From: Solirubrobacterales bacterium
Lineage (GTDB): Bacteria; Actinomycetota; Thermoleophilia; Solirubrobacterales; 70-9
DNA: 64,000 nucleotides
Direction: 5' to 3'
Assembly (NCBI GenBank): GCA_038237625.1
Contig: JBBRYM010000009.1
Coordinates: forward strand, 36,398-100,397
The notes under the pieces were generated by a model. That model ran no database searches, was not told the origin of the DNA, and was given only the letters and a program-made list of their open reading frames with translations. The translations under genes were made by a program, and so were the position numbers. This document shows, in pieces, positions 1-64,000 of this stretch (positions are counted from its first letter, which is position 1; each line of letters begins with the position of its first letter).

Positions 1-1
1 G

Positions 2-280
2 GACGTCCGCACGATTGCCGAGGGCATGCGGCTGATCCCCGAGCTCGTGCGGGTCCTGAGCTCAATCGAGAAGCACGTCACCTCGATGGACCGCGAGGTC
101 AGTCGAATGCGAGACGGAGTCGAGGGACTTGGTGCGCAGGTTCGTGCCCTGGAGGACGCGATGGAGCAAGTCTTCGAGCCGCTCGCCGAGATTGGCCTCA
201 CGCTCCACCCTCTCAAGCGGGGCGCGAGCCGGATCAGCCGGATGGGCCGGCGTCCGCCGGACCCCTCCAGTCCCGAGTGA
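2..280 (+). CDS. hypothetical protein, 5' end outside window
   Basis: The frame is open from the window edge. The sequence is non-junk and helical (LIPELVRVLSSIEKHVTSMDREVSRMRDGVEGLGAQVRALEDAMEQ). Its TGA overlaps the GTG of the next gene (GTGA at 277-280). No family recognised. Confidence 0.4.
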   Translation, partial: DVRTIAEGMRLIPELVRVLSSIEKHVTSMDREVSRMRDGVEGLGAQVRALEDAMEQVFEPLAEIGLTLHPLKRGASRISRMGRRPPDPSSPE

Positions 281-654
281 ACCACGAGCGCCACTTCACG
301 GTCGAGGAGGCAAATGCCGCGCTCGACTGGATTCGCCCCCGGCTCCAGGAGCTGCGCACCGCGCGCGACCGGCTCGGCCACCGCGAGGCGCACGAGGCTA
401 TGACCGAGGCCGCGCAGACGAACGGCGGCGGCGAGCATGGCAAGACGATCGGCGAGGGCTTCCTCGAGGTGCGCAGTCTCCTCGGCCGATTCACCGACGC
501 GGGCCTGGTGCTGCGCGACCTCGACCGCGGCCTGGTCGACTTCCCCGCCATCCGCGACGGCGAGGAGATTTACCTCTGCTGGCAGGAGGGCGAGGACGCC
601 GTTGAGCACTGGCACGACCTCGAGTCGGGCTTCACGGGCCGCGAGCCTCTCTGA
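277..654 (+). CDS. DUF2203 family protein
   Basis: 125 aa. The pattern FTVEEANAALDWIRPRLQEL ... GLVLRDLDRGLVDFPA ... EIYLCWQEGEDAVEHWHDLESGFTGREPL matches my recollection of the DUF2203 family. Confidence 0.7.
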   Translation: MNHERHFTVEEANAALDWIRPRLQELRTARDRLGHREAHEAMTEAAQTNGGGEHGKTIGEGFLEVRSLLGRFTDAGLVLRDLDRGLVDFPAIRDGEEIYLCWQEGEDAVEHWHDLESGFTGREPL

Positions 655-724
655 AGCCAATTGGTTAGCGCCCATAAATGAAGCGAGGCGCCCGCCCGGC
701 GCCCCGCTCCACACATGGGAGGTG

Positions 725-751
725 CCCCTCTGGGACCGAGGTCCCAAGGGG
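725..751. terminator. stem-loop between convergent genes
   Basis: Near-perfect hairpin CCCCTCTGGGACC-GA-GGTCCCAAGGGG lies between genes ending at 654 (+) and 840 (-). There is no clear U-tract, which is common in high-GC actinobacteria. Confidence 0.45.
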
Positions 752-839
752 TCTGTATAAGGCCGCGCTTGGCGGTCACACCTCACATCGGCCCTCGCGC
801 CGCCGGCGGGAGAGCCGCCGACGACGGTGGACGGATGTA

Positions 840-1400
840 TTAGGCGGCGAGCGCCTGGAGGTGAGCGGCGCCTTCGGCCACGACCGCCTCGACGATGCGC
901 CGCAGGGCGTCGGATGCTTTGGGATCGCGAAGCCTCGACCCCTCGGCGATCGCGTCGTCGGCCTGAGCGATCGCCAGCTCGCCGTCCACGACCCTGGCGC
1001 CGCTGGCGCCCAGGATCTTGCGCAAATCGGCCTGCGCCCAGACCGCGCCGAAGCGACTGGTGCTGGCGCCGATCACGGCCACCGGCAATCCCGTCAGGGC
1101 GCTGTCGCCCAGCGGGCGCGAAGCCCAGTCCAGGGCGTTTTTCAGTTGGCCCGGAATCGAAGAGTTGTACTCGGGGGTGGCGATGATCACCGCGTCGGCC
1201 CGCTCGAGCGCGTCGCGAAAGGCGGCCGCGCCCGGAGGCGCGAACGGTGTGTCGAGATCCTGGTCGTAAGGCTCGACTTCGCCCAGGCCCTCAAAAACCT
1301 CCACCTCGACGTCGCCCGGTGCGAGCCCGGCCGCGATCCGCGCAAGCGCGGAGTTGTGCGAATCGCGGCGCAGGCTTCCCGAGAGCGCAACTAGGCGCAT
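840..1400 (-). CDS. NADPH-dependent FMN reductase family oxidoreductase
   Basis: 186 aa. MRLVALSGSLRRDSHNSAL ... ADAVIIATPEYNSSIPGQLKNALDW is typical of the flavodoxin-like FMN_red family. Confidence 0.85.
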   Translation of the reverse strand: MRLVALSGSLRRDSHNSALARIAAGLAPGDVEVEVFEGLGEVEPYDQDLDTPFAPPGAAAFRDALERADAVIIATPEYNSSIPGQLKNALDWASRPLGDSALTGLPVAVIGASTSRFGAVWAQADLRKILGASGARVVDGELAIAQADDAIAEGSRLRDPKASDALRRIVEAVVAEGAAHLQALAA

Positions 1401-1405
1401 GACGG

Positions 1406-1960
1406 TTACGCCTCCTCGCGGACGAGTTCGAGGACGACAGTCAGACGGACCTCATCGGCCAGCGCCTTGCCGCCGTTTGGCAGGTCCATGTTCCAGCCGA
1501 GGCCGTACTCGGTCCGATCGATGATGGTTGAGAGCTCGAGCGAGACTCGGTCGGAGCCGTCCGGACCGACGCCCGACTCGCCCACCTCGGCGTGCGCCAC
1601 GACCGCCTTGGACGTGCCCCTGATCTCGAGCTCGCCCTTGAGGACCAGGCCGTCGTCCCCCTCGGTCAGCTCGCCGGCGCGGAAGCGGATTTCGGGATGC
1701 CGCTCGGCGTCGAAGAACTCGGGTGAGAGCAGGTGGCCCTTGAGGTTCGGCTCGTCGACGTCGAAGCTTTCGACGCGGGCGCCGCCGTCCAGTTCGAAGC
1801 GGTCGTCGGTGACCTCGAGGGTTGCGTCGAAGACCTTGACCGCGCCGCGGAACGTTGAGACGCCCAGATGCCCGACCTCGAAGGTCGCGCTGGAGTGCGT
1901 GCGATCGGCGGCCCACTTGCCGGCCGGGACCGTCCGCTTTGGGAAGGTGGTGGTGCTCAT
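1406..1960 (-). CDS. YceI family protein
   Basis: 184 aa. W..D..HS.ATFEV.HLGVSTFRG.F ... LKGELEIRG is typical of the YceI-like lipid/polyisoprenoid-binding domain. Confidence 0.85.
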   Translation of the reverse strand: MSTTTFPKRTVPAGKWAADRTHSSATFEVGHLGVSTFRGAVKVFDATLEVTDDRFELDGGARVESFDVDEPNLKGHLLSPEFFDAERHPEIRFRAGELTEGDDGLVLKGELEIRGTSKAVVAHAEVGESGVGPDGSDRVSLELSTIIDRTEYGLGWNMDLPNGGKALADEVRLTVVLELVREEA

Positions 1961-1974
1961 GGCTCTCTCCTATC

Positions 1975-2035
1975 GGAAGTAATGGACTGTGGTCCGGTTA
2001 CTTCCAAAAGGTATCATATAACCGGACTAAAGTCC
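1975..2035. promoter_or_regulatory. putative TetR operator region in divergent promoter
   Basis: A 31-bp palindrome GGAAGTAATGGACTGTGGTCCGGTTACTTCC (1975-2005) is followed by a second GGACTAAAGTCC (2024-2035). Both contain GGAC-N4-GTCC. The region lies between the yceI-like gene (-) and the TetR gene (+). Confidence 0.5.
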
Positions 2036-2042
2036 AGCTCTT

Positions 2043-2681
2043 ATGAAGCAGCCGGCGGTCAGCCACATCCCCGAAACTGTCCCAATGCAGGAGCTCGTCC
2101 AGCTTGGAGGCGAATCCCGCGAGCGTGCCGACGCGGCCCGCAACCGCGAAAAGGTCCTCGCGGCGGCGTCGCGCCTATTCGCGGAGCGCGGAGCCGACCA
2201 CGTCTCGATGGACGAGATCGCCGCGGAGGCGGGCGTCGGCAAGGGCACCCTCTTTCGCCGCTTCGGCGACCGCGCGGGTCTCGCCCACGCCCTTCTCGAC
2301 GAGCACGAACGCGACTTCCAGGAACAGCTCCTGCGCGGCTCCCCACCCCTCGGCCCGGGTGCGGCCCCCTGTGAGCGGATCAAGGCATTCGGCGCCGGCC
2401 GCTTCCAACTCCTCGACAGCCACCACGCCCTGATCGCCGCCGCCGAGGCGGGGCCGGCCACGAGGCGCTTTATCCACCCGGTCTACGCCGCGCACAGGGC
2501 GCACCTGTACATCCTGGCTCGCGAAGCCGACCCCGAGGTCGATTTTGAGTACGTGGCCGACGTGCTGCTGAACTCTTTGACGGCGGAGTTCTTTTCGTAC
2601 CTGCGCAATGGGCGCGGGCTGTCTCTCGAGGAAATCCAGGTGGGATTCAACGACCTCGTCGATCGGCTCCTCGCCGGCTGA
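2043..2681 (+). CDS. TetR/AcrR family transcriptional regulator
   Basis: N-terminal HTH: RNREKVLAAASRLFAERGADHVSMDEIAAEAGVGKGTLFRRFGDRAGL. Confidence 0.85.
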   Translation: MKQPAVSHIPETVPMQELVQLGGESRERADAARNREKVLAAASRLFAERGADHVSMDEIAAEAGVGKGTLFRRFGDRAGLAHALLDEHERDFQEQLLRGSPPLGPGAAPCERIKAFGAGRFQLLDSHHALIAAAEAGPATRRFIHPVYAAHRAHLYILAREADPEVDFEYVADVLLNSLTAEFFSYLRNGRGLSLEEIQVGFNDLVDRLLAG

Positions 2682-2707
2682 CGAGACGCGTTGGCTACGG
2701 TAGGCCC

Positions 2708-3976
2708 GTGGCCGGCGAGCGATCCGAATCAGTCACCCTCGCCGACGTGGAGCGCGCCGCCCAGGCGATCGCCCCCCTCACGCGAACCACCCCCCTCCTG
2801 GAGGCCGGCGAGCTGTCGCGACGTTTTGGAGCGCCGGTGGTCCTCAAAGCCGAATGCCTTCAGCGCACGGGCTCGTTCAAGATCCGCGGCGCCGCCAACG
2901 CGATCTCGTCGCTCGACCCCGAACAGCTCGAAGCGGGAGTGTGCGCGGCCAGCGCAGGCAACCACGCCCAGGCGGTGACCGTTGCCGCCGCGCGCCACGG
3001 CGCGAGCGCCGAACTCTTCATGCCTGACTCCGCCCCCCTGGCGAAGGTCGCAGCGGTGCGGGACCACGGCGGCATCGTCCGCCTCGTGGACGGCGGCTAC
3101 GAGGAGGCTCAGGCCGCAGCCATGAATCACGCCCGCGAGCACGGCACAACCTTCGTCCACGCCTTCGACGACCCCGCCGTGGTCGCCGGCCAGGGCACCG
3201 TCGGCCTGGAGATCGCCGAGCAGGACCCCGAGACCCGCCAGATCGTCGTCCCCCTCGGCGGCGGAGGGCTGGCTGCGGGCACCGCGATCGCCGCCGCCTC
3301 ACGCCTACCCGGAGTTCACGTCGTGGGCGTGCAGGCCGAGGCCTGCGCTCCATATCCACGCTCGCTGGAGGCGCACCGCCCTCTCGGCGCGCGCGGAGAG
3401 TCGACGATCTGCGACGGCATCGCCGTAAAGCAACCGGGGAAGCTCACCCTGCCGCTCGTCGCAGCTCATGTCGACGAGGTCGTCACGGTTTCCGACGACG
3501 AGGTTGCCGAGAGCATGGTGCTGTTGCTCGAGCGCTCAAAGCTCGTCGTGGAGGGGGCCGGCGCCGTCGGGGTTGCCGCGATCCTCCACGGCAAGGTGAC
3601 TCCACCCGCCCAGGGCAAGACCTGCGCGGTTCTGTCCGGCGGCAACGTCGACGCCTCGCGCCTCGCCGAATGCATCCGGCTCGGCGAAACCGCGGCCGGC
3701 CGGCGGCTTGTCCTCGTCACCGTGGTCCCGGACCGACCCGGCGCCCTGGCGGCGCTGCTTCGATGCGTTGCCGAGGAGGGAGCCAACGTCCTCGACGTCA
3801 CTCATCTGCGCGAAGGCGTCGACATCCACATTCGCGAAACCGTGATCCGGCTGGTCCTCCAAACCGACGGGCGCGAGCACGCGGCCGCAGTTCTAGCAGC
3901 AGTCGAAGCGCAGGGCTTTCACGCCCGGGCCGAGGCGTCGGCGCTGGGCGAGAGCCAGTCGCACCCGAGCACGTGA
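2708..3976 (+). CDS. ilvA: threonine ammonia-lyase (threonine dehydratase), PLP-dependent, with C-terminal regulatory ACT-like domain
   Basis: 422 aa. It has the PLP-lysine motif GSFKIRGA and the glycine loop GGGGL, plus a C-terminal segment LVLVTVVPDRPGALAALL typical of an ACT-like domain. GTG start. Confidence 0.8.
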   Translation: MAGERSESVTLADVERAAQAIAPLTRTTPLLEAGELSRRFGAPVVLKAECLQRTGSFKIRGAANAISSLDPEQLEAGVCAASAGNHAQAVTVAAARHGASAELFMPDSAPLAKVAAVRDHGGIVRLVDGGYEEAQAAAMNHAREHGTTFVHAFDDPAVVAGQGTVGLEIAEQDPETRQIVVPLGGGGLAAGTAIAAASRLPGVHVVGVQAEACAPYPRSLEAHRPLGARGESTICDGIAVKQPGKLTLPLVAAHVDEVVTVSDDEVAESMVLLLERSKLVVEGAGAVGVAAILHGKVTPPAQGKTCAVLSGGNVDASRLAECIRLGETAAGRRLVLVTVVPDRPGALAALLRCVAEEGANVLDVTHLREGVDIHIRETVIRLVLQTDGREHAAAVLAAVEAQGFHARAEASALGESQSHPST

Positions 3977-5493
3977 GCGAGGTCGCCTACAAGGAGGCCT
4001 GCGATCGCCTCGGCGAGATCGCCGACATCGGTCGCGCAGCGGCGCTTTTGGCCTGGGACGAGCGGACGAAGATGCCGCGTGGAGGCGCCGCACCCCGCGC
4101 CGAGCACATGGAGACCCTGGCGCGCATCGCCCACGAGCGGATGACCGACGACGCGCTCGGATCGCTCTTGGAAGGCGCCGAGGCCTGGGCCCAAGGGCAG
4201 CCATACGACTCCGACGAAGCCAGCACGGTGCGGATGGCGCTGCGAGCCTGGCGCAAGGCGCGCAGGGTTCCGACCGCGCTGGCGGCCGAGCTCGCCGGAG
4301 CTGGATCTCGCGCCGAGCACGCCTGGGTCAAAGCCCGGGCGGCCAATGACTTTGCCGCTCTCCTCCCCCACCTGAAGCTGCTCCTCGGGCTCAAGCGCCG
4401 CCTGATCGACTGCTTCGACGACTTCGACCACCCCTACGATGTGCTCCTCGACGACTTCGAGCCGGAGATGACCGTTGCCGTCGTGCGCCCGCTGCTCGGC
4501 GACCTGCGCGCGGGGCTCACCAGGTTGCTCGAGCGGATTCCCGACGACGACGGCGAGCCGCGCGACGCCTGCCTCCACGGCCAGTTCGACGTCGAGGCCC
4601 AGCGTGCGCTGGGGCTCGCGCTGTGCGAGCTCCTGCCGCTGCGCGAGTCCGGATGGCGCCTGGACTCCACCGCGCACCCCTTCGCCGTGTCGATCGCCCC
4701 CAGCGACATCCGGCTGACCACGCGCTACGAGCCGGACTTCGTGGGCTCCTCGGTCTGGTCGGTCATCCACGAGTCGGGCCACGGGCTGTATGAGAGCGGC
4801 ATGCCCGATGAGCTGCGGCGTCTGCCCATCGGCAGTCCGAACTCGCTGGGCTTGCACGAGTCGCAATCGCGCCTGTGGGAGAACTGGGTGGGCCGCGGCC
4901 GCCCGTTCGTGGAGGGGCGCCTGCTGCCGCTGCTTCGCGAGCACTTCCCGGGCGAGCTCGCCGGCATCGACGCCGAGCAGCTCTACCGCGCCTGCAACAC
5001 GGTGCGCCGTTCGCTGATCCGCACCGAGGCCGATGAGGTCACCTACAACCTCCACGTCGCCATCCGTTTCGAGCTCGAAGTCGAGATCTTCGAGGGACGG
5101 CTGGCGCTCGAGGACCTGCCGGAAGCTTGGAACGACCGCTACGCCCGTTACCTGGGCGTCGCGGTCCCCAGCGACGCCGACGGTGTCCTCCAGGACGTTC
5201 ACTGGCCAAGTGGCGCCTTCGGCTACTTCCCTACCTACTCCCTGGGCAACCTCATTGCCGCGCAGCTGTGGGCCCACGCCCGCGAGGAGATCCCCAGCCT
5301 CGACGAGGCGCTTCGTGCAGGCGACCTCGAGGTGCTGCGCAGTTGGCTCGACCGGCGGCTCTTCCAACTCGCCGGGCGGTTCACGCCGGCGGAGACGATC
5401 GCGCGCGCCACCGGCTCGGGCCTTGCCGTCGCGCCGCTGCTCGACCACCTCGAGCGCAAATACGGCGAGCTCTACGAGCTGGCGCCGGAGTAG
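3973..5493 (+). CDS. M32 family metallocarboxypeptidase (Taq-type)
   Basis: Contains the HEXXH zinc site in VIHESGHGLYE, plus GLHESQSRLWEN and DVHW..G.FGYFPTYSLGN, all typical of M32. The ORF-track 5' extension (3670) is Arg-rich junk overlapping ilvA. The GTG at 3973 overlaps the ilvA stop (GTGA). Confidence 0.85.
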   Translation: MSEVAYKEACDRLGEIADIGRAAALLAWDERTKMPRGGAAPRAEHMETLARIAHERMTDDALGSLLEGAEAWAQGQPYDSDEASTVRMALRAWRKARRVPTALAAELAGAGSRAEHAWVKARAANDFAALLPHLKLLLGLKRRLIDCFDDFDHPYDVLLDDFEPEMTVAVVRPLLGDLRAGLTRLLERIPDDDGEPRDACLHGQFDVEAQRALGLALCELLPLRESGWRLDSTAHPFAVSIAPSDIRLTTRYEPDFVGSSVWSVIHESGHGLYESGMPDELRRLPIGSPNSLGLHESQSRLWENWVGRGRPFVEGRLLPLLREHFPGELAGIDAEQLYRACNTVRRSLIRTEADEVTYNLHVAIRFELEVEIFEGRLALEDLPEAWNDRYARYLGVAVPSDADGVLQDVHWPSGAFGYFPTYSLGNLIAAQLWAHAREEIPSLDEALRAGDLEVLRSWLDRRLFQLAGRFTPAETIARATGSGLAVAPLLDHLERKYGELYELAPE

Positions 5494-5588
5494 GGCTTGC
5501 TCCAATTACAGGGCTGTCATCCGCCTCCCTCCAGCCATGACTCGGGTCGCGGTGCCGCCGGCATACGCGGACGGCCGCCGCAAGCCTC

Positions 5589-6425
5589 CTAACGGCGCCG
5601 ACCGCGTCGACCGCCCGAGCGCTCGCCGTCGCGGCTCACGCGCTGAAGCTCGCGGCCGAACGCCTCGTCGACGGCATCGGTCATCGCAAGCTTGAAGACG
5701 GCGAGGAGCGCCTCGCCCGCGAGGGGCCGCAGCCGCTCGATGGCGTCGATCATCTCGGGCCAGCGCTCCGCGGGCCTGCCGGCCTCGTCGAACGGCTTCC
5801 ATACCTGCTCGAGGAAGAGCTCGACGAACGCGCGAGCGACGCCGTCGGCGTGACGGCGAAGCCGAGCGATCACGTCGATGCCGGCCTCGATCGGGATGCC
5901 CAGGGCCGCAAGCTCCGCGCCCGCGGCGATCAGCTGCGGGCTGCGGATCTCGAAGCGATCCTCACCGACCTCGCCCACCAAACCACTGCGGAGAGCCTTT
6001 TCCAAGAGCTTCGGGCTCTCCTCGGCCAGCCCGACGGCCGCGGCGAGATCGGCGCCGGTGACGATCTGCGCCTCCTCGTCGGCAAAGGGCTCGTGGACCG
6101 CGCGGGTGAGGCGCAGGACGTCGGCGCTGGGACCCCCGGCCTCGATCACGCGCTTGATTGCCTCGAGGTTGAAGCCCTCGGCCTGGAGCTCGCGCACGAG
6201 CTCGATCCGGGCCTCGTGCTCGGGCCCGTAGTAGCCGGTGCGACCCCGGACCTCGGGCGGGGGCAAGAGGCCACGGGACTGGTAGGCGCGGATGTTGCGC
6301 ACGGTCATGCCCGTGCGGTGCGCGAGGGCGTCGATCGTCACTCCATCCGCGGCTTGGCCAGCGTCTGCATCGCCCTGCTGCTCGCTGCTCGCTGCTCGCT
6401 GCTCGCTCTCCGTGACGTCGCTCAC
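5589..6425 (-). CDS. MerR family transcriptional regulator
   Basis: HTH: VTIDALAHRTGMTVRNIRAYQSRGLLPPPEVRGRTGYYGPEHEARIELVRELQ. The start is uncertain. It is either the GTG at 6425 or an in-frame GTG at 6341 immediately before the HTH. Confidence 0.8.
   Translation of the reverse strand: MSDVTESEQRAASSEQQGDADAGQAADGVTIDALAHRTGMTVRNIRAYQSRGLLPPPEVRGRTGYYGPEHEARIELVRELQAEGFNLEAIKRVIEAGGPSADVLRLTRAVHEPFADEEAQIVTGADLAAAVGLAEESPKLLEKALRSGLVGEVGEDRFEIRSPQLIAAGAELAALGIPIEAGIDVIARLRRHADGVARAFVELFLEQVWKPFDEAGRPAERWPEMIDAIERLRPLAGEALLAVFKLAMTDAVDEAFGRELQRVSRDGERSGGRRGRRR
6375..6408 (-). repeat. 7-bp tandem repeat, (CGAGCAG)x4 plus partial flanking units
   Basis: The plus strand reads ctg CTGCTCG CTGCTCG CTGCTCG CTGCTCG ctc, with the four full units at 6378-6405. 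The repeat lies in codons 6-17 of the long MerR ORF, or 37 nt upstream of the alternative GTG. Confidence 0.9.
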
Positions 6426-6471
6426 GCGGCGAACGATACACGCGTAACTGTGCCATCAATCGGTGTAACAT

Positions 6472-8334
6472 ATGCCTATGCAACTAATTTCCCTCGCCAC
6501 CACAACCGCCCCCCCTGCCGGCGGTGCCGCCATCGGCCAGGTAATCATCGCGACGGCCTTCGCCGGCCTCGCGACAACGCTTCTCGTCTGGGTGGTGACG
6601 CTGCACCGCCAGGGCCGTACCGAGCTCCTTCAGCGCGCCTCCGACATGTCCGCCCGGATCGGCGGCATCCCGGGCTGGGCCGCCCTGCCGCTCGGAATCT
6701 CCACCGTCTCCCTCCTCTCCGCCTTCCTCGGCGTCTACTGGGACGTCTCGATCCACATCGACCAGGGCCGCGATCCCGGCCCACTCGCGAACCCAGCCCA
6801 CTACTTCATCCTCGCGGGCCTCTTCGGGATCTTCGCCGCCGGCTACCTATCCATCTCCCTGCCCCGTGACGGCGAGCGCCCCGGCCCCGCCGCGTTTCGG
6901 ATCGCGGGCAACTGGCACGCGCCGGTCGGCGGCCTGCTGCTGTTCGGCTGCGGCACCTTCGCTCTTCTGGGCTTCCCCCTCGACGACGTCTGGCACCGCC
7001 TTTTCGGCCAGGACGTCACCCTCTGGGGGCCCACTCACCTGATCATGATCGGGGGAGCGGTGATGACCCTGATCGGCATGGTCGTACTGATCGCTGAGGG
7101 CATGGCCGCCCGCCGCGCCTGCGGCATCGCCGGGCCTCCCCCGGTTCTCGCACGGGCCCGCCAGGTAGGTCTCGCCGGCGGCCTTTTGATCGGGCTCTCG
7201 GCGTTCCAGGCCGAGTTCGACTTCGGTGTGCCGCAGTTCCGGATGCTCTTCGAGCCCGTGATGCTCGCCTTCGCCTCCGGCATGGCCCTGGTGATGGCGC
7301 GGGTATGGCTCGGCCGCGGCGGAGCTCTGGCCACCGTGCTCTTCTTCGTCGCCGCCCGGGGCCTGATGGCCCTGATCGTGGGCGACCTCTTCGGCCAGTC
7401 CACACCGCACTTCCCGCTTTACGCAGCTGAGGCGCTGTGCGTCGAGGCCGCCGGTATCGCGATCGGTCGCGATCGGCCCCTCGCGCTCGGCGTTGCCTCC
7501 GGCATCCTCGTGGGCACGGTTGGCCTCGCGGCCGAGTGGGCCTGGTCGCAATTCGCGATGCCGGTCCCCTTCACGTCCGACTTACTGCCAGAGGCGCTGA
7601 TCGCCGCTCCAATCGCCGGCGTCGCGGGCGGTGTCGCCGGCGCGCTTTTGGCGTGCGGCCTTCGCGGGACCCTGCCCAGCCCCCGCGTCGCGCGTGCCTC
7701 CTTCGGGACTGCCCTGATCGCAATGGTCGTTCTCACCGTCTATGGCCTGCACCACACGGCCCCCCAGGACATGAGGGCGGTGATCGCGCTGCACCAGACG
7801 GCCAGCGGACCGGATCGCGCGGCGACCGCGACGGTGAAGCTGACGCCTCGCAACGCCGCCGAGGGCGCGGCCTGGCTGAACGAAACGGCATGGCAGGGAG
7901 GGGGCCTCGTCTCGCAGCCGCTCGATCGGGTGCGTGAGGGCGTTTACCGCACGCCGGAAGCGCTGCCGCTTCACGGAGACTGGAAAGCGGTCATCCGGTT
8001 CCAGCGCGGCAACGAGCTCGCCGACCTCCCCGTCTACCTGCCGGCCGATCCCGCCATCCCCGTGGCCGCTGTGCCCGCCCCGCACCACACGTTCACGCGA
8101 TCATTCGTGCCGAGCAAGCAGGTGCTCCAGCGCGAGGTCAAGCAGGACATCCCAAGCTGGCTTTGGGCCCTTGCCGCGTCGCTCGTGATGGCGTTTTGGG
8201 TCGCCTTCATCGTGGCCCTCGCGGCGGGGGCGGCTCGCGCGGGTCGGGCGTTCGAAGGTCGCGCCGAGCACGACTCCGAGCGCGCGTTGCGGACCGTGCC
8301 ACGGGTTCACCTGCGGCGCCCGCGCGAAGCCTGA
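6472..8334 (+). CDS. large polytopic membrane protein of unknown function
   Basis: 620 aa with about 12 hydrophobic segments. These are followed by a roughly 130-aa soluble segment (TVKLTPRNAAEGAAWLNETAWQGGG...GDWKAVIRFQRGNEL) and a final TM. Divergent from the MerR gene. Confidence 0.7.
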   Translation: MPMQLISLATTTAPPAGGAAIGQVIIATAFAGLATTLLVWVVTLHRQGRTELLQRASDMSARIGGIPGWAALPLGISTVSLLSAFLGVYWDVSIHIDQGRDPGPLANPAHYFILAGLFGIFAAGYLSISLPRDGERPGPAAFRIAGNWHAPVGGLLLFGCGTFALLGFPLDDVWHRLFGQDVTLWGPTHLIMIGGAVMTLIGMVVLIAEGMAARRACGIAGPPPVLARARQVGLAGGLLIGLSAFQAEFDFGVPQFRMLFEPVMLAFASGMALVMARVWLGRGGALATVLFFVAARGLMALIVGDLFGQSTPHFPLYAAEALCVEAAGIAIGRDRPLALGVASGILVGTVGLAAEWAWSQFAMPVPFTSDLLPEALIAAPIAGVAGGVAGALLACGLRGTLPSPRVARASFGTALIAMVVLTVYGLHHTAPQDMRAVIALHQTASGPDRAATATVKLTPRNAAEGAAWLNETAWQGGGLVSQPLDRVREGVYRTPEALPLHGDWKAVIRFQRGNELADLPVYLPADPAIPVAAVPAPHHTFTRSFVPSKQVLQREVKQDIPSWLWALAASLVMAFWVAFIVALAAGAARAGRAFEGRAEHDSERALRTVPRVHLRRPREA

Positions 8335-8391
8335 GCGACAGGAGCGCCTAAGCGGCGCACCCGCAGCGCCTTCGGGCTATCTTGCCGTCCG

Positions 8392-11250
8392 ATGGGCGTA
8401 GGGACCCCGGAATCGAAGCTTGGCGGCAGGATCTTCGCGAGCGCGCTCGCGGCGATGATCCTCGCCGGTGGCGCGATTTACGTGTTCGGCGGCCCGGAAT
8501 CCGAGCCCGCCCTCGCCGAGTGCCTTGCCGCGCACGCGAGCGCGCCGGCAGAGCCCGACGCCGCCCCGGCCGACCCTGACGCCGGCGGAAATTGCGCAGT
8601 GCGTGGCGTGGAGAGCTTCGCCGACCTTTCCACGGCCGCCCACAGCCTCGGCCTTCGCATCGGCGCGGACAGTCCCGGCGACTACGCGAACAGCCCGAAG
8701 GTCCGGCTTCGCGCGGCCCAGCCAAGCCACGTGCCGGGGACTGACGGCACATGGAAGCCGGTGGGCAAGGGGCCGCTGGTCGCAAACGATCCCACTTACC
8801 CGAACACCTATGGCGAGGGCTTCGCCGACCTCGCGGGCCGCATCTCCGATTACTCCTACGACGCCAAGCACAAGCGGTTGTACGCGGCGGTGGCGAGCGG
8901 CGGCGTTTGGGTCTCGAAGAACGCGGGGGCGAGCTGGCGCTCGATCGGGAACCGGCTGCCAACGCAGACCGTCGGCTCGGTCGCGTACTCGCCTGCCGAT
9001 CACGGCACTCTGATCGCCGTCACCGGCGACAACGCCTTCGGCGGCAACACCTACGGCGGCCTGGGTGTGTTCCGCACGACGAACAACGGGCGCACGTGGA
9101 AGCGCGCCCGCGGTGTGCCGGCCGGGGCCCTGGGCTTCAAGGCAGCGGTCGACCCCCAGCATCCCAAGGTGATCTACGCCGCGACCGGGGCCGGGCTCTT
9201 CCGGTCGCGTAACGACGGGCGCTCGTTTAAAGACGTCGATCTCCCCATCGGCGGCAGCTGTCAGGGCATGACCTTCCACAAGCCCAACTGCTTCTTCGCG
9301 AACATCGTCACCGACGTGGTCGTCCAGGCGAAGGACCACTTCGGCCACAAGGGCAGTCAGGTCCTTGCCGCGGTGGGGTGGCGAGCCGGGGCGAATCCCA
9401 ACTTCAACGGCCAGCCCGAGTCGCCCGCCAACGGCCTGTACCTCTCCGGCAATGGAAAGCCCGGAAGCTTCAAGCGCCTGAACGTGGACAGCAACGGCTT
9501 CGCGCCTCAGGACGCGGTCGGCCGCGTCGAGTTGGGCGCCGCGACGGGCCCCCAACAGGACCACGGCTACGTCTACGCCCTCGTCCAGGACGCAAAGCTC
9601 TTCAACAGCGGCAAGATCGAAGGGCTGGACGTCCCCGGCGGCGACCCCCTGGGCATCGGCATCGACCCCACCGCGACGCCCACCTACCTGAACGGGGTCT
9701 ACGTCTCCAAGGACTTCGGCCGCACCTGGACGAAGATGGAGGGTCGCCAGCAGTTCCTGCTGCCGACCAGCGGCTCGACATTGGCACAGCTCACCCCCCT
9801 GGGCTTCGGGCCTGGCATCCAGTCCTGGTACGACGAGTGGATCAAGCCGGACCCGACCGTGCAGACCAACAACGGCGTCCCGACGCGGGTTGTCCTCGGC
9901 CTCGAGGAGCTCTACGAAAACCGCCTGCCAGTCGCCCAGAACGGCCCAAGCGACTTCAGGACGATCGGTTCCTACACGGCACTTGGCGGCGGCTGCCTGC
10001 TGGTGATCGCCGCGCCCTTCTGCACCGACATCCAGCAGATCACCCAGGCAACGACAACGCATCCCGACCAGCACTCCGGCACGTTTATCCCGGACGGAAG
10101 CGGCGGCGTGACCCTTCTCGCCGGAAACGACGGCGGCAATTACACCCAGCACGTCTCAAGTGGCGGCGACTTCGCCAACTCGAATTGGGGCAGCGGCAAC
10201 CAGTCGGGCTTTCACACCCTGCTGCCGTACGGTGTCAGCGGCTCGAAGGACGGGGTCATCTACGCCGGCCTCCAGGACAACGGCGAGTTGCGCATCGCGG
10301 CCGACGGCACCCAGAACGAGACCTTCGGCGGCGACGGCGTCTTCACCCAGGTCGATCCGAAGAACTCCAACGTTGTCTTCGAGGAAACGCCGGACGCCGG
10401 CGTGTCGGTCTCGACCGACGGCGGCGTGAACTGGACCGACGTCAACCCCCTGGTCGACAACCCGTCGTTTTACTCGCCGCTCGTCATGGACCCGAAGAAC
10501 GCCAATCATGTCCTCACCGGGGGCAAGCAGATCGTCGAGACGACCGACGGGCCGAACGTGACCTCACCCTCCACGCCGTCCGCCCCCACCGACTGGAAGA
10601 CGGTCATGAACCTCGGTAAGTCGAAGAAGACCGGCGTCACGAACCAGGTCTCGGCGATCGGCGTGCGCGGCCGCAGCGTCTACGCCGGTTACTGCGGCGG
10701 CTGCGACGTGGTGCGCGACAACGTCAAGTTCTCCGCGGGCCTGGCGACCAACGTCGGCGGCAAGAAGCCCCCCAAGCCCGGGACCCGTCAGGGCTGGCAC
10801 AAGGTCAAGGCGAAGGGCCTCCCCCAGCGGTTCATCTCCGACGTGACGATCGACCCGCACCGAGTCAAGACGATCTACGTGACCCTCGGCGCCTCGGACC
10901 TGCGGCCCTACGCGGGCCCCCGCGCCACGGGCAACTCCGGCATCGCCGCCAGCGGCGGCCACATCTACAAGTCGACGAACGGCGGCAAGACCTTCCACGA
11001 CATCTCCGGGAACCTGCGCAAGCTCCCTGCCCTGTGGTCCATCGTGCACGGTCACCAGCTTGTCGTGGCCTCGACGAACGGCGTCTACGCATCGCGCGGG
11101 CGAAACGGGGGCCACTATGCGCTCCTCGGCCGCACGCTCCCCGCGGCGCCGGTCTTCAGCCTCGCCAAGGTTCCCGGTCGCCGGCGCCAGCTCCTGGCGG
11201 CGAGCCTCGGTCGCGGCGTGTACCGGTACACCTTCCCGAAGCACCACTGA
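8392..11250 (+). CDS. BNR/Asp-box repeat beta-propeller protein (sialidase/VPS10-sortilin-like), N-terminally anchored
   Basis: 952 aa with an N-terminal hydrophobic anchor. It has repeated SxDxGxTW-type Asp-boxes: SKNAGASWRS, TTNNGRTWKR, SRNDGRSFKD, SKDFGRTWTK, STDGGVNWTD, STNGGKTFHD. Confidence 0.8.
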   Translation: MGVGTPESKLGGRIFASALAAMILAGGAIYVFGGPESEPALAECLAAHASAPAEPDAAPADPDAGGNCAVRGVESFADLSTAAHSLGLRIGADSPGDYANSPKVRLRAAQPSHVPGTDGTWKPVGKGPLVANDPTYPNTYGEGFADLAGRISDYSYDAKHKRLYAAVASGGVWVSKNAGASWRSIGNRLPTQTVGSVAYSPADHGTLIAVTGDNAFGGNTYGGLGVFRTTNNGRTWKRARGVPAGALGFKAAVDPQHPKVIYAATGAGLFRSRNDGRSFKDVDLPIGGSCQGMTFHKPNCFFANIVTDVVVQAKDHFGHKGSQVLAAVGWRAGANPNFNGQPESPANGLYLSGNGKPGSFKRLNVDSNGFAPQDAVGRVELGAATGPQQDHGYVYALVQDAKLFNSGKIEGLDVPGGDPLGIGIDPTATPTYLNGVYVSKDFGRTWTKMEGRQQFLLPTSGSTLAQLTPLGFGPGIQSWYDEWIKPDPTVQTNNGVPTRVVLGLEELYENRLPVAQNGPSDFRTIGSYTALGGGCLLVIAAPFCTDIQQITQATTTHPDQHSGTFIPDGSGGVTLLAGNDGGNYTQHVSSGGDFANSNWGSGNQSGFHTLLPYGVSGSKDGVIYAGLQDNGELRIAADGTQNETFGGDGVFTQVDPKNSNVVFEETPDAGVSVSTDGGVNWTDVNPLVDNPSFYSPLVMDPKNANHVLTGGKQIVETTDGPNVTSPSTPSAPTDWKTVMNLGKSKKTGVTNQVSAIGVRGRSVYAGYCGGCDVVRDNVKFSAGLATNVGGKKPPKPGTRQGWHKVKAKGLPQRFISDVTIDPHRVKTIYVTLGASDLRPYAGPRATGNSGIAASGGHIYKSTNGGKTFHDISGNLRKLPALWSIVHGHQLVVASTNGVYASRGRNGGHYALLGRTLPAAPVFSLAKVPGRRRQLLAASLGRGVYRYTFPKHH

Positions 11251-11334
11251 AACCCCTCGCGGCACTGTGATCGCTGCTAGCCTTGCGGCGCCTCATGGCG
11301 GAGACAAGACGTCCCGCCCGGACCCTCCCTCCTG

Positions 11335-12384
11335 ATGATCCCGACTGCCCAGCAAGTGGCCGACGCCACCGCGTTCGCGATCGGCTTCGATCGACGCGAC
11401 CGCGCCCGCCTGCACGAGCTGTGGGACGGCGTCCTCGACTCCGGGCAATGGGCGGAGGGCAGCCTCACCGCAGAGCTCGAGGCTGCCTGGACCGCTCACG
11501 ACGACATGGCCGCGGTCGCCACCTCAGGCTGGTCGGGCGGCGCGCTCGCGGCGCTCGAGCTGTGCGGCGTGCGGGGCGAGAAGGTCCTCTGCCCGTCGAA
11601 CACCTTCATGGCGACGCCGCTGGCGATCGTCCGCGCGGGTGGCACGCCCGTATTCGTCGACTGCAACCGTGAGGATCTCTGCATGTCGTTCGGGGACTTC
11701 GAGCGCAAGGCGGAGCGCGAGCGGCCACGAGCGGCGTTCCTCGTCCACATCGGTGGCCACATCGCCTTCGACGTCGAGCGGATCGCGGCCTACTGCGACG
11801 CCAACGACATCTTCCTGATCGAGGACTGCGCCCACGCCCACGGGGCGTCCTGGAACGGCCGTCGCCCGGGGTCGTGGGGGAAGGCGGGCATCTACTCCCT
11901 TTACGCGACGAAAACAATCTCCACCGGCGAGGGCGGCATCCTGGTCTCGCGCGATGACGACGTCGTCGAGTTCGCCCGAGACTTTCGCAACTATGGCAAG
12001 CCCACGCATGAGGTCGAGGGGCTGGGGCTGCGGATGAGTGAGTTCACCGCCGCGCTGGGGCTGGTGCAGATCGAGCGACTCGACGAGATCGTCGCCTGGA
12101 AGAACGATGTCGCGTCCCGCTTCCTCGATCCCGTGTTCAGTGGTCGCCTCGGACTCCCGGACGGAATGACCTCGGGCCTCTACAAGTACGTCGTCTTCGA
12201 GGAGATCGCACGCTCGACCGGCCTCGTCTATGCCGACCCCTGCCACCGGATCATGGGCGATCTGGCGGACCTTCCCAACACCGACTGGGTTGCCCAGAAC
12301 CACCGCTGCGTTCCCCTCTATTACCACGGCCCGGAGATGCCCGAAACCGGCGAGCCGTGGGCGGCCCTGAAGGACTCCGCGTGA
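11335..12384 (+). CDS. DegT/DnrJ/EryC1/StrS family PLP-dependent sugar aminotransferase
   Basis: 349 aa. IEDCAHAHGA ... YSLYATKTISTGEGGILVS (PLP lysine context) is typical of the family. Confidence 0.85.
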   Translation: MIPTAQQVADATAFAIGFDRRDRARLHELWDGVLDSGQWAEGSLTAELEAAWTAHDDMAAVATSGWSGGALAALELCGVRGEKVLCPSNTFMATPLAIVRAGGTPVFVDCNREDLCMSFGDFERKAERERPRAAFLVHIGGHIAFDVERIAAYCDANDIFLIEDCAHAHGASWNGRRPGSWGKAGIYSLYATKTISTGEGGILVSRDDDVVEFARDFRNYGKPTHEVEGLGLRMSEFTAALGLVQIERLDEIVAWKNDVASRFLDPVFSGRLGLPDGMTSGLYKYVVFEEIARSTGLVYADPCHRIMGDLADLPNTDWVAQNHRCVPLYYHGPEMPETGEPWAALKDSA

Positions 12385-15029
12385 GGGTCATGGTCACCGG
12401 CGGGTCGGGCTTCATCGGCTCGCACGTCGTCGACAAGCTCCTCGACGCGGGTCACCAGGTTCGCCTCTACGACCTCGCCCCCTCTCCCTATCGCTCGCCC
12501 GAGGAAGTCGACTTCCGAAGCGGCGACATCACCGACCTCGACGCGCTCACGGCTGCCTCACAGGGCTGCCACGCAATCATCCACCTGGCCGCCGTGGCCG
12601 ACGTCAACGACGTGGTCGCCGACCCCGCGAAGGCCCAGGAGGTCAACTCGGAGGGCACGCTCAAGGTCCTCGAGGCGGCGCGCCGGGCAGAGGTCCAGCG
12701 GGTCGTTTACGGATCGACAATCTGGGCCTATTCCGACTGCCCGGAGCGCGACGTCGACGAGGACACCCGCGCCGAGGCCCCCAGCCACCTCTACACCGCC
12801 ACGAAGCTCGCGGGCGAGCACTACTGCAAGTCCTACTCGGAGCTCTACGGCGTCGAGTACACGATTCTGCGCTTCGGCATCCCCTACGGCCCACGCGCGC
12901 GCGACGCGACGGTCCTCGCCGCTTTCTGCGCAAAGGCCGAGAACGGCGAGCGCCTAACCGTCGCGGGGGACGGCAGCCAGTCACGGCGGTTCGTCTACGT
13001 CGAGGACCTGGCGGAGGGCGTCGTCGCCGGCCTGCGGCGGGAAGCGGCCAACCGGCTCTACAACCTCACCGGCGCCGAGGACACGACCATCCTGCAGATC
13101 GCCGAGGCGGTGCGCGACCACGTCGCCGACTCCGGCATCGTCCACACGCCGGGGCGAACCGGCGACTTCGGCAGCAAGGAGGTCTCCTCGGAGCGAGCGC
13201 AGCGAGAGCTCGGGTGGAGCGCCCGGACCCGCTTTGCCGAGGGTTTTCGCTCATACCTCGCCTGGCGCCGCGCGCGCCCCGAGCGTCGCAAGGTCCTGAT
13301 CCTCACCGCCGACATCGGCGAGGGCCACGACCTGCCCGCCCGGGCGCTGGCGCGCGACCTCGCCCTCGAGCATCCGGGCAGCGAGGTCGAGGTCGTCGAC
13401 GGCCTGAGGGCGATGGGCCGAATCGTCACCGCAACGGTTCGCGATGGCTCCTGGTTCTCGTTCAACTGGCTGCCGATCCTCTTCGCCCTCCAGTACGCGC
13501 TGCTTACGCGCTTTCTCCCGGCTCGCTGGCTCGTGCTGCGCCTGGGGTACTTGCTCGGAGCCCGCGGGCTGCTCAGGGCCATCCGCAGCCAGGACCCCGA
13601 CGTGATCATTTCCACGTATCCGGGGACGACTGCGGTGCTCGGTGAGATGCGGCTGCGCCGCCGCCTCGACGTTCCCGTGGTTTCTGCCATCACCGACCTC
13701 GCGGGACTTCGCTTCTGGGCGCACCCCGGAGTCGACCTGCACACGATCACTCACCGCGAGTCGATCGAGGAGGTCGAGACGATTGCAGGACCGGGAAGCG
13801 CGCGCTGGGCGCGGCCCCCGACGGGGCCGGAGTTTTTCGAGCCGCGCGAGCGCGACGACGCCCGCCGCGCCCTCGACCTTCCGCTCGACCGCCCGGCGAT
13901 CATCGTCTCAGGGGGCGGCTGGGGTATCGGCGATTTGGTCGGCGCCGTCGAAACCGCGCTCGAGGTCCCGGACTCAATCGTCCTTTGCCTGAGCGGCCAC
14001 AACCAGCATGCTTGGCGCCGGCTTCGCGAGCGCTTCGGCGCCGATCCTCGGGTTCAGCTGTTGGGCTTCACCGACAGGATGAGCGACCTCCTCGCGGCCG
14101 CCGACGCCCTGGTTCACTCAACGGCCGGCCTGACCGTGCTAGAGGCACAGATCCGGGGCTGCCCGACGATCTCGTACGGCTTCGCTGTCGGGCACATCCG
14201 CGTCAACAACCACGCCTTCGAGCGCTTCGGCCTCGCCCGGGTGGCCCGCTCGAAGCCCGAGCTGGCTGCCTGTTTGCGCGAGGCGCTCTCAGAGCGCGCG
14301 GAGCCCGACGAATCATTCGCCAAGCTGCCCTCGCCGGCCACGCTCGCCATCGAGGCTCGCCCCCGCGTGCGGCCGTTTCCGACTGCGCGCCTGCGCGCTG
14401 CGCGGATTGCCACAGCCGGCGCAGCCGCCTCGGTGATCGCCGGCGCGGCGCTGTTCACGGATCTCGGCTACCCGCTCATGGCTCGCGCGCTCGGCGTCGG
14501 AACCATGCGCTCGGCGCCCGTGGAGGGCCACGACGTCGGGGTGCTCATCGACGCGCCGACCAGCTCGGCCGGCCGGCTCGCTCGCGATCTTGCGCGCCAC
14601 GGCATCACGGCCTCCTTCGCGCTCGACAGCGCTCCCTCAAACAGGAAGCTTGGCACGCTGTTCGCAGCCGGGGACGAGGCCCTGCCCAGAATCGACAGCG
14701 GGGGTCCATTTCATTCGTTCGGCACGGGGGGCCGGCTCGCCGCCGCGGCGAGCTCGCTCGGCTTGCAACGACCCTTCTACTACGAGCCGCCGGAAGACGG
14801 CAGGACCGGCCTGCAGGCGCTGCTGGCGAAGTCCGCCGGCGGTCACCCCGTGGCCGGAGCCGTATTCGTAACCGGACCGGGAGATGGCGCGTCCATCCGT
14901 CCGGGTGACTTCGTGGAGCTGGACCTGACCGTCGGCTCGAAGCCCCGCCGCGCAATCGCCGCTCTCAAGTCCGACCTCCGGACGTCACGCCTGCACGGTG
15001 TGCCGCTGACGCAGCTGGTCGCCCCGTAA
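12381..15029 (+). CDS. three-domain fusion: NAD-dependent sugar epimerase/dehydratase (SDR) + MGDG-synthase/GT28 glycosyltransferase + TM-anchored NodB-like domain
   Basis: N-terminal domain: VTGGSGFIGSH and YTATKLAGEHY (extended SDR). Middle domain: KVLILTADIGEGHDLPARALA ... IVSGGGWGIGD ... STAGLTVLEAQIRGCP (UgtP/MGDG synthase type). This is followed by a TM segment (IATAGAAASVIAGAALF) and a roughly 200-aa tail (VGVLIDAPT ... GITASFAL) resembling a degenerate polysaccharide deacetylase. The GTG at 12381 overlaps the DegT stop; an ATG at 12390 is an alternative start. Confidence 0.8.
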   Translation: MRVMVTGGSGFIGSHVVDKLLDAGHQVRLYDLAPSPYRSPEEVDFRSGDITDLDALTAASQGCHAIIHLAAVADVNDVVADPAKAQEVNSEGTLKVLEAARRAEVQRVVYGSTIWAYSDCPERDVDEDTRAEAPSHLYTATKLAGEHYCKSYSELYGVEYTILRFGIPYGPRARDATVLAAFCAKAENGERLTVAGDGSQSRRFVYVEDLAEGVVAGLRREAANRLYNLTGAEDTTILQIAEAVRDHVADSGIVHTPGRTGDFGSKEVSSERAQRELGWSARTRFAEGFRSYLAWRRARPERRKVLILTADIGEGHDLPARALARDLALEHPGSEVEVVDGLRAMGRIVTATVRDGSWFSFNWLPILFALQYALLTRFLPARWLVLRLGYLLGARGLLRAIRSQDPDVIISTYPGTTAVLGEMRLRRRLDVPVVSAITDLAGLRFWAHPGVDLHTITHRESIEEVETIAGPGSARWARPPTGPEFFEPRERDDARRALDLPLDRPAIIVSGGGWGIGDLVGAVETALEVPDSIVLCLSGHNQHAWRRLRERFGADPRVQLLGFTDRMSDLLAAADALVHSTAGLTVLEAQIRGCPTISYGFAVGHIRVNNHAFERFGLARVARSKPELAACLREALSERAEPDESFAKLPSPATLAIEARPRVRPFPTARLRAARIATAGAAASVIAGAALFTDLGYPLMARALGVGTMRSAPVEGHDVGVLIDAPTSSAGRLARDLARHGITASFALDSAPSNRKLGTLFAAGDEALPRIDSGGPFHSFGTGGRLAAAASSLGLQRPFYYEPPEDGRTGLQALLAKSAGGHPVAGAVFVTGPGDGASIRPGDFVELDLTVGSKPRRAIAALKSDLRTSRLHGVPLTQLVAP

Positions 15030-15043
15030 GGAGCCGGATAGAG

Positions 15044-15964
15044 CTAGGGAGCTTCGGCCGCCGCGACCAGCCCCCCCACCGCGGGGGTCGAGCCGATCAG
15101 GCCCGCTCCCACCGCCACGGTGACGAGAAAGGCAACGAGGGCCGCGCCGCCAAGGGGTGTGTGGTCCCAGCTCTCGCCGCCCAAGAACGGCGCGAGGGCG
15201 ACTGGGACGCTGACCTGGACCACGAAGACGACCGGAGCCACGTGGGTCGCCGGCCTGCTCTGCAGGGCGCTCATCTCGCTGAGGAGGCCGACCATGGCGA
15301 TCAGCCCGGTGACGAACGCCCACCCGAGCGCCGCCGCCGGCTCACCTCGGGAGAGGTAGTCGGTGATGAGCTTCGAGGACACGCCGGTCCATGCGAACGC
15401 GCACCCGGCGCTCAGGGGGACGAGCACGCTCGCGCGCACGCGCCCGCGCCCGCGCAAAACGTAAGGCAGAAGCGCGAGGGCAGCGAGCCCGCCAAGCGTC
15501 AGTACCAGTCGGGAGAAATTGGCATGGCTGGTCACGCGCTCCGGCGCTGCCCAGGCCATGCCCGCGACCCCCGCGACGATCGCCAGGACGGCAAAGACCT
15601 CGCGGCGGCCCACCCGCTCGCCCAGGATGCGGTGGCCGAGCACAAGGAGCAGCAGCAGGCCGCTCGCCAGGGCGGGCTGGACCACGGTGAGCGGCGCCAC
15701 GAGCAGGGCAGCGAGGTGGAACGGCCACCCGGAACCCGACAGGAGCGTCCCCGCCAGCCAGCGGCGGCTTCGAACGAGGCCGCCGAACAACGAGGGTCGC
15801 AGCGCATGGCTCGGAGGGGCGGTGCGGGCATCCAGCGCCTGGATAGCGATCCCGACCGCGAACAGTGACGAGGCCGTGCAGGCAAGGAGGATCCCAAGGG
15901 CGAGCACGCGCGGGATGATAGGAACGTGCGTGCGACCCCACTTCTCGCCCTGGCCGGCCTCCAT
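15044..15964 (-). CDS. multi-pass membrane protein, DMT/EamA-like
   Basis: About 9-10 hydrophobic helices with a two-halves architecture. The family call is tentative. The longest ORF overlaps the divergent deacetylase start by 39 nt. An internal GTG at 15907 would remove the overlap. Confidence 0.6.
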   Translation of the reverse strand: MEAGQGEKWGRTHVPIIPRVLALGILLACTASSLFAVGIAIQALDARTAPPSHALRPSLFGGLVRSRRWLAGTLLSGSGWPFHLAALLVAPLTVVQPALASGLLLLLVLGHRILGERVGRREVFAVLAIVAGVAGMAWAAPERVTSHANFSRLVLTLGGLAALALLPYVLRGRGRVRASVLVPLSAGCAFAWTGVSSKLITDYLSRGEPAAALGWAFVTGLIAMVGLLSEMSALQSRPATHVAPVVFVVQVSVPVALAPFLGGESWDHTPLGGAALVAFLVTVAVGAGLIGSTPAVGGLVAAAEAP

Positions 15965-16606
15965 TCCCTGCCGGCCGCAGCGCCGGTCTTAGCGCCTGTC
16001 GCCCGGGGACTGAAAATCCCGCTCCGGATCAAAACACCCGGTGTCGCGATCACCTTCGACGACGGGCCCCACCCGCAGGGGACTGCGGCCGCCCTCGAGG
16101 CACTCGCGCGCGAGGGGGTGCCCGCAACCTTCTTCCTCGCCGGGGAGCAGGTTGAGCGCTTCCCGGCCCTGGCCCGCGAGATTCTCGACGCCGGCCACGA
16201 GACCGCACTCCATTGCCACCGCCACCGCAACCAATTGCGCCTGACCCCGGCCGCAGCCGCAGAGGACCTTCGCCGCGGCGCCGCGGCAATCGTGGATGCC
16301 ACCGGGCGGCCGCCGCGCCTTCACCGTCCCCCCTACGGGATCTACTCAGCCTCGGGGCTGGCCCACGCCCGGCGGCGTTACGCGCTGCTCCTGTGGTCGC
16401 GCTGGGGACACGACTGGCGAGCGAGCGCGACCGCGGAGTCGATCGCGGCCGAGGCGGGCGGAAGGCTGACGTCCCGCGACGTGGTGCTGCTCCACGACGC
16501 CGACCACTATTCCGATCGGGGCTCGTGGAAGGCGACCGTGGCCGCGCTGCCCCGAATCATCGAGTCGGTGCGCGAGCAGGGTCTCGAGGCAGTGGCGGTT
16601 CCCTAG
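15926..16606 (+). CDS. polysaccharide deacetylase (NodB homology domain)
   Basis: VAITFDDGPHPQGT ... VPATFFLAGEQV ... GHETALHCHRH ... VVLLHD are the classical NodB motifs. No in-frame ATG/GTG/TTG lies between 15926 and the catalytic motif. Confidence 0.8.
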   Translation: MRATPLLALAGLHSLPAAAPVLAPVARGLKIPLRIKTPGVAITFDDGPHPQGTAAALEALAREGVPATFFLAGEQVERFPALAREILDAGHETALHCHRHRNQLRLTPAAAAEDLRRGAAAIVDATGRPPRLHRPPYGIYSASGLAHARRRYALLLWSRWGHDWRASATAESIAAEAGGRLTSRDVVLLHDADHYSDRGSWKATVAALPRIIESVREQGLEAVAVP

Positions 16607-16686
16607 CCGCCCGCAGGAAACGCTGCGTGACGCTGTCCGAGACCCGTACGCTTCAACCAGCAACGCGGAGTCAAGGACGAGGAGGG

Positions 16687-17928
16687 ATGCCCAGTATGCG
16701 GACGAAGCGCCGGCGAGGTAGCGGGCCAGGCCTGATCCTCGCGATCGGTCTGGCGACGGCACTCGCCGCAGCCGCGCCCGCGGGCGCGGCGGTACGGGGG
16801 AATGACCCCCCGCGGGTGGTGACTTGGAGCGCGCCCGCCGTGTCTAAGAGCCGCTTCGTCGATCCCTCCAGCGCGCCCGCCGGCTACTACAACGAGCCTC
16901 CCGGGGTCGATCCTCGGCCGAACGCCCTGAAGGCCGACGTCTACCTGCCGGCGGGGTACCGCACCCACCGAAACCGCCGCTACCCGCTGCTGTTCCTGCT
17001 GCACGGCCACGGCGACGCCTACGACTCCTGGCCCAACCCGTCCAACGGCGACCTGTTGCGCACGGCGAGCGGCTTTCCCGGCGTGATCGTCATGCCTGAG
17101 GGCGACCACGGCTGGTTCACGAACTGGTGGAACGGCGGTGCACGCGGCGATCCGAGCTGGGAGCGTTACCACCTCGATCAGCTCCTGCCCTACGCGATGG
17201 ACCGCCTGCGGATAAAGCGCGGCCGCCGCTGGCACTCCATAGCCGGGCTCTCGATGGGCGGCGAGGGAGCGATGTACTACGCGACCCAGCGACCGGGGTT
17301 CTTCGGCTCGGCCGCGTCGTTCTCAGGTTCGCTTTCGCTGCTTCGGCCCGAGTGGCCCGCCGGCTTCAACACGCAGGGCGAAGACTTCGCCACCGTGTTC
17401 GGAGACCCGGGAGGCTTCTACGCGGTGGGCCACGACCCCACGAGCCTGATCGACAACCTGCGCTCGACCAGGATCTTCGTCTCCGTCGGCGACGGCGTGC
17501 CCAATCCAGCCAGCCTCGACGAGATCAAGAACACGTTCGGCAAGCTCGCGGAGGCGGAGCTTCGACAGCACGCGGGCGACTTCGTCCGCGCGGCACGAGG
17601 CGCGGGCGAGGACGTCACCTACACCCCGCACCAGGGAATCCACGCCTGGCCGTACTGGCGCGCGGACCTGGCCAATGCCATCGACTGGGGTCTCTTCCGC
17701 AAGCCGCCCGCGGTCCATCACCGCTGGAAGTACTCCACCGTTGCGACCGTTGGGAAGATGTGGAACATCGGGTTTCGGTTCACGAAGCCGCCGACCGCCC
17801 TCGAGACCTTCACGCGGAATGGTCCGAAGCTGAGCGGGGAGGGGACCGGCAAGGTGACGCTGCAGCTGCCGGGGGGCTGCCGGGTGACGCCCCGGCTACC
17901 GTTCACGGACCTCGTCGTGCCCTGCTAG
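16687..17928 (+). CDS. secreted alpha/beta hydrolase, esterase-D/antigen-85-like family
   Basis: The ATG at 16687 is preceded by the SD-like AGGACGAGGAGGG. Signal peptide: MPSMRTKRRRGSGPGLILAIGLATALAAAAPAGA. Also has YPLLFLLHGHGD and the nucleophile elbow GLSMGG. The upstream part of the track ORF is Arg/Pro junk. Confidence 0.75.
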   Translation: MPSMRTKRRRGSGPGLILAIGLATALAAAAPAGAAVRGNDPPRVVTWSAPAVSKSRFVDPSSAPAGYYNEPPGVDPRPNALKADVYLPAGYRTHRNRRYPLLFLLHGHGDAYDSWPNPSNGDLLRTASGFPGVIVMPEGDHGWFTNWWNGGARGDPSWERYHLDQLLPYAMDRLRIKRGRRWHSIAGLSMGGEGAMYYATQRPGFFGSAASFSGSLSLLRPEWPAGFNTQGEDFATVFGDPGGFYAVGHDPTSLIDNLRSTRIFVSVGDGVPNPASLDEIKNTFGKLAEAELRQHAGDFVRAARGAGEDVTYTPHQGIHAWPYWRADLANAIDWGLFRKPPAVHHRWKYSTVATVGKMWNIGFRFTKPPTALETFTRNGPKLSGEGTGKVTLQLPGGCRVTPRLPFTDLVVPC

Positions 17929-17978
17929 AGCCCGAGCTGCTTGCCGAGGATCTCCTTGATGAATTCCAAGCGCCGTGC

Positions 17979-18737
17979 TCAGTTCAGGCGCTCCACCTGG
18001 GAGCCGCCGACGATGGCGTCTTCTCCGCCTTCGAACCTGACCCAGGCCTTGTGCCCCCCGTCGTAGTCGGGAGCCCAGAGCACCAGCTGCGCTTGCGCGC
18101 CGTCCTCGCCACCCACGCGGCAGCGTCCCTCCGCCTCCGGGTCGAGCCCGCGCCAGATGCGGACAAAGGGGTTGGACTCCCACTCATGCGCGATCGTGCT
18201 CGGCTCCCGGTGTCCGGGATGCACCGCCGTCTCGCCGGGCAGGCTCATGAGCTTGTCCATGATCGAGGCACGCAGGTCGGCGAACCCGGTCGCGCCTGGA
18301 GCGCGGGTCCCGCCCACGGTTCCCTTGAAGAGCACGTCCGCCGTAAAGACGTCCGAGTCGCCGACCCGCAGGGCGAGGTGATCGGCGCAGTGCCCGGGGG
18401 TCTCGAGTGCGGTGATCCGAGTCTGCCCGGACTCCACCGTGTCGCCCTCGGCGAGGGTGCCGTCCAGGGGATCCATGATCAGGTCAGCCACCAGCGGATG
18501 CGCGAGAACTGGTGGGCTGCCGACCGCCTCGCGCAACTCGGCGAGCCCCACAACGTGGTCGTAGTGATGGTGCGTCAGCAGCACATGGGTGATGGTGATG
18601 TCTTCCGCGCGAACCCGTTCGATCAGCGGTCCCGTGACGTCGTTGGAATCGATGAGGACGCCGGCGCCGCCAGGCGCGTCGTATGCCAGGTAGGCGTTGG
18701 AGAGGAACTGCGGGTGCTCGGCGCGCTCGACGATCAC
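17979..18737 (-). CDS. MBL-fold metallo-hydrolase (glyoxalase II/YcbL-like)
   Basis: THHHYDH metal motif, TPGH, FKGTVGG, PGH. The GTG at 18737 overlaps the stop of the upstream small gene (GTGA). The longer track ORF is a 5' extension. Confidence 0.8.
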   Translation of the reverse strand: MIVERAEHPQFLSNAYLAYDAPGGAGVLIDSNDVTGPLIERVRAEDITITHVLLTHHHYDHVVGLAELREAVGSPPVLAHPLVADLIMDPLDGTLAEGDTVESGQTRITALETPGHCADHLALRVGDSDVFTADVLFKGTVGGTRAPGATGFADLRASIMDKLMSLPGETAVHPGHREPSTIAHEWESNPFVRIWRGLDPEAEGRCRVGGEDGAQAQLVLWAPDYDGGHKAWVRFEGGEDAIVGGSQVERLN

Positions 18738-19057
18738 GCTTCGGACCTTCGCAGATAGGCCGCGTTGGCCGTCCGTGCGCGCCACAGAAGGAGCGCATAG
18801 GCGATCACCAGGCCGATGACCCAGTCCACCTGGGAGTAGACCGTGAAGAAGATGATCGCGGCGACGACCGCCGCCAGAGCGAAGGTCGCCATGGCGCGGG
18901 TCCAAGACCATGTTCCAGGCGCCTCCTGGCTGAGGGCGGACCAGGCGCCACGATCGATCATCGCCCAGAGGCTGGACCCTGGAGCGAGCTCCTCGAGCTC
19001 TGCGCGCCGCGCCGGTCCCCGGTTCTCGAAGAGAGCCACGGAGGGCAAGTTATCCAT
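18734..19057 (-). CDS. small membrane protein, unknown function
   Basis: 107 aa from the ATG at 19057. It has two adjacent hydrophobic helices (ATFALAAVVAAIIFFTVY, VIGLVIAYALLLW) and is translationally coupled to the MBL gene. Confidence 0.5.
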   Translation of the reverse strand: MDNLPSVALFENRGPARRAELEELAPGSSLWAMIDRGAWSALSQEAPGTWSWTRAMATFALAAVVAAIIFFTVYSQVDWVIGLVIAYALLLWRARTANAAYLRRSEA

Positions 19058-19072
19058 CAATCCGGTCTCTTG

Positions 19073-19089
19073 ATACCCTCGGGGGGTAT
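19073..19089. promoter_or_regulatory. AT-flanked G/C-tract pseudo-palindrome ATACCC-TCGGG-GGGTAT (CsoR/RcnR/CstR-type operator-like)
   Basis: Sits in the 30-bp gap between the divergent starts at 19057 (-) and 19088 (+), and overlaps the permease ATG. Confidence 0.4.
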
Positions 19090-20206
19090 GGGCACGATCG
19101 CCGACGGCCTGAAGAACGCGGGGCTCATGGCGTGGGAGGTCTGGTGGGCGCTGGTCCTCGGCTTCGCCATCTCGGCCGTGGTCCAGGCCTGGGTCCCCCG
19201 CGCCCGCATCCAGCGGGCGCTATCGGGCAGCGGCCCTCGCCCGGTTGCGATCGCGACCGGCCTGGGGGCCGCCTCCTCCTCGTGCTCATACGCCGCGATC
19301 GCGATTGCCCGCTCGCTGTTCGCGAAAGGGGCCTCTGCCGCCAGCGCCCTGGCGTTTCAGTTCGCCTCGACCAACCTCGTGTGGGAGCTGGGCCTCGTGC
19401 TGTGGGTGTTGATCGGCTGGCAGTTCACCCTGGCCGAGTACGTGGGCGGGATCGTCCTGGTGGTCCTGATGGCGGCTCTCTTGCGGTTCTTTGTCTCGCC
19501 GGCCCTCGAGGCTCAGGCCCGCGAGCATGCCGTCGAAGCCGGCGACGCCGGCCACGACCACCACGGCCAGGGAGAGCAGGAGCCACAGGGGTGGGGCGAG
19601 CGCCTCTCGATGGAGAGCCTGGCCGCCGTCGCGGAAAATTTCCGCGTCGACTGGACGATGCTGTGGAAGGAGATCACCGTCGGGTTCGTTTTGGCCGGCT
19701 TTATCGGCCTGCTCGGCGACGACTTCTTCAACGGCGCATTCGTGACCAACGCGCCCGGCGCCGTTCAGACCCTCGAGAACGTGGTTGCGGGCCCGCTGAT
19801 CGCAATCGCGAGCTTTGTCTGCTCGGTCGGGAATGTCCCCCTGGCCGCGGTCCTGTGGTCAGGCGGGATCTCGTTTGCCGGCGTGATGGCGTTCATCTTC
19901 GCCGACCTCGTCGTGGTCCCCATCCTGATCGCCTACCGCAAGTACTACGGCACGCCCTTCGCCCTCCGGATCACCGCGCTGATGCTGGTGACGATGATCG
20001 TGGCGGCGCTGGTGGTCGACGCCATCTTCAGCTTGGCCGGCCTCATCCCGTCGGGCGCACGGCCGACCAGGGACGACGTCTTCGGCTCGATCCAGGTCGA
20101 CTACAAGCTCTTCCTCAATGTCGTTGGGACGATCGTGTTCATCGCTTTGATGGCGCTCACCCTCCGGCGCCCCGCGCACGCAAACGGTCATCACCACCAG
20201 GAGTAG
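19088..20206 (+). CDS. predicted permease (UPF0718/ArsP-like two-repeat permease) with His-rich segments
   Basis: 372 aa from the ATG at 19088. MGTIADGLKNAGLMAWEVWWALVLGFAISAVVQAWVP ... GAASSSCSYAAIAIA is typical of the PF03773-type permease. It has the His-rich loop HAVEAGDAGHDHHGQGE and the C-terminus HANGHHHQE. Confidence 0.8.
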   Translation: MGTIADGLKNAGLMAWEVWWALVLGFAISAVVQAWVPRARIQRALSGSGPRPVAIATGLGAASSSCSYAAIAIARSLFAKGASAASALAFQFASTNLVWELGLVLWVLIGWQFTLAEYVGGIVLVVLMAALLRFFVSPALEAQAREHAVEAGDAGHDHHGQGEQEPQGWGERLSMESLAAVAENFRVDWTMLWKEITVGFVLAGFIGLLGDDFFNGAFVTNAPGAVQTLENVVAGPLIAIASFVCSVGNVPLAAVLWSGGISFAGVMAFIFADLVVVPILIAYRKYYGTPFALRITALMLVTMIVAALVVDAIFSLAGLIPSGARPTRDDVFGSIQVDYKLFLNVVGTIVFIALMALTLRRPAHANGHHHQE

Positions 20207-20218
20207 CCTGCCGCCCAG

Positions 20219-21598
20219 ATGTCCGGCTCCACGGAATCGCGTGCGCCTGCCACCCCGGCCCCCCGAGATCCGGCCGGCCTGGAGGAAAACATCCATGAGG
20301 TCGGCGCCGCCCTCGCGGCGGGAATCGAGGCAAACCGGCACCGGGCCCGAGCGATCGACGAGCGCGCCATGAAGCTCGCCGCGGGCGACGACGAGTTGCG
20401 AGCCGCGCTGTTTCGCCTGGTCGACGTGACGCCGGCCTGCCGCAGCATGGACGACCTGGGCCGGCACCTCGCGGGCCTGCTCGGCTCGATGAGCGAGCGC
20501 CCGCCCAACGTTGCGGCCGCGATGCGCGCCGCGGACACAAAGGCGGGGCGCGTCGCGTTGGGGGCGGCCGTCACCGCCGCCGTGCGCCATATGGCCCATC
20601 GCTTCATCGCCGGCTCCACTCCCACCGAAGCGATGCGCGAGCTGGGCAAGCTCTGGGAACGCGGTATCGGCTCGACAGTGGACCTCCTGGGCGAGGCGAC
20701 CGTCACCGCGGCCGAGGCGGACGTCTATGCGGAGCGCTGCGCCGCCGCCCTGGACGACCTCGTCGCCGGCGCGGCTCGCTGGCCGGCCCGGCCCGCTCTC
20801 GAACAGGATTCGGCAGGCCTGATCCCGCGCGCGAACCTGTCGGTCAAGGTCTCGGCGCTCAGCCCGGTGGTGAATCCCGAAGCGCCGGCGCGAGGAGCCG
20901 AGGATGCGGCCACTCGGTTGCGGCCGCTCCTTCGCCGGGCTCGTGATGCGGGCGCGCACCTTCACGTCGACATGGAGTCGCTCGACTCGCGCGAGACCAC
21001 TCTGGAGCTCATCGGCGAGTTGCTGGCGGAGGGCGAGTTCGCCGATGGGCCTTCTGCGGGACTGGTGGTGCAGGCCTACCTGCGCGATTCCCCGGATGAG
21101 CTCGAGCGCGTGCTCGCCTGGCTGCAGCGCACGCCGAGAACGACTCCGCTGGTCGTCCGGCTGGTCAAGGGCGCGTACTGGGACCACGAGGCCGCCGAGG
21201 CGCGCCAGGTGGGCTGGGAGGTGCCCGTCTTCACCGAGCGCGCTGACTGCGACCGCAACTTCGAGGATTTGACGCGCCGGCTGATCGACGCCGGTCCCTC
21301 GGTGCGAGTCGCGATCGCCTCCCACAATCTCCGCTCGCTCGCCCACGCCGTTGCCTACGCCCGCGCTGCCGGGCGCGACGGCGATCTCGAGCTCCAGGTT
21401 CTGCGCGGCCTGGGCGACGAGCTGGCCGCGGCGATCGCCGGAATCGGGATCCGCGTTCGCGTCTACTCGCCGGTGGGCGAGCTGGTCGCCGGCATGGCCT
21501 ACCTCGTCCGCCGCCTGCTGGAGAACTCATCCAACGACTCGTTCCTTCGCGCCCAGGCCGGGGGCGCTCCACTGGGCGAGCTCCTCGCGGCCCCGTGA
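20219..21598 (+). CDS. proline dehydrogenase (monofunctional PutA-like)
   Basis: VDLLGEA, NLSVKVSAL, HLHVDMES, VVQAYLRDS, VRLVKGAYWD and IASHNLRS are typical ProDH barrel motifs. Confidence 0.85.
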   Translation: MSGSTESRAPATPAPRDPAGLEENIHEVGAALAAGIEANRHRARAIDERAMKLAAGDDELRAALFRLVDVTPACRSMDDLGRHLAGLLGSMSERPPNVAAAMRAADTKAGRVALGAAVTAAVRHMAHRFIAGSTPTEAMRELGKLWERGIGSTVDLLGEATVTAAEADVYAERCAAALDDLVAGAARWPARPALEQDSAGLIPRANLSVKVSALSPVVNPEAPARGAEDAATRLRPLLRRARDAGAHLHVDMESLDSRETTLELIGELLAEGEFADGPSAGLVVQAYLRDSPDELERVLAWLQRTPRTTPLVVRLVKGAYWDHEAAEARQVGWEVPVFTERADCDRNFEDLTRRLIDAGPSVRVAIASHNLRSLAHAVAYARAAGRDGDLELQVLRGLGDELAAAIAGIGIRVRVYSPVGELVAGMAYLVRRLLENSSNDSFLRAQAGGAPLGELLAAP

Positions 21599-23160
21599 GC
21601 ACCGCTCAGTTCGAAAACGAGCCCCTGCTCGAGCTGCGCCGCGAGAGCGAGCGGGTACGGCTCACACGCGCTCTCGCTGAGCTCGACGCCGAGCTCCCAC
21701 GCGCCGTTCCGGTGATGATCGCCGGCGAGCGCCGGGCGGGAACCGGCATCGACTCACCCGACCCCGGAGACCCCAAGCGTCTGGTAGCCGTCGCCGCTGT
21801 GGCGACGGACGCCGAGGCGCAGGTGGCTGTCGGCGCTGCGACAGAGGCCTCGGCGCGGTGGGCCCGCGTACCGGCAACACAACGAGCCGAAGCGTTGCTC
21901 GCTGCTGCGATGAAGCTGCGCGAGCGGCGTTTCGAGCTCGCCGCTCTCGAGGTCCGCGAGTGCGCGAAGCCATGGGCTGAGGCTGACGCCGATGTCTGCG
22001 AGGCGATCGACTTTCTTCGCTACTACGCCCTCGGTGCCGCCGAGCTGGCGAGCGGACGCCAGCTCGTGCAGGCGCCGGGCGAGCACAACTCGATGACCTA
22101 TGCGGCGCGGGGCGTCGTCGCCGTGATCGCTCCGTGGAATTTCCCGCTCGCCATCCCCGCGGGAATGACGGGGGCAGCGCTGGCGACCGGCAACGCCGTC
22201 GTCCTGAAGCCTGCCGAGCAGTCGCCTGCCTGCGCCCTTGCTCTCGTCGAGGCCCTTCACGACGGCGGCGTGCCGCCCGAGGCACTGACCCTGCTGCCGG
22301 GATACGGCGAAGCCGGCGCAGCGCTTGTCCGCGACCCGAGAGTGCACACGATCGCGTTCACCGGCTCCAGCCCGGTCGGCCTGGAGATAATCCGGACCGC
22401 CGCCGAGACCCCACCCGGGCAGAGCCACGTCAAGCGCGTGGTCGCCGAGATGGGCGGGAAGAACTGTGCCATCGTCGACGCCGACGCCGACCTCGACGAG
22501 GTTGTGCCGGCAATCGTCCAATCGGCCTTCGCGTATGCGGGACAGAAGTGCTCGGCCTGCTCGCGCGTGCTCGCGCACGAGGCCGTAGCGGCGAAGCTCG
22601 CGGAGCGCCTCGCCGGCGCGGTGGAGGCGCTCGCGGTGGGACAGGCCGAGACGTTCGGAGTCGACGTTCCGCCCGTGATCGAGCCCGCCGCCGCCGAGCG
22701 GATTCGCGGCTACGTCGATGAGGGCGAGCACTCGGGCCGGATCGCGGCGAGGGCGCTCGCCCGGCGCTCCAACCCGTGCGCCGTCGACGCCGTACTGCTC
22801 GCGGATCTCCCCGATGACTCGCGCATCCTCACCGAGGAGATCTTCGGCCCGGTGCTGAGCGTCGAGCCGGTGGCGAGCGTCGAGGCGGCATGCGAGATCG
22901 TCGAGAGCCTGCCGTTTGCCCTCACCGGGGGACTCTTCTCCAGGAACCCGGCCACGGTCGACGCGGTCGCGGCTCGGCTTCCGGTCGGAAACCTCTACGT
23001 CAACCGGCGGCTGACGGGCGCCGTCGTCGCGCGCCAGCCGTTCGGCGGCAACCGCCTCTCGGGAGTCGGCTCGAAGGCCGGCGGCCCCGACTACCTCCTC
23101 CAGTTCGTCGAGCCCCGCGTCGTCTCCGAGAACACGATGCGCCACGGTCTCGTCACTTAA
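21595..23160 (+). CDS. L-glutamate gamma-semialdehyde (P5C) dehydrogenase, aldehyde dehydrogenase superfamily
   Basis: ALDH motifs: ITPWNFP-like IAPWNFPLAI, FTGSSPVG, EMGGKNCAIV, and the catalytic Cys in GQKCSACSR. The GTG overlaps the ProDH stop (GTGA). Confidence 0.85.
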   Translation: MSTAQFENEPLLELRRESERVRLTRALAELDAELPRAVPVMIAGERRAGTGIDSPDPGDPKRLVAVAAVATDAEAQVAVGAATEASARWARVPATQRAEALLAAAMKLRERRFELAALEVRECAKPWAEADADVCEAIDFLRYYALGAAELASGRQLVQAPGEHNSMTYAARGVVAVIAPWNFPLAIPAGMTGAALATGNAVVLKPAEQSPACALALVEALHDGGVPPEALTLLPGYGEAGAALVRDPRVHTIAFTGSSPVGLEIIRTAAETPPGQSHVKRVVAEMGGKNCAIVDADADLDEVVPAIVQSAFAYAGQKCSACSRVLAHEAVAAKLAERLAGAVEALAVGQAETFGVDVPPVIEPAAAERIRGYVDEGEHSGRIAARALARRSNPCAVDAVLLADLPDDSRILTEEIFGPVLSVEPVASVEAACEIVESLPFALTGGLFSRNPATVDAVAARLPVGNLYVNRRLTGAVVARQPFGGNRLSGVGSKAGGPDYLLQFVEPRVVSENTMRHGLVT

Positions 23161-23296
23161 ACGGCCGAGCCGATCTGCTGCGGGTTCTCCCCAGGCCCAG
23201 CGCGTACATGCGCTTCGTGGCGAATCCTCAGCTCGACGAGCGCCGCACGCCTATGCCGCGCTCACGCTGATCCATGGCGCCCTGCTGGCGGGTTTA

Positions 23297-23560
23297 GTGA
23301 CGTGGCAAAAGCGCCGCGGCGACGATCTGCCGGAGCTCATCGGCGCCGGGGACCTCGCGTTGATATCGCTGGCGACGCAACGCACCAGTCGGACGATCTC
23401 CAAGGACAAGGTGACCGAGCCCTTCCGCGCCCCCTTCGTGGTGCCCGAGGGGACGGGGGACGGCGCCCCGGGCGAGATCGCCTCGCTGATGGCGGTGGTG
23501 GGCCTCGCCGATTTCCTGCAGATCGCCTACCGCGCGGCGAGCGACATGATGGAGTCCTGA
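23297..23560 (+). CDS. small DUF1360-like protein
   Basis: 87 aa with a GTG start directly after an in-frame TAG. LALISLATQRTSRTISKDKVTEPFRAPF resembles the DUF1360 core (LAT.RL.RLi..D.iT.P.R). The 3' end overlaps the convergent HAD gene by 34 nt. Confidence 0.4.
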   Translation: MTWQKRRGDDLPELIGAGDLALISLATQRTSRTISKDKVTEPFRAPFVVPEGTGDGAPGEIASLMAVVGLADFLQIAYRAASDMMES

Positions 23561-24204
23561 GCGCTCTCCCGCATCTCCTGCAGGAGCGCCGTAAGCGAGT
23601 CGAACACCGCCCGCGCTCCCGCCTCTCGCAGCTCGGTGCCCGAGTAGCCGCCGGTGAGAACCCCGACGCACGCGATCCCGGCGCGCCCCGCGGCCAGGGC
23701 ATCCCAGGTCGAGTCCCCGATCATCACCGCATGGCGTGTATTCACCTTCGCCAGGGCGGCCTCGACGAGGTCGGGAGCGGGCTTGGTCGTCTCGACGTCC
23801 CCTGACGTGGTCCAGGCGTCGACCACCTCGCGCGCTTCGAGCAAATCGATGTAGTGGTCCACCTCTTCGGGCTTTGCGGAGCTCGCGAGGATGACCGCTC
23901 GTCCCTGACCCTTCAGCTCGCCGATGAGCTCCTTAGCCCCTTCCAGGGGCGCGACCTCGTCAATGAGCTCGAAATACAGCTGCCCCTCGCACTCGCGGAT
24001 ATCGTCGCCACGATCGTGCTCGACCTCGTCGCCGGCGAGCGCGGCGATCATCCGGTCGCCGCCCATCCCGATGTGGCGATGAATCCGCCAGACCGGCACG
24101 ACGCAGTCGAACGCGCGAAGGGCCCGGTACCAGGCGATCGCGTGGTGGTAGTTCGAATCGACGAGCGTGCCGTCGATGTCCAGGATTACCGCCGGTCCGG
24201 TCAT
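23527..24204 (-). CDS. HAD-IA family hydrolase (phosphatase/beta-phosphoglucomutase-like)
   Basis: Motif I VILDIDGTLVDS, motif II ILASSA, and motif IV MIGDSTWD. Confidence 0.85.
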   Translation of the reverse strand: MTGPAVILDIDGTLVDSNYHHAIAWYRALRAFDCVVPVWRIHRHIGMGGDRMIAALAGDEVEHDRGDDIRECEGQLYFELIDEVAPLEGAKELIGELKGQGRAVILASSAKPEEVDHYIDLLEAREVVDAWTTSGDVETTKPAPDLVEAALAKVNTRHAVMIGDSTWDALAAGRAGIACVGVLTGGYSGTELREAGARAVFDSLTALLQEMRESAQDSIMSLAAR

Positions 24205-24213
24205 CCAGTCGGT

Positions 24214-24630
24214 CTAACCGGGAACCGCCGCGCCGCGCAGGGCCGGCAGGACATCGCTTCCGTACACCTCGATCGCACCGTGCGGATCGGCGCCCGAGTT
24301 GTTCGCCAGCATGAGCGTGGTCGCACCCAGCTTCTCGACTTCGCGGATGTGCTCGGCGTGCTCGGCGTGGTCGGCGTGGTCCGAGGAGATGATCGCCGAC
24401 TCCCTGAACTCATCGTCGGAGACCTGGCGCTCCCCCTCCTCGTACATCTCCTGTGGGCGGTGCCAATCGTCGCGGAAAAACTCCTGCGGCTGCGAGCCCT
24501 TCCAGGGCCTGATCCCCTCGAGCGCCGCGTCGTCGTCGGCCGCCCACGAGAACGACGTCTGCAACACGATCTCGCCCGGGTCGTGGCCCGCGTCCTCGGC
24601 GGCGCCGCGGCTCGCCGGTCGCCCGCTCAT
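24214..24630 (-). pseudogene. C-terminal remnant of an LLM-class F420-dependent (FGD-like) oxidoreductase
   Basis: Only the last 138 aa or so of a roughly 330-aa family are present (AEDAGHDPGEIVLQTSFSWAADDDAALEGIRPWKG ... AIISSD ... LGATTLMLANNSGADP ... VLPALR). Sequence upstream in all minus frames is Arg/Gly junk and non-coding-looking DNA. Confidence 0.55.
24349..24384 (-). repeat. 9-bp in-frame tandem repeat x4 (GTGCTCGGC/GTGGTCGGC)
   Basis: Encodes DHA-DHA-EHA-EHI inside the LLM remnant, at the position where related enzymes have a single D..EH..I segment. Confidence 0.85.
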
Positions 24631-24793
24631 GCCGGTGAGCCGGAGCTCCTGGGCCCAACCGCGGGGATCTTGGCCTTGAGGACCCGTGCCCCGTCGCCTG
24701 ACACCTGCGCTCCGTCGCCCATTGCGCCCCTGGAATTGCCCGGATTGAGGCAAGCTAAAACCGCCTGGGTCGCGCGCGGCGGAGCGCGTAGCT

Positions 24794-24860
24794 CGGGGCT
24801 CGAAACAAAGCCCCGAACGTCCCGCAGCCCGGCCTGTGAGCGGGCAGGAGGGACGTTCGG
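24794..24860. repeat. inverted-repeat element copy A (GAACGTCCC/GGGACGTTC family) preceded by a second hairpin
   Basis: Hairpin CGGGGCT-N8-AGCCCCG (24794-24815) is followed by CCGAACGTCCC (24813-24823), a 26-nt loop and GGGACGTTCGG (24850-24860). The arms are perfect 11-bp repeats. Confidence 0.7.
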
Positions 24861-25040
24861 CTTGGTGAGGGTTCCCGGCTAGCTCTTCTTGCCCCCGATC
24901 GCCGCCCCCCCGCGATCCCGCGCGCCGAGGCCCGGGCGGCGATCTACGTGGTTTGGGGCCGCGGATGGCCCGGGTACATCGTGGGCGGGCCGCATGGCCC
25001 CCAAGAAAGGAACGGAAGTGAGCAAGGAAAGGAGACAAGG

Positions 25041-25178
25041 ATGCTCTGGCTGATACTGGGCGTGATCCTGCTCGCAATTGCCATCGCGGGCGGAGCGATC
25101 GTTCATCCGATCATCTTCGTGCTCGCACTCGTCGCGCTCTGGATGTTCTTCAGCGGCTGGCGCGGCCGCACGATCTAG
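25041..25178 (+). CDS. 45-aa hydrophobic small protein
   Basis: The ATG is preceded by the strong purine-rich SD GGAAAGGAGACAAGG. MLWLILGVILLAIAIAGGAIVHPIIFVLALVALWMFFSGWRGRTI forms two TM helices. It lies 24 nt upstream of the YihY gene. Confidence 0.5.
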   Translation: MLWLILGVILLAIAIAGGAIVHPIIFVLALVALWMFFSGWRGRTI

Positions 25179-25202
25179 GCGCGGAAACGCGGGAACGGCG
25201 CG

Positions 25203-26132
25203 ATGGTCGCCACACAGGCGCCGTCGCGTCGTCCTCGTTTCGGGATTCTCCGAGCGACCCTCGGTACGGCGCTCGGCGCGGGCTTTACCGATCTGGCCGC
25301 GGCGCTTGCGTATTACGCGGCGTTGGCGATCCTGCCGATGGTCGCCGCGCTCGTCGCAACTCTGGGGCTCTTCGGCGATCAGGGGACGAGCCGTGTCCTG
25401 CTCAACGCGATCGGGACGCTGGGTCCGCAGTCGGCGGTGCACACCCTGCGCGCCCCCATCGAGGGACTCGTGCGCTCGAACGGAACGGCGGGGGTGGCGG
25501 CGATCATCGGGCTTGCCGCGGCGCTGTGGGCTGCGTCGGGCTACGTGGGGGGCTTCATCGACGCGGCGAACCGGATCCACGGAGTGGAAGAGAGCCGCTC
25601 GATGGTGAAGCGGAGGGGGCTACAGCTCTCGCTGACGGCGTGCGGGCTCGTGATCATGGCGCTCGTGCTCGTCGCCCTCGGGCTGAGCGGGCCCCTTCTC
25701 GACTCCGCGTCGCACTCCCTCGGGCTGGGCTCCACAGGGGCGTCGATCTTCTCGGTAGCCCGCTGGCCGCTCCTGGCGCTCGCGGGCGCGGCGGCGATCG
25801 CCATCTTGGCTCGCCATGCGCCGGCTCTCGATCCGCGTCCCTGGCGTGCCGTGCTCGCGGGCACGGCTCTGTCCACGGTGCTCTGGCTGATCGCCTCCAC
25901 TGGCTTTGCGGTCTACGTGGCCACGCTCGGCTCCTATCAGGCAACCTACGCCACTCTCGCCGGCCCGATCGTCTTCCTCGTCTGGCTCTGGATCTCCAAC
26001 CTGGCCCTACTTTTGGGGGTCGCCCTCAACGCGACGCTCGCAGAGGAGACGACGAACCCGTTCTCGAGTAGGCCGAGCAGCGACCGCCCCTGCGTTCCCG
26101 CCGCCCCGGGGGCGGGTACCGAGGGCCCATGA
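25203..26132 (+). CDS. YihY/BrkB (virulence factor BrkB) family membrane protein
   Basis: GFTDLAAALAYYAALAILPMVAALVA ... multiple TMs ... PIVFLVWLWISNLALLLG is typical of the family. Confidence 0.85.
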   Translation: MVATQAPSRRPRFGILRATLGTALGAGFTDLAAALAYYAALAILPMVAALVATLGLFGDQGTSRVLLNAIGTLGPQSAVHTLRAPIEGLVRSNGTAGVAAIIGLAAALWAASGYVGGFIDAANRIHGVEESRSMVKRRGLQLSLTACGLVIMALVLVALGLSGPLLDSASHSLGLGSTGASIFSVARWPLLALAGAAAIAILARHAPALDPRPWRAVLAGTALSTVLWLIASTGFAVYVATLGSYQATYATLAGPIVFLVWLWISNLALLLGVALNATLAEETTNPFSSRPSSDRPCVPAAPGAGTEGP

Positions 26133-27166
26133 AGGCAGGGTCGGTATCAGGCGACGAGCCATCGCTCCCGCAACCGCGGGGGCCGCTCAGTGAGGCGGTC
26201 ATCAATGCCCTGCGCGGCGAGCCGCCGGCGGTCGCGCGCGCGCCGGTCCTGCCGCCCGACCCCCTTGCCGACGACGATCTGCAACTCGCTCTCTACTGCT
26301 GCTACGAGCTCCACTACGCCTGCTTCGCCGGCGTCGATGAGCGCTTGGAATGGGATCCAGGGATGCTCGCTTTCCGGGACGAGCTCGAAGCTGGATTCGA
26401 GACTGCCCTGACGGACCGCGTCCGGCGGCGAGACGACGTCGAGCCCGGCGAGGTCGGGAACCTCCTGTTCACGCTGGCGCGGCAAGACCCCGCGCCCTCG
26501 CTGTCGAGCTATCTGTGGGAGGAGGCCAGCCGGGAGCAGTTCGAGGAGTTCGTGATGCACCGCTCCTCCTACCAGCTCAAGGAGGCCGATCCGCACAGCT
26601 TTGCCATCGCGCGCATCCCCGGGCCGGCGAAGGCAGCGATGCTCGAGATCCAGTTCGACGAGTACGGCTCGGGCGCGCCGGAGCGTATGCACTCCCGCCT
26701 GTTCGCGAAGGCGATGAGCGCGCTCGGGCTCGACAGCCGCTACGGGGCCTACCTCGACCGGCTCCCGGGAGCGACCCTCGCCACGGTCAACCTGATCACG
26801 CTGTTCGCCCTTCACCGGCGGCTGCGGGGAGCGCTCGTCGGGCACCTCGCGATGTTCGAGATCACCTCCGCCGTTCCCAACCGCCGTTACGGCGCGGCGC
26901 TGCGGCGGCTTGGCCTTGGCGAGGAGGCAACCGACTTCTTCGACGAGCATGTCGAGGCCGATTCGGTCCACGAGCACGTGGCCGCCTACGACCTCGCTCA
27001 GCGCCTTTGCGTTGACAACCCCGGGCTCACCGCAGATGTCATCTTCGGAGCCGAGGCGCTGCTGGCGCTGGAGGGCGAATGGGCGTCGGCCTTGCTGGGG
27101 AGCTTCCAGGAGGGCGTTTCATCCCTACTCCCCGGCGCCGCAGCCCTCGAGGAAGCAGTCGGCTAG
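26129..27166 (+). CDS. iron-containing redox enzyme family protein (heme-oxygenase-like fold)
   Basis: 345 aa. DDDLQLALYCCYELHY ... E.QFDEYG.G ... H..LF and an all-helical character match my memory of the Haem_oxygenas_2 / heme-oxygenase-like di-iron family. The ATG overlaps the YihY stop (ATGA). Confidence 0.7.
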   Translation: MKAGSVSGDEPSLPQPRGPLSEAVINALRGEPPAVARAPVLPPDPLADDDLQLALYCCYELHYACFAGVDERLEWDPGMLAFRDELEAGFETALTDRVRRRDDVEPGEVGNLLFTLARQDPAPSLSSYLWEEASREQFEEFVMHRSSYQLKEADPHSFAIARIPGPAKAAMLEIQFDEYGSGAPERMHSRLFAKAMSALGLDSRYGAYLDRLPGATLATVNLITLFALHRRLRGALVGHLAMFEITSAVPNRRYGAALRRLGLGEEATDFFDEHVEADSVHEHVAAYDLAQRLCVDNPGLTADVIFGAEALLALEGEWASALLGSFQEGVSSLLPGAAALEEAVG

Positions 27167-28276
27167 CCACGGCGCGACGGCGCCGACGCCCAGCTCGGCA
27201 GCGACCTCGCGCTGGCGAATCGCTCCGTTTACCTCGATCAGGCCTCTGACGCGAGCGAGCTCCTCGGCGCACCCGAGGCCGGCTGCCGTCTCTTCGAGGT
27301 CCGCAACGAGCCTGCCGAGTCGATCTCGCACGGGCTCGCGGCGGCCGGTGTCGAGGTCGGCGAACACCGCCTCGAGCCCGTCGCGGGCGGCGAGCCACCG
27401 GTTTTCGGCAATCCGCCAGGAGGGATGGGTGACCGGCCGCTCCCCGGCCTCCACCGCCTCCGTCAGCCGCGTGACGAGACAGAAGATCAGCGCGGTCACC
27501 GCGCCTGCTTCCCGGATCGTGGTCTGGGCATCGGGCACGCGCAGCTCCAGCGTGCCGAAATCGGGGTGCGGGCGAAACTCCCACCACCAGCTCCCCGGGT
27601 TGGGGATCACGCCGCTGGACTGCCCCCATGTGAGCTCGTCCGCCAGCTCGTCCCAGCTTGCGATCTCTGGGGGCACTCCCTGGCGCGGAAGCAGCTCGGA
27701 GACCTTTGGGCGAACCGAGGCCAGGCCGGTGTCCTCGCCGCCAAAGTACGGCGCGTTCGCACATAGCGCGGCAATCTCCGGCAGGTGCGAGCGCATCGCG
27801 TTGTAGGCACCGAGTGCCGCGGACGACGACCCGGGAGCGACATGAACCTGCAGCGCGAAGACAAGCTGGCGTCGCAGCACATCCTCGCCGAAATGCCTTG
27901 CTGCAGCCTCATAGCGCGGGTTCGAGTTGATCTCTCCGGACGTCGGAGAGCTGGGATGGACCCCCGCGGCGGCCAGGCGAATCGTCCCGTCGACTGCGGC
28001 CGCCACGTCCCGCCGCGCCGCGGCGAGCTCACGCTCGATCCGGTCGACCGAACGTGCCGGATCCGTGACCGACTCCAGCTGGCACGCAGGCAGCTCGAGC
28101 TTGAACCGGCGATCGTCGCCCAACCTCTCCAAGACCAGCGGCGCGCGAGGGGCGAGCTCGAACGTTTCCGGGTCCATGAGCATGAGCTCCTCCTCGACCC
28201 CCACGGTGCCCTGGCTTGCGGCATCAAAGGCCGCCGCCAACTCGCTCCCGCTTCCCCAGCCGTCTCGTTCACTCAT
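27125..28276 (-). CDS. carboxylate-amine ligase, glutamate-cysteine ligase family 2 (YbdK-like)
   Basis: GVEEELMLMDPETFEL ... ELPACQLE ... HVHV are typical GCS2 motifs. The 3' end overlaps the convergent gene by 42 nt. Confidence 0.85.
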   Translation of the reverse strand: MSERDGWGSGSELAAAFDAASQGTVGVEEELMLMDPETFELAPRAPLVLERLGDDRRFKLELPACQLESVTDPARSVDRIERELAAARRDVAAAVDGTIRLAAAGVHPSSPTSGEINSNPRYEAAARHFGEDVLRRQLVFALQVHVAPGSSSAALGAYNAMRSHLPEIAALCANAPYFGGEDTGLASVRPKVSELLPRQGVPPEIASWDELADELTWGQSSGVIPNPGSWWWEFRPHPDFGTLELRVPDAQTTIREAGAVTALIFCLVTRLTEAVEAGERPVTHPSWRIAENRWLAARDGLEAVFADLDTGRREPVRDRLGRLVADLEETAAGLGCAEELARVRGLIEVNGAIRQREVAAELGVGAVAPWLADCFLEGCGAGE

Positions 28277-28393
28277 GATTTGGGAGCCTCAGCAGGAGAC
28301 CTTGACAAGGCTCTCGGCAAGGGGCCTTCGCGGACGGGTCAGCGAACGTCGCCAGGGGCCAGTCGCGCCGTTGATGGCGGCTGCCGCGGACGC

Positions 28394-28666
28394 TCAGTGA
28401 ATTTCGGCTGCCGTGGGTGAGCAGGAGGAAGTCCTGGTGTTCGAGGCCGTCGCCGTCTGAGGGTCCGGCGCGCTGCCGGCTTCGAAGCCGACCAGCTTGT
28501 GGGTCCCGTCGCAGAACGGCCGGGTCTTCGAGCGCCCGCAGCGGCAGAGGGCGATGGTTCGCCGCCGCAGGGCGATCTCGTTGCCGTCCTGGTCGAGGAG
28601 GGCGAACTCACCCCGCAACAGGTAGGGCCCGTCCCGGCAGGGGGTGATGGTCGCGCGCGCAGTCAA
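28394..28666 (-). CDS. CDGSH iron-sulfur domain-containing protein
   Basis: CRCGRSKTRPFCDGTH matches the C-x-C-x2-S/T-x3-P-x-C-D-G-S/A/T-H signature. Confidence 0.85.
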   Translation of the reverse strand: MTARATITPCRDGPYLLRGEFALLDQDGNEIALRRRTIALCRCGRSKTRPFCDGTHKLVGFEAGSAPDPQTATASNTRTSSCSPTAAEIH

Positions 28667-28838
28667 GACCCGCCGACTACCCGCATCGGGCCTAGCTGAC
28701 TCACGCGGGCGCGTACCCCTCGCACGGGCAGGGCCGCCCGCCGCCGCGGCCGGTTAGAACGGCGCCTCGGCGTCCCCTGATCCGACCCGTGACGGCAACG
28801 GTGGCGCCCGCCACCGCGCCGGCACCTGCGACGAGCCT

Positions 28839-30674
28839 CTACGGGTAGTCCGGGACGTTCATGGTGCGGCCGGGCCTACGGGGCGGCCGCGTCTCGTACA
28901 GGGCCGTGATCCGCTCCTCGTACTTTTCGGCGATCGGCTTGCGCTTCAGCTTCATCGTCGGGGTCAGCTCGTCGCCGCCCGGCTCCCAGTCGCTGGGCAG
29001 GATCTCGAAGCGCTTGATCTGCTCCACGCGCGAGAGCTGGGCATTTGCGCGCTCGACGCCGGCGGCCACCGCCTCGCGCACGGCCGGGTCGGCGGCGAGC
29101 GCCGCGGCCGACGCGTCGGCCAGGCCGTGCTCGGCCGCGTGGGCCGAGCAGGCGTCGGGATCGAGCACCACGAGCGCAACGTTGTAAGGCCGGCGATCGC
29201 CGATCGCAATCGCCTGGCCGATCAGCGGGCTCGACGACTTCAGGCGAGCCTCGATGTTCGCGGGCGACATGTTCTTGCCGGCCGCGTTGATGATGAGCTC
29301 CTTCTTGCGGTCGACGATCGTCACGTAACCCTCGTCGTCGATCTCAGCAATGTCACCGGTGTGCATGAAGCCATCGGCGTCGATGGCCTCGGCGGTCTTG
29401 TCCGGCTCACCCCGGTAGCCGCGCATGACGATCTCCCCGCGACAGAGGAGCTCGCCATCGTCGGCCAGCGCCAGCTCCACGCCGGGCAGGGCGGTGCCGA
29501 CGGTGCCTAGCTTGATGCGATCGGGCGGGTTCACCGTGGCGCAGCACGACAGCTCCGACATCCCCCAGAGCTCTGCCACGGGCAGCCCGATCGCGCCGAA
29601 GAACTCGAGCACCTCGACGGGCGTCGGGGCTGCGCCCGAGACCGCCCAGTTCAGCTGGTCGATCCCCACCAGGGCGCGCAATTTCGCCAGGACCAGCTCG
29701 TCGTGGCGAGCGAACTCGTCGAGCAGCTCGTGCGTTGGGCCCGACCCGCGGCCGTGGGCGGCATCCTGCTCGGCGCGAACCTTGCGCCGGCCCGTCTCGA
29801 TGGCGGCCAGCGTTGCCTCCTTCGCGGCAACGTCGGAATTCGACCCGATCGCCACCTCGAGCCCGGCCTTCATCTTCTCCCAGATCCTCGGCACGGCGCC
29901 CCAGACCGTCGGCCGGCATTCGGTCAGCGCCGCGCCGATCGCGCGCGGATCATCGATGCAGGTCACCTCGACGCCCAGGCAGATCGAGCTGTAGTGGCTG
30001 CCCCAGCGGTCGGCGATGTGGGCAGCGGGCAGATACGAGATCGTGCGGTCGCCGGCTTTCGCCGGCAGCATGGCCGTCGTGGCATTGAGCTCGGCGATGA
30101 GGTTGGCGTGGGTCAGCTCCACCCCCTTCGGCGGCCCGGTCGTCCCCGACGTGTAGATGAGCGTCGCAATGTCGTCCGGCGTCACCGCCCGCCACGCAGA
30201 CTCGAAGTCGAAACCATTTTGCGGCCTCGTCTCGAGGTCGGCCAGCGAAACCGTGCCTTCAGGCGCGCCGTCCACGCAGATCACGTGTTCGACGGCCGAG
30301 CCGCGACGAGCCTCGTGGATCGCCTCGACGAACTGCGATTCGCAAATGACAACCCGGTTCGCCGCGTTTTCGAGCAGGTAGCCGATCTGCTCGGGGGCCG
30401 AGGTGTTGTAGATCGAGAACGGCGTCGCCCCCAAATGCATGCTGGCCGTGTCGCACAGGTTGAATTCGGGGCGGTTGATCATCATCAGGGCGACGGTGTC
30501 GCCTCTGCCGAGGCCGAGGGCCGCCAGGCCGGCGGCGATGCGCGGCACCCGGGCGGCGTACTCCTCCCACATGACCTCGACGCCCCCGCCCATCGTCCGC
30601 AGGGCCACGGCACGCGGCGTCGCCGCGGCGGTCCGCTGAAAGGCCTCGCAGAGGCTCGCCGGCGAGGCGCTCAA
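28839..30674 (-). CDS. long-chain fatty-acid--CoA ligase (AMP-binding, FadD15-like)
   Basis: LIYTSGTTGPPKGV, GYG/WGMSE, TGD..E.D.EGY..I.DRKKELI and MKLKRKPI are present. The TTG at 30674 overlaps the stop of the FAD oxidase gene (TTGA). The track 5' extension overlaps that gene and is junk. Confidence 0.85.
   Translation of the reverse strand: MSASPASLCEAFQRTAAATPRAVALRTMGGGVEVMWEEYAARVPRIAAGLAALGLGRGDTVALMMINRPEFNLCDTASMHLGATPFSIYNTSAPEQIGYLLENAANRVVICESQFVEAIHEARRGSAVEHVICVDGAPEGTVSLADLETRPQNGFDFESAWRAVTPDDIATLIYTSGTTGPPKGVELTHANLIAELNATTAMLPAKAGDRTISYLPAAHIADRWGSHYSSICLGVEVTCIDDPRAIGAALTECRPTVWGAVPRIWEKMKAGLEVAIGSNSDVAAKEATLAAIETGRRKVRAEQDAAHGRGSGPTHELLDEFARHDELVLAKLRALVGIDQLNWAVSGAAPTPVEVLEFFGAIGLPVAELWGMSELSCCATVNPPDRIKLGTVGTALPGVELALADDGELLCRGEIVMRGYRGEPDKTAEAIDADGFMHTGDIAEIDDEGYVTIVDRKKELIINAAGKNMSPANIEARLKSSSPLIGQAIAIGDRRPYNVALVVLDPDACSAHAAEHGLADASAAALAADPAVREAVAAGVERANAQLSRVEQIKRFEILPSDWEPGGDELTPTMKLKRKPIAEKYEERITALYETRPPRRPGRTMNVPDYP
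28850..28869. repeat. half-copy D of the GGGACGTTC element inside the 3' end of the ligase CDS
   Basis: CCGGGACGTTCATGGTGCGG matches CCGGGACGTTCGTGGTGCGG at 51069-51088 at 19 of 20 positions. Confidence 0.5.
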
Positions 30675-32077
30675 ACCGCGGCCGGCTCCTGTCCCGCCCC
30701 GCTCGGCGTGATGTTCTGGTTGAGCCGGAAGACGTTGTCGGGATCCCAGCGGTCCTTCAGCTCCTGAAGGCGCTTGAACGTCTTCTCGCCGAAGGCGGCC
30801 ACGACCCGATCGTGGCCCTCGTCGCCGATGAAGTTCAGATACGCGTATCCCGAGGTGAACGGCTTGATCGCCGCCCCAAGCTCCCGCGTCCATGCGATGC
30901 ATGCGTCGTCCATCGACACCTCGGGCCACATCGAGAGGATGTGCAGGTTGAACGGCGCCGCGCGCTGGCCGAACGCCATCGCGTCGTCGGGAACCCGGGC
31001 GATCGCTCCGCCGCCCGGGAGCAGAATGATGGCCGTGAGCGGCGAGGGGTTCGATAGATGGGCTTCGCAGAGGATCTCGACTGCCTCGTCCGGAAGCCCT
31101 GTGAGGAAGTCCGCGTTCCAGTAGTTGCGCATGCCCGGCGGGTTGCCCGGCTCGATCAGCTTCTGGACCGCCAAGTAGGGCATAGGTCCGACCATAGGCA
31201 TGGCGGGTGGCCCGAACCCGGTGAGCGGCTTCATCGCCGCCTCCGCCTCTTCGGCCGGCCCGGCGTAGCACAGCACCACGCCAACAACGGGCTGGCCACG
31301 CACCGGCTCGGGGATGAACTCCTCGGGCGGCGCTGTGATCATCGCGACACCGCCGCCGATCTCGTCCGGGGCGTCGGCCATGAAGTCCCTGAAGTTGCGC
31401 AACACGTCTGCCGCCATCTGCGCCGGATACATGAGCATGCCGCCGTAGACCGTCGGCCCCAGCTCATGGAGCTGGAAAACGAAGCTGGTGACGACGCCGA
31501 AGTTGCCGCCGCCGCCACGTGTCCCCCAGAAGAGGTCGGCGTTCTCGGCCTCAGAAGCAGTGATGACCGCGCCGTCGGCTGTGACCATCTCGACCGACAG
31601 GAGGTTGTCGCAGGTGAGGCCGAACTTGCGCTCGATCCAGCCCGAGCCACTTCCCAGAGCCAGGCCGGCGACGCCGGTGCCCGGGACCCGGCCGCCCGTC
31701 ACGGCCAGGCCGTGCTCCTGGGTGGCCGCGTCGATCACGCCCCACGTCGCGCCACCCTGCACGCGCGCTGTCTTCGCCACTGGGTCGACTTCGACCCCGT
31801 CCATCAGCCGCAGGTCGACGACCAGGCCCCCGTCTGCAAGCGCCGCTCCCGTCACCCCGTGGCCGCCGCAATAAACCGAAAGGTCCAGGTCGTTCGCTCG
31901 CGAGAACCGGATCGCGGCCGCCACGTCATCCGCAGACTTGCAGCGGGCGAACACCGCCGGGCGCTTGTCGACCATGGCGTTGAAGACGTGACACAGGTCC
32001 GCATAGGAGGGATCCTGCGGGACGATCACGTCGCCCCCGATCTGCGCGGCCAGGGCGCTGGTGCCAAGGTCGGTCAA
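30671..32077 (-). CDS. FAD-binding oxidoreductase (FAD-linked oxidase/BBE-like, VAO superfamily)
   Basis: PAVFARCKSADDVAAAIRFSRANDLDLSVYCGGHGVTG ... GLALGSGSGW ... a BBE-like C-terminus (W.P.NVFRLNQNI). Confidence 0.85.
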   Translation of the reverse strand: MTDLGTSALAAQIGGDVIVPQDPSYADLCHVFNAMVDKRPAVFARCKSADDVAAAIRFSRANDLDLSVYCGGHGVTGAALADGGLVVDLRLMDGVEVDPVAKTARVQGGATWGVIDAATQEHGLAVTGGRVPGTGVAGLALGSGSGWIERKFGLTCDNLLSVEMVTADGAVITASEAENADLFWGTRGGGGNFGVVTSFVFQLHELGPTVYGGMLMYPAQMAADVLRNFRDFMADAPDEIGGGVAMITAPPEEFIPEPVRGQPVVGVVLCYAGPAEEAEAAMKPLTGFGPPAMPMVGPMPYLAVQKLIEPGNPPGMRNYWNADFLTGLPDEAVEILCEAHLSNPSPLTAIILLPGGGAIARVPDDAMAFGQRAAPFNLHILSMWPEVSMDDACIAWTRELGAAIKPFTSGYAYLNFIGDEGHDRVVAAFGEKTFKRLQELKDRWDPDNVFRLNQNITPSGAGQEPAAV

Positions 32078-32139
32078 CTATTCCTCCATTGTCTGAAAGC
32101 CAGGCCGCTGCCACGGCAACAACGGCCGGAGCCTATCTG

Positions 32140-32796
32140 TCAGGAGGAAATCGACTCGACCGCGGCGAGGAGCGTTCGCCGCGAGCCGGCCCAGCGGCGC
32201 TCGATCTCGGGTTCCCCCACCACGAAGCCGAGGAGGGCCAGGCCGCGCATGGTCGCCAGAGAGGCGTCGACCGCCTCGCGAAACGCCGGCACCTTCGCCA
32301 GGTCGGGGAAGAGGTCGTTGACGCCACTGGCGGTGATCGCCGCGATCTCGCGCTCCACCTCCAGCAGCCGCGCTCGCAACTCCGCGTCAGCCCGCGCCGC
32401 GACCCACAGCTCCACTGAGGCCGTGAACAGAGGGCCCATGTGAATCTTCCAGAGGAGATCCAAGACCCGCTCGAAGCGCCGCCTTCCCCGAGCAGGGACC
32501 TCGAGCGCCTCGGCGACGAACTCCTCGGCCCGGCGCTCGGCAAGATGGCGAACCGCCTCAGCGACGAGCTCCGCCTTGGTCGGGAAGTGATGCACCTGGG
32601 CTCCCCGCGAGACTCCAGCCCGCTCGACGATCCGGGTCGTTGTCGTGCCGGCGTAGCCCTCCTCCACGAGGCAGTCGATCGTGGCGTCGAGAAGCGCCGC
32701 ACGCGTGGTCGCGGTCCGCTCGGCCTGCGTGCGGCGTCGCGGTGGCTTCGCGCCCGGCTTGACCGTGCTCGCCTCCATCCGCGGCGATACTAACAA
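32140..32796 (-). CDS. TetR family transcriptional regulator
   Basis: HTH: TRAALLDATIDCLVEEGYAGTTTTRIVERAGVSRGAQVHHFPTKAEL. The ATG at 32778 (MEAST...) is the more likely start, because the longer form would cover the operator-like site. Confidence 0.85.
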   Translation of the reverse strand: MLVSPRMEASTVKPGAKPPRRRTQAERTATTRAALLDATIDCLVEEGYAGTTTTRIVERAGVSRGAQVHHFPTKAELVAEAVRHLAERRAEEFVAEALEVPARGRRRFERVLDLLWKIHMGPLFTASVELWVAARADAELRARLLEVEREIAAITASGVNDLFPDLAKVPAFREAVDASLATMRGLALLGFVVGEPEIERRWAGSRRTLLAAVESISS

Positions 32797-32816
32797 ACAG
32801 TCCCGACTGTACGTGA
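32791..32816. promoter_or_regulatory. operator-like site TAACAAACAGTCCCGACTGTACGTGA (contains ACAGT-N4-ACTGT)
   Basis: Lies in the TetR/SDR divergent region. It shares AAACAGTC-N6-GTAYGT with the 26-mers at 41042 and 43624 (19 of 26 positions). Confidence 0.5.
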
Positions 32817-32862
32817 ACTGTCGAGGGGTCAGACCCCATTAGGTTCATTTTGGCGGATAGGG

Positions 32863-33753
32863 TTGCGCGCAGTGCCTCGCTACGACGTCAGCGGCAAGGT
32901 GGCTCTCGTCACCGGCGCCGCCCGGGGAATCGGCTTCGAGACCGCACGGCTGCTCGCGGAGCGAGGCGCCGCGGTCACGGTCCTCGACCTCGACGACGAC
33001 GCGAGCAAGGCGGCGGCCGCGGTCATCGGCCGTGGCGCCGCCGGCCTCGGCGCCGACGTCACCGACCGCGACGCCATGGAGACGGCCGTCGACGAGGTCG
33101 TCGAGCGCTGCGGGGGCCTGGACATCATCGTTGCCAACGCCGGCGTGGCGCCGCCCACCGCGACGATGCGGGTGATCGACCCCGAGGCCTTCGAGCGCAT
33201 CCTCGAGATCGACCTTCTCGGCGTCTGGCGCTCGGTCCGCCCCGCCCTGCAGCAGATCGCGGAGCGCCAGGGGCAGGTGGTCGTCGTCTCCTCGGTCTAC
33301 GCGTGGGTCAACGGCGTGATGAACGCTCCCTACGCGATGGCGAAGGCCGGCGTGGAAGCCATGGGTCGCGCGCTTCGCACCGAATTGTCGATCCACGGGG
33401 CGAGCGCCACGGTCGCGCACTTCGGCTTCATCGACACCCGCATGGTTCAGGACGCCTTCGCCGACGACCTCGTCGCGAACGGCGTCGAGTCGCGTTTCCC
33501 GAAGCTCGCGGTCCGCCGCCTGCACCCGCGCGCAGCCGCTGCCGGGATCGTCAACGGGATCGAGAAGCGCGCGCCGCGGGTGATCGTTCCCCCGTGGTGG
33601 AAGGCCTGGTTCGCCGCCCGCGGGATCCTCAACCCGATCCTCGACCGACTGATGCTCGGCGACGAGACGATGGTTGAGACGATTCGCGGCGCCGACGTCG
33701 AGGAGCGTTCAGCGCTGCGCGGCGGCCTCGATCGGACCGCCGGCCGGGACTGA
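32863..33753 (+). CDS. SDR family oxidoreductase
   Basis: TGAARGIG, NAG and YAMAKAG (YxxxK) are present. Confidence 0.85.
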   Translation: MRAVPRYDVSGKVALVTGAARGIGFETARLLAERGAAVTVLDLDDDASKAAAAVIGRGAAGLGADVTDRDAMETAVDEVVERCGGLDIIVANAGVAPPTATMRVIDPEAFERILEIDLLGVWRSVRPALQQIAERQGQVVVVSSVYAWVNGVMNAPYAMAKAGVEAMGRALRTELSIHGASATVAHFGFIDTRMVQDAFADDLVANGVESRFPKLAVRRLHPRAAAAGIVNGIEKRAPRVIVPPWWKAWFAARGILNPILDRLMLGDETMVETIRGADVEERSALRGGLDRTAGRD

Positions 33754-34650
33754 GGCGAAGGACCGCTCCAGGGCCGCCGCCGCGGCCGCGATCGCCTCAC
33801 GCGCTTCGGCCAGGTAGTCCCCGAACACTTGGAAGTCGTGCCACACCCCCTGGACGCGGCGATACTCGAGCTCTGCGCCTGCTGCGCGCAGCCGCTCGGC
33901 CAGGGCGTCTGCGTCGCTGAGGTGAAGATCGTCCGTCGCGCTCAGGAGGTGGATCGGTGGCAGTTCGGAGAGATCCGGCGTGAAGAGCGGAGAGAGCCTG
34001 GGATCGGCGAGCTCCTCCCCACCCGCGTACATCCGCGCGGCCTCGTTTGAGCGGTCACGGCGCAGGATCGGCTCGTGGCGCCCGTTCTCGCGAAACGACC
34101 GGCCGGAGTTGCCGAGGTCGACCCACGGGCAGAAGAGCACAAGGGCGGCCGGCTGGTCCTCATCGGCGTCGCGAAGCCGCACCGCAAGGCCGAGTGCAAG
34201 GCCGCCGCCAGCCGAGTCTCCCGCGACAGCCAGCGCCCCGGCGACCCGATCGCGAAGCGCCCGGTAGGCGGCGAGCGCCGCGTCGGGGGCCGCGGGGAAT
34301 GGGTGCTCGGGCGCCAGCGGGTAGTCCGGCGCAAAGACCGCGGCGCGGGCCGCGCGGGACAGCGCCGCGATTACGCCCTTGTACGCCACGGGCGACCCGT
34401 AGCAGTAGGCGCCGCCGTGCAGATAGAGCAGGGTGCGGCCGGGCTCCGCCCATGGGCCGCACGTGACGGTTGTGGGGACCCCACCCAGCTCGACCTCGGT
34501 GCGCGTCGTCCCTTTCGGCGTCTGAGCCATCGCCCCGATTGCATTCAACCATCGCCGCTCCATCCGCTGCGACATCCGCGCCAGGCCCGGCATGCCGGCG
34601 GTGACGCGAGCGAGGCCGCGCACGACTCGCGGCGAGAGGCTCAGCTCCAT
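33709..34650 (-). CDS. alpha/beta hydrolase, hormone-sensitive-lipase-like esterase
   Basis: Contains LHGGAY (HGG oxyanion motif), GDSAGG (nucleophile) and a C-terminal His region. Confidence 0.85.
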   Translation of the reverse strand: MELSLSPRVVRGLARVTAGMPGLARMSQRMERRWLNAIGAMAQTPKGTTRTEVELGGVPTTVTCGPWAEPGRTLLYLHGGAYCYGSPVAYKGVIAALSRAARAAVFAPDYPLAPEHPFPAAPDAALAAYRALRDRVAGALAVAGDSAGGGLALGLAVRLRDADEDQPAALVLFCPWVDLGNSGRSFRENGRHEPILRRDRSNEAARMYAGGEELADPRLSPLFTPDLSELPPIHLLSATDDLHLSDADALAERLRAAGAELEYRRVQGVWHDFQVFGDYLAEAREAIAAAAAALERSFASVPAGGPIEAAAQR

Positions 34651-34663
34651 GGAGGGATTCAGG

Positions 34664-35524
34664 TCAGGCGGTCGGCTCGCGAGAGCGCTCGGCGTGGGAG
34701 ATGCGCTCCTCGTAGGCCGCGCGCTGGCTGGAGTTGATGTTGGTCAGGATCTGGTCGGCCTTCAGCGCCCGGGCCACGCCCTCGCGTCCCGCGCGCGGGA
34801 GGAGGTTCATGACCCAGCCGATGCGGCCCGTCGACTTCGGCACGTGCACGTCGAACTTGGGCACCTCGAGCGCGTCGACCACAGCGTTGGCGACGTCCTC
34901 GGGCTCGGCGACCTTCACCGCGCGCGGACGATCGGCGCCGGAGATCAGCTCCGTGTTGACGAACGCCGGCATGACGACGGTGAACTCGATCGGCGTGTCG
35001 CGAAGCTCGCCACGAACGGCCTCGCTGATGCCCACCACGGCGTGCTTCGTTCCGCAATAGCTGGCGATTCCGGGGAACCCGCCCTTGCCCGCCTGCGAGG
35101 CGATGTTGACCACATGTCCGCGGCGGCGCTCGAGCATCCGCGGCAGCACGATCTTCATGCCGAAGATCACGCCGTGGACGTTGATGTCGAATTGGCGCAG
35201 GGCGGTCTCATCGGACTCCTCCAGAAACGGCCCCGCGGGCATGATCCCGGCGTTGTTGACCAGGATGTCGATGGGACCGAGTGACTGCTCGGCCGCGTCG
35301 ATGAAGTTGGTGAACGACTCGCGGTCGGTGACGTCGAGGTCGAATGCGACCGCACCGCCGCCGAGCTTCTCCGCCGCCTGCTCTGCGAGATCGAGGTCGA
35401 GGTCGCCGATGGCGACGCGAGCGCCCTTACGGCTAAGTGCGGTCGCGATCGAAAGGCCGATCCCCCGCGCGCCGCCGGTAATTGCCGCGACCCGCCCGCG
35501 GATCGGAATCGGTTGCTTCGCCAT
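34664..35524 (-). CDS. SDR family oxidoreductase
   Basis: TGGARGIG, NNAG and YCGTKHA (YxxxK) are present. Confidence 0.85.
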   Translation of the reverse strand: MAKQPIPIRGRVAAITGGARGIGLSIATALSRKGARVAIGDLDLDLAEQAAEKLGGGAVAFDLDVTDRESFTNFIDAAEQSLGPIDILVNNAGIMPAGPFLEESDETALRQFDINVHGVIFGMKIVLPRMLERRRGHVVNIASQAGKGGFPGIASYCGTKHAVVGISEAVRGELRDTPIEFTVVMPAFVNTELISGADRPRAVKVAEPEDVANAVVDALEVPKFDVHVPKSTGRIGWVMNLLPRAGREGVARALKADQILTNINSSQRAAYEERISHAERSREPTA

Positions 35525-35583
35525 CTGCTCTCCAGTCCTCTCGCTCGCCGTACCTGGACCGCCGAATCCTATCTCCGCGCTGA

Positions 35584-36231
35584 CTAGCGGGCCGCTGCCG
35601 CGTCCCGTGCCTCGAAGATCGCCGTTACGGCCGCGACCACCTCGGGTGTCGCCTTCTCCACCGAGCCCGAGTCGAACGGCGGCTGGGGGTCGTACTCGAT
35701 TCCCAGCTGCACGGCCTGCGCCATCTCGTCGCCGTACATCCGCTGGACCAAGGTGAGCGCCATGTCGATGCCCGACGAGACACCTGCCGCGGTAACGATC
35801 TTTCCCTGCTCGACCACGCGCTCGCTCACAGGCTCGGCGCCGAGCTCGGCGAGCGTGTCGCGGGCCAGCCAGTGCGTCGTCGCCGGCACGCCTTTCAGGA
35901 TCCCGGCGGCGGCGAGCAGCAGGGCGCCGGTGCAGACCGAGGTCGTGTACGTGGTGGTCTCGTGGACGCTTCGCAGCCAGGCGAGGATCGGCTCGTGCCG
36001 CAGAAGGGCGCGGGTACCGAAGCCGCCGGGGACCACGACGATGTCGGGGCTCGGGGTCTCGGCGAGAGTGCGCTCGGCGACGATCGAAAGGCTGTCGGAC
36101 TCGTTGCGAACCGGTCCCGCCTCTTCGGCGACGAACACGGGGTCATGGCCCGGCACCGAGCCGAGCACGTCGAACGGGCCGATGGCGTCGAGGGCGGTGA
36201 AACCTGGGTAGAGCATGAACGCGATCTGCAT
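35584..36231 (-). CDS. DJ-1/PfpI family protein
   Basis: The ATG at 36231 is preceded by GGAAGGAGAG. MQIAFMLYPGFTALDAIGPFDVL ... SVCTGALLLAAAGIL contains the nucleophile-elbow Cys. The upstream part of the track ORF is junk overlapping glxA. Confidence 0.85.
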   Translation of the reverse strand: MQIAFMLYPGFTALDAIGPFDVLGSVPGHDPVFVAEEAGPVRNESDSLSIVAERTLAETPSPDIVVVPGGFGTRALLRHEPILAWLRSVHETTTYTTSVCTGALLLAAAGILKGVPATTHWLARDTLAELGAEPVSERVVEQGKIVTAAGVSSGIDMALTLVQRMYGDEMAQAVQLGIEYDPQPPFDSGSVEKATPEVVAAVTAIFEARDAAAAR

Positions 36232-36245
36232 TGACTCTCCTTCCA

Positions 36246-37232
36246 TCAAGCAGCCCGGAGGGCGCTTGCGAATCGCTCGCGGTATTCCGCCGGGCCGATT
36301 CCCAGGCGGCGGTGAAAGGCACGGCGCATGGTCTCGGGCGTGCCGAACCCCAGGCGTCTGGCAACCGCCTCGACCGGCGCTGAGCCGTCGGCGAGGGCCT
36401 GACGGGCGGCCTCCACTCGTGCCAGCTCCACGTAGGCGGCGGGGGTCTGCCCCACCTCGCGACGGAACGCGCGCGCGAAGTTGCGCGGGCTCATGTACGC
36501 CCGCTCTGCCAGGATTTCCACCCGGAGGTCGTCGCCGAGGTGCCCGGCGATCCAGCCCTGCACCTCGCGCAGCGGGACGCGCTCGGCGCGCTGCGCCGAG
36601 AGCTGGGCGCTGAACTGCGACTGCCCCCCGGGCCGCTGGACGAAGAGCACCAGCCAGCGCGCGATCTCGAGGGCGACCTCGCGGCCCAGGTCCTCCTCGA
36701 CGAGAGCGAGGGCAAGGTCCATTCCCGCGGTGACCCCGGCCGACGTCCAGACGTCGCCGTCGCGGACGAAGATCGCGTCGGCGTCGACCTCCACCTCCGG
36801 GTAGCGCTCCGCGAGCTTTTCGCAGGAGGCCCAGTGGGTCGTCGCCCGCTTGCCGTCGAGGAGCCCTGCCCTGGCGAGCAGGAAGGAGCCCGTGCACACG
36901 GACGTAACACGACGGCAGCGCTTGGCCGTTGAGCGCAGCCAGGCGATGAACGCGGAATCGCCGGCGATCTTGAGGGTGCCCGCGCCGCCGGCGACGACGA
37001 GCGTGTCGATGCGGCCGCGCACGTCGCCGAAGGAGCGGTCGGGTGTGATCGTCAGGCCGCTGGAGGTCCGTAGGGGCTCACGGCTCGATCCGGCGATCTC
37101 AACCGAGTAAGCGTTCTCCACCAAGCGGCCCGCGCCATTGAAGACCTCGAGCGGTCCGACGGCGTCCAGGGCCTGGACTTCGGGGAAGACGACGATGACG
37201 ATGCGGCGGGCCGAGGGCATGCTGCGCATCAT
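36246..37232 (-). CDS. GlxA family (DJ-1 domain + AraC HTH) transcriptional regulator
   Basis: RRIVIVVFPEVQALDAVGPLEVF ... SVCTGSFLLARAGLL ... a C-terminal AraC HTH (SPRNFARAFRREVGQTPAAYV). The start is 37232, 37229 or 37220, all ATG. Confidence 0.85.
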   Translation of the reverse strand: MMRSMPSARRIVIVVFPEVQALDAVGPLEVFNGAGRLVENAYSVEIAGSSREPLRTSSGLTITPDRSFGDVRGRIDTLVVAGGAGTLKIAGDSAFIAWLRSTAKRCRRVTSVCTGSFLLARAGLLDGKRATTHWASCEKLAERYPEVEVDADAIFVRDGDVWTSAGVTAGMDLALALVEEDLGREVALEIARWLVLFVQRPGGQSQFSAQLSAQRAERVPLREVQGWIAGHLGDDLRVEILAERAYMSPRNFARAFRREVGQTPAAYVELARVEAARQALADGSAPVEAVARRLGFGTPETMRRAFHRRLGIGPAEYRERFASALRAA

Positions 37233-37293
37233 GCCGCGCCTGCACTCTGTCTGCAATGACAAACACCGGACGATTCCTGCCACCCCTGTCCCG

Positions 37294-37339
37294 CGAACGT
37301 CCCTCGTGCCCGCCTACCCGCCGGGATGCGGGACGTTCG
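37294..37339. repeat. inverted-repeat element copy B (GAACGTCCC/GGGACGTTC family)
   Basis: CGAACGTCCC, a 26-nt loop, then GGGACGTTCG. It lies 8 nt downstream of the stop of the 37348-38556 gene and upstream of glxA. Confidence 0.7.
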
Positions 37340-37347
37340 GCGAAGCG

Positions 37348-38556
37348 TCAGGCGGCGGCGAGCTCGCGCGGCTCGAGGATCGCCGTGCGCAGAAAGCGCT
37401 CGATGCCCTCCACCACGTGAGCGGTGCGAAGAGAGGGCGCCAGGTCGAAGGCATGCTCGGCTCCGGGAAGCTCGACGTAGAGGACCTCGCTGCGCGAGAC
37501 GGAGCGCAGGCGCTCGACGAAGGCGCGGGCGTCCTGGACCGGCACGAGCGTGTCGCGGTCACCGTGGAAGACGAGGAAAGGCGGAGCGTTTTCGTGAACG
37601 CGGTAAGTCGGCGAGACCGCCTCGTAGGCCCCGGGGTCGGCGTCGTAGTCGCGCTTGATGACGACTTTCGGGAACAGCCAGCTGCGGAGCTCGGGGTAGT
37701 AGTTGCCGCCGAGGTCGGCCATGTCGTAGACGCCGTAGAAGGGGACGGCTGCGGCCACCGACGTGTCGGCCGCTTCGAAGCCGGGCTGCAGCGAGCGATC
37801 GTCGGCGGTCAGCGCGGCGAGGGCTGTCAGGTGCCCGCCCGCCGAGCCGCCGGTGAGGCAGATGCGCTCCGGGTCGATGCCGAGCTCGCGCGCGTGCTCG
37901 CGAACCCAGGCGATCGCCCGCTTGACGTCGATGACGTGGTCGGGGAGCGTTGCGCGGGGGCTCAGCCGGTAGTCGATGTTGAAGCCGACCCAGCCGTTGG
38001 AGGCCAGGTGCTTGAGCAGGGGAATGCCCTGCTCGAGGCGGCTGCCCGCGATCCAGCCGCCGCCGTGGATCTGGATCACCGCCGGGCGGGGGTCGTCGCC
38101 CAGTTTTGCCTCGGCCGGCCGGTAGATGTCGAGGCGGAGGCGATAGCCGTCGGCTTGGTGATAGATGACGCCGCGTTCCTTGCACACGGATTTTGCGAAC
38201 AGCATGAGCGGCGGGAAGGCCAGGTGACTGCGCGGGAAGCGCAGGCGGGACGGCTCGCCGGGAATGTTCTTCAGGGCTTCATCCACTGCGCGGGAGCTGG
38301 CGATGCTGAGGTAGGCGAGGCGGGACTCGAAGATCAACAACAGGGCTATGAGGGCAAGTAGGAGCAGGCCCAGCGTCGAGCTGGCTGCAGCGAGCAGGAT
38401 GAGAGCCAGGGCTATGAGGGCGAGCAGGGCGGTGAACTGCCAGGCGAACTCGCGGGCCATTGCGGCGACGATCCATCGCAGGACCCGGAGGTGCAGCGCT
38501 CGGGGCGGGTGGAGGGCCCAGAGGCGCTTGACGAGCTTGAACTGGGCGCGGATCAC
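37348..38556 (-). CDS. membrane-anchored alpha/beta hydrolase (esterase/lipase)
   Basis: N-terminal TM helices (FTALLALIALALILLAAA, LLLLALIALLLIF), then IHGGGW and GGSAGGHL. Confidence 0.8.
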   Translation of the reverse strand: MIRAQFKLVKRLWALHPPRALHLRVLRWIVAAMAREFAWQFTALLALIALALILLAAASSTLGLLLLALIALLLIFESRLAYLSIASSRAVDEALKNIPGEPSRLRFPRSHLAFPPLMLFAKSVCKERGVIYHQADGYRLRLDIYRPAEAKLGDDPRPAVIQIHGGGWIAGSRLEQGIPLLKHLASNGWVGFNIDYRLSPRATLPDHVIDVKRAIAWVREHARELGIDPERICLTGGSAGGHLTALAALTADDRSLQPGFEAADTSVAAAVPFYGVYDMADLGGNYYPELRSWLFPKVVIKRDYDADPGAYEAVSPTYRVHENAPPFLVFHGDRDTLVPVQDARAFVERLRSVSRSEVLYVELPGAEHAFDLAPSLRTAHVVEGIERFLRTAILEPRELAAA

Positions 38557-38620
38557 TTCGCATCCTCGACCGAGCTACTAGTCGTCATCGGTATGCGACG
38601 ACAACTCGTAGTTCGGGGGC

Positions 38621-39763
38621 CTAGAGGCCGTAGGTCTTGGAGATGATCTCGCGCTGAATCTCGCTGGTGCCGGCGTAGATCGTGGAGACCAGCGCCATGC
38701 GCACGTGACGCTCCATGTCGTACTCGCACGAATACCCGTAGCCGCCCATCATCTGCATCCCCTCGAGGGCGACCTTCTTGGCGGTCTCGGTGATCTTGAG
38801 CTTGGCCATGGAAGCCTCGCGAGGCAGCATGGTGTTGGGGTCGGAGTCGACCATCTTCGCGATGTCATAGACGAGCAGGCGACAGCATTCGAGCTCGGTC
38901 GCGAGGTCCGCAAGGCGGTGCTTGATCGTCTGGAAGGTGCCGATCGGACGGCCGAACTGCTTGCGCTCCTTGACGTACGCCAGGGCGTCGTCGAAGGCGC
39001 GCTCGGCGAGGCCGAGGACGGTCGCCGCCGTGATCAGCCGCTCCACGTTGAGGCCCGCCATCAGCTGCATCCAGCCGCCGTCGACCTGGCCGAGGATGCG
39101 CTCGTCGTCGACGTAGACGTCGGTGAGGAAGACGTCGTTGACCTCCTTGCCGCCCATCGTCTCGATGCCGCGGATCTCCATCCCCTCCGTGGCCGTCGGA
39201 ATCGAGAACATCGTCACGCCGTCGTGCTTGGAGCCATCGCGGCCCGTGCGGGCGACGACGAGGATGTGGTCGGCGATGTGGGCTGCGGAGATCCAGGTCT
39301 TCTGGCCGTTGAGGACGTAGCCGCCGTTTGACTTCTCGGCGCGGCAGGCGAGGCTGCCGACGTCGGAGCCTGCCTCGGGCTCGGACATCGCGATCGCCTC
39401 GACGCCGCCCTTGACGATGCCGCCGAGGATCTCGGCCTTTTGCTCGTCGTTGCCGAAGCGCTCGTAGGCGCCGGCGACGATGAGGCTCACCGGGAAACCG
39501 GCCATCGGCACCATTCCGCGGGCCGTCTCCTCGAGGAAGACGCAGGCGTCGACCATGCCGCCACCGGAGCCCCCGTAGCCCTCCTCGATCGAGGCGCCGA
39601 GCCACCCGAGCTCGGCCAGCTTCGAATAGAGCTGTGCCGAGTGCATCTCGGTGTACTGGTTGGTTGCCGCCGCGCGCTGCTCCTGCGTGCCCAGCTCGCG
39701 CTTGCAGAAGTCGCGAATCGCTTCGGCGAAGTCGCGCTGTTCGTCGGTGAACGTGACCGCCAT
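38621..39763 (-). CDS. acyl-CoA dehydrogenase
   Basis: 380 aa with the classic ACAD layout: GYGGSGGGMVD, AMSEPEAGSD, QKTWIS and a C-terminal YAGTSEIQ. Confidence 0.9.
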   Translation of the reverse strand: MAVTFTDEQRDFAEAIRDFCKRELGTQEQRAAATNQYTEMHSAQLYSKLAELGWLGASIEEGYGGSGGGMVDACVFLEETARGMVPMAGFPVSLIVAGAYERFGNDEQKAEILGGIVKGGVEAIAMSEPEAGSDVGSLACRAEKSNGGYVLNGQKTWISAAHIADHILVVARTGRDGSKHDGVTMFSIPTATEGMEIRGIETMGGKEVNDVFLTDVYVDDERILGQVDGGWMQLMAGLNVERLITAATVLGLAERAFDDALAYVKERKQFGRPIGTFQTIKHRLADLATELECCRLLVYDIAKMVDSDPNTMLPREASMAKLKITETAKKVALEGMQMMGGYGYSCEYDMERHVRMALVSTIYAGTSEIQREIISKTYGL

Positions 39764-39767
39764 GGCC

Positions 39768-40976
39768 CTAGACCTCAGCCGGCCTGTAGACCGTCACAAC
39801 CGCTGCGCCGCCCAAGCCGATGTTGTGCTGCAGGGCGACCTTGGCGCCGTCAACTTGGCGCCGCTCGGCGGTGCCGCGAATCTGCCAGGTGAGCTCCGAG
39901 CACTGAGCGAGCCCGGTGGCGCCGAGCGGGTGGCCCTTCGAGATCAGCCCGCCCGAAGGGTTGACGACCGGGCCTGAGCCTCCGTATGTCGTCGCCTCGC
40001 TGTCGACGAGCTCATGGCCGTGGCCCTCTTCGGCGAAGCCCAACGCCTCGTAAGTGATGAGCTCGTTCGCCGAGAAGCAGTCGTGGAGCTCGCAGACGTC
40101 GACGTCATCCGCGGAGACGCCGGCCTCCTCGTAGGCCTTGTTCGCGGCCTCCTTGGACATGTCGTAGCCGACGATCTTGATGCAGTCGGTCTCGTCGTCG
40201 AAGGTCGAGCGCATGTCGGTGACCATCGCCTGGCCCGCGATCTCGACGGCCTGCTCCCAGAGACCGTGCTCGTCGACGAAGCGCGCGGAGGCCACGATTG
40301 CGCAGGCCGATCCGTCGGAGGTCGGCGAGCACTGGAGCTTCGTGAGTGGCTCGTGGATCATCTTCGACGCCTTGATGTCGTCGATCGAGTACTCGTCCTG
40401 GAACTGGGCGTAGGGGTTGTTGACCGAGTGCTTGTGGTTCTTCCAGCCGATCCAGGCGAAATGGTCGGGAGTCGACCCGTACTTCTCCATGTGGTCGCGC
40501 CCGGCGTTGCCGAACATCTGCGGGGCGGCTGGTGACTGCTCCGGGGCGCGCAGCTCGAACATCCGCATGGCGTGCTTGTCCAAGGGGTTCGTGCGGTCCG
40601 TGTACTTCACGCCGAGCGAGCCCATTTCCATCTTCTCGAAGCCGAGTGCGAGCGCGCAGTCGGCGAGTCCGCCCTTCACGGCCTGGCGCGCCATGTAGAG
40701 CGCGGAGCTGCCGGTGGAACAGTTGTTGTTGACGTTCACCACCGGGATCCCCGTGAGCCCCAACTGGTAGAGCGCGCGCTGGCCTGAGGTGGACTCGCCG
40801 TAGCAGTAGCCCGCGAAGGCCTGCTCGACCTCGTGGTAGGCGACGCCGGCGTCATCGATCGCCTTCGATCCTGCCTCCTTCGCCCAGTCGGGGTAGTCGC
40901 CCTCCTTGGTGCCGGGCTTGTCGAACTTGGTCATACCGACCCCGATCACGAAGGTTCGGTTGCCGCTTGTACTCAT
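39768..40976 (-). CDS. thiolase-like lipid-transfer protein (SCP-x/Ltp-type thiolase)
   Basis: VIGVGMTKF ... [11 protein letters not shown] ... ELHDCFS ... [17 protein letters not shown]. Confidence 0.85.
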
Positions 40977-41041
40977 CTTTTCGGAAGCTCCTTTGTCGTC
41001 AGCAACGTCCGTGCGCCAAGCGCGAACGAGCGCGAGAGTAT

Positions 41042-41067
41042 CAAGAAACAGTCAGGCCGGTATGTAA
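41042..41067. promoter_or_regulatory. 26-nt conserved operator-like motif CAAGAAACAGTCAGGCCGGTATGTAA
   Basis: Lies 66 nt upstream of the thiolase-like gene start. It is 25/26 identical to 43624-43649, in the same orientation relative to the downstream minus-strand gene. Confidence 0.55.
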
Positions 41068-41087
41068 GTTGTTCCAAGCCCCGCGGA

Positions 41088-41936
41088 TCACTCGCCGGGA
41101 TCCTGGTCCCAGCCGTCCACGAACAGGTCGAGCGCGAGCTCGGCCCCCTCGGCCGAGTAGCCGGAGAGGTCGGTGATCCCCGCCTCGGCGAGCACCTCGT
41201 CGTCGATGAACACATTGCCCGAGCACTCGATCGGATCGCGCTTGAGGATCTCCGCGGCGGCGTCGGCCACGATCTCGGGAGTGCGGCTGCGCGCCATCGC
41301 CTCGTCGCCGCCGAGGAGGTTTTGCACCGCCGCGGTGGCGATGATCGTGCGCGGCCACAGGCAGTTGGCGCCGATCCCGGGCTCGTCGGCCGCGAGGCCG
41401 AGCGTGAGCATGGTCATGCCCATCTTCGAGAGCGTGTACGCGGCATTGCCCCGAAGCCATCTTGGGTCGCCCGAAAGCGGGGGCGAAAGGGTGAGGACGT
41501 GGGCATGCTCGGATGCGCGCAAGTGCGGCAGGCACGCGCGGGTGACCACGAAAGTCCCGCGCGAGTTGATGGTCTGCATCAGGTCGTAGCGTTTGGGCTC
41601 GAGGTCGCGTATGGGCGCGAGGTTGATCGCGCTGGCGTTGTTGACCGCGACGTCGATACCCCCGAACCGCTCGACCGTCTGTGCAACCGCGGCTTCCACC
41701 TGCGCCTCGTCGCGCACATCGCCCACGATCGCCAGCGCCTGACCGCCCGCCTCCTCGATCTCGGCCGCCGCCGAGTGGACCGTTCCCGGGAGCTTGGGAT
41801 GGGGCTCGTCGGTCTTGGCGAGAAGGGCGACATTGGCCCCGTCGCGAGCCGCCCGCAGGGCGATCGCCAGGCCGATCCCGCGACTTCCGCCCGACATAAA
41901 GATCGTGCGCCCGGAGAGATCGGGGAGATCGCTCAT
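41088..41936 (-). CDS. SDR family oxidoreductase (HSDL2-like)
   Basis: SGGSRGIGLAIALRAARDGANVALLAKT..PHPKLPGT ... NNAS ... YTLSKMG. Confidence 0.85.
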   Translation of the reverse strand: MSDLPDLSGRTIFMSGGSRGIGLAIALRAARDGANVALLAKTDEPHPKLPGTVHSAAAEIEEAGGQALAIVGDVRDEAQVEAAVAQTVERFGGIDVAVNNASAINLAPIRDLEPKRYDLMQTINSRGTFVVTRACLPHLRASEHAHVLTLSPPLSGDPRWLRGNAAYTLSKMGMTMLTLGLAADEPGIGANCLWPRTIIATAAVQNLLGGDEAMARSRTPEIVADAAAEILKRDPIECSGNVFIDDEVLAEAGITDLSGYSAEGAELALDLFVDGWDQDPGE

Positions 41937-43594
41937 CCGGCGGCTGCGCTGCGCCCGGCGGGATCCATTGTCGCGAGCTCACGCTTGAGGACCTTGCCAG
42001 TCGGGTTGCGGGGCAGCTGGTCGACGAAGGTCACCTCCCGCGGGACCTTGTAGCGGGCGAGGTTGGACTTGACGAAGTCCTTGACCTCAGCTTCGCTCAG
42101 GCTCGCGCCGGGACGCGCCGCCACGAAGGCCCGCAGCCGCTTGCCCCAGTCGGCGTCGTCGACGCCGATGGCTGCCGCCTCCTGAATCTTCGGATGGGTG
42201 ACGAGTAACTCCTCGACCTCCCGCGGGAAGACGTTCTCACCCCCCGAGACGATCATCTCGTCGTCACGCCCGTCAACCCACAGGCGCCCGGCCTCGTCGA
42301 AGTGTCCGACGTCGCCGGAGGACATGAGGCCCCCGATCACCTCCTTGGTGCCGCCACCCGTGTAGCCCTCGAACTGAAAGCCGTTCCCGACGAAGATCCG
42401 CCCGACCTCGCCCTGGGGCAGCTCTTCACCGCGCTCGTCGAGAATCTTCACGACCGCGCCGAACGGCACCCTGCCCGCGCACCCCGGAGCGGCGCGGAGG
42501 TCGTGGGGAGTGGCGAAGCTCGCGTATGCGACCTCGGTGGACCCGTACATGTTGTAGAGCGTGTCGCCGAACTCCGCGAGCGAACGGCGCACGAGCTCGC
42601 CCTCGAGTTGAGCGCCCGAGCAGAAGATGATGCGAAGGCTGGTGGTGTCGTGAGCTGCACGAACCTCGTCGGGCAGGGCGAGGATGCGCATGAGCATCGC
42701 GGGAACCACGACGAGCGCGCTGGCACGGTGCTCGGCCACGGCCGCCAGAACCGCCTCGGGCTCGAAACGCCGGCGCAGGACCACCTTGGATCCAAGCCCT
42801 ACCGCGAGCATCGCGTGGGCGAAGCCGATGGCGTGGAAGAGCGGCGGGGCGTCGTACGTGGCCTCGTCGCCTCGAAATGGAACCCGCGCAAGCAGCGCCC
42901 CCAGCGGAACGAACGACGAGCCGCCCTCCCGCGGCGCTCCCTTGGGGGTTCCCGTAGTTCCGCTGGTGAGCATGATCACCTTCGCGGGATCGTCCGGCGC
43001 CGGCGGCGGCGAAGGGTCGCCGGCGGCGATCAGCTCTTCAAGGGTGGGATCCGCGTGCGCGCCTTCCGCCCAGGCGACAAATCGGCCCCTCCGAAACTCG
43101 GCGCCCTCGACGACCGGGGCGAACTCCTCGTCATGGACCATGACCTCGACGCCCTCCCGCGCGGCGACGTCGCGCAGCTGCGGCGCGGCAAAGTCCGTGT
43201 TCAGGAAGACGACCCTGGCGCCGAGCTTGCCTGCGGCAAGGCTGGCGTCAACGAAGCCGCGATGGTTGCGCGCGAGGATGCCGATCCCCACTCCAGGCCC
43301 CGCGCCCCGCTCGCGCCAGGCGTTGGCCAGGGCGTTCGAGCGCTGGTCCATCTCGCCGAACGTCAGCTGCCCGAGCTCGTCGGCCACATAGGTGCGGTCG
43401 GGATGCCTCGCCGCCGCTGCCACGATGGCCCCACCGAGCGCTCCGTAGCGCCGCAGTCCCCCGAGGGCGGCGGCGGTCTTTGCCGGCGCTCCGAGCGGAA
43501 ACATTCCCGCGCGGCGCATGTGATGGATCGCGCGCGCTTCGTTGGCAGCTCGGGTCGATGCCCGGCCCAGGGCGTCGACGCCGAGGAGCTCCAT
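41933..43594 (-). CDS. acyl-CoA synthetase (AMP-binding)
   Basis: MLTSGTTGTPKGA, YGSTE, SGDVG..DE.G.L.V.GR.DEMIVSGGENVFP, GKVLKRE. Its stop overlaps the SDR start (ATGA). Confidence 0.85.
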   Translation of the reverse strand: MELLGVDALGRASTRAANEARAIHHMRRAGMFPLGAPAKTAAALGGLRRYGALGGAIVAAAARHPDRTYVADELGQLTFGEMDQRSNALANAWRERGAGPGVGIGILARNHRGFVDASLAAGKLGARVVFLNTDFAAPQLRDVAAREGVEVMVHDEEFAPVVEGAEFRRGRFVAWAEGAHADPTLEELIAAGDPSPPPAPDDPAKVIMLTSGTTGTPKGAPREGGSSFVPLGALLARVPFRGDEATYDAPPLFHAIGFAHAMLAVGLGSKVVLRRRFEPEAVLAAVAEHRASALVVVPAMLMRILALPDEVRAAHDTTSLRIIFCSGAQLEGELVRRSLAEFGDTLYNMYGSTEVAYASFATPHDLRAAPGCAGRVPFGAVVKILDERGEELPQGEVGRIFVGNGFQFEGYTGGGTKEVIGGLMSSGDVGHFDEAGRLWVDGRDDEMIVSGGENVFPREVEELLVTHPKIQEAAAIGVDDADWGKRLRAFVAARPGASLSEAEVKDFVKSNLARYKVPREVTFVDQLPRNPTGKVLKRELATMDPAGRSAAAG

Positions 43595-43623
43595 GACGCG
43601 GCAGTCTAGGCGAACGTCACGAG

Positions 43624-43649
43624 CAAGAAACAGTCAGGACGGTATGTAA
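43624..43649. promoter_or_regulatory. 26-nt conserved operator-like motif CAAGAAACAGTCAGGACGGTATGTAA
   Basis: Lies 30 nt upstream of the acyl-CoA synthetase start and 63 nt upstream of the divergent MaoC ATG. It is followed by the 10-nt direct repeat CATGTGCGCC at 43650-43659 and 43667-43676. Confidence 0.55.
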
Positions 43650-43711
43650 CATGTGCGCCCCTTAAGCATGTGCGCCTCTGCAGACCCTCCCGCGAAAGGA
43701 CCCAAGCCACG

Positions 43712-44572
43712 ATGAGCACCGCAATCCAGGCCTTCAATGCGGACGCTATCGGCGCCTGGGGAGAGCCGGTTGAGTTCGCCGTCGAGCAGGAGCGCATCAC
43801 GGCCTATGCGGCGGCCACGAACGATCCAATCGCAGAGCACCTATCGGGAGCGATCGCCCCGCCGGTGTTTGCGATCGTGCCCGCTTTTCAGGCGCTGGTA
43901 ACGGCGTCTGTCACGGTGATCCCCGCGGAGCTCCTCATGCGCATCCTCCACGGCGAGCAGGACTTCCACTTCCACTCCCCCATCGTTCCCGGGCAACAGC
44001 TGACGACCGTCGCCGCGCCAATCGGCATCCGCGGCCGCTCGTCGGGCGTCACCGTGGTCTGCAAGGGCGAGACTCGCGACGCGGCCACGGGACAGCTCCT
44101 CGTCGAGCAGTACATGACGTCGTTCGTTCGCCGCGCTGAGGGCGCTGATGACGTCGGCGAGGATACCCCGGCGCACGGCTTCGACGAGGCCCTGCGTGAG
44201 CGCGAGCCCGCGGCGAGGGTCGAGCAGACCTTCGACTCCGATCAGACGTTTCGCTACTCGGAGGCCTCCGGCGACCCGATGCCGATCCATCTCGACGACA
44301 GCGTCGCCAAAGCGGCGGGTCTTCCCGGGATCATCATCCACGGCCTCTGCACCATGGCTTTCACCTCCGTCGTTGTGATCCAGCACGCCTGCCCGGACGA
44401 CCCCACGCGCCTGCGCCGGCTCGCCGTGCGCTTCGCACGGCCCGTGCGGCCCGGACAGACGATCACGACTAGCCTTTGGCAGGCCGGGGGCGGCTCCTTC
44501 GCCTACGAGACGACGTCGGACTCCGGCGACACCGTGATCAAGGATGGAATAGGTGTTGTTGAGGAGCTTTAG
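43712..44572 (+). CDS. MaoC-family (R)-specific enoyl-CoA hydratase, double hot-dog
   Basis: The ATG at 43712 is preceded by GAAAGGA. The N-terminal half is hot-dog-like. The C-terminal half has YSEASGDPMPIHLDD..A...GLPG.IIHGL, typical of MaoC. Confidence 0.8.
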   Translation: MSTAIQAFNADAIGAWGEPVEFAVEQERITAYAAATNDPIAEHLSGAIAPPVFAIVPAFQALVTASVTVIPAELLMRILHGEQDFHFHSPIVPGQQLTTVAAPIGIRGRSSGVTVVCKGETRDAATGQLLVEQYMTSFVRRAEGADDVGEDTPAHGFDEALREREPAARVEQTFDSDQTFRYSEASGDPMPIHLDDSVAKAAGLPGIIIHGLCTMAFTSVVVIQHACPDDPTRLRRLAVRFARPVRPGQTITTSLWQAGGGSFAYETTSDSGDTVIKDGIGVVEEL

Positions 44573-44593
44573 CTCCGAAAGCAGGAGGAGCGG

Positions 44594-46018
44594 ATGACAG
44601 TCACCGCGCCCGAGCCCCTCAGCGCCAACCCCCTGCGGCGGATCGTCACCGACCTCTGGACCGAGCGCTCTTACAACGGGCACTTCCCGCCGGGGCCAAA
44701 GAGCTTCGACCTGCTGCGAACGCGCGACTTCATGCGCGACCCGCTGCGCTTCCTTCTCGCCAGCTACGAGGAGCATGGGCCGATCTTCTCCACGCGCCTG
44801 TTCCACATGCGCGACGTGTTCATGCTCGGGCCCGCAGCCAATCACTTTGTGACGGTCTCGGACACCGAGAACTTCCACTGGCGCGAGGGAAGCTTTGGCG
44901 ACCTCGTGCCCCTGCTCGGCGACGGGCTGCTGACCATCGACGGCGCCTACCACGACCGCGCCCGCGCGATCATGATGCCCTCGTTCCATCGCGAGCGGAT
45001 CGAGGCCGCGGTGGCGACGATGGTCGCCGAGGCCGACCGCGCCCTGGAGAGCTGGGAGCCGGGCGAGGTTGTGGACGTCTACGACTGGGCGCGCAACCTG
45101 GCGATGCGCATCGCCATGCGTGCCCTCCTCGGCCTCGACCCCGACGATGGCGACACCGGCGCCTCCGCCGCGCATCATTTCGAGCGCGCCCTCTACTGGT
45201 ACGGGACCGATCCGTGGGTTCGCGTGCTGCGTGGCCCGCGAACCCCGTGGCGGCGCCTGCTGGAGTCGCGTCAGGTCCTCGACCGGATCGTGCTGGGCGA
45301 GATCGAACGCCGGCGGCGCGACCCCGATCCCACGCGCGCGGACATCCTCAGCCTGTTGATCGAGGCGACCGACGACGACGGCTCCCAGCTCAGCGACATT
45401 GAGATCCGCGACCAGGCGATGACCCTTTTGTTCGCGGGCCACGACACCTCGACATCAACGATCTCCTTCATGCTCTACGAGCTCGCGCGTAACCCCCGCG
45501 AGCTCGAGCTCCTCACCGGCGAGCAAGACGACGTGCTGGCGGGGAAACCTCCAGGCGCGGAGCACCTCGGCGGCGCGCTCCCCAGGCTCGAGATGGCCCT
45601 TGACGAGACTCTGCGGCTGTACCCGCCCGCCTGGATCGGGCCGCGCCGGGCCATGCGAACCTTCGAGTTCGGCGGCTACGAGGTGCCCGCGGGCGCCTAC
45701 GTCAACTACTGCTCGTGGGCCAGCCACCGGCTCCCCGAGGTCTTCCCGGAGCCGGAGGCGTTCATCTCCGACCGCTTCACGCGGGAGCGCAAGGCTGCCC
45801 TGCCGAAGGGGGCGTACATCCCGTTCGGGGGCGGCCGGCGTATCTGCGTAGGCAAGCGCTTCGGCCAGACCGAAGTCCGCACCGTGGTCACGATGATCCT
45901 CCAGCGCTGCCGCCTCGAGCTCCGGCCCGGGCGGACGATGGCGATCCGCCAGATGCCGACGCTGAGCCCGCGCGGCGGGCTCGAGATGACCGTGCGCGAG
46001 CGCGGCGTGCCTGTTTGA
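44594..46018 (+). CDS. cytochrome P450
   Basis: I-helix AGHDTS, K-helix ETLRL, and the heme loop FGGGRRICVGKRFG. Confidence 0.9.
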   Translation: MTVTAPEPLSANPLRRIVTDLWTERSYNGHFPPGPKSFDLLRTRDFMRDPLRFLLASYEEHGPIFSTRLFHMRDVFMLGPAANHFVTVSDTENFHWREGSFGDLVPLLGDGLLTIDGAYHDRARAIMMPSFHRERIEAAVATMVAEADRALESWEPGEVVDVYDWARNLAMRIAMRALLGLDPDDGDTGASAAHHFERALYWYGTDPWVRVLRGPRTPWRRLLESRQVLDRIVLGEIERRRRDPDPTRADILSLLIEATDDDGSQLSDIEIRDQAMTLLFAGHDTSTSTISFMLYELARNPRELELLTGEQDDVLAGKPPGAEHLGGALPRLEMALDETLRLYPPAWIGPRRAMRTFEFGGYEVPAGAYVNYCSWASHRLPEVFPEPEAFISDRFTRERKAALPKGAYIPFGGGRRICVGKRFGQTEVRTVVTMILQRCRLELRPGRTMAIRQMPTLSPRGGLEMTVRERGVPV

Positions 46019-46394
46019 CGAAGGGGCCTGCCTACGCCGCCAGGCGCCGGCGGGCCGCATCTATGCGTGACCAGCTCGGCGAAACCGCGAGTGCCTCGGC
46101 GAACCGGATGGTCCTCGGGTCGAGGTCCTGCCTTCGCCCCGGGCTCCGGTTTCGCATGATCGGCAGCACAGTTGCCGACTGCTCCAACTCCTCGCGCACG
46201 TTCATGAGGCTGCTCCAGTCCGAAGTGCTCACATCGACCTCCGTCTTCGGCGATCCCAATCGCGATTTCGTGACGTTTCGAACTAGGCGCGAGTGTATGC
46301 AGCCGTCCGGACAGCATCAGGCGGGCAAACCCGCAATTTGCGATGTAGTCGTTTCGCGGGGTGAGCAGGTACGCAGCCGTGTAGCGTTGCGCCG

Positions 46395-47267
46395 ATGAGC
46401 GACCCGCCCGCCGACCCGCCCACACCGGCGATCCCGGAGCCGCCCGCCGACGAGGGCCCGGTCGTAGATCCAGGTGCAACCGAGACCCAGGCGGAGACCC
46501 CCGAACAGGCTGCGAGCCGCGTGCGGGCCATTGACTCCTCGGCGGGCGCGATGAAAGTGGCGAAGGCGCTTCGCAAGATCCTTCCGGGCGATGCCGACTA
46601 CGGGGACCGGCTCTCGACAACGGGCAAGCAGCCCTCGCAGGTGCTTGGACAGCGCGTCGCGGCACTCACCGCCGAGCGCCCGTCGGCGCTTCGTGAGATC
46701 GGCCTCAGCGCGCTCCAGGTCTGGCAGGCGCTGGCCGATGCGCCCGGCGGAACGGCCGGCTACGCCGAGGTCGCAATCCTCTTCACCGACCTCGTCTCGT
46801 TCTCGCGCTGGGCGCTCGAGGCGGGCGACGCGGCGGCGATACAGCTCCTGCGGCGAGTTGGTGAGGCGACCGAGCCGCCAATCGAGGCGCGAGGGGGGAA
46901 GCTCGTTAAGCGCTTGGGCGACGGCCTCATGGCCGTCTTCGACGACCCCCAGGGAGCGGTGGAGGCGGCGATCGAAGCGACTGCCGCTACCCGAAACATC
47001 GAGGCCGTGGGCTACCGCCCGCAGCTGCGGGCGGGGGTTCATTTCGGCAAGGCGCAGAAGGTCGGCGGCGATTACCTGGGAGTTGACGTGAACGTGGCAG
47101 CGCGTGTCGCCGGGGCCGCCCGGGCCAACGAGGTGCTCGTCTCGGAAACCGCCCGCGAGCGTCTCAACACCGACGCAATGCGGCTGAAGCGGAAGTGGCT
47201 ATTCCGCGCGAAGGGCGCGCCCGAGGACCTCAAGGTGTACGCCGTGCAGACGATCGCCGGCAAATAG
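46395..47267 (+). CDS. class III adenylate/guanylate cyclase domain protein
   Basis: A Pro-rich N-terminus, then VAILFTDLVSFS ... KRLGDGLMAVF ... RAGVHFG ... GDYLGVDVNVAARV. Confidence 0.8.
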   Translation: MSDPPADPPTPAIPEPPADEGPVVDPGATETQAETPEQAASRVRAIDSSAGAMKVAKALRKILPGDADYGDRLSTTGKQPSQVLGQRVAALTAERPSALREIGLSALQVWQALADAPGGTAGYAEVAILFTDLVSFSRWALEAGDAAAIQLLRRVGEATEPPIEARGGKLVKRLGDGLMAVFDDPQGAVEAAIEATAATRNIEAVGYRPQLRAGVHFGKAQKVGGDYLGVDVNVAARVAGAARANEVLVSETARERLNTDAMRLKRKWLFRAKGAPEDLKVYAVQTIAGK

Positions 47268-47277
47268 GCTTCCCCCA

Positions 47278-48063
47278 ATGAGCGCCGTGCAGGTGACCAG
47301 GGACGGGCCGGCCGCGCGGGTGGTCCTCAACCGCCCCGAGGCGCTGAACGCCTGGAACGAGGAGCTCGGGACCGATCTGAACGCGGCAATCGGCGAGCTC
47401 GGCGTTGACGACAGCGTTCGCGCCGTGCTGATCACCGGCGCCGGCCGGGGGTTTTCATCTGGCGCCGACCTGCGCGAGACTCGTGACGGCGGCGAGGAGG
47501 GCTTGCCCGACCTATCGGAGCGCCTGCGAGAGATCTATCACCCGATCATCATCGGGATCCGCGAGATGCCGAAGCCCGTGATCGCCGCCGTCAACGGCCC
47601 GGCGGTCGGCATCGGCTGCTCGCTGGCGCTCGCCTGCGATTTGGTGGTGGCTGCCGAGTCGGCTTATTTCCTGTTGGCCTTCGTGAATATCGGCTTGGTT
47701 CCCGATGGCGGCGCCACCGCCATCCTGCCCGCCCGCATCGGGTTCGGGCGGAGCGCCGAGCTGGCGATGCTGGGCGAGAGGCTGCATGCGCCGGCAGCCC
47801 TCGAGTGGGGCCTGGTGAACCGGGTCGTCCCCGATGGCGACCTCGAGGCGGAGGCGGGAATGCTTCTGGAGCGGATGGCCAATGGGCCCACCACCTCCTA
47901 CGCCGGGGCCAAGCGCCTCCTAAACCGACGGGCCTACGCCGGCCTCGCCGATCAGCTCGACGCGGAGGCGGAGCAGCAGCGCGCGCAGGGATACACGGGC
48001 GACTTCGTCGAAGGCGTGGTCGCCTTCCTCGAGAAGCACCCGCCCCGATTCACCGGGGCCTGA
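47278..48063 (+). CDS. enoyl-CoA hydratase/isomerase (crotonase)
   Basis: VLITGAGRGFSSGADL ... PVIAAVNGPAVGIGCSLALACD are present. Confidence 0.9.
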   Translation: MSAVQVTRDGPAARVVLNRPEALNAWNEELGTDLNAAIGELGVDDSVRAVLITGAGRGFSSGADLRETRDGGEEGLPDLSERLREIYHPIIIGIREMPKPVIAAVNGPAVGIGCSLALACDLVVAAESAYFLLAFVNIGLVPDGGATAILPARIGFGRSAELAMLGERLHAPAALEWGLVNRVVPDGDLEAEAGMLLERMANGPTTSYAGAKRLLNRRAYAGLADQLDAEAEQQRAQGYTGDFVEGVVAFLEKHPPRFTGA

Positions 48064-48066
48064 GCG

Positions 48067-51015
48067 GTGCCCGCCATCCCGAACGGCCTTGGCGTTCGCA
48101 TTTCGCGTCTGGGTGCGGCGGCGCAAAACGCGCTGGAGGTCGCCCGGTTCGGCGGGCTCGAGACCGGCGAGGAGCCTTCATCGTTCGAGGTGATCGCCGA
48201 GCAGCCGGTCTATCGCCTGCGCCGATACTTCCCCGACGTGGCGGCCGGCCCTCCGGTCGTACTGGTCCCGCCGCTGATGCTGGCGGCCGACGTCTACGAC
48301 GTGGCCCCCAGCTCGAGCGCCGTCGCGACTCTCGCCGAGCACGGAGTCGACCCGTGGGTGGTTGACTTCGGATCCCCGGAGCACGAGGAGGGCGGGCTCG
48401 AGCGCAATCTCACCGACCATGTGCTCGCCGTCGCCGACGCCGTGAGGCGGGTATCGACCGAGACGGGCCAGAACGTGCACCTCGCCGGCTATTCCCAGGG
48501 TGGGATGTTCTGCTACCAGGCCGCTGCCTACCTTCGAAGCGAGGGCGTAGCAACCATCATCACCTTCGGCAGCCCCGTCGACACCGCATCTGCCCTGCCG
48601 CTCGGAATCCCAGAGGAGGTGGGCACGCGCGCGGCGAGCGCGCTGGCGCGGGCCTTCGAGCGCGGCGCTGTTCCCGCCTGGATGAGCCGCGAGGGCTTTC
48701 GCCTGCTCGACCCGGTGAAGTCCATGCGCCAGCGTCTCGACTTCGTGCGCCAGCTCGGCAACCGCGAGGCGCTCTTGCCTCGGGAACGCCAGCGACGCTT
48801 TTTGATGCGCGAGGGCTGGGTGGCCTGGCCGGGGCCGGCGCTGGCGGAGTTCATGCGCCAGTTCATCGTCCACAACCGGATGCTCTCGGGGGGCTTCGTC
48901 ATCGAAGGCCGGCTCGTCACCCTCGCGGACATCACCTCTCCCCTCCTCTACTTCGTCGGCGAGATCGACGAAATCGCGCCCGCCGACGTGGTCCGTGCGG
49001 TCCGCCGGGCGGTTCCCGAGGCCGACGTCTACGAGGTCGCTCTTCGTGCCGGGCATTTCGGCCTGGTGGTCGGCAGCTCCGCGACCAAGACCACCTGGCC
49101 GGTGGTAGCCGAGTGGGCTCGCTGGCGAACCGGGGACGGCGCGATGCCCGAGGTGCTCGAGCGAATCGACGAGATCGCCGCGGTCCGTGAGGACGATCCC
49201 GGCCTGCCCACCCGCGTAGTCCACGCCGCGGGCCTCACCGCGAACGTCGGCTACGGCATCGCCCGCTCGGCCGTGAGCGCCGCCCGGGCCGCCGGTGGCG
49301 CGGCGCGCGACCTCACGGGCGAGGCAGCGGGCCAGCTCACGAGGCTCTCTCGCCTGGAACGGGTCCGGCCGGGAACCAGGATCTCGATCGGAAGGCTTCT
49401 CGACGAACAGGCCACGAGCGCCCCCGACGAGGTCTTCTTTTTGTGGGAGGACCGCGCCTACACCCGGGCTCAGGTGAAGAGTCGTATTGACGCAGTGGTC
49501 CGCGGCCTGCTCTCGCTCGGGATCCGCCAGGGCGAGCACGTGGGCGTGCTGATGGGCCCGCGGCCCAGCGCCCTCTCCGTGGTCGGCGCCCTGAACCGGC
49601 TCGGGGCGATCGCCGTCCTCATGCGCCCGGACGGACCGGTGGCCCGCGAGGCCGAGCTCGCGCAGGTCAACCGGATCATCGCCGACCCCGATCTCGCCTC
49701 GGCAGCGCGAGAAGGCGCTTCGGTCCCGGTCCTCGTCCTCGGCGGAGGCGCCGGGCCGCGCGAGCTCGAGGCCGGCCTCGTCGACATGGAGCGCATCGAC
49801 CCCGACGACGTGGGAATCCCCGCCTGGTACCAGCCCAATCCGGGCCGGGCCGAGGACCTGGCGTTCATCCTCTTCACCGGGGAGGGCGAGCGCACGCGCC
49901 CGAACCGCATCACGAACGGCCGCTGGGCGGTCTCGGCGTTCGGCACAGCGACGTCGGCAGCCCTCGACTCGGGCGACACCGTCTACAGCGTCACGCCCGT
50001 CTACCACCCGTCCGGCCTCTTGATGTCGATCGGCGGCGCGGTGGCCGGGGGCAGCCGCCTCGCCCTGGCGCGCCGCTTCGACCCCGAGACCTTCTGGGAC
50101 GAGGCACGCCGCTACGGCGTCACCGTGTCGGCCTACACCTGGACGATGCTCCGCGACTTGGTCGAGGCCCCCGAGGACCCGCGCGAGCACCACCACTCGG
50201 TGCGACTGTTTATCGGCTCCGGGATGCCGCGCGGGCTCTGGCGCCGGGTCGCCGAGCGCTTTGCCCCCGCCTCGGTTCTGGAGTTCTACGCCTCAACCGA
50301 GGGCGACGCGGTACTCGTCAACCTCACCGGGTCGAAGCCGGGCTCCAAGGGCCGGCCCCTTCCCGGCAGCGCTGAGGTCCGCATCGCCGCCTACGACGCC
50401 TCGCGCAGCGCCCTCGAGGAGGGGCCCGACGGCTTCGCGGTTCCGTCGTCGCGCGGCGAGACGGGGATGCTCGTCGCGCGCGCAGGCCGGGGGACGGCGG
50501 TCGCGACAAGCGACACCCCCCTCCGGGGGCTCTTTGAGCCGGGCGATGCCTGGCTTCAGACCGGTGATCTCTTCCGCCGCGACGTGGACGGCGATTACTG
50601 GCTCGTGGCGCATTCGCACGCGCTCATCAGGTCGGCCGGCGGCAGGGTCCCGGCGATCCCGATCGAGGATGCCCTCGGCGACGTCGATGCGATCGACCTC
50701 GTCACGGCCTACGGAGTCTCGGCCGGCGAGACAGAGCTCGCCGTTGCGGCAGTCAGCCTGCGCGAAGGCAAGCGTCTCGGCCCCAAGGCGCTCACCAGCG
50801 CTCTGTCCGCTCTCGAGCAGCACGAGCGCCCCGCCGTGGTCCGCGTCGTGGATCAGATCCCGGTCACCACCTGGTACCGGCCGCTCACGGGCCGGCTGCG
50901 CAGGGAGGGGATTCCCAAGCCGGCGAAGGGCATGAAAGCCTGGTACTGGAACGCCGAGCGCGGGGCCTACTCCGCCCTGACGGCCGCGGCGCGAGAGCGC
51001 CTGCTCCAAGCCTAG
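48067..51015 (+). CDS. bifunctional alpha/beta-hydrolase (PHA-synthase/lipase-like) + acyl-CoA synthetase fusion (Rv1683-like architecture)
   Basis: 982 aa. The N-terminal roughly 400 aa form an alpha/beta fold with GYSQGG. The C-terminal roughly 550 aa are AMP-binding (FTGEGERT-type degenerate P-loop, YASTEG, TGDLFRRDVDGDYWLV). The architecture matches what I recall for M. tuberculosis Rv1683. Confidence 0.8.
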   Translation: MPAIPNGLGVRISRLGAAAQNALEVARFGGLETGEEPSSFEVIAEQPVYRLRRYFPDVAAGPPVVLVPPLMLAADVYDVAPSSSAVATLAEHGVDPWVVDFGSPEHEEGGLERNLTDHVLAVADAVRRVSTETGQNVHLAGYSQGGMFCYQAAAYLRSEGVATIITFGSPVDTASALPLGIPEEVGTRAASALARAFERGAVPAWMSREGFRLLDPVKSMRQRLDFVRQLGNREALLPRERQRRFLMREGWVAWPGPALAEFMRQFIVHNRMLSGGFVIEGRLVTLADITSPLLYFVGEIDEIAPADVVRAVRRAVPEADVYEVALRAGHFGLVVGSSATKTTWPVVAEWARWRTGDGAMPEVLERIDEIAAVREDDPGLPTRVVHAAGLTANVGYGIARSAVSAARAAGGAARDLTGEAAGQLTRLSRLERVRPGTRISIGRLLDEQATSAPDEVFFLWEDRAYTRAQVKSRIDAVVRGLLSLGIRQGEHVGVLMGPRPSALSVVGALNRLGAIAVLMRPDGPVAREAELAQVNRIIADPDLASAAREGASVPVLVLGGGAGPRELEAGLVDMERIDPDDVGIPAWYQPNPGRAEDLAFILFTGEGERTRPNRITNGRWAVSAFGTATSAALDSGDTVYSVTPVYHPSGLLMSIGGAVAGGSRLALARRFDPETFWDEARRYGVTVSAYTWTMLRDLVEAPEDPREHHHSVRLFIGSGMPRGLWRRVAERFAPASVLEFYASTEGDAVLVNLTGSKPGSKGRPLPGSAEVRIAAYDASRSALEEGPDGFAVPSSRGETGMLVARAGRGTAVATSDTPLRGLFEPGDAWLQTGDLFRRDVDGDYWLVAHSHALIRSAGGRVPAIPIEDALGDVDAIDLVTAYGVSAGETELAVAAVSLREGKRLGPKALTSALSALEQHERPAVVRVVDQIPVTTWYRPLTGRLRREGIPKPAKGMKAWYWNAERGAYSALTAAARERLLQA

Positions 51016-51037
51016 CGTTGGCGACACGCGCCAAGTC

Positions 51038-51088
51038 CGTCCCGGAGTCCCACCCTGTAGGGGGGTTTCCGGGACGTTCGTGGTGCGG
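51038..51088. repeat. inverted-repeat element copy C (GGGACGTTC family) between convergent genes
   Basis: CGTCCCGG, a 23-nt loop, then CCGGGACG. The right side, CCGGGACGTTCGTGGTGCGG, is 19/20 identical to 28850-28869. Confidence 0.6.
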
Positions 51089-51112
51089 GGGGGCTCGGGG
51101 CGCCGCGCCTCC

Positions 51113-51865
51113 CTACAGCCGCCCCGCCTCCAGCAGCCGCCGCAAAAAACGCCGGGTCTCGGGCTGCTCGGGCTCGCTCAGGAGCTTTCCGGGCGGATCA
51201 AGCTCGAGGATGCGGCCATCGTGCAGGAAGCCGACGAAGTCGGCGACCTCGCGGGCGAAGCTCATCTCGTGGGTGACGATGAGCATGGTCATCCCCTCGG
51301 CCTTCAACTCGCGGACGGCCTCCAGCACCTCGCCCACGAGCTCGGGATCTAGCGCGCTGGTGATCTCGTCGAGGAGCAGCGCGCGCGGCCGGCCCACCAG
51401 GGCGCGAACGATGGCGACCCGTTGCTGCTGGCCGCCGGAGAGCTCGTCGGGACGTTCGGTCTCCCTGCCCTCGAGCCCGAACCGGGCAAACAGAGTTCGA
51501 GCGCGCTCGACCGCGTCCTCGCGCGCCATGCCGTGGGCGCGCGTCGCTCCGAGCACTACGTTCTCCAGCGCCGTCAGATGCGGAAACAGGTTGTAGGCCT
51601 GGAAGACGACGCCGAGGCGCCGGCGCACGGCGACCGAATCGACCGCGGGGTCGGTCATCACATCGCCGTCGAGGAAGACGTCGCCGTCGTCGATCTCCTC
51701 CAGCAAATCCACGCAGCGAAGCAGCGTCGACTTGCCGGAGCCCGAGGCGCCGATGATCGCGATCGCCTGATGCTCGCGAACCTCCAGGTCCACGCCCCTC
51801 AGCACCTCTCGCTCGCCGAACGCCTTGGTCACGCCGCGGGCCTCGATGACTGGCGTCGAGCTCAG
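51113..51865 (-). CDS. amino-acid ABC transporter ATP-binding protein
   Basis: Walker A GASGSGKST, Q-loop, signature LSGGQQQRV, Walker B LLLDE. Start uncertain: the conserved N-terminal strand PVIEARGVTKAF has no in-frame ATG/GTG/TTG upstream of it. Candidates are a CTG at 51865 (CTGA overlap with the permease stop) or a GTG at 51832. Confidence 0.85.
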   Translation of the reverse strand: MSSTPVIEARGVTKAFGEREVLRGVDLEVREHQAIAIIGASGSGKSTLLRCVDLLEEIDDGDVFLDGDVMTDPAVDSVAVRRRLGVVFQAYNLFPHLTALENVVLGATRAHGMAREDAVERARTLFARFGLEGRETERPDELSGGQQQRVAIVRALVGRPRALLLDEITSALDPELVGEVLEAVRELKAEGMTMLIVTHEMSFAREVADFVGFLHDGRILELDPPGKLLSEPEQPETRRFLRRLLEAGRL

Positions 51866-52704
51866 CGGACCCTCCCCCCCATGCCGTAGCGGTCCACCAA
51901 TCGCGATAGCGGCACCGTGACCGCCAGGTAGAGAAGGGCGGCAGCCAGAAGCGGCGTGTAGTTGAACGTCGATGCAGAAATGATCGACGCCTGCCGATAG
52001 GCCTCGATCACGCCGAGCACCGACACTAGGGCAACGTCCTTCTGCAGCGAGATGAAGTCGTTGAGAAGCGGCGGGCCGACGCGACGAACCGCCTGCGGGA
52101 GGACGACGAAGCGCAGAGCCTGGCCCTCGGTGAGCCCGACCGACAAGGCGGCATCGCGCTGGCCGCGATGGACCGAGGCGATGCCGGCGCGGTAGACCTC
52201 CGCCACGTAAGCGCTGTATGAGAGCGTCAGCGCGAGGCCGCCCAGGAGCACCGGATCCGACGGCAGGCCCTGGAGTTGCAACGCCGGGATCCCGAACCCC
52301 ACGAGATAGATCAGCAGGATCGTCGGGATGCCGCGGAACAGGTCGACCCACACGGCCGCGATGAGGCGCAAGGGGAAGAGCGCCGGCGGGCGGCTCGTGC
52401 GCACCAGCGCGATCACGAGCCCGACGACCAAGACGGCAACCTCGATGACCACGAACATCTTCACATCCAGCCAGAACCCGCGCAGGACATCCGGAAAGGC
52501 GTTGCCGAAGGCGCTCGATGAGAAGAACGTCTCACGGACCGTGGGCCAGCCCGGGCTCGTGAGCGCCAAGGCGGCGAGGCCGCCGAGGACGAAGACCGAC
52601 GACGCGGCCGCGATCGCCTGGCCGCGACGATCAGACCGGCGTTTCGCGGCGGCGCGCGCGGCGCGGCGATCGGTCAGGACGGCCTCGCTCACCGGCGCGA
52701 CCAT
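51862..52704 (-). CDS. amino-acid ABC transporter permease (His/Glu/Gln/Arg/opine family)
   Basis: Has the typical EAA-loop region SVGLTEGQALRFVVLPQA and 5-6 TMs. Confidence 0.85.
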   Translation of the reverse strand: MVAPVSEAVLTDRRAARAAAKRRSDRRGQAIAAASSVFVLGGLAALALTSPGWPTVRETFFSSSAFGNAFPDVLRGFWLDVKMFVVIEVAVLVVGLVIALVRTSRPPALFPLRLIAAVWVDLFRGIPTILLIYLVGFGIPALQLQGLPSDPVLLGGLALTLSYSAYVAEVYRAGIASVHRGQRDAALSVGLTEGQALRFVVLPQAVRRVGPPLLNDFISLQKDVALVSVLGVIEAYRQASIISASTFNYTPLLAAALLYLAVTVPLSRLVDRYGMGGRVR

Positions 52705-52730
52705 GACGGCCGCGGCGGACGGCTAAGCGG

Positions 52731-53606
52731 TCAGTCCAGCTTGGGCGCCTGGGCAGCCTGGCTCATCCAGCGATCGGTGATCCGCTGGAGCTCGCCCGAG
52801 GCGCGGAGCTGCTCAATCGCCCACGAGACGCACGCGGTCTCCGGCGACCCCTTTTCGAGTAACGCGCCGAAATGGTCGCCGCCGGGTGCGGCGAACTGGC
52901 CGACGATCGCCGAGTTCGGAACCTGGGCAGCGGCTATATAGAGGGCAGTTGGAAGGTCGGTCACGATCGCGTCGACCTGGCCCTGCTTCAGGGCGGTGAC
53001 GACGTCGTTGGAGTTGTCGAAGACCTTCTCCTGGGCCGACGGCTGGATGATCTGGTTGACGGCCTCGAGGCTGGTGGTCCCGATCTGCACGCCGATCTGC
53101 GCCGACTTCAGGTCCGCCAGCGAGGTGGCCTTGGCGGCGTCGGAGCTCTTGAGCGCGAGTACCGCCTGGTTCGCCGTGTAGTAGGGGGCGGAGAAGTCCA
53201 CGGCCTTGGCGCGCACGGGCGTGATCGAGATCTGGTTGACGTCGAAGTCGAAGCTCTTCGATCCCGGGGCGTACGAGGCGTTGAAGGGCTCGGTCACCCA
53301 CCTGACCTGGCTCGAGTCGAATCCGAGCTTGCCGGCGATCGCATAAGCGACAGCGCTTTCGAAGCCCTTGCCGTTGGTCGGGTCGTTGTTCTCGAAATAG
53401 GGTGGGTAAGCGGGCTTGTCGGTCGCGATCGTCAGCGTGCCCTTGACATGCGTCTGTAGCTCTGATGGCGCGCAATTGGCGGCGCTCGGCGTGGTCGTCG
53501 CGGCCGGTTCGGACTTCTCGCCACAGCCGGCGAGGAGGGTCAGCGCAGCGATTCCGGCGACGAGCTGAGTGCGGGGGGCGATCAAGGCGGGTAGGTGTAT
53601 CAGCAT
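52731..53606 (-). CDS. amino-acid ABC transporter substrate-binding lipoprotein (SBP family 3)
   Basis: Has the lipobox LLAGC, and TIATDKPAYPPYF ... GFDVD... is typical of family-3 SBPs. Confidence 0.85.
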   Translation of the reverse strand: MLIHLPALIAPRTQLVAGIAALTLLAGCGEKSEPAATTTPSAANCAPSELQTHVKGTLTIATDKPAYPPYFENNDPTNGKGFESAVAYAIAGKLGFDSSQVRWVTEPFNASYAPGSKSFDFDVNQISITPVRAKAVDFSAPYYTANQAVLALKSSDAAKATSLADLKSAQIGVQIGTTSLEAVNQIIQPSAQEKVFDNSNDVVTALKQGQVDAIVTDLPTALYIAAAQVPNSAIVGQFAAPGGDHFGALLEKGSPETACVSWAIEQLRASGELQRITDRWMSQAAQAPKLD

Positions 53607-53646
53607 CGGCCGCCGCTCGCGACAGCCGCCTACGCGAGCCGGCAGC

Positions 53647-54678
53647 TCAGGCGATGTCGGGCTGGGGAGCCGGGCTCCAGTCGCGGACCTCGCGCCAACC
53701 CACGAGGCGGCCCGCCTGCTCGTCCCATAGCTTCAGCCGAGTCGTTTTGATTCCATCCCAGAAAGTCAACACGGGGACGGACTGGAAGACCGGCACGCCG
53801 TCGTGGGCGGCCTGGAGCTTGTAGTTGGGGATCGCGGCGCTCAGGTGGTGGACGTGGTGCAGGCCGATGTTTCCGGTGAAGAACTGCAGGACCTTGGGCA
53901 GGCGCAGGTATGAGCTTCCCCGCAGGGCTGCATCGTCATAGCTCCACTCGGCCGAGTTCTCCCAGTAGACGTCCTCGAACTGGTGCTGGACGTAGAAGAG
54001 CCAGACTCCGGCCATTCCGGCGAGCAGGGCCGACGGTCCCTCCACAAGCCAGAACTTCCCGAACCCGAGCCAGAAGCCAAGCCCCGTGAGCGTGGCGACG
54101 AGCGCGACATTCGTGAGGTACACGCTGTTACGCAGGCGAGACCTAGCATCGCGGGCGACTATCCGCGGCTTGATCATCATCGCGAATACCGGGCCGATCG
54201 TGAACATCACCGCCGGATTGCGAAACAGCCGGTAGCCGGTGCGCGCAATCCAGGGCATTGCCCGGTACTCGGCGACGGTCAGGGTGGGTACGTCGCCCTG
54301 GCCGCGGCGGTCGAGGTCCCCCGCGGTGGCGTGATGCACGGCGTGATCGCGCTGCCAGGCGCGAAACGGGGCAAAAACCAAGAGGCCGGTGAACCGGCCG
54401 ACGATCCCGGTCCAGCGCCGCGAAGGCAGGAACGAGCCGTGGGTGCAGTCATGAAAGACGATGAAGGTGCGAACGAGGAAGCCCGCCGCTGGAATCGACA
54501 GCGCCAGCACGATCAGATAGGAAACGTCGAGCGCGAAGTACATCGCGACCCAAAGCCCGAGGAATGGCACGACCGACGTCGCGAGGTCGAGGAGCGCCCG
54601 ACCGAGCTCCGGACGCGCGTACTTGCGGACGGCCTGCGTGGGGCTTTCGGCAGCCGCCGTAGGGGCGGAACTGGACAT
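53647..54678 (-). CDS. membrane fatty-acid desaturase
   Basis: Three His boxes: HDCTH, HAVHH and HHVHH. The ATG at 54678 is preceded by AAGGAG. The upstream track extension is junk. Confidence 0.85.
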   Translation of the reverse strand: MSSSAPTAAAESPTQAVRKYARPELGRALLDLATSVVPFLGLWVAMYFALDVSYLIVLALSIPAAGFLVRTFIVFHDCTHGSFLPSRRWTGIVGRFTGLLVFAPFRAWQRDHAVHHATAGDLDRRGQGDVPTLTVAEYRAMPWIARTGYRLFRNPAVMFTIGPVFAMMIKPRIVARDARSRLRNSVYLTNVALVATLTGLGFWLGFGKFWLVEGPSALLAGMAGVWLFYVQHQFEDVYWENSAEWSYDDAALRGSSYLRLPKVLQFFTGNIGLHHVHHLSAAIPNYKLQAAHDGVPVFQSVPVLTFWDGIKTTRLKLWDEQAGRLVGWREVRDWSPAPQPDIA

Positions 54679-54817
54679 CTGGTCGCTCCTTCGGCGCCGT
54701 GAATCTCGTCGGGGAGTGAGGCGCCAGCATCGACGCCCAGGCGACCGTAGCAGCCCGAGCCTCAAGCGGTGCTAAATCCCGGCCGCCACAGCCGCCAGAT
54801 AGGGTTGGCCGTGAAGC

Positions 54818-56296
54818 ATGGAATCCGCCAATCCGAACCAGACGGATATCTCGGTCGGCATCGTGGGCGCCGGCTTCGGCGGCCTCGGAATGGGCATTCG
54901 CCTCGCCCAGCAGGGGATCCGGAACTTCGAGATCTTCGAGCGCGGCGACAGCGTGGGCGGCGTCTGGCGCGCCAATCGCTATCCAGGCGCCGCCTGCGAC
55001 GTCCCGTCGCATCTCTACTCGTTCTCGTTCGCCAAGGGCCATGAGTGGACGCGCCGCTACGCGCCCAGAGCCGACATCGTTCGCTACCTGGAGAGACTTG
55101 CGGACGACTATGGACTGCGCCCGCACCTGACGCTCAACACCGAGGTCACGGAAGCGAGCTTCGACGCCGAGGCCGGCCGGTGGACAATCACGACCGAGGC
55201 CGGTGAGACCAGGAGGTTCGACGTCCTGGTCACAGCGTGCGGCCAGCTCACGCGTCCGGCGATCCCGGGGCTCCGGGGGCTCGAGGATTTCTCCGGGCCG
55301 GCCTTTCACTCCGCCGAGTGGAACCACGAGATCAGCCTGGAGGGCAAGCGAATCGCCGTCATCGGCACCGGCGCCAGCGCGATCCAGTTCGTGCCGGAGA
55401 TCGCGCCGAAGACCGCACACCTGGCCATCTACCAGCGCTCGGCGCCGTGGATAGTCCCGAAGTCGGATCGCGCCTACCCGGAGTGGGAGCGACGGCTCTT
55501 CAAGACGCTGCCCGGCCGAGTCGCGCTCAGCCGCCTCGGCAACTTCACCTTCCTCGAGAGCGCGACCTACGCCTTCACGGGCAAGAGCTGGGTCGGGCGC
55601 CCGATCCAGGCGATCGCCGATCGGGAGCGCCGCCGCGTGCTGACGGACCCGGAATTGCGCGAGAGGGCCACCCCCGACTACACGCTCGGCTGTAAGCGCG
55701 TGCTGTTCACCAGCGATTGGTATCCCACGCTCAACCTCCCCCAAGTCGAGCTCGTGAGCGGAGGCGCAAGGCACATCACCAAGGACGGCGTGGTCGGCGC
55801 CGACGGGGTCGAGCGCCTCGCCGACGTGATCGTTTTCGGCACCGGCTTTCAGAGCCTCAACTTCGTCGCTCCGATGAAGGTCTGCGGTCTGGATGGCAGG
55901 GAGCTCAACGAGGTCTGGGCGGGACGCGCCGAGGCCTACCTGGGAACGACGGTGAGCGGGTTCCCCAACCTCTACCTCCTCTACGGGCCGAACACAAACC
56001 ATGGCTCCGGCTCGGTCCCCTACACCCTCGAATGTCAGTTCAACTACGTGATCGACGCGCTCCGCCACATGCGCAGGCGAAGTTTTCGCTACATCGAGTT
56101 GCGGCCCGAGGTCCAGCGCCGGTGGCGCGAGGAGATGGAGGAGCGAAGCCGGGGCACCGTCTGGTTGTCGGGCGGCTGTCACAACTGGTACCTCAATGAG
56201 CGCGGGGAGAACACCAACAACTGGCCCGGCGCCTGGCTCGAGTTCCGCCGGCGCACGCGCACCATCGACCCGGCCGACTACCGCGCCGCGCGCTAG
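54818..56296 (+). CDS. Baeyer-Villiger-type flavin monooxygenase
   Basis: GAGFGG (FAD), the BVMO fingerprint FSGPAFHSAEW, and GTGASA (NADPH). Confidence 0.85.
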   Translation: MESANPNQTDISVGIVGAGFGGLGMGIRLAQQGIRNFEIFERGDSVGGVWRANRYPGAACDVPSHLYSFSFAKGHEWTRRYAPRADIVRYLERLADDYGLRPHLTLNTEVTEASFDAEAGRWTITTEAGETRRFDVLVTACGQLTRPAIPGLRGLEDFSGPAFHSAEWNHEISLEGKRIAVIGTGASAIQFVPEIAPKTAHLAIYQRSAPWIVPKSDRAYPEWERRLFKTLPGRVALSRLGNFTFLESATYAFTGKSWVGRPIQAIADRERRRVLTDPELRERATPDYTLGCKRVLFTSDWYPTLNLPQVELVSGGARHITKDGVVGADGVERLADVIVFGTGFQSLNFVAPMKVCGLDGRELNEVWAGRAEAYLGTTVSGFPNLYLLYGPNTNHGSGSVPYTLECQFNYVIDALRHMRRRSFRYIELRPEVQRRWREEMEERSRGTVWLSGGCHNWYLNERGENTNNWPGAWLEFRRRTRTIDPADYRAAR

Positions 56297-56314
56297 AGAC
56301 TCCCTACGCGGCGA

Positions 56315-57118
56315 ATGACGCAACTGCTGAGCGCGGAACGGGTGGCCGAGCACGTCGAGCTCCTCACCCTCAACCGTCCAGATGAGCTGAACGCGATGAC
56401 GGCCGCGCTCTGCGCCGAGCTGCACGCATCGCTCGACCGCCTGGCGGCGGATCGCTCTTGCCGGGCGATCGTCCTCACGGGGGCGGGTCGCGGATTCTGC
56501 GCCGGCCTCGACCTGCGCGGCTATGGCCAGGCGCCGGGCAACGACGGTAGCGACGACGCCCGTGACCGGCTCGGGAACCAGGAGCACATGTCGCGGCTGA
56601 TCCTGCGCCTGCGGGAAACTCCCCAGCCCGTGATCGCGGCGGTCAACGGCCCCGCGGCGGGCTTTGGCCTGGCGCTCGCCCTCGGCTGCGACATCCGCTA
56701 CGGGGCGCGCAGCGCGGTCCTGCGAGTCGCGTTCTTGAACATCGGGGTGTCGAACTGCGACATGGCCACCAGCTGGCTCCTGCCTCGTCTCGTCGGCGCC
56801 TCGCGCGCACATGAGCTGATGCTGACCGGGCGCCGGATCGACGCCGGAGAGGCCGAGCGCATCGGCCTGCTGGCGGCGGTCCTCGACGACGATCAGCTCG
56901 TCGGGCACGCGGTCGAGAGCGCCGAGGCGATCGCCGCGCTCGCGCCGTGGGCCGTCCGGCTCACAAAGCAGGGCATGTGGACCGCGCTGGAGATTCCGTC
57001 GGAGCGGGCAGCCACGGAGTACGAGGACCGCCAGCAGATCATGGCTACGCACGGAGTGGCGCTTCGCGAGGCGGTGTCCGCCTTTCTGGAGAAGCGGCCC
57101 GCCTCGTTTCCCGACTGA
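56315..57118 (+). CDS. enoyl-CoA hydratase/isomerase (crotonase)
   Basis: VLTGAGRGFCAGLDL ... PVIAAVNGPAAGFGLALALGCD are present. Confidence 0.9.
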   Translation: MTQLLSAERVAEHVELLTLNRPDELNAMTAALCAELHASLDRLAADRSCRAIVLTGAGRGFCAGLDLRGYGQAPGNDGSDDARDRLGNQEHMSRLILRLRETPQPVIAAVNGPAAGFGLALALGCDIRYGARSAVLRVAFLNIGVSNCDMATSWLLPRLVGASRAHELMLTGRRIDAGEAERIGLLAAVLDDDQLVGHAVESAEAIAALAPWAVRLTKQGMWTALEIPSERAATEYEDRQQIMATHGVALREAVSAFLEKRPASFPD

Positions 57119-58754
57119 TCCGGGCGCGCGCCAGGGGCGTTGGCGCAAAGTCCGGTCCGCACGCGAGAGTTTGCACGGGCTCATGGATGGGCGCCGACGC
57201 GGTTGCGAGACGCCGCAGCCGCCTGACGGCGACGCTCTCAGGTCGCGGAGCCGGTAGCGGCTGCGCCCCGTCCAAGAGCGCCGAATGGCGACCTCGCACG
57301 ATCCCCAGGCCTTCGATGTCCTTCGCGTCGAGGGCGAGCGGCCGTGGAGCCGAGTAGGTGGCCACCGTCCACCGACCCTCGACCGTCCTCTTCGCAACCA
57401 GGCGGTAGCCGTAGCGAGGCGGGTTCTGCGGACCGTCGGTGACCGCGATGATCCGCCGCGCTTGGACGCCGCATGGGTAGCTCGACGAGTCCACTGCGGG
57501 CATCGCGCCGCCCATGTAGTAGGAGAGGGTCACTCCCACCTCAGGTGGCGCCACAAGGACGATTCCCCTGGGACGGCTGGCGAGCACCGCCTGGCTCAGC
57601 CCTCGCCAATTGTCGCGCTGCATCCCTGGCACGGTGCAGATCGCCGCGATCACCGCGGCCATCGGCAGGGCGATCACCGCTGCCGGCGCGAGACGGAGGG
57701 GCGTCCGAGCCTTCAGCGCGTCCGCCGCCAGCGCCGCGCCCCCGGCGACGAGCAGCAGGAGCAGCGGCAGAGCGCCATCGAGGTTGTAGGGCTCGACGTA
57801 GTCGAGCCCGGCCAGGGCCAGGACGAGAGGGATCGCGAACCCGGCTCCTGCGACCACCGCGACGACGCCGGCCAGCCGGCGTGGCCTTCCTCGCCCGAGC
57901 CTGAACAGGACGAAGATCGAGGCCGCGAACAGCGCCAGGATCACAGGCGCGGCATATCGGGCGCCCATGGGAATGTTGACCAGAGATCCGGAGGGATGAG
58001 TCAACTGCCCGGTCGCAAACTTCACGAGCGCCGACGCTCCGCGCTCGATCACGGGCACCTGCGTGAAGGCGTTGTTGCGCCCGCTGCGCTCCTGTTGGAT
58101 CGCCAGCGGCAGCAGCGCGATTCCGGTGAGCGCAAGGGCTCCGCACGCCCCCAACGCCCGGCGCCGCTCTCCTTGCCGGGCGGCGGCAACGAGGATCAGG
58201 GCCTCGATGCCGGTGAATAGCCCTGAGAAGTAGTGCGTCGCCAGGCCGGCGCAGCCGGCCAGGGCCCACCCCACGTACGCGCCCCGGCTGGGTCGCTTCA
58301 GGGCACGCAGGAAGAAGTAGAGAGCGACCGCGCTGAAGAAGATGTAGAAGGGATAGGACCGCGCCTCCTGGGAGAACCAGAAGACGTCGGGGTTGCATGC
58401 CGCGAGGAGCGCGGCGAGCACGCCGGCGCGCCGCCCGAGAAGCTCGCGGCCCGCCAGGTACATCGCCACGATCGTTCCGATCCCGGCGAGCATCGAGAGC
58501 GAGCGCAGGCCCACCTCGCCGGTGCCGAAGAGATGCGACCAGGCCCAGGCGAGGCTGTAGTACACCGGGCCGCTGCGCTCCGACCCGGCGAACGCCCGGA
58601 ACGTATCCAGGTAGCCCGGGTGGATCACACGGCCGGCGGTGATGGTCTCGCCCGAGTCGAAGCTCTGCAGGCCGAGCGTGGCAAAGCACACGACGGCGAA
58701 GCCCGCGACGATCGCCACCAACCACGCCACGTCTCCACGGGATCGCGCACGCAT
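57045..58754 (-). CDS. GT-C fold glycosyltransferase (PMT_2/ArnT-like, GT39/GT83-type)
   Basis: About 12 TMs. The N-terminal region D.GET..A...H.........GPVYYSLAWAWSHLFGTGEVGLRSLSMLAG ... FSQEARSYPF is typical of COG1807-type transferases, and there is a soluble C-terminal domain. The 3' tail overlaps the convergent crotonase gene by 74 nt. Confidence 0.7.
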   Translation of the reverse strand: MRARSRGDVAWLVAIVAGFAVVCFATLGLQSFDSGETITAGRVIHPGYLDTFRAFAGSERSGPVYYSLAWAWSHLFGTGEVGLRSLSMLAGIGTIVAMYLAGRELLGRRAGVLAALLAACNPDVFWFSQEARSYPFYIFFSAVALYFFLRALKRPSRGAYVGWALAGCAGLATHYFSGLFTGIEALILVAAARQGERRRALGACGALALTGIALLPLAIQQERSGRNNAFTQVPVIERGASALVKFATGQLTHPSGSLVNIPMGARYAAPVILALFAASIFVLFRLGRGRPRRLAGVVAVVAGAGFAIPLVLALAGLDYVEPYNLDGALPLLLLLVAGGAALAADALKARTPLRLAPAAVIALPMAAVIAAICTVPGMQRDNWRGLSQAVLASRPRGIVLVAPPEVGVTLSYYMGGAMPAVDSSSYPCGVQARRIIAVTDGPQNPPRYGYRLVAKRTVEGRWTVATYSAPRPLALDAKDIEGLGIVRGRHSALLDGAQPLPAPRPESVAVRRLRRLATASAPIHEPVQTLACGPDFAPTPLARARISRETRRAASPERRTPPREAPLRA

Positions 58755-58788
58755 ACGCGAGATGGTGCGCCCGCAAGCTAAGCCCCAG

Positions 58789-59652
58789 CTAATCGAGCTG
58801 TTTCGAGGGGAAACTGGCCTCGATCACGCGGACGAGGCCGGCTCCGTGCTCGTCGACCTCGAAGCGGTCGTCGTAGTCGAGCGGGCTGTGGAGCCGCGAC
58901 CAGCCGAATCCTGCGTCCACCAGCGCCGCTGTTGCTTCGGTCTCGTCCTCGAAGTGGGGATGTACGCGACTGCGCACGAAACCCGAGAGAGCGAGCCTGA
59001 AGGCGTCGGCGCGAACGCCTCCGACCTCGCTTTCGAGGTGGAGGTCGGAGAGGTAGACGCCCGCCGAAAAAGCCCCCAAGGTGGTGGCGATCCGCCGCCA
59101 GAGGCCGGCGAGGCTCTCCGGGCCTAGATAGTGGACGAGGCCCTCGGTGACAATGGCCAGCCCCCGCGACGGGTCCAGTCCCGCCGCGATGCCCGCCAGG
59201 CTGGCCGGACCCTGGTCAGCCAGCGCGTCGATGTCCACCACGCGGTGATGCTCGCCCCGGGAGCCGATCTTCTCGAGGGCTTCCCGCTTGCGCTCGGCCA
59301 TCGCCGGTAGGTCGGCCTCGACATAGGTGATCCGCTCGCCATAGCGCCTCGCGAATCGCCAGCCGCGCGGCGACATCCCGCAGGCGATCTCGAGCACCGA
59401 TCCCACGCGCCCATCGTCGATCCAACTCTCGAGCAGGTGGTCGATGAGCTTGTGGCGCGCGAGCAGGAAGGCCTCGAGGGTGATCCCGCCCACCAACCGC
59501 GACGCTGCCACCGGCACCCGCATCCACTCGTAGAGAAGGCGCCCGGTAGCGGTCGCGAGCGCCGGGTGGGAGAGCCCGTTTCGTGTCCACACGTACCCGG
59601 TGTAGTGAGCGGTCGGGCTGATCGCATCCGAGCCGCGGGGCGGGTCGCTCAT
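58789..59652 (-). CDS. class I SAM-dependent methyltransferase
   Basis: 287 aa from the ATG at 59652 (ATGA overlap with the upstream gene). It has ISPTAHYTGYVW and the SAM motif I VLEIACGMSPRG, with an acidic residue after beta-2 (YVEADL). Confidence 0.75.
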   Translation of the reverse strand: MSDPPRGSDAISPTAHYTGYVWTRNGLSHPALATATGRLLYEWMRVPVAASRLVGGITLEAFLLARHKLIDHLLESWIDDGRVGSVLEIACGMSPRGWRFARRYGERITYVEADLPAMAERKREALEKIGSRGEHHRVVDIDALADQGPASLAGIAAGLDPSRGLAIVTEGLVHYLGPESLAGLWRRIATTLGAFSAGVYLSDLHLESEVGGVRADAFRLALSGFVRSRVHPHFEDETEATAALVDAGFGWSRLHSPLDYDDRFEVDEHGAGLVRVIEASFPSKQLD

Positions 59653-60818
59653 GCGCGGTGCTCTAGGGCGGCGCGGTCGATCTCCGCCGGGCGGGTGAGG
59701 CCCGACAACGCCATGGTCAGGTCCAGCTCGGCCAGGAACATCCGGATGACGGTCTCGACTCCCTCCGCGCCGCCGAGCGCCAGGCCCCAGACGTAGGGGC
59801 GGCCGAGGAGCACCGCATCGGCGCCAAGCGCAAGGGCCTTGAAGGCGTCGGCTCCCGAGCGCACGCCACTGTCGAGGAGGATGGCGAGATCGTCGCCCAC
59901 GGCGGCCGCGATGTCCGGCAGCGCGTCGAGCGAGGCGATCGCGCCGTCGACCTGGCGGCCACCATGGTTGGAGACCACGAGCCCGGCAACGCCGCGATCG
60001 CGCGCTTCCACGGCGTCTTCTGGATGCAGAACGCCCTTCAGCAGGATTGGCAGCGAGGTCATCTCCCGCAGCGTGTCGAGGTCGTCCCAGGTCAGCGACG
60101 GATTGGGAAAGACCGTGAGGAACATCCCGATGCCCTCTCCCGGGTCGTCGGGGTTCGACATCCTGGCCCGAAGCGCCGGATCCTTCACGTAGTTCGCGAC
60201 GCCCCGTCCCTCGAGGCCCGGCAGGTATGCCTCCTGGAGGTCGCGCGGCTTCCAGCCGGGGAACGCGTTGTCCACGGTCACGACAATCGCTCCGTAGCCC
60301 GCGGACTCGGCGCGAGCGACCATGCTCACCGCAACGTCGGAATCGTTTGGCCAGTAGAGCTGGAACCAATGAGGCGCATCGCCGTGGGCGGCGGCGATGT
60401 CCTCCAGGGAGTTGTCGCTCACTGACGACGCGACGATTCCCAGTCCTGCTGCCACCGCGCCGCGGGCGGTCGCGAGCTCGCCTTCGGGGTGAAAGAGGGA
60501 CTGCACGCCGATGGGCGCGAGCATCACCGGAGCGATCAGCTCGCTGCCCAGGAGCTTGGTCGCCAGCGACCGGTCGGCCACATCGCGAAGCATCCGTGGG
60601 ACGATCCGCCAGCGCCTGAAGGCATCGAGGTTGGCGCGGTAGGTGTCCTCCGTCCCGGCGCTGCCCGAGACATAGCCACGTGCGCGGTCGTCGAGCGCCT
60701 CCTGAGCGCGAGCCTCGAGCTCCGCCCAGGAGACCGGGAGCGCAGGGCTCTCTCCCGCCGCTCCGGCTGCGTAGATCTGCCGGTAGTAGTCGCCGAAGGG
60801 CAGGGAGGCCTCGCTCAC
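59649..60818 (-). CDS. FMN-dependent alpha-hydroxy-acid oxidising enzyme (lactate 2-monooxygenase/LldD-like)
   Basis: RRWRIVPRML, PVMLAPIG, WFQLYW, SNHGGRQVD and DSGVRSG.D..KALALGA are present. The GTG at 60818 overlaps the SRPBCC stop (GTGA). Confidence 0.85.
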   Translation of the reverse strand: MSEASLPFGDYYRQIYAAGAAGESPALPVSWAELEARAQEALDDRARGYVSGSAGTEDTYRANLDAFRRWRIVPRMLRDVADRSLATKLLGSELIAPVMLAPIGVQSLFHPEGELATARGAVAAGLGIVASSVSDNSLEDIAAAHGDAPHWFQLYWPNDSDVAVSMVARAESAGYGAIVVTVDNAFPGWKPRDLQEAYLPGLEGRGVANYVKDPALRARMSNPDDPGEGIGMFLTVFPNPSLTWDDLDTLREMTSLPILLKGVLHPEDAVEARDRGVAGLVVSNHGGRQVDGAIASLDALPDIAAAVGDDLAILLDSGVRSGADAFKALALGADAVLLGRPYVWGLALGGAEGVETVIRMFLAELDLTMALSGLTRPAEIDRAALEHRA

Positions 60819-61291
60819 TCCGCGCCTCCGTATTGCGAGACCAGCCGGCCGTGGCGATGACGGAAGAGAAAGGCAACCACACGCGCCGCGAGCTCGCCGG
60901 AGCCGGGCATCCAGCGCAGAGGCCGGCGCAGCTCGAAGGAGAGGCGGTCGGAGACCTGCGAGCTCGCGCCGTCGGGTTCGACGATCCGTTCGTGCTGCCA
61001 CAGCGACATCGTCAGCATCGAGGAGCGCTCGAGGAAGCGCAGCCCGGGGCCGCGCTCGGCGAGCGAGAGATCGTCGAAGTCAACCGGAAGGATTCCGAAG
61101 AGCAGCAGCCAGCTCCTCCCCAGCGGCTCGCCAACCGGGACGTCCTCGATCGTGCGGCCACGGATCCCGCGCGGCATCGTCATCCGCAGAAACGGGCTGA
61201 GCTCGTCATTGATGCCCTCCGGCGAAACCGCGCGCGCCCAGACCTCCGCCGCCGGGGCGGCGACGTGGCTCGTCTGGACCACGGTCTTCAT
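60815..61291 (-). CDS. SRPBCC (START/polyketide-cyclase-like) family protein
   Basis: 158 aa. MKTVVQTSHVAAPAAEVWARAVSPEGINDEL is the typical SRPBCC N-terminus. Confidence 0.65.
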   Translation of the reverse strand: MKTVVQTSHVAAPAAEVWARAVSPEGINDELSPFLRMTMPRGIRGRTIEDVPVGEPLGRSWLLLFGILPVDFDDLSLAERGPGLRFLERSSMLTMSLWQHERIVEPDGASSQVSDRLSFELRRPLRWMPGSGELAARVVAFLFRHRHGRLVSQYGGAE

Positions 61292-61317
61292 CGCAGCGGA
61301 CGCTATATAAACCGTGC

Positions 61318-62295
61318 GTGCCCGGGATCGGAACCTTCATCTCCCCCGGCCGCTCGCTCTCCGACTCGGTCGAGCGCGCGCGGAGGGTTGACGAGCTGGG
61401 CTTCGACTCGATCTACACCACGCAGATCGCTGGGCGCGATGCGTTCACGGTGCTCGGGGAGTTCGCGCATGCCACGCAGACGGTCAAGCTCGGCACCGGC
61501 GTCGCCCCGATCTTCGCCCGAACGCCCGTGGCGATGGCCCAGGTGGCGGCGACGCTCGACGAGGCCTCCGGCGGGCGGATGGTCCTCGGGCTCGGCGTCT
61601 CGCATCGCGTGACCGTGGAGAACTGGTTCGGCGCAGAGATCACGAAGCCCGTCTCGCAGATGCGCGCGTATGCAGGCGTTGTCCGCGCGATCCTCGCCGG
61701 CGAGGAGGCGCCTGAGAACGAGTTCTTCCCGACGGCCTTCCGGTTCATGGGCTACGGGCCCCGGCCGGAGCTGCCCATCTACGTCGCCGCGTTATCGCCG
61801 AACATGCTTCGCCTCGCAGGCGCGATCGGCGATGGCCTGATGCTCTGGCTCTGCTGTCCCGACTACATCCGCGACGTGGTGATTCCCGAGGTGAGGCAGG
61901 GCCGGGAGCAGGCCGGCAGGTCGATGGAGGGCTTCGACGTAGTCGCCGCGGTCCCGTCCGCGCTCACCGACGACCGCGGCGCGACTTTGGACGCCATGCG
62001 CCAGGATCTCGTCACCTACGCCTCGCTCCCTTTCTACAGGGCGATGCTCGAGAGCTCGGGCTTCAGCGACGAGATCGCGGCCTTCGACGCGGGCATGGCT
62101 GCAGGCGACGTGGAGAAGGCAAAAGCCGGGCTCTCGGAGAGGATGCTCGATTCCCTCGCGGGGATCGGATCGGCCGACCAGGTGAAGGCCGGGGTCCAGC
62201 GCTACCTCGACGCGGGCGCGATCTCGCCCTGTATCGGCGGCATCCGGGGCGGCAACTTCGACGGCGCGATCGACGCCGTGTCGGAGCTTTTGTAG
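61318..62295 (+). CDS. LLM-class (luciferase-like) F420/flavin-dependent oxidoreductase
   Basis: ELGFDSIYTTQ ... KLGTGVAPIFARTP ... GGRMVLGLGVSH ... is typical of the family. GTG start. Confidence 0.85.
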   Translation: MPGIGTFISPGRSLSDSVERARRVDELGFDSIYTTQIAGRDAFTVLGEFAHATQTVKLGTGVAPIFARTPVAMAQVAATLDEASGGRMVLGLGVSHRVTVENWFGAEITKPVSQMRAYAGVVRAILAGEEAPENEFFPTAFRFMGYGPRPELPIYVAALSPNMLRLAGAIGDGLMLWLCCPDYIRDVVIPEVRQGREQAGRSMEGFDVVAAVPSALTDDRGATLDAMRQDLVTYASLPFYRAMLESSGFSDEIAAFDAGMAAGDVEKAKAGLSERMLDSLAGIGSADQVKAGVQRYLDAGAISPCIGGIRGGNFDGAIDAVSELL

Positions 62296-62550
62296 CTACG
62301 CAATCCCGCCGCCGAACGGCGGGACATTGCGGCGGTTCGCGTCGCGCGGGTCGTCGGCCTCGGGCTTCGGCCTCGCCGCGACCGCGGAGCCGGTCGCGTT
62401 GGGCGAGGGCGCCGTGGGCACCCTGGCGACCACCCACCCACCGTCCTTCGCGAACACGAAGTAGCTCGAGGAGGGGTCGCCCTCGGCGAGCTGGTTGCGG
62501 ATGGCGTCGGCCTCGGCGCGCGTTCCGTACTGCTTGCCCTGCAAGGCCAT
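62296..62550 (-). CDS. small hypothetical protein (84 aa)
   Basis: MALQGKQYGTRAEADAIRNQLAEGDPSSSYFVFAKDGGWVVARV... has normal composition and lies 17 nt after the GH17-like gene stop. The longer track ORFs here are Ser/Thr/Arg junk antisense to that gene. Confidence 0.4.
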   Translation of the reverse strand: MALQGKQYGTRAEADAIRNQLAEGDPSSSYFVFAKDGGWVVARVPTAPSPNATGSAVAARPKPEADDPRDANRRNVPPFGGGIA

Positions 62551-62569
62551 TCGCCAGAGGCTAAACCCC

Positions 62570-63691
62570 CTACCCCGCGAGCAGGTCGACCAGCCGCCGG
62601 TAGACGTCGAACGCCGGCTTTCGCGAGTAGTCGTCGCGCAAGAGCCCGTAGTGGTGCTGGAAGTTGAGCGACGAGGTGTTGTGGTCGCAGAGGTCGAACC
62701 AGCGGTAGTCGCTGATCCCGTAGTTGCCGCGGAAGCGGTTGACAGCGCGAACCATCTCTCGCAGAGCCGTGACCTGGGTGGATTCGTCTCGGGCCGGGCC
62801 CGTCGGCCAGCCGTTCTCCTCGACCTTGATCGGGACCCCGGGCCCCAACCCCGCCACGGGCATGAAGCATTCACGCAGCACGCTCATCGCGTTGACCATG
62901 CCGTCGGCGTAGCCGCTTGGCGTCGGCTCAACCGGAGGAAAAACAGTGCCGGGGTAGGCGTCTAAGCCAACCCAATCGACCGCCCGAATGAAGCGGGAGC
63001 CGCCGTGGGCGGCGAGGTAGCTCCAGAACTTGTTCTCGCTCGACGGGTCGCTGCGGTAGGCCCAGTTGAACCCGATCCGAAGGCGGCCGAAACCCAGGTG
63101 CCGCGCAACTCGGTGGGCGGCCTCGACGCCGCGGATCAGAGCGTCCTTCGCGCCGGCGAAGGCGCTGTCGGAGGCGTCGGGTGCGATCGGCAGGAAGTTC
63201 ACCTCGTTCGTGATCTGGAGGGCGGTGACGCCCCGGATGGACCCCAGGCGCCGTGTGACCATGCGGACGTACCGCACCCACCGCCCAATGTGGCCCTCCT
63301 GAGAGTCCGTCGGGTGATATCGGACCTGGACCTCGACCCTGTAGCCGTGGCGCGCGTAGCCGCGCGCCGCCCTTGCGAACCGCCGGATCCCGGCTTGGTG
63401 GTCGGACCAGAAGAGGCGGTTCAGGCGAAGGATGAACGGCCGGTCACCGCTCGGCCTGAGCTCGCGCAGGGCGCGCAGCGTCTCCGCGGGATCCTCGGGC
63501 GTCTCGGCGACGGGCGGGCCCAGCGCACCGGCAAAGCCCGCCGGGTTGATGCCGAACCGCAGGCGCGGTGCGTGCCTGACCGGCGTGACCGACGCGGCGG
63601 TCGTGTCGCCGAGGCAGGGTGCGGCGGCGGCAGGTTGCGCTGCTGCCAGCACGCCGATGGCGAGGAGAGCGGCGGTGGCCGCGCTTTTCAT
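62570..63691 (-). CDS. secreted TIM-barrel glycoside hydrolase, GH17-like
   Basis: Signal peptide MKSAATAALLAIGVLAAAQPAAA, a putative acid/base ITNEVN, and a putative nucleophile VEENGWPTG, which resembles the GH17 E-S/T-G-W-P motif. Confidence 0.6.
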   Translation of the reverse strand: MKSAATAALLAIGVLAAAQPAAAAPCLGDTTAASVTPVRHAPRLRFGINPAGFAGALGPPVAETPEDPAETLRALRELRPSGDRPFILRLNRLFWSDHQAGIRRFARAARGYARHGYRVEVQVRYHPTDSQEGHIGRWVRYVRMVTRRLGSIRGVTALQITNEVNFLPIAPDASDSAFAGAKDALIRGVEAAHRVARHLGFGRLRIGFNWAYRSDPSSENKFWSYLAAHGGSRFIRAVDWVGLDAYPGTVFPPVEPTPSGYADGMVNAMSVLRECFMPVAGLGPGVPIKVEENGWPTGPARDESTQVTALREMVRAVNRFRGNYGISDYRWFDLCDHNTSSLNFQHHYGLLRDDYSRKPAFDVYRRLVDLLAG

Positions 63692-64000
63692 GATCTCTTT
63701 GCCGCCGGGACCATCGCCGCGTAGTCGTACGGGCGGTCGGTGCGTGCGTAGAGGAACCGCGGAACCAGCACGAGGCTCTCCTCGTAGCTCACCCCGGGAG
63801 CGCCCATCGGCAGCTCCCAGCCGAAGTCGGGATCGGCCTCCCACTCGACCTGACCGTCGAGCGCCGCGTCGAGAACCCGAGAAACCAGCCCGGCCACGAT
63901 CTCCCGCGACCCCTTTCCCTCACCGCCACCGACGAACCCCGCGGTCAGCAGGAACCTCTGGACCGGGCTCGCGGCGACACGCGCCACCGGCGGCCAGATC
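63688..64000 (-). CDS. PEP carboxykinase (ATP)-like protein, C-terminal part (5' end outside window)
   Basis: VSRVLDAALDGQVEWEADPDFGWELPMGAPGVSYEESLVLVPR parallels the PckA C-terminus (..AiL.G.l.......dP.FG.e.P...pGV....L.PR). The stop overlaps the next ATG (ATGA). Confidence 0.45.
   Translation of the reverse strand, partial: IWPPVARVAASPVQRFLLTAGFVGGGEGKGSREIVAGLVSRVLDAALDGQVEWEADPDFGWELPMGAPGVSYEESLVLVPRFLYARTDRPYDYAAMVPAAKRS

Follow-up and report, generated by a model that had tools for sequence, protein, structure and literature searches.

The locus analyzed here, which lies in a 64,000-nucleotide stretch of Solirubrobacterales DNA (the window), raises the question of which product would be made by a DegT-family aminotransferase, an SDR-glycosyltransferase fusion, and a NodB-family deacetylase encoded side by side. 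The Thermoleophilia, comprising the Solirubrobacterales and their relatives, rank with the most abundant soil actinobacteria but also with the least cultured ones and, to our knowledge, their membrane chemistry is hardly known. The initial annotation had proposed a cationic amino-glycolipid built on diacylglycerol by an actinobacterial analogue of the Arn pathway. According to our analysis, the glycolipid part of this proposal appears to be the best reading of the domain calls and of the gene linkage, and we give a probability of roughly 55% to the module being devoted, in Thermoleophilia, to the synthesis of a cytoplasmic-membrane glycerolipid bearing an amino sugar, by a route resembling that of HexSDF. 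The features of the cluster are reported in Table 1.

TABLE 1 Features of the predicted amino-glycolipid cluster; positions are counted from the first nucleotide of the window
Feature	Position	Strand	Evidence
DegT/DnrJ/EryC1 PLP aminotransferase, 349 aa	11335..12384	+	PF01041 E 2e-58
Extended-SDR domain of the fusion, NAD+-type	12381..13250	+	PF01370 E 3e-54
GT-B domain of the GT28 MGDG-synthase/UgtP type, predicted to be lipid-directed	13284..14291	+	PF06925 42 bits, PRK13609 E 1e-25
Single TM helix of the fusion, about aa 673-692	14406..14465	+	direct reading of RPRVRPFPTARLRAARIATAGAAASVIAGAALFTDL
Predicted extracytoplasmic C-terminal tail of the fusion, CE4/NodB fold	14532..15029	+	AF2 model + Foldseek
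9-helix membrane protein, 287 aa, conserved	15044..15907	-	weak NIPA/EamA/DMT-like signal
Stand-alone CE4/NodB metallo-deacetylase	15926..16606	+	PF01522 E 1e-28, full motif set
Esterase	start ~16687		PF00756 match, signal peptide

All the genes named in the initial annotation are present with the coordinates that it had assigned to them, and the profile searches bear out its extended-SDR, GT28, and stand-alone NodB assignments. The aminotransferase call likewise holds, with a Pfam score of 198.7 bits, the Schiff-base (PLP) lysine at K193 in YSLYATKTISTGEGG, and D164 in the segment EDCAHAHG; DegT-family dehydratases carry a His in place of the Schiff-base lysine. Its best NCBIfam models are PseC, LegC, DesI, and ArnB, all with scores far under their cut-offs, the ArnB model NF008658 reaching 96.5 bits versus a cut-off of 631 and being outscored by the other three; on these scores, the enzyme is placed in a divergent subfamily without a clear characterized orthologue. 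The TGA stop of the aminotransferase gene overlaps the GTG start of the fusion at 12381 in the tetranucleotide GTGA, as had been described for a fusion of 882 amino acids. The open reading frame of the fusion spans positions 12357 to 15029, and the GTG start gives the N terminus MRVMVTGG, in agreement with the N termini of the homologues. The public gene call starts instead at the ATG at 12390 (879 amino acids), from which T110, Y135, and K139 are numbered.

The neighborhood of the module was surveyed in 80 species-level Solirubrobacterales/Thermoleophilia genomes. In 79 of the 80 loci, the gene immediately preceding the fusion is that of DegT, which rules out chance adjacency, and NodB adjoins the module in 65, so that the three genes are neighbors in most related genomes; on gene linkage, DegT, the fusion, and NodB are supported as one conserved functional module. 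The membrane protein adjoins the module in 22 loci, arranged in two gene orders, and is co-directional in 17; the fully co-directional arrangement DMT-DegT-(SDR-GT)-NodB occurs in 16. Altogether, the module takes three gene orders across the 80 loci, and the remaining neighbors vary. There are 10 untruncated loci where NodB is not adjacent, the closest relative (L001) being among them, and in one locus (L066) nothing but the SDR-GT fusion was found, DegT, NodB, and the membrane protein all being absent. The secreted esterase that had been listed with the cluster is a genuine gene (PF00756 match and signal peptide) but was dropped as a member, together with an MBL-fold protein, an ArsP permease, and a BNR/sortilin protein, since none of them is a conserved neighbor in the related loci.

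Fusions among these functions were counted as evidence only when found in several independent or diverged sequences. A separate lineage of lower GC content encodes DegT and the SDR as one genuine polypeptide; it is represented by five related sequences from several independent assemblies, which all have the STIW and DFxGK motifs seen here and are always encoded beside a PIG-L-type deacetylase and a glycosyltransferase. Other architectures comprise a GT28 domain with a TM helix and CE4-like tail lacking the SDR, and an SDR with multiple TM helices and a degenerate CE4 domain. In another locus (L084), the five functions are carried by separate genes, some of them on opposite strands; the C terminus of its DegT is frameshift garbage and was disregarded. 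DegT-SDR, DegT-SDR-GT, and GT-NodB fusions from the ENA ERZ25039xxx contigs were discarded because housekeeping genes are fragmented there.

The reaction of the SDR domain is pivotal for the choice among pathways. Its GGSGFIGSH Rossmann motif, T110, and both Y135 and K139 (in YTATK) are invariant in the homologue alignment, and T110 and Y135 are matched in the alignment by S121 and Y146, both catalytic in PelX. The nearest solved relatives are PelX itself (6WJB, 6e-40), a group 3 UDP-GlcNAc C4-epimerase, followed by GalE enzymes and UXS, and the JGI annotation of the fusion is UDP-glucose 4-epimerase. These relationships, together with the epimerase-like, non-acidic residues after the catalytic Thr and with the L066 locus, where the SDR-GT fusion is retained without DegT, speak for a HexSD-like route fed by epimerization: the SDR would act as a UDP-GlcNAc/UDP-Glc 4-epimerase giving UDP-GalNAc/UDP-Gal to the fused glycosyltransferase, NodB would turn GalNAc-DAG into GalN-DAG, and DegT would serve another step or substrate. 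We deem this route rather unlikely, since the DegT and fusion genes are translationally coupled and follow one another in this order almost throughout the survey, and since DegT is fused to the same SDR subfamily in one locus (L087) with no other oxidoreductase nearby. Furthermore, the bulky Trp112, which is invariant in the homologue alignment, and Lys263, which is at least 90% conserved and occupies the position of the GalE gatekeeper, are, as judged from the alignment, atypical of GalE-type epimerases. What counts against the keto-amination reading is that epimerases, the nearest characterized relatives of the SDR, do not release their keto intermediate, and DegT would need one.

The same domain bears on true Arn chemistry, where a UDP-uronic acid would undergo oxidative decarboxylation by the SDR, DegT would convert the resulting UDP-4-keto-pentose into an Ara4N-type 4-amino-pentose, the GT28 domain would load diacylglycerol instead of undecaprenyl phosphate, and NodB would act like ArnD. 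The enzyme families do parallel ArnA-C, ArnB, ArnD, and ArnE/F; Lys263 aligns with an Arg of human UXS which we take to be catalytic; and in one locus (L081) of the lower-GC lineage a DegT-SDR fusion adjoins two UDP-sugar dehydrogenases, a formyltransferase, a GT2, and a deacetylase. Against it, the catalytic segment of the SDR reads S-T110-I-W with little or no variation among 14 homologues, HMMER places the I and W after T110 opposite the S and E in human UXS, and alignment with the solved relatives reveals neither the Ser-Glu pair of the ArnA/UXS decarboxylases nor the Asp-Glu of the 4,6-dehydratases. No ArnA model is included among the best NCBIfam matches of the SDR, its scores against the dTDP-glucose dehydratase and LegB models are 131 bits (cut-off 365) and 106 (cut-off 475), and the ArnB and UDP-4-keto-pentose synthase models score far under their cut-offs. 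Moreover, no acyl- or formyltransferase, UDP-sugar dehydrogenase, or linked GT-C gene was found across the whole 64 kb, where the sole GT-C find is an unlinked PMT_2 gene (57045-58754) 40 kb from the cluster, and the conserved neighborhoods hold no formyl- or acetyltransferase or UDP-sugar dehydrogenase either. A GT2 of the ArnC type and an adjacent GT-C of the ArnT type are likewise lacking in the cluster and in the conserved neighborhoods. Since no acyltransferase was found, NodB would have no N-acyl group to remove under Arn chemistry, and the L087 locus keeps the deacetylase while having neither the dehydrogenase nor the formyltransferase. We therefore hold this chemistry to be highly improbable, and an actinobacterial Arn pathway, as first suggested for this locus, is not borne out by homology or by chemistry. 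On present domain assignments, the module follows an Arn-like logic yet is not an Arn homologue. The likeness concerns the proposed order of steps, in which an SDR oxidizes the sugar, a DegT enzyme transaminates it, a lipid carrier receives it, a NodB-family enzyme de-N-acylates it at the inner leaflet, and a flippase, of the DMT superfamily in Arn and at most tentatively so here, exports the lipid, with a cationic surface lipid as the outcome. The difference is that none of the components reaches the score of an Arn orthologue, the decarboxylase residues are missing from the SDR, the glycosyltransferase is a GT28 and not a GT2, and the lipid, presumably diacylglycerol, would be part of the end product, whereas in Arn it is the carrier undecaprenyl phosphate.

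The glycosyltransferase domain exceeds the cut-off of the MGDG_synth family (42.0 bits versus 25), with unfused homologues scoring 45 to 72 bits, and it also matches the NCBIfam model of diglucosyl-DAG synthase. Its DIGEGH motif, including H313, is invariant in the homologue alignment. In a phmmer search of the PDB sequences, checked against MurG, the diacylglycerol-type grouping stood firm: UgtP (9wde) was matched at 1.6e-15 and MGD1 (4wyi) at 1.1e-12, compared to 0.016 for MurG (7d1i). The UgtP/YpfP enzymes of Firmicutes and plant MGD1 are thus its nearest solved sequence relatives and have the N-terminal MGDG_synth domain and the GxGH motif in common with it. Unlike these enzymes, which are stand-alone soluble or peripheral proteins with UDP-Glc or UDP-Gal as the donor, the glycosyltransferase here sits between the SDR and a TM helix with an ectodomain and is linked to amino-sugar enzymes.

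Diacylglycerol is predicted as the acceptor from family membership: characterized enzymes of the PF06925/UgtP/MGD1 type act on diacylglycerol or glycosyl-DAG. This mode of assignment leaves room for a product other than a free membrane glycolipid, either because the acceptor would be different (PG, PI, polyprenyl phosphate, or a small molecule) or because the lipid would be an anchor or primer for a lipoteichoic-acid-like or wall polymer bound by the tail of the fusion. The glycolipids made by UgtP anchor LTA in Firmicutes, one locus (L085) has an LtaS-like sulfatase-family gene and LPG_synthase_TM genes near the module, and the predicted CE4-fold ectodomain would suggest glycan binding. The polar lipids listed for Solirubrobacter include an unidentified aminophospholipid and no aminoglycolipid (PMC10722151), and GpgS modifies PG (PMC12713373). 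Such products are nevertheless improbable, given the acceptors of the characterized family members and the fact that no polymerase, LtaS-like, or GT-C gene is a conserved neighbor across the 80 loci.

The stand-alone NodB protein is the canonical deacetylase that had been announced. It scores 99.9 bits against PF01522 and has all five CE4 motifs (TFDDG, HCHRH, RPPYG, WGHDW, and LLHD), the Asp-His-His metal triad included, which are invariant in 26 orthologues (alignment A5). The protein has no evident signal peptide, and the N termini of the orthologues are short and non-hydrophobic.

The fusion itself is predicted to span the membrane. The TM helix is preceded by an Arg-rich segment, its hydrophobic stretch is conserved in alignment A1, and the positive-inside rule, along with the use of cytoplasmic cofactors by the SDR and glycosyltransferase domains, predicts an N-in/C-out topology. 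The tail beyond the helix, which the initial annotation had called NodB-like, has no match in Pfam or NCBIfam and is related to the neighboring NodB family only marginally in profile-profile comparison (E 0.057). Its AF2 model (pLDDT 89.3, pTM 0.87) matches in Foldseek 34 top PDB entries that are all CE4/NodB, the best being Bc1960 (E 1.6e-8, TMq 0.75), and the BA3943 pseudoenzyme is among them. Hence the call stands for the fold but not at the sequence level, where the catalytic motifs are missing: among 35 tails no conserved His is present, and (L/V)VDA replaces TFDD, with one Asp retained. A CE4 fold without catalytic residues points to a pseudoenzyme, and the model suggests that the tail is probably an outward-facing, catalytically dead CE4/NodB-fold domain.

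For the membrane protein, whose minus-strand frame runs from 15044 to 15964 with a likely start at 15907, the initial call of a DMT-like multi-pass protein is confirmed as to a real and conserved gene on that strand, but its DMT assignment is weak. The NIPA score (25.1 bits) falls just under the cut-off of 26.2, that of NCBIfam DMT_1 is 26.7 versus a cut-off of 50, and EamA is matched weakly, at E<0.01, by 3 of 18 homologues. A profile search gave no matches among the PDB sequences, no internal repeat was detected, and the AF2 model (pLDDT 88) has no PDB fold match at E<=1e-3 in Foldseek, its best DMT match being LicB (probability 0.77, TMq 0.38). By direct reading, each half of the protein closes with an LGE...G...G helix that recalls EamA. 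On this basis, it may be regarded as a candidate lipid translocator.

Arranged as a pathway for an amino-sugar glycerolipid, these functions would operate as follows. In the cytoplasm, the NAD+-dependent SDR would oxidize a hydroxyl, most likely at C4, of a UDP-HexNAc-type sugar, and the translationally coupled DegT would transaminate the resulting keto group; PelX prefers N-acetylated UDP-hexoses, which fits the presence of an N-deacetylase in the pathway. At the inner leaflet, the glycosyltransferase, whose family is established, would move the sugar to diacylglycerol or glycosyl-diacylglycerol. NodB, with its complete motif set, would then strip the N-acetyl group on the cytoplasmic side to leave a free amine, the 9-helix protein would carry the lipid outward and, outside, the dead CE4-fold tail, as modeled, would probably bind the product or wall glycan. 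Such a pathway is predicted to yield a cationic glycolipid, which may be a diamino one. A comparable course is known from GnnA/GnnB, which make UDP-GlcNAc3N: UDP-GlcNAc is oxidized without 6-deoxygenation and transaminated by a DegT-family enzyme, and later removal of the N-acetyl group gives a diamino sugar in lipid A. Oxidation, DegT-family amination, and later N-acetyl removal are thus as proposed here; the differences are a Gfo/Idh/MocA oxidoreductase in place of the SDR, LpxC in place of a CE4 enzyme, and lipid A in place of a glycerolipid.

By analogy, the closest characterized precedent is HexSDF of Clostridioides difficile, where the MGDG-synthase-family protein HexS acts with the polysaccharide deacetylase HexD and with HexF to produce an aminohexosyl glycolipid, aminohexosyl-hexosyl-diradylglycerol, by deacetylation of an N-acetyl-hexosyl lipid intermediate to the cationic amino-glycolipid (PMC10128005). 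HexSDF is linked to daptomycin and bacitracin resistance. Both systems cluster a glycosyltransferase annotated as MGDG synthase, a CE4-type deacetylase, and a putative flippase among membrane proteins, HexS and HexD being likened by family annotation; a lipid-directed glycosyltransferase, an N-deacetylase, and a polytopic membrane protein are all encoded within the window. The systems differ in that HexF is an MprF-like flippase, in contrast to the 9-helix protein with its faint DMT resemblance; HexSDF has neither an SDR nor a DegT, while the module has both; HexS lacks the fused SDR, TM helix, and CE4-like ectodomain; and HexSDF is under the control of the HexRK two-component system, of which no counterpart was seen here. 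A similar synthase-deacetylase-flippase logic is followed by GpgSDF of Pseudomonas aeruginosa, which produces glucosaminyl-phosphatidylglycerol (GlcN-PG) by first forming a GlcNAc-lipid and then N-deacetylating it, probably on the cytoplasmic side (PMC12713373). The three GpgSDF proteins, however, are of other families (GT4 for the synthase, COG3233 for the deacetylase, and UPF0104 for the flippase), the acceptor is PG, and SDR and DegT are absent. A literature search on glycolipid pathways combining DegT with an MGDG synthase, or on aminoglycolipids of Thermoleophilia, returned nothing specific.

If our reading is true, a class-wide cationic amino-glycolipid module would account for part of the Thermoleophilia envelope and could explain unidentified amino lipids of isolates, and the principle of HexSDF and GpgSDF would extend to a new phylum with an added keto-amination branch. 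The module resembles recently described systems that shield bacteria from membrane-targeting antibiotics, to which it adds further enzymes and an outward-facing, probably inactive domain. A membrane-spanning synthase, with the SDR and glycosyltransferase inside and a CE4 pseudoenzyme outside, would be an unusual design and may exemplify a coupling of glycolipid synthesis to the cell surface.

A more elaborate version, which we consider quite unlikely, would have as its product a diamino-dideoxy-hexosyl diacylglycerol, with the 2-amine unmasked by the CE4 enzyme, a second amine (at C4/C3) introduced by SDR and DegT, and the tail acting as an outward receptor or chaperone. The SDR and DegT might then act at the membrane surface, on a sugar already linked to the lipid; the SDR itself is membrane-anchored in related lineages. 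The ectodomain would receive the flipped lipid or wall glycan and would couple the status of the outer leaflet to the cytoplasmic synthase. Such a diamino lipid, if true, would be a doubly cationic class of glycerolipid that is not known to have been described from bacteria.

Two further fusions were each observed in a single instance, namely, P0305, which joins the membrane protein to the glycosyltransferase and tail, and P0340, a PAP2-GT28 fusion which is a possible hint of diacylglycerol.

We think that the module formed by the genes for a DegT aminotransferase, an SDR-GT28-TM-tail fusion protein, a membrane protein and a NodB deacetylase would be best filed, by analogy, as a variant of the synthase-deacetylase-flippase amino-glycolipid systems. 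The initial annotation had described it as an Arn-like amino-sugar lipid-modification cluster built on a diacylglycerol-type glycosyltransferase, and all the genes it named were recovered by ORF listing and HMM scans of the window, whose G+C content is about 70%.

Features of the module and its neighbors in the window, with three genes of the distant locus L085 (in the numbering of that locus)
Feature	Position	Strand	Evidence or remark
DegT/DnrJ/EryC1 aminotransferase	11335-12384	+	PF01041, E 2e-58
Fusion, extended SDR domain			PF01370, E 3e-54
Fusion, GT-B glycosyltransferase domain (MGDG_synth N-domain)			PF06925, 42 bits vs cut-off 25
Fusion, hydrophobic helix	aa 673-692		flanked by Arg
Fusion, tail	190 aa after helix		without HMM match
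Polytopic membrane protein	15044-15964	-	
CE4/NodB deacetylase	15926-16606	+	all five catalytic motifs
Secreted esterase	16687-17928	+	PF00756; clear signal peptide MPSMRTKRRRGSGPGLILAIGLATALAAAAPAGA; start near 16687
L085, LPG_synthase_TM and LtaS-like genes	538-1500, 3378-5735, 14291-15418		within a few kb of module

The DegT protein carries its Schiff-base lysine K193 within YSLYATKTISTGEGG, together with an EDCAHAHG motif. Its TGA overlaps the GTG at 12381, and the fusion read from this codon begins with MRVMVTGG, in agreement with homologue N-termini, so that the proposed 882-aa product with a 4-nt overlap is plausible; the public gene call starts at ATG 12390 (879 aa), from which the fusion residues below are numbered. 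The membrane-protein gene probably starts at 15907, which gives a protein of 287 aa. The likely starts of this gene and of the NodB gene are divergent and only about 18 bp apart (window 15907-15926), so that each promoter must sit within the coding region of the other gene unless the transcripts are leaderless; a search of window 11000-17000 gave no sigma-70-like site. The mechanical ORF of the esterase begins further upstream, at 16213, and shares DNA with NodB in a different reading frame.

Among PDB sequences, the GT domain matched UgtP (1.6e-15) and MGD1 (1.1e-12) but MurG at only 0.016, its DIGEGH motif is invariant, and the NCBIfam diglucosyl-DAG synthase model matches the fusion over 334 positions (E 1e-25). 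As far as sequence comparison goes, the domain is shown to belong among the diacylglycerol glycosyltransferases, as first proposed. The SDR domain contains the GxxGxxG motif, a T110/Y135/K139 triad and an acidic residue after beta-2, which marks it as NAD+ type. Its closest solved relatives are, in order, PelX (6WJB/6WJ9), a group 3 UDP-GlcNAc C4-epimerase whose catalytic residues S121 and Y146 correspond in the alignment to T110 and Y135, the GalE enzymes and UXS. The catalytic Thr is followed by Ile and Trp, where 4,6-dehydratases have Asp-Glu and UXS/ArnA have Ser-Glu. The conserved Lys263 occupies the GalE gatekeeper position and aligns with the catalytic Arg of UXS. For DegT, no clear orthologue was found, the PseC, LegC, DesI and ArnB models all scoring far under their cut-offs, and its top PDB relatives are a mix of C3, C4 and inosose aminotransferases. 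DegT enzymes require a keto substrate, and coupling or fusion ties this SDR subfamily to DegT; the SDR would therefore supply the keto sugar. That sugar may derive from a HexNAc, because a deacetylase lies beside the DegT/SDR pair in two unrelated contexts (CE4 in the Thermoleophilia module, PIG-L in a lower-GC lineage) and PelX, the closest solved SDR relative, has a preference for N-acetylated sugars. In line with the initial annotation, neither an acyl-/formyltransferase (N-formyl or N-acetyl) nor a UDP-sugar dehydrogenase is present in the 64-kb window. In the commonest gene order, the NodB orthologues have a short N-terminal region of the type MIRHLLAPVVP...TFDDG, free of any hydrophobic signal, so that deacetylation is probably cytoplasmic, as likewise argued for GpgD (PMC12713373).

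The tail of the fusion had been called NodB-like, which holds for its predicted fold but probably not for its chemistry. Its predicted structure (pLDDT 89.3, pTM 0.87) was compared with the PDB by Foldseek, and all 34 matches at E<=1e-3 are CE4/NodB deacetylases, led by Bc1960 (E 1.6e-8, TMq 0.75) and including the CE4 pseudoenzyme BA3943. The alignment of 35 homologous tails shows no conserved histidine, (L/V)VDA in place of TFDD, and neither H-x-x-x-H nor L-H-D, and in a profile-profile comparison the tail aligns with the neighboring NodB family in register but weakly (E 0.057). The tail should thus be inactive as a metallo-deacetylase, judging from its motifs. It would face outward, given that both the SDR and the GT depend on NAD+ and UDP-sugars from the cytoplasm and that arginines precede the helix.

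The membrane protein is encoded by a real, conserved gene with 2207 homologues. Pfam NIPA scores just under its cut-off, EamA matches 3 of 18 homologues, and a profile search gave no PDB sequence match. Its structural model (pLDDT 88, nine long helices) has no significant fold match at all, the top DMT match being LicB with a TMq of 0.38. An internal repeat was not detected by hhalign; on direct reading, each half closes with an LGE...G...G helix resembling the EamA repeat. Context and analogy make it a candidate translocator.

The nearest characterized system is HexSDF of C. difficile, whose proteins carry the annotations MGDG synthase (HexS), polysaccharide deacetylase (HexD) and MprF-like flippase (HexF) (PMC10128005). 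[quoted passage not shown] GpgSDF of P. aeruginosa applies the same logic to phosphatidylglycerol with other protein families (PMC12713373). Unlike HexSDF, GpgSDF and Arn, the module has a putative SDR-DegT keto-amination branch, an SDR fused to the GT, a membrane-spanning synthase bearing a probable CE4 pseudoenzyme ectodomain, and a candidate translocator of another kind. It follows Arn in its order of enzyme types, yet shows none of the Arn-defining features. The Arn-like logic and the diacylglycerol-type GT survive from the initial annotation, whereas Arn homology and Arn chemistry do not, since DegT falls far under the ArnB cut-off and the SDR lacks Ser-Glu. Chemotaxonomy offers a single hint, an unidentified aminophospholipid reported for Solirubrobacter (PMC10722151).

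Full-length fusion homologues number more than 100 (53-81% identity), and their named sources are Solirubrobacterales without exception. With each GTDB species represented by one genome, a scan yielded 80 loci, all in Solirubrobacterales/Thermoleophilia MAGs, against which the window proteins were run by tblastn. DegT lies directly upstream of the fusion in 79 of them and NodB is adjacent in 65, contig ends cutting 5 of the remaining 15, which bears out the neighborhood proposed for these three genes; the tail was detected in 60 and the membrane protein is adjacent in 22. Of three main orders, NodB-DegT-fusion is the commonest (44/80). Sixteen loci have membrane protein-DegT-tail-less fusion-NodB, co-directional and with overlapping stops and starts, and three have the order of the window, DegT-fusion-membrane protein(-)-NodB(+). 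The module is kept across a poorly known actinobacterial class. The closest relative, L001, is among the loci in which NodB does not adjoin the module. The SDR-GT fusion stands alone in one genome of the 80 (L066, 7887-10322), where a search at E<=10 over 8 kb upstream and the roughly 3.7 kb left to the contig end downstream found no remnants of DegT, NodB or the membrane protein.

Flanking genes vary by lineage (RecD2 helicase, adh_short, aldo-keto reductase, ETF-QO and others). The esterase, which had been counted in the cluster, the MBL-fold protein, the ArsP permease and the BNR/sortilin protein are not conserved neighbors and were rejected as members. Just upstream of DegT, a 620-aa protein with no Pfam match (6472-8334, +) and a 952-aa BNR/sortilin-Vps10-like repeat protein (8392-11250, +) are shared with L001 only (70-71% identity).

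When 1.84 billion representatives were searched exhaustively with HMMER, with Pfam scans and sequence inspection to follow, related architectures came to light: dozens of SDR-less GT28+TM+CE4-like tail proteins (580-660 aa), free SDRs 54-56% identical to that of the fusion, proteins in which this SDR is combined with a degenerate CE4 domain and a multi-TM segment (P0348, P0367), and DegT-SDR single polypeptides. In the lower-GC lineage this last fusion can be trusted: P0333 and P0393-P0396 share 60-74% pairwise identity as well as the STIW and DFxGK motifs, and P0395 occurs on five contigs (NCBI and Logan). Their genes always adjoin a PIG-L-type deacetylase and a GT2 or GT4, and their loci also carry a CMP-sugar-type cytidylyltransferase and an ABC transporter. 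The polypeptide belongs to a surface-glycan-type cluster in L081 (4356-13664) and L087 (467-9100), and the cluster of L081 additionally contains NeuB, a sugar N-formyltransferase and two UDP-sugar dehydrogenases; these clusters could help to identify the amino sugar made by the DegT-SDR pair. Several apparent fusions on ENA ERZ25039xxx contigs (L083, L085, L086, L088-L090) were discarded because genes are fragmented in those assemblies (e.g., RecD2 helicase broken into three or four ORFs), producing spurious fusions and splits, and architecture statistics using such records would overcount "Rosetta-stone" fusions. In the distant locus L084, the DegT C terminus is garbage from an apparent frameshift that breaks the reading frame. 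This locus (7962-14087) is informative all the same: the GT28 gene (401 aa) is tail-less and on the opposite strand, the SDR has four or five C-terminal TM helices of its own instead of the GT, and the adjacent genes encode NodB, the membrane protein and a PlsC-type acyltransferase.

Near the module, L085 has two LPG_synthase_TM (MprF-flippase-like) genes and a 785-aa sulfatase-family (LtaS-like) gene, which hints at a link to HexF/GpgF-type flippases or to a lipoteichoic-acid-like polymer. The remainder of the window is ordinary metabolism. Its only GT-C gene belongs to PMT_2 (569 aa; 57045-58754, -), 40 kb from the cluster and with no evident linkage at that distance; this GT-C-fold family includes ArnT-like lipid-to-acceptor glycosyltransferases. 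Likewise not linked to the module are a fatty-acid desaturase (53647-54765) and a lipid/acyl-CoA metabolism run (36246-51015) with an acyl-CoA dehydrogenase, a thiolase, two AMP-binding ligases, a MaoC hydratase, a P450, an enoyl-CoA hydratase and a 982-aa hydrolase/AMP-binding fusion. No more than a few kb from the module, an MBL-fold gene occurs in the window (17979-18911, -), in the close relative L002 (17972-18634, -; 62% identity) and in L084 (14078-14989, -), where it follows the PlsC-type acyltransferase; it may be a coincidence or a loosely associated hydrolase.

Follow-up and report, generated by a model that had tools for sequence, protein, structure and literature searches.

A conserved SDR–glycosyltransferase fusion with a CE4-fold domain lacking catalytic residues in Solirubrobacterales, and a candidate aminoglycolipid pathway around it

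What is the role of a protein that joins, in one polypeptide, an SDR domain, a glycosyltransferase (GT) of the glycolipid type, a hydrophobic helix and a NodB-like deacetylase fold stripped of its catalytic residues? The question is raised by a gene of the window, the stretch of 64,000 nucleotides analyzed here from a Solirubrobacterales bacterium (GCA_038237625.1, JBBRYM010000009.1:36398-100397). The open reading frame begins at 12357 or 12381, coding for 890 aa if read from the first GTG and for 882 aa if read from the second, and the latter start is favored by the N-termini of the orthologues (consensus MRVLVTGGSG). Its start codon overlaps the stop codon of the upstream gene in the tetranucleotide GTGA, as read directly. 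A sequence-only reading had described a single 882-aa frame with four parts in order, and all four were recovered by Pfam searches, hydropathy and structure comparison (Table 1); the full-length AlphaFold2 (AF2) model has a mean pLDDT of 88.4. With moderate confidence, we interpret the protein as a membrane-anchored enzyme of an amino-sugar glycolipid pathway, whose dead CE4 domain would lie outside the membrane and serve in binding or as a scaffold.

Table 1. Features of the fusion gene and its neighbors (positions counted from the first letter of the window).
Feature	Position	Residues	Strand	Basis or remark
DegT/DnrJ/EryC1-type PLP sugar aminotransferase, 349 aa	11335..12384		+	PF01041, E 2.2e-58
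Whole fusion gene (SDR, GT-B, helix, dead CE4 domain), 882 aa + stop	12381..15029		+	
Extended-SDR domain, GalE/PelX type, UDP-hexose 4-epimerase-like	12381..13280	1-300	+	PF01370, PDB relatives
GT-B glycosyltransferase, MGDG-synthase/UgtP (diacylglycerol glycolipid synthase) type	13281..14360	301-660	+	PF06925, PDB relatives
Single long helix, probable N-in/C-out membrane-spanning segment	14382..14456	668-692	+	AF2, hydropathy, charge bias
CE4/NodB-fold domain without catalytic residues (pseudo-deacetylase)	14496..15026	706-882	+	AF2 and Foldseek
DMT/EamA-NIPA-like polytopic membrane protein, candidate lipid or sugar transporter	15044..15964		-	Convergent with the fusion
NodB/CE4 polysaccharide deacetylase-family enzyme, predicted active, 226 aa	15926..16606		+	PF01522, E 1.3e-28

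The frame is coding rather than a chance product of high GC content, since it is matched over its entire length (100%) by more than 115 full-length orthologues, at 53–81% identity. In a collection holding one genome per species, 598 matches (~600), mostly labeled Solirubrobacterales, were confirmed by tblastn. The fusion is a real gene, kept across hundreds of species of soil actinobacteria. The architecture had initially been called unusual; the fusion itself is genuine, but it is not rare, being a standing feature of many Solirubrobacterales. It had also been asked whether orthologues would turn out to be separate genes, joined in the window by an assembly or frameshift artefact. One relative (P0035), called as a 645-aa GT–CE4-like protein without an SDR, seemed to speak for such an artefact, but this sole apparently split case (locus L100) is explained by one frameshift inside an otherwise complete SDR and contains no separate gene. 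Hundreds of independent assemblies from many projects, comprising the full-length orthologues and the tblastn-confirmed matches, keep one frame, and all domain junctions are under purifying selection; an artefact is already refuted by the orthologue data and retains practically no probability. Indeed, purifying selection acts on every part of the fusion, with median dN/dS values over 32 independent pairs of 0.09 for the SDR, 0.11 for the GT, 0.19 for the helix and 0.23 for the CE4-like domain.

Elsewhere in Actinomycetota, a shorter form composed of the GT, the helix and the dead CE4 domain is found with a NodB gene adjacent and without SDR or DegT. In all six of the two-domain loci examined (L095–L098, L106, and L107), NodB lies directly downstream, and no SDR or DegT was found in the 8 kb upstream of L095–L098. 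The GT–helix–dead-CE4 protein and its NodB companion look like the core module, to which SDR and DegT would be add-ons in the three-domain form, mostly that of Solirubrobacterales. The dead domain nearly always follows a GT of this type in one protein. Of the 149 best-hit sequences from 345 matching clusters, 51 combine GT and dead domain (31 of these with a complete GT), 86 are short and contain the dead CE4 domain only, and the exceptions are four proteins made of SDR and dead domain in which the GT match is absent.

The SDR domain announced by the motifs GGSGFIGSH...YTATK is well defined. It matches the Pfam Epimerase family (PF01370, residues 3–229, E 2.6e-54, 184.6 bits vs. a cut-off of 20.9) with its NAD motif and S/T-Y-K triad intact; the 115 orthologues compared all keep the GGSGFIGSH motif (including G7, G8, G10, and G13), T113, Y138, and K142. 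Its best sequence and structure matches are the UDP-GlcNAc 4-epimerase PelX (PDB 6wjb, E 4e-41, 34% identity), with S121 and Y146 of which T113 and Y138 align, and the GalE enzymes of Thermotoga maritima and Mycobacterium tuberculosis (4zrm, 7ys8); these share the triad and NAD motif but are free-standing soluble enzymes, whereas the SDR is here fused to a GT. The curated GalE model TIGR01179 scored 114 bits, under its cut-off of 262, and the domain, assigned to a subfamily by its nearest structures only, looks like a 4-epimerase of the GalE/PelX type. An NDP-sugar 4,6-dehydratase or UDP-GlcA decarboxylase was considered and rejected: the segment S112-T113-I114-W115, in which W115 is invariant, lacks the D/E that follows the catalytic Thr in such enzymes (TDE, TSE). 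The DegT gene lies directly upstream of the fusion in 76 of 80 orthologous loci; the PDB relatives of its product are sugar aminotransferases, and the NCBIfam PseC, LegC, DesI, and ArnB-type models all matched it under their cut-offs. On the one hand, this co-occurrence of SDR and DegT suggests keto-sugar chemistry. On the other hand, the SDR resembles a 4-epimerase, and enzymes of that kind do not set free the keto-sugar on which a DegT enzyme depends, a point that counts against the pathway reading.

The second domain is, as anticipated, a GT-B enzyme of the glycolipid type: an N-terminal MGDG_synth domain (PF06925, residues 333–465, E 1.4e-10, 42 bits vs. a cut-off of 25) is followed by a C-terminal nucleotide-sugar domain (GT1_4/Glyco_tran_28_C, residues 507–645). 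The G-loop GEGHD (G313, G315, H316, and D317, the His being kept), SGGGWG (510–515), and HS..GLT.LEA (579–589) are invariant. At E ≤ 0.01, the PDB sequences related to this domain are limited to UgtP/YpfP (9wde, E 3e-16) and plant MGD1 (4wyi, E 2e-13), also its closest solved relatives, which have the GT-B fold, the His-bearing G-loop and the C-terminal nucleotide-sugar motif in common with it; these, however, act as stand-alone peripheral enzymes, with Glc or Gal as the transferred sugar, and have neither a helix-anchored C-terminal domain nor an N-terminal SDR. By family resemblance, the acceptor would be diacylglycerol (DAG) or a glycosyl-DAG. We judge it improbable that the acceptor is instead polyprenyl phosphate, a cell-wall polymer primer or a processively extended oligosaccharide, with the dead CE4 domain binding the growing or exported glycan in parallel with the non-catalytic domains of exopolysaccharide machineries. 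Such an acceptor would be in keeping with the curated NCBIfam diglucosyl-DAG synthase (UgtP) model PRK13609, which matched the GT (E 1.3e-25) at 90 bits, far under its cut-off of 500, with the processivity that UgtP-type enzymes can display (title of PDB entry 9wde), with DegT and SDR being typical of glycan sugar pathways, and with the polysaccharide substrates on which CE4 folds usually act, those matched by residues 706–882 all included. Yet the N-terminal half of the GT matches the acceptor-side MGDG_synth family above the Pfam cut-off, the PDB relatives cited above are both DAG glycosyltransferases, and the genes beside the fusion include no polymerase, Wzx/Wzy or ABC exporter that is conserved across clades.

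The C-terminal domain (~180 aa, beta/alpha) found no match in Pfam, even at E ≤ 10, or in NCBIfam, and hhalign against the alignment of the neighboring NodB returned a probability of 1.8%. The proposed NodB likeness is nonetheless borne out at the level of structure: the AF2 model of residues 706–882 (pLDDT 89.8, pTM 0.86) is a distorted (beta/alpha) barrel of NodB fold, and CE4 deacetylases account for all of its top 33 Foldseek matches in the PDB (best E 1.2e-8, TM 0.66–0.73), the CE4 pseudoenzyme BA3943 among them. A weak in-register sequence echo was also detected with the CE4 proteins 7ax7 and 4m1b and with the motif-5 region of the neighboring NodB. By secondary-structure order and weak HMM alignments, rather than residue-level structural superposition, VLIDAP corresponds to TFDDGP, ALPRI to LHxxRH, and VELDL to LLHD. 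The catalytic Asp pair of TFDDGP has thus been replaced, as had been noticed from the sequence, and the His-x3-His metal ligands of motif 2 and the catalytic His of motif 5 are absent as well; the surviving Asp of VLIDAP, whose likeliest counterpart is the second Asp of TFDDGP, a metal ligand, is not invariant. Since no His or Asp pair is conserved, the domain appears to be non-catalytic. Purifying selection on it persists all the same, and it could be argued that it is still an enzyme, with a chemistry independent of the CE4 metal triad. Within Solirubrobacterales, its best-conserved positions lie in segments matching CE4 motifs 1–5 (VGVLVDAP, GD(E/Q)A.PRL..GG, F.Y, AGG..VAGA, and GEVVE), conservation of D75, Q122, and E156 reaches 90% or more, and this pattern suggests that constraint still acts on what was once the active-site groove. 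In the wider family, however, D75, Q122, E156, and the like are not conserved; no polar residue is, and only G74, L96, G130, G152, and L181 reach 90%. The nucleophile, the His and the acid pair are all lost, and dN/dS is ~2.5 times that of the two catalytic domains, so that continued catalysis is most improbable. BA3943 of Bacillus anthracis (7bkf, 6hm9; structural match at E of about 1e-7) likewise has a CE4/NodB fold with an inactivated site; it is a separate protein in its PDB entries, whereas the present domain is fused to a glycosyltransferase, and an engineered mutant of BA3943 regained activity (title of entry 6hm9), while the fused domain has lost every metal and acid/base position.

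On which side of the membrane, then, does this domain lie? AF2 predicts a helix over residues 668–692, whose uncharged hydrophobic core (676–692) is the hydrophobic segment perceived in the sequence-only reading. Its KD19 hydropathy is 1.54 (orthologue mean 1.49), only moderate; it is uniformly apolar and non-amphipathic (Eisenberg <H> 0.58, muH 0.10), the median uncharged run is 26 aa, and a strongly Arg-rich N-flank (net charge +5.6) precedes a nearly neutral C-flank (+0.3). The helix probably spans the membrane N-in/C-out, and hydropathy and charge bias would together place the dead CE4 domain beyond the membrane. The companion NodB had been judged a bona fide enzyme 0.9 kb downstream of the fusion, and with its PF01522 match and all five CE4 motifs (TFDDGP, H96/H100, RPPYG, DW, and LLHD) invariant in 19 orthologues it fits that description; its linkage with the fusion is seen in 64 of 80 three-domain loci. 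No signal peptide was found in NodB of the majority clade, whose orthologues start ~30 aa before TFDDG and lack a hydrophobic N-terminus. If such a NodB is cytoplasmic, an outward-facing dead domain could not dock it.

This leads to a variant of the same pathway in which the helix is monotopic or re-entrant and the dead domain, cytoplasmic, pairs with NodB as pseudoenzyme and enzyme, so that NodB is recruited to the membrane-bound GT and a GlcNAc-lipid loses its acetyl group at once, still in the inner leaflet. Besides the N-terminus of NodB, the predicted cytoplasmic location of the deacetylase GpgD and the intracellular HexD also considered by its authors would agree with it (PMC12713373, PMC10128005). 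So would the presence of NodB alongside the dead domain in all architectures examined, the short uncharged core in the clade of the window (15–18 aa) and a second short helix (694–704, AF2) after a break. The apolar character and uncharged run of the helix argue against it, as does the charge asymmetry, which is typical of a membrane-spanning signal-anchor; moreover, we know of no CE4 enzyme that needs a CE4 partner. Overall, we hold cytoplasmic pairing to be rather unlikely, if a good deal less so than an acceptor other than DAG.

The convergent DMT-like gene gives weak Pfam matches, both under cut-off (Mg_trans_NIPA, E 1.2e-5; EamA, E 0.008). It occupies the same position in only 5 of 80 three-domain loci and in L088, L089, and L092/L095, and this adjacency in a minority of loci counts against the pathway reading. 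In the metagenomic protein P0224, a homologous DMT domain is fused ahead of the GT (DMT–GT–CE4-like), which ties the neighboring transporter family to the GT.

In the favored reading, with the dead domain outside, SDR and DegT would remodel a UDP-sugar donor at the cytoplasmic face, either by 4-epimerization or by 4-oxidation followed by transamination. The GT would then move an N-acetyl-hexosamine-type sugar onto DAG or glycosyl-DAG, and the separate NodB would strip the acetyl group to yield a cationic aminoglycolipid, as do HexS/HexD of Clostridioides difficile and GpgS/GpgD of Pseudomonas aeruginosa. The helix would put the dead CE4 domain outside the membrane, where its role may be that of a non-catalytic module binding sugar headgroups or glycans, or of a scaffold, rather than that of an enzyme.

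Three known systems invite comparison. The Arn pathway, which modifies lipid A with L-Ara4N, comprises the DegT-type aminotransferase ArnB, an SDR (the C-terminal domain of ArnA), the NodB-fold deformylase ArnD and the small DMT-type flippase subunits ArnE/F. The locus resembles it in having a DegT aminotransferase, an SDR, a NodB fold and a DMT-type membrane protein. In contrast, the SDR here has no decarboxylase Ser-Glu pair, the transferase is a GT-B of the MGDG-synthase type and not a GT2 like ArnC, the two-domain core does without DegT or SDR, and no formyltransferase and no ArnT or other GT-C protein is conserved near the fusion. With the decarboxylase residues, formyltransferase, GT2 ArnC, and ArnT all missing, an Ara4N pathway was rejected.

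GpgSDF of P. aeruginosa follows a similar make-then-deacetylate logic: GlcNAc is first attached to a membrane lipid by a GT, and the action of a deacetylase then leaves a cationic GlcN-lipid, GpgS and GpgD making GlcN-PG through GlcNAc-PG (PMC12713373). Its components differ, GpgS being a GT4 that acts on phosphatidylglycerol, GpgD a COG3233 protein and GpgF of the AglD2/YbhN type, none of them fused.

The closest characterized analog is HexSDF of C. difficile, in which HexS, of the MGDG-synthase family, and the polysaccharide deacetylase HexD produce aminohexosyl-hexosyl-diradylglycerol via an N-acetylated intermediate (PMC10128005). As here, a GT of this family is encoded together with a CE4 deacetylase, with a membrane transporter gene alongside. 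HexS is, however, described with neither a fused SDR nor a dead CE4 domain, hexSDF has no DegT whereas the present locus does, and the candidate Hex flippase is MprF-like, while the candidate here is DMT/NIPA-like, on the opposite strand and adjacent only in some clades. C. difficile is also an unrelated organism, and the system described here is a predicted one. By analogy with HexSDF, its product would probably be an aminohexosyl glycolipid formed via an N-acetylated intermediate.

The C-terminal domain of the 882-aa fusion protein, which follows an SDR part, a GT-B glycosyltransferase (GT) and a hydrophobic helix, is a pseudoenzyme of the CE4 fold encoded close to the gene of an active CE4 enzyme (NodB). 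Sequence searches failed to place this domain: Pfam gave no match past residue ~650 of the fusion, NCBIfam and Pfam at E ≤ 10 gave none in its last 210–230 residues, and hmmsearch against the PDB and hhalign against the neighbouring NodB returned nothing or only insignificant matches, so that the fold was settled only by predicted structure. The full-length AlphaFold2 model (pLDDT 88.4) contains a 25-residue helix followed by a regular beta/alpha repeat, and Foldseek searches with this model returned SDR matches only; the C-terminal domain was therefore modelled separately, using 42 orthologues (pLDDT 89.8, pTM 0.86). All 33 PDB matches of the isolated domain at E ≤ 1e-3 are CE4/NodB deacetylases, the best being BA0150 (4m1b) and Bc1960 (4l1g) (E ~1e-8, TM 0.66–0.73), and BA3943, an annotated CE4 pseudoenzyme, is among them. 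The NodB/CE4 fold proposed in the sequence-only reading is thus borne out. Below threshold, DAP...ASFA of the domain aligns in register with DGP...ATFF of CE4 esterase 7ax7, a second weak match covers the motif-5/C-terminal region of CE4 protein 4m1b, and GDFVELDL aligns in register with RDVVLLHD of the neighbouring NodB.

The best-conserved stretches of the domain occupy the positions expected for CE4 motifs 1–5, and none of its conserved columns is a histidine (alignment of 42 sequences); in a broader alignment (n = 22) that includes divergent proteins consisting of GT, helix and dead CE4 domain without the SDR (the two-domain form), only G74, L96, G130, G152 and L181 are at least 90% conserved. 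In the neighbouring NodB, by contrast, TFDDGP, both metal histidines, RPPYG, DW and LLHD are invariant, and the fused domain is therefore considered a CE4-fold pseudoenzyme, in agreement with its initial description as possibly non-catalytic. With a median dN/dS of 0.23, next to 0.09 for the SDR and 0.11 for the GT (32 independent orthologue pairs), the dead domain is not decaying. A broadened profile of this domain also yields weak matches (E 1e-4 to 1e-5) to the last ~50 residues of 250–390-aa ORFs in many other Actinomycetota (e.g., genome matches G273, G301, and G603), which may be a faint trace of CE4 ancestry in the motif-5/C-terminal region; one such match that was inspected, a fuller one in locus L108 (positions 21–194), is a true NodB enzyme.

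The reading frame of the fusion runs from 12357/12381 to 15029 without interruption, and its translation contains all the motifs on which the three-domain architecture was first recognized. The orthologue N-terminal consensus MRVLVTGGSG favours the GTG codon at 12381 as the start, which overlaps the TGA of the upstream DegT-family aminotransferase gene as GTGA, as would fit translational coupling. In the database copy (P0002, 879 aa), this protein begins at ATG 12390; orthologue N-termini and the GTGA overlap support GTG 12381. A word-indexed search of 5.8 billion proteins recovered 1561 relatives of the fusion, and at least 598 matches were confirmed when one genome per species was scanned. 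Almost all of the best 120 of the 1561 relatives are 876–920 aa long, with 100% query coverage, 53–81% identity and a common precomputed Pfam set, and those with a named source come from Solirubrobacterales or Solirubrobacteraceae MAGs; database names of relatives read only “NAD-dependent epimerase/dehydratase family protein” or “UDP-glucose 4-epimerase.” Separate genes in orthologues, the finding that would have spoken against a genuine fusion, were looked for. The sole short relative among these 120, P0035 (645 aa, called as GT-CE4-like), is encoded at 4295–6929 of L100, a 434-kb ENA contig of a close relative, where residues 1–174 and 172–881 lie in adjacent frames. A natural gene split is ruled out here, as L100 bears this three-domain gene, broken only by one frameshift near residue 172, within the SDR, probably a sequencing or assembly error or the mark of a pseudogene. 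Since full-length orthologues keep one frame and P0035 is explained by a frameshift, the fusion is not an assembly artefact.

Features of the fusion locus (nucleotide positions in the window; residues numbered along the fusion protein)
Feature	Position	Strand	Match
PALP-family gene (Trp-synthase-beta-like PLP enzyme)	2813–3655
BNR/Sortilin-Vps10-type propeller protein, 952 aa	8392–11250
DegT aminotransferase gene	11335–12384	+
Fusion gene	12381–15029	+
Epimerase/SDR	residues 3–229		Pfam, E 2.6e-54
MGDG_synth	residues 333–465		Pfam, 42 bits (cut-off 25)
GT-B C-terminal families	residues 507–645		Pfam
Helix	residues 668–692
Dead CE4 domain	residues 706–882
DMT/NIPA-like membrane gene	15044–15964	-
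NodB, active CE4 enzyme	15926–16606	+
Conserved peptide before the NodB catalytic domain	15926–16040

Judged by their motifs, the SDR and GT parts are both predicted to be intact enzymes. Across an alignment of 115 sequences, the invariant positions of the SDR include the NAD motif (G7, G8, G10, G13) and the triad T113, Y138 and K142, and those of the GT include the G-loop (G313, G315, H316, D317), the SGGGWG loop at 510–515 and the HS..GLT.LEA nucleotide-sugar motif at 579–589. By sequence and predicted structure, the SDR is nearest to UDP-GlcNAc/UDP-Glc 4-epimerases, with relatives such as PelX (6wjb; E 4e-41, 34% identity), TM0509 of T. maritima and Rv3634c of M. tuberculosis; T113 and Y138 align to S121 and Y146 of PelX, both of which are mutated in 6wj9, an entry of inactive PelX. 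The catalytic Thr is followed by Asp or Glu in 4,6-dehydratases and by a Ser-Glu pair in decarboxylases; in the fusion, T113 is followed by Ile-Trp, and on this T-I-W motif a 4,6-dehydratase was rejected. The only two PDB sequence relatives of the GT region at E ≤ 0.01 are UgtP, a processive diacylglycerol glucosyltransferase, and plant MGD1.

The segment that follows the GT has a median of 26 uncharged residues, an Eisenberg mean hydrophobicity of 0.58 and a hydrophobic moment of 0.10, a negligible value that rules out an interfacial amphipathic helix. The 15 residues preceding the segment carry a net charge of +5.6 and the 15 following it +0.3; in the window's own clade, the uncharged core is just 15–18 residues long and its Kyte-Doolittle value of 1.54 is borderline. 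From these properties, an N-in/C-out span that places the dead CE4 domain outside the membrane appears reasonably probable. The main rival, in which the pathway is unchanged but the dead domain is cytoplasmic and serves NodB as a docking partner, is favoured by the lack of a signal peptide in NodB of most orthologues, and has to be weighed against the hydrophobicity and charge profile of the segment.

DegT lies directly upstream of the fusion in 76 of the 80 fetched loci, and an active NodB is linked to it in 64, most often as the gene just upstream of DegT; in the window's clade, NodB is found downstream of the fusion, past the convergent DMT/NIPA-like gene. Ahead of the NodB catalytic domain, three-domain and two-domain clades alike (orthologues in L004–L098) share a conserved peptide of ~20 aa (L-A-P-V-x-P-x-x-A-x-x-L-G-x-P-R-R-L); it is not a signal peptide and could be a docking or membrane-association motif. 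An exhaustive search with the dead-domain profile returned 345 clusters, and the 149 sequences retrieved from the best 150 matches were sorted by architecture: 86 are short with a domain match only (many of them probably fragments), 51 combine GT and dead domain in two-domain proteins of ~600 aa (31 with a complete GT), and four join SDR and dead domain without a GT match. Save for a few exceptions, the dead domain occurs behind a GT of the MGDG-synthase type. One of the four, P0149 (558 aa, metagenomic), has the SDR joined straight to the helix and dead CE4 domain, and P0160 (561 aa, metagenomic) appears from BLAST and Pfam to combine an SDR with a CE4-like part in the same way; the GT may be truly deleted in both, or lost in assembly. 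A further metagenomic protein of the census, P0224 (871 aa; 1/149), carries, ahead of GT, helix and dead CE4 domain, a DMT/NIPA-like domain of ~290 aa and roughly nine TM segments that is 48% identical to the product of the DMT/NIPA-like gene of the window; this fusion ties the neighbouring transporter family to the glycosyltransferase in Rosetta-stone fashion.

Two-domain genes of the same class (L095–L098) and of other Actinomycetota families (L106 and L107) have NodB directly downstream, and no SDR or DegT gene was found in the 8 kb upstream of any of the four loci L095–L098, on which this count rests, L106 and L107 being short. The core module is therefore GT, helix and dead CE4 domain plus active NodB, and the absence of SDR and DegT from these four loci, with DegT present at nearly every SDR fusion, suggests that the two were gained together. 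With a narrow profile (A2), the dead domain is patchy (13 of 251 sampled genomes of the class, a single copy in the window's genome), and nothing credible was found outside Thermoleophilia; a distribution limited to this class was dropped, as a broader profile (A4) detected, in further families of Actinomycetota, modules of a GT-CE4-like gene and NodB. The downstream genes PALP, adh_short, hyp183 and RecD2 were rejected as cluster members: their conservation stops at the majority clade, whose members are closely related, and is put down to synteny rather than to functional linkage. In L081 the PALP orthologue immediately follows the fusion, and 27 loci have it somewhere in their fetched flanks, an association that looks like clade synteny. 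The propeller gene just upstream of DegT keeps that position only in the closest relatives (L001 and L100), and its product is thus probably not part of the module.

By analogy with the characterised aminoglycolipid systems, the GT domain would transfer an N-acetyl-aminosugar onto DAG or glycosyl-DAG, NodB would deacetylate the product, and the dead CE4 domain may bind the sugar headgroup or wall glycan, or scaffold a partner. Remodelling of the donor sugar would fall to SDR and DegT; that the two occur together and that their start and stop codons overlap argues for joint action. The model is weakest at this donor step, because release of a keto-sugar is not expected of a GalE-type enzyme. 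Membership of the Arn pathway is ruled out by the missing decarboxylase, formyltransferase, GT2 and ArnT features. A bolder and rather unlikely proposal is a transmembrane coupling device, none being described for glycolipid synthases, in which a cytoplasmic donor-remodelling SDR and a lipid GT would be tied by one helix to an outward dead CE4 domain capturing the flipped (N-acetyl)aminosugar lipid or wall glycan, thus positioning or gating synthesis or feeding back on it; the GalE-like SDR and DegT might, moreover, form a non-dehydrating 4-oxidase/transaminase pair producing a 4-amino sugar donor and, after NodB, an unusually cationic glycolipid.

Solirubrobacterales-type Thermoleophilia are frequent in soil and seldom cultured, and to our knowledge hardly any genetic study has dealt with their envelope lipids. 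The locus offers them a testable candidate pathway for a cationic aminoglycolipid and, via the two-domain core, extends it to other Actinomycetota. It is also a clean natural case of a pseudoenzyme domain under selection next to an active paralogue, and the SDR-GT and DMT-GT fusions can help, as Rosetta-stone links, to identify which proteins work together in glycolipid synthesis. Neither the components nor the make-then-deacetylate logic is new. The searchable literature yielded no case of a GT fused with a dead but conserved CE4 domain and accompanied by the gene of an active one, no SDR or DMT fusion of this kind and nothing relevant on Solirubrobacter polar lipids; only the HexSDF papers pair an MGDG synthase with a polysaccharide deacetylase.

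The closest characterised system to the fusion and NodB is hexSDF of C. difficile, in which the MGDG-synthase-family GT HexS adds N-acetylhexosamine to a glycolipid and the polysaccharide deacetylase HexD turns the product into its amino form, a putative flippase being co-encoded (PMC10128005). In C. difficile, this lipid alters daptomycin and bacitracin resistance (PMC10128005); its counterpart in soil actinobacteria could therefore matter for desiccation tolerance or for resistance to membrane-active antibiotics and cationic peptides. The same make-then-deacetylate logic is applied to phosphatidylglycerol by gpgSDF of P. aeruginosa (PMC12713373).
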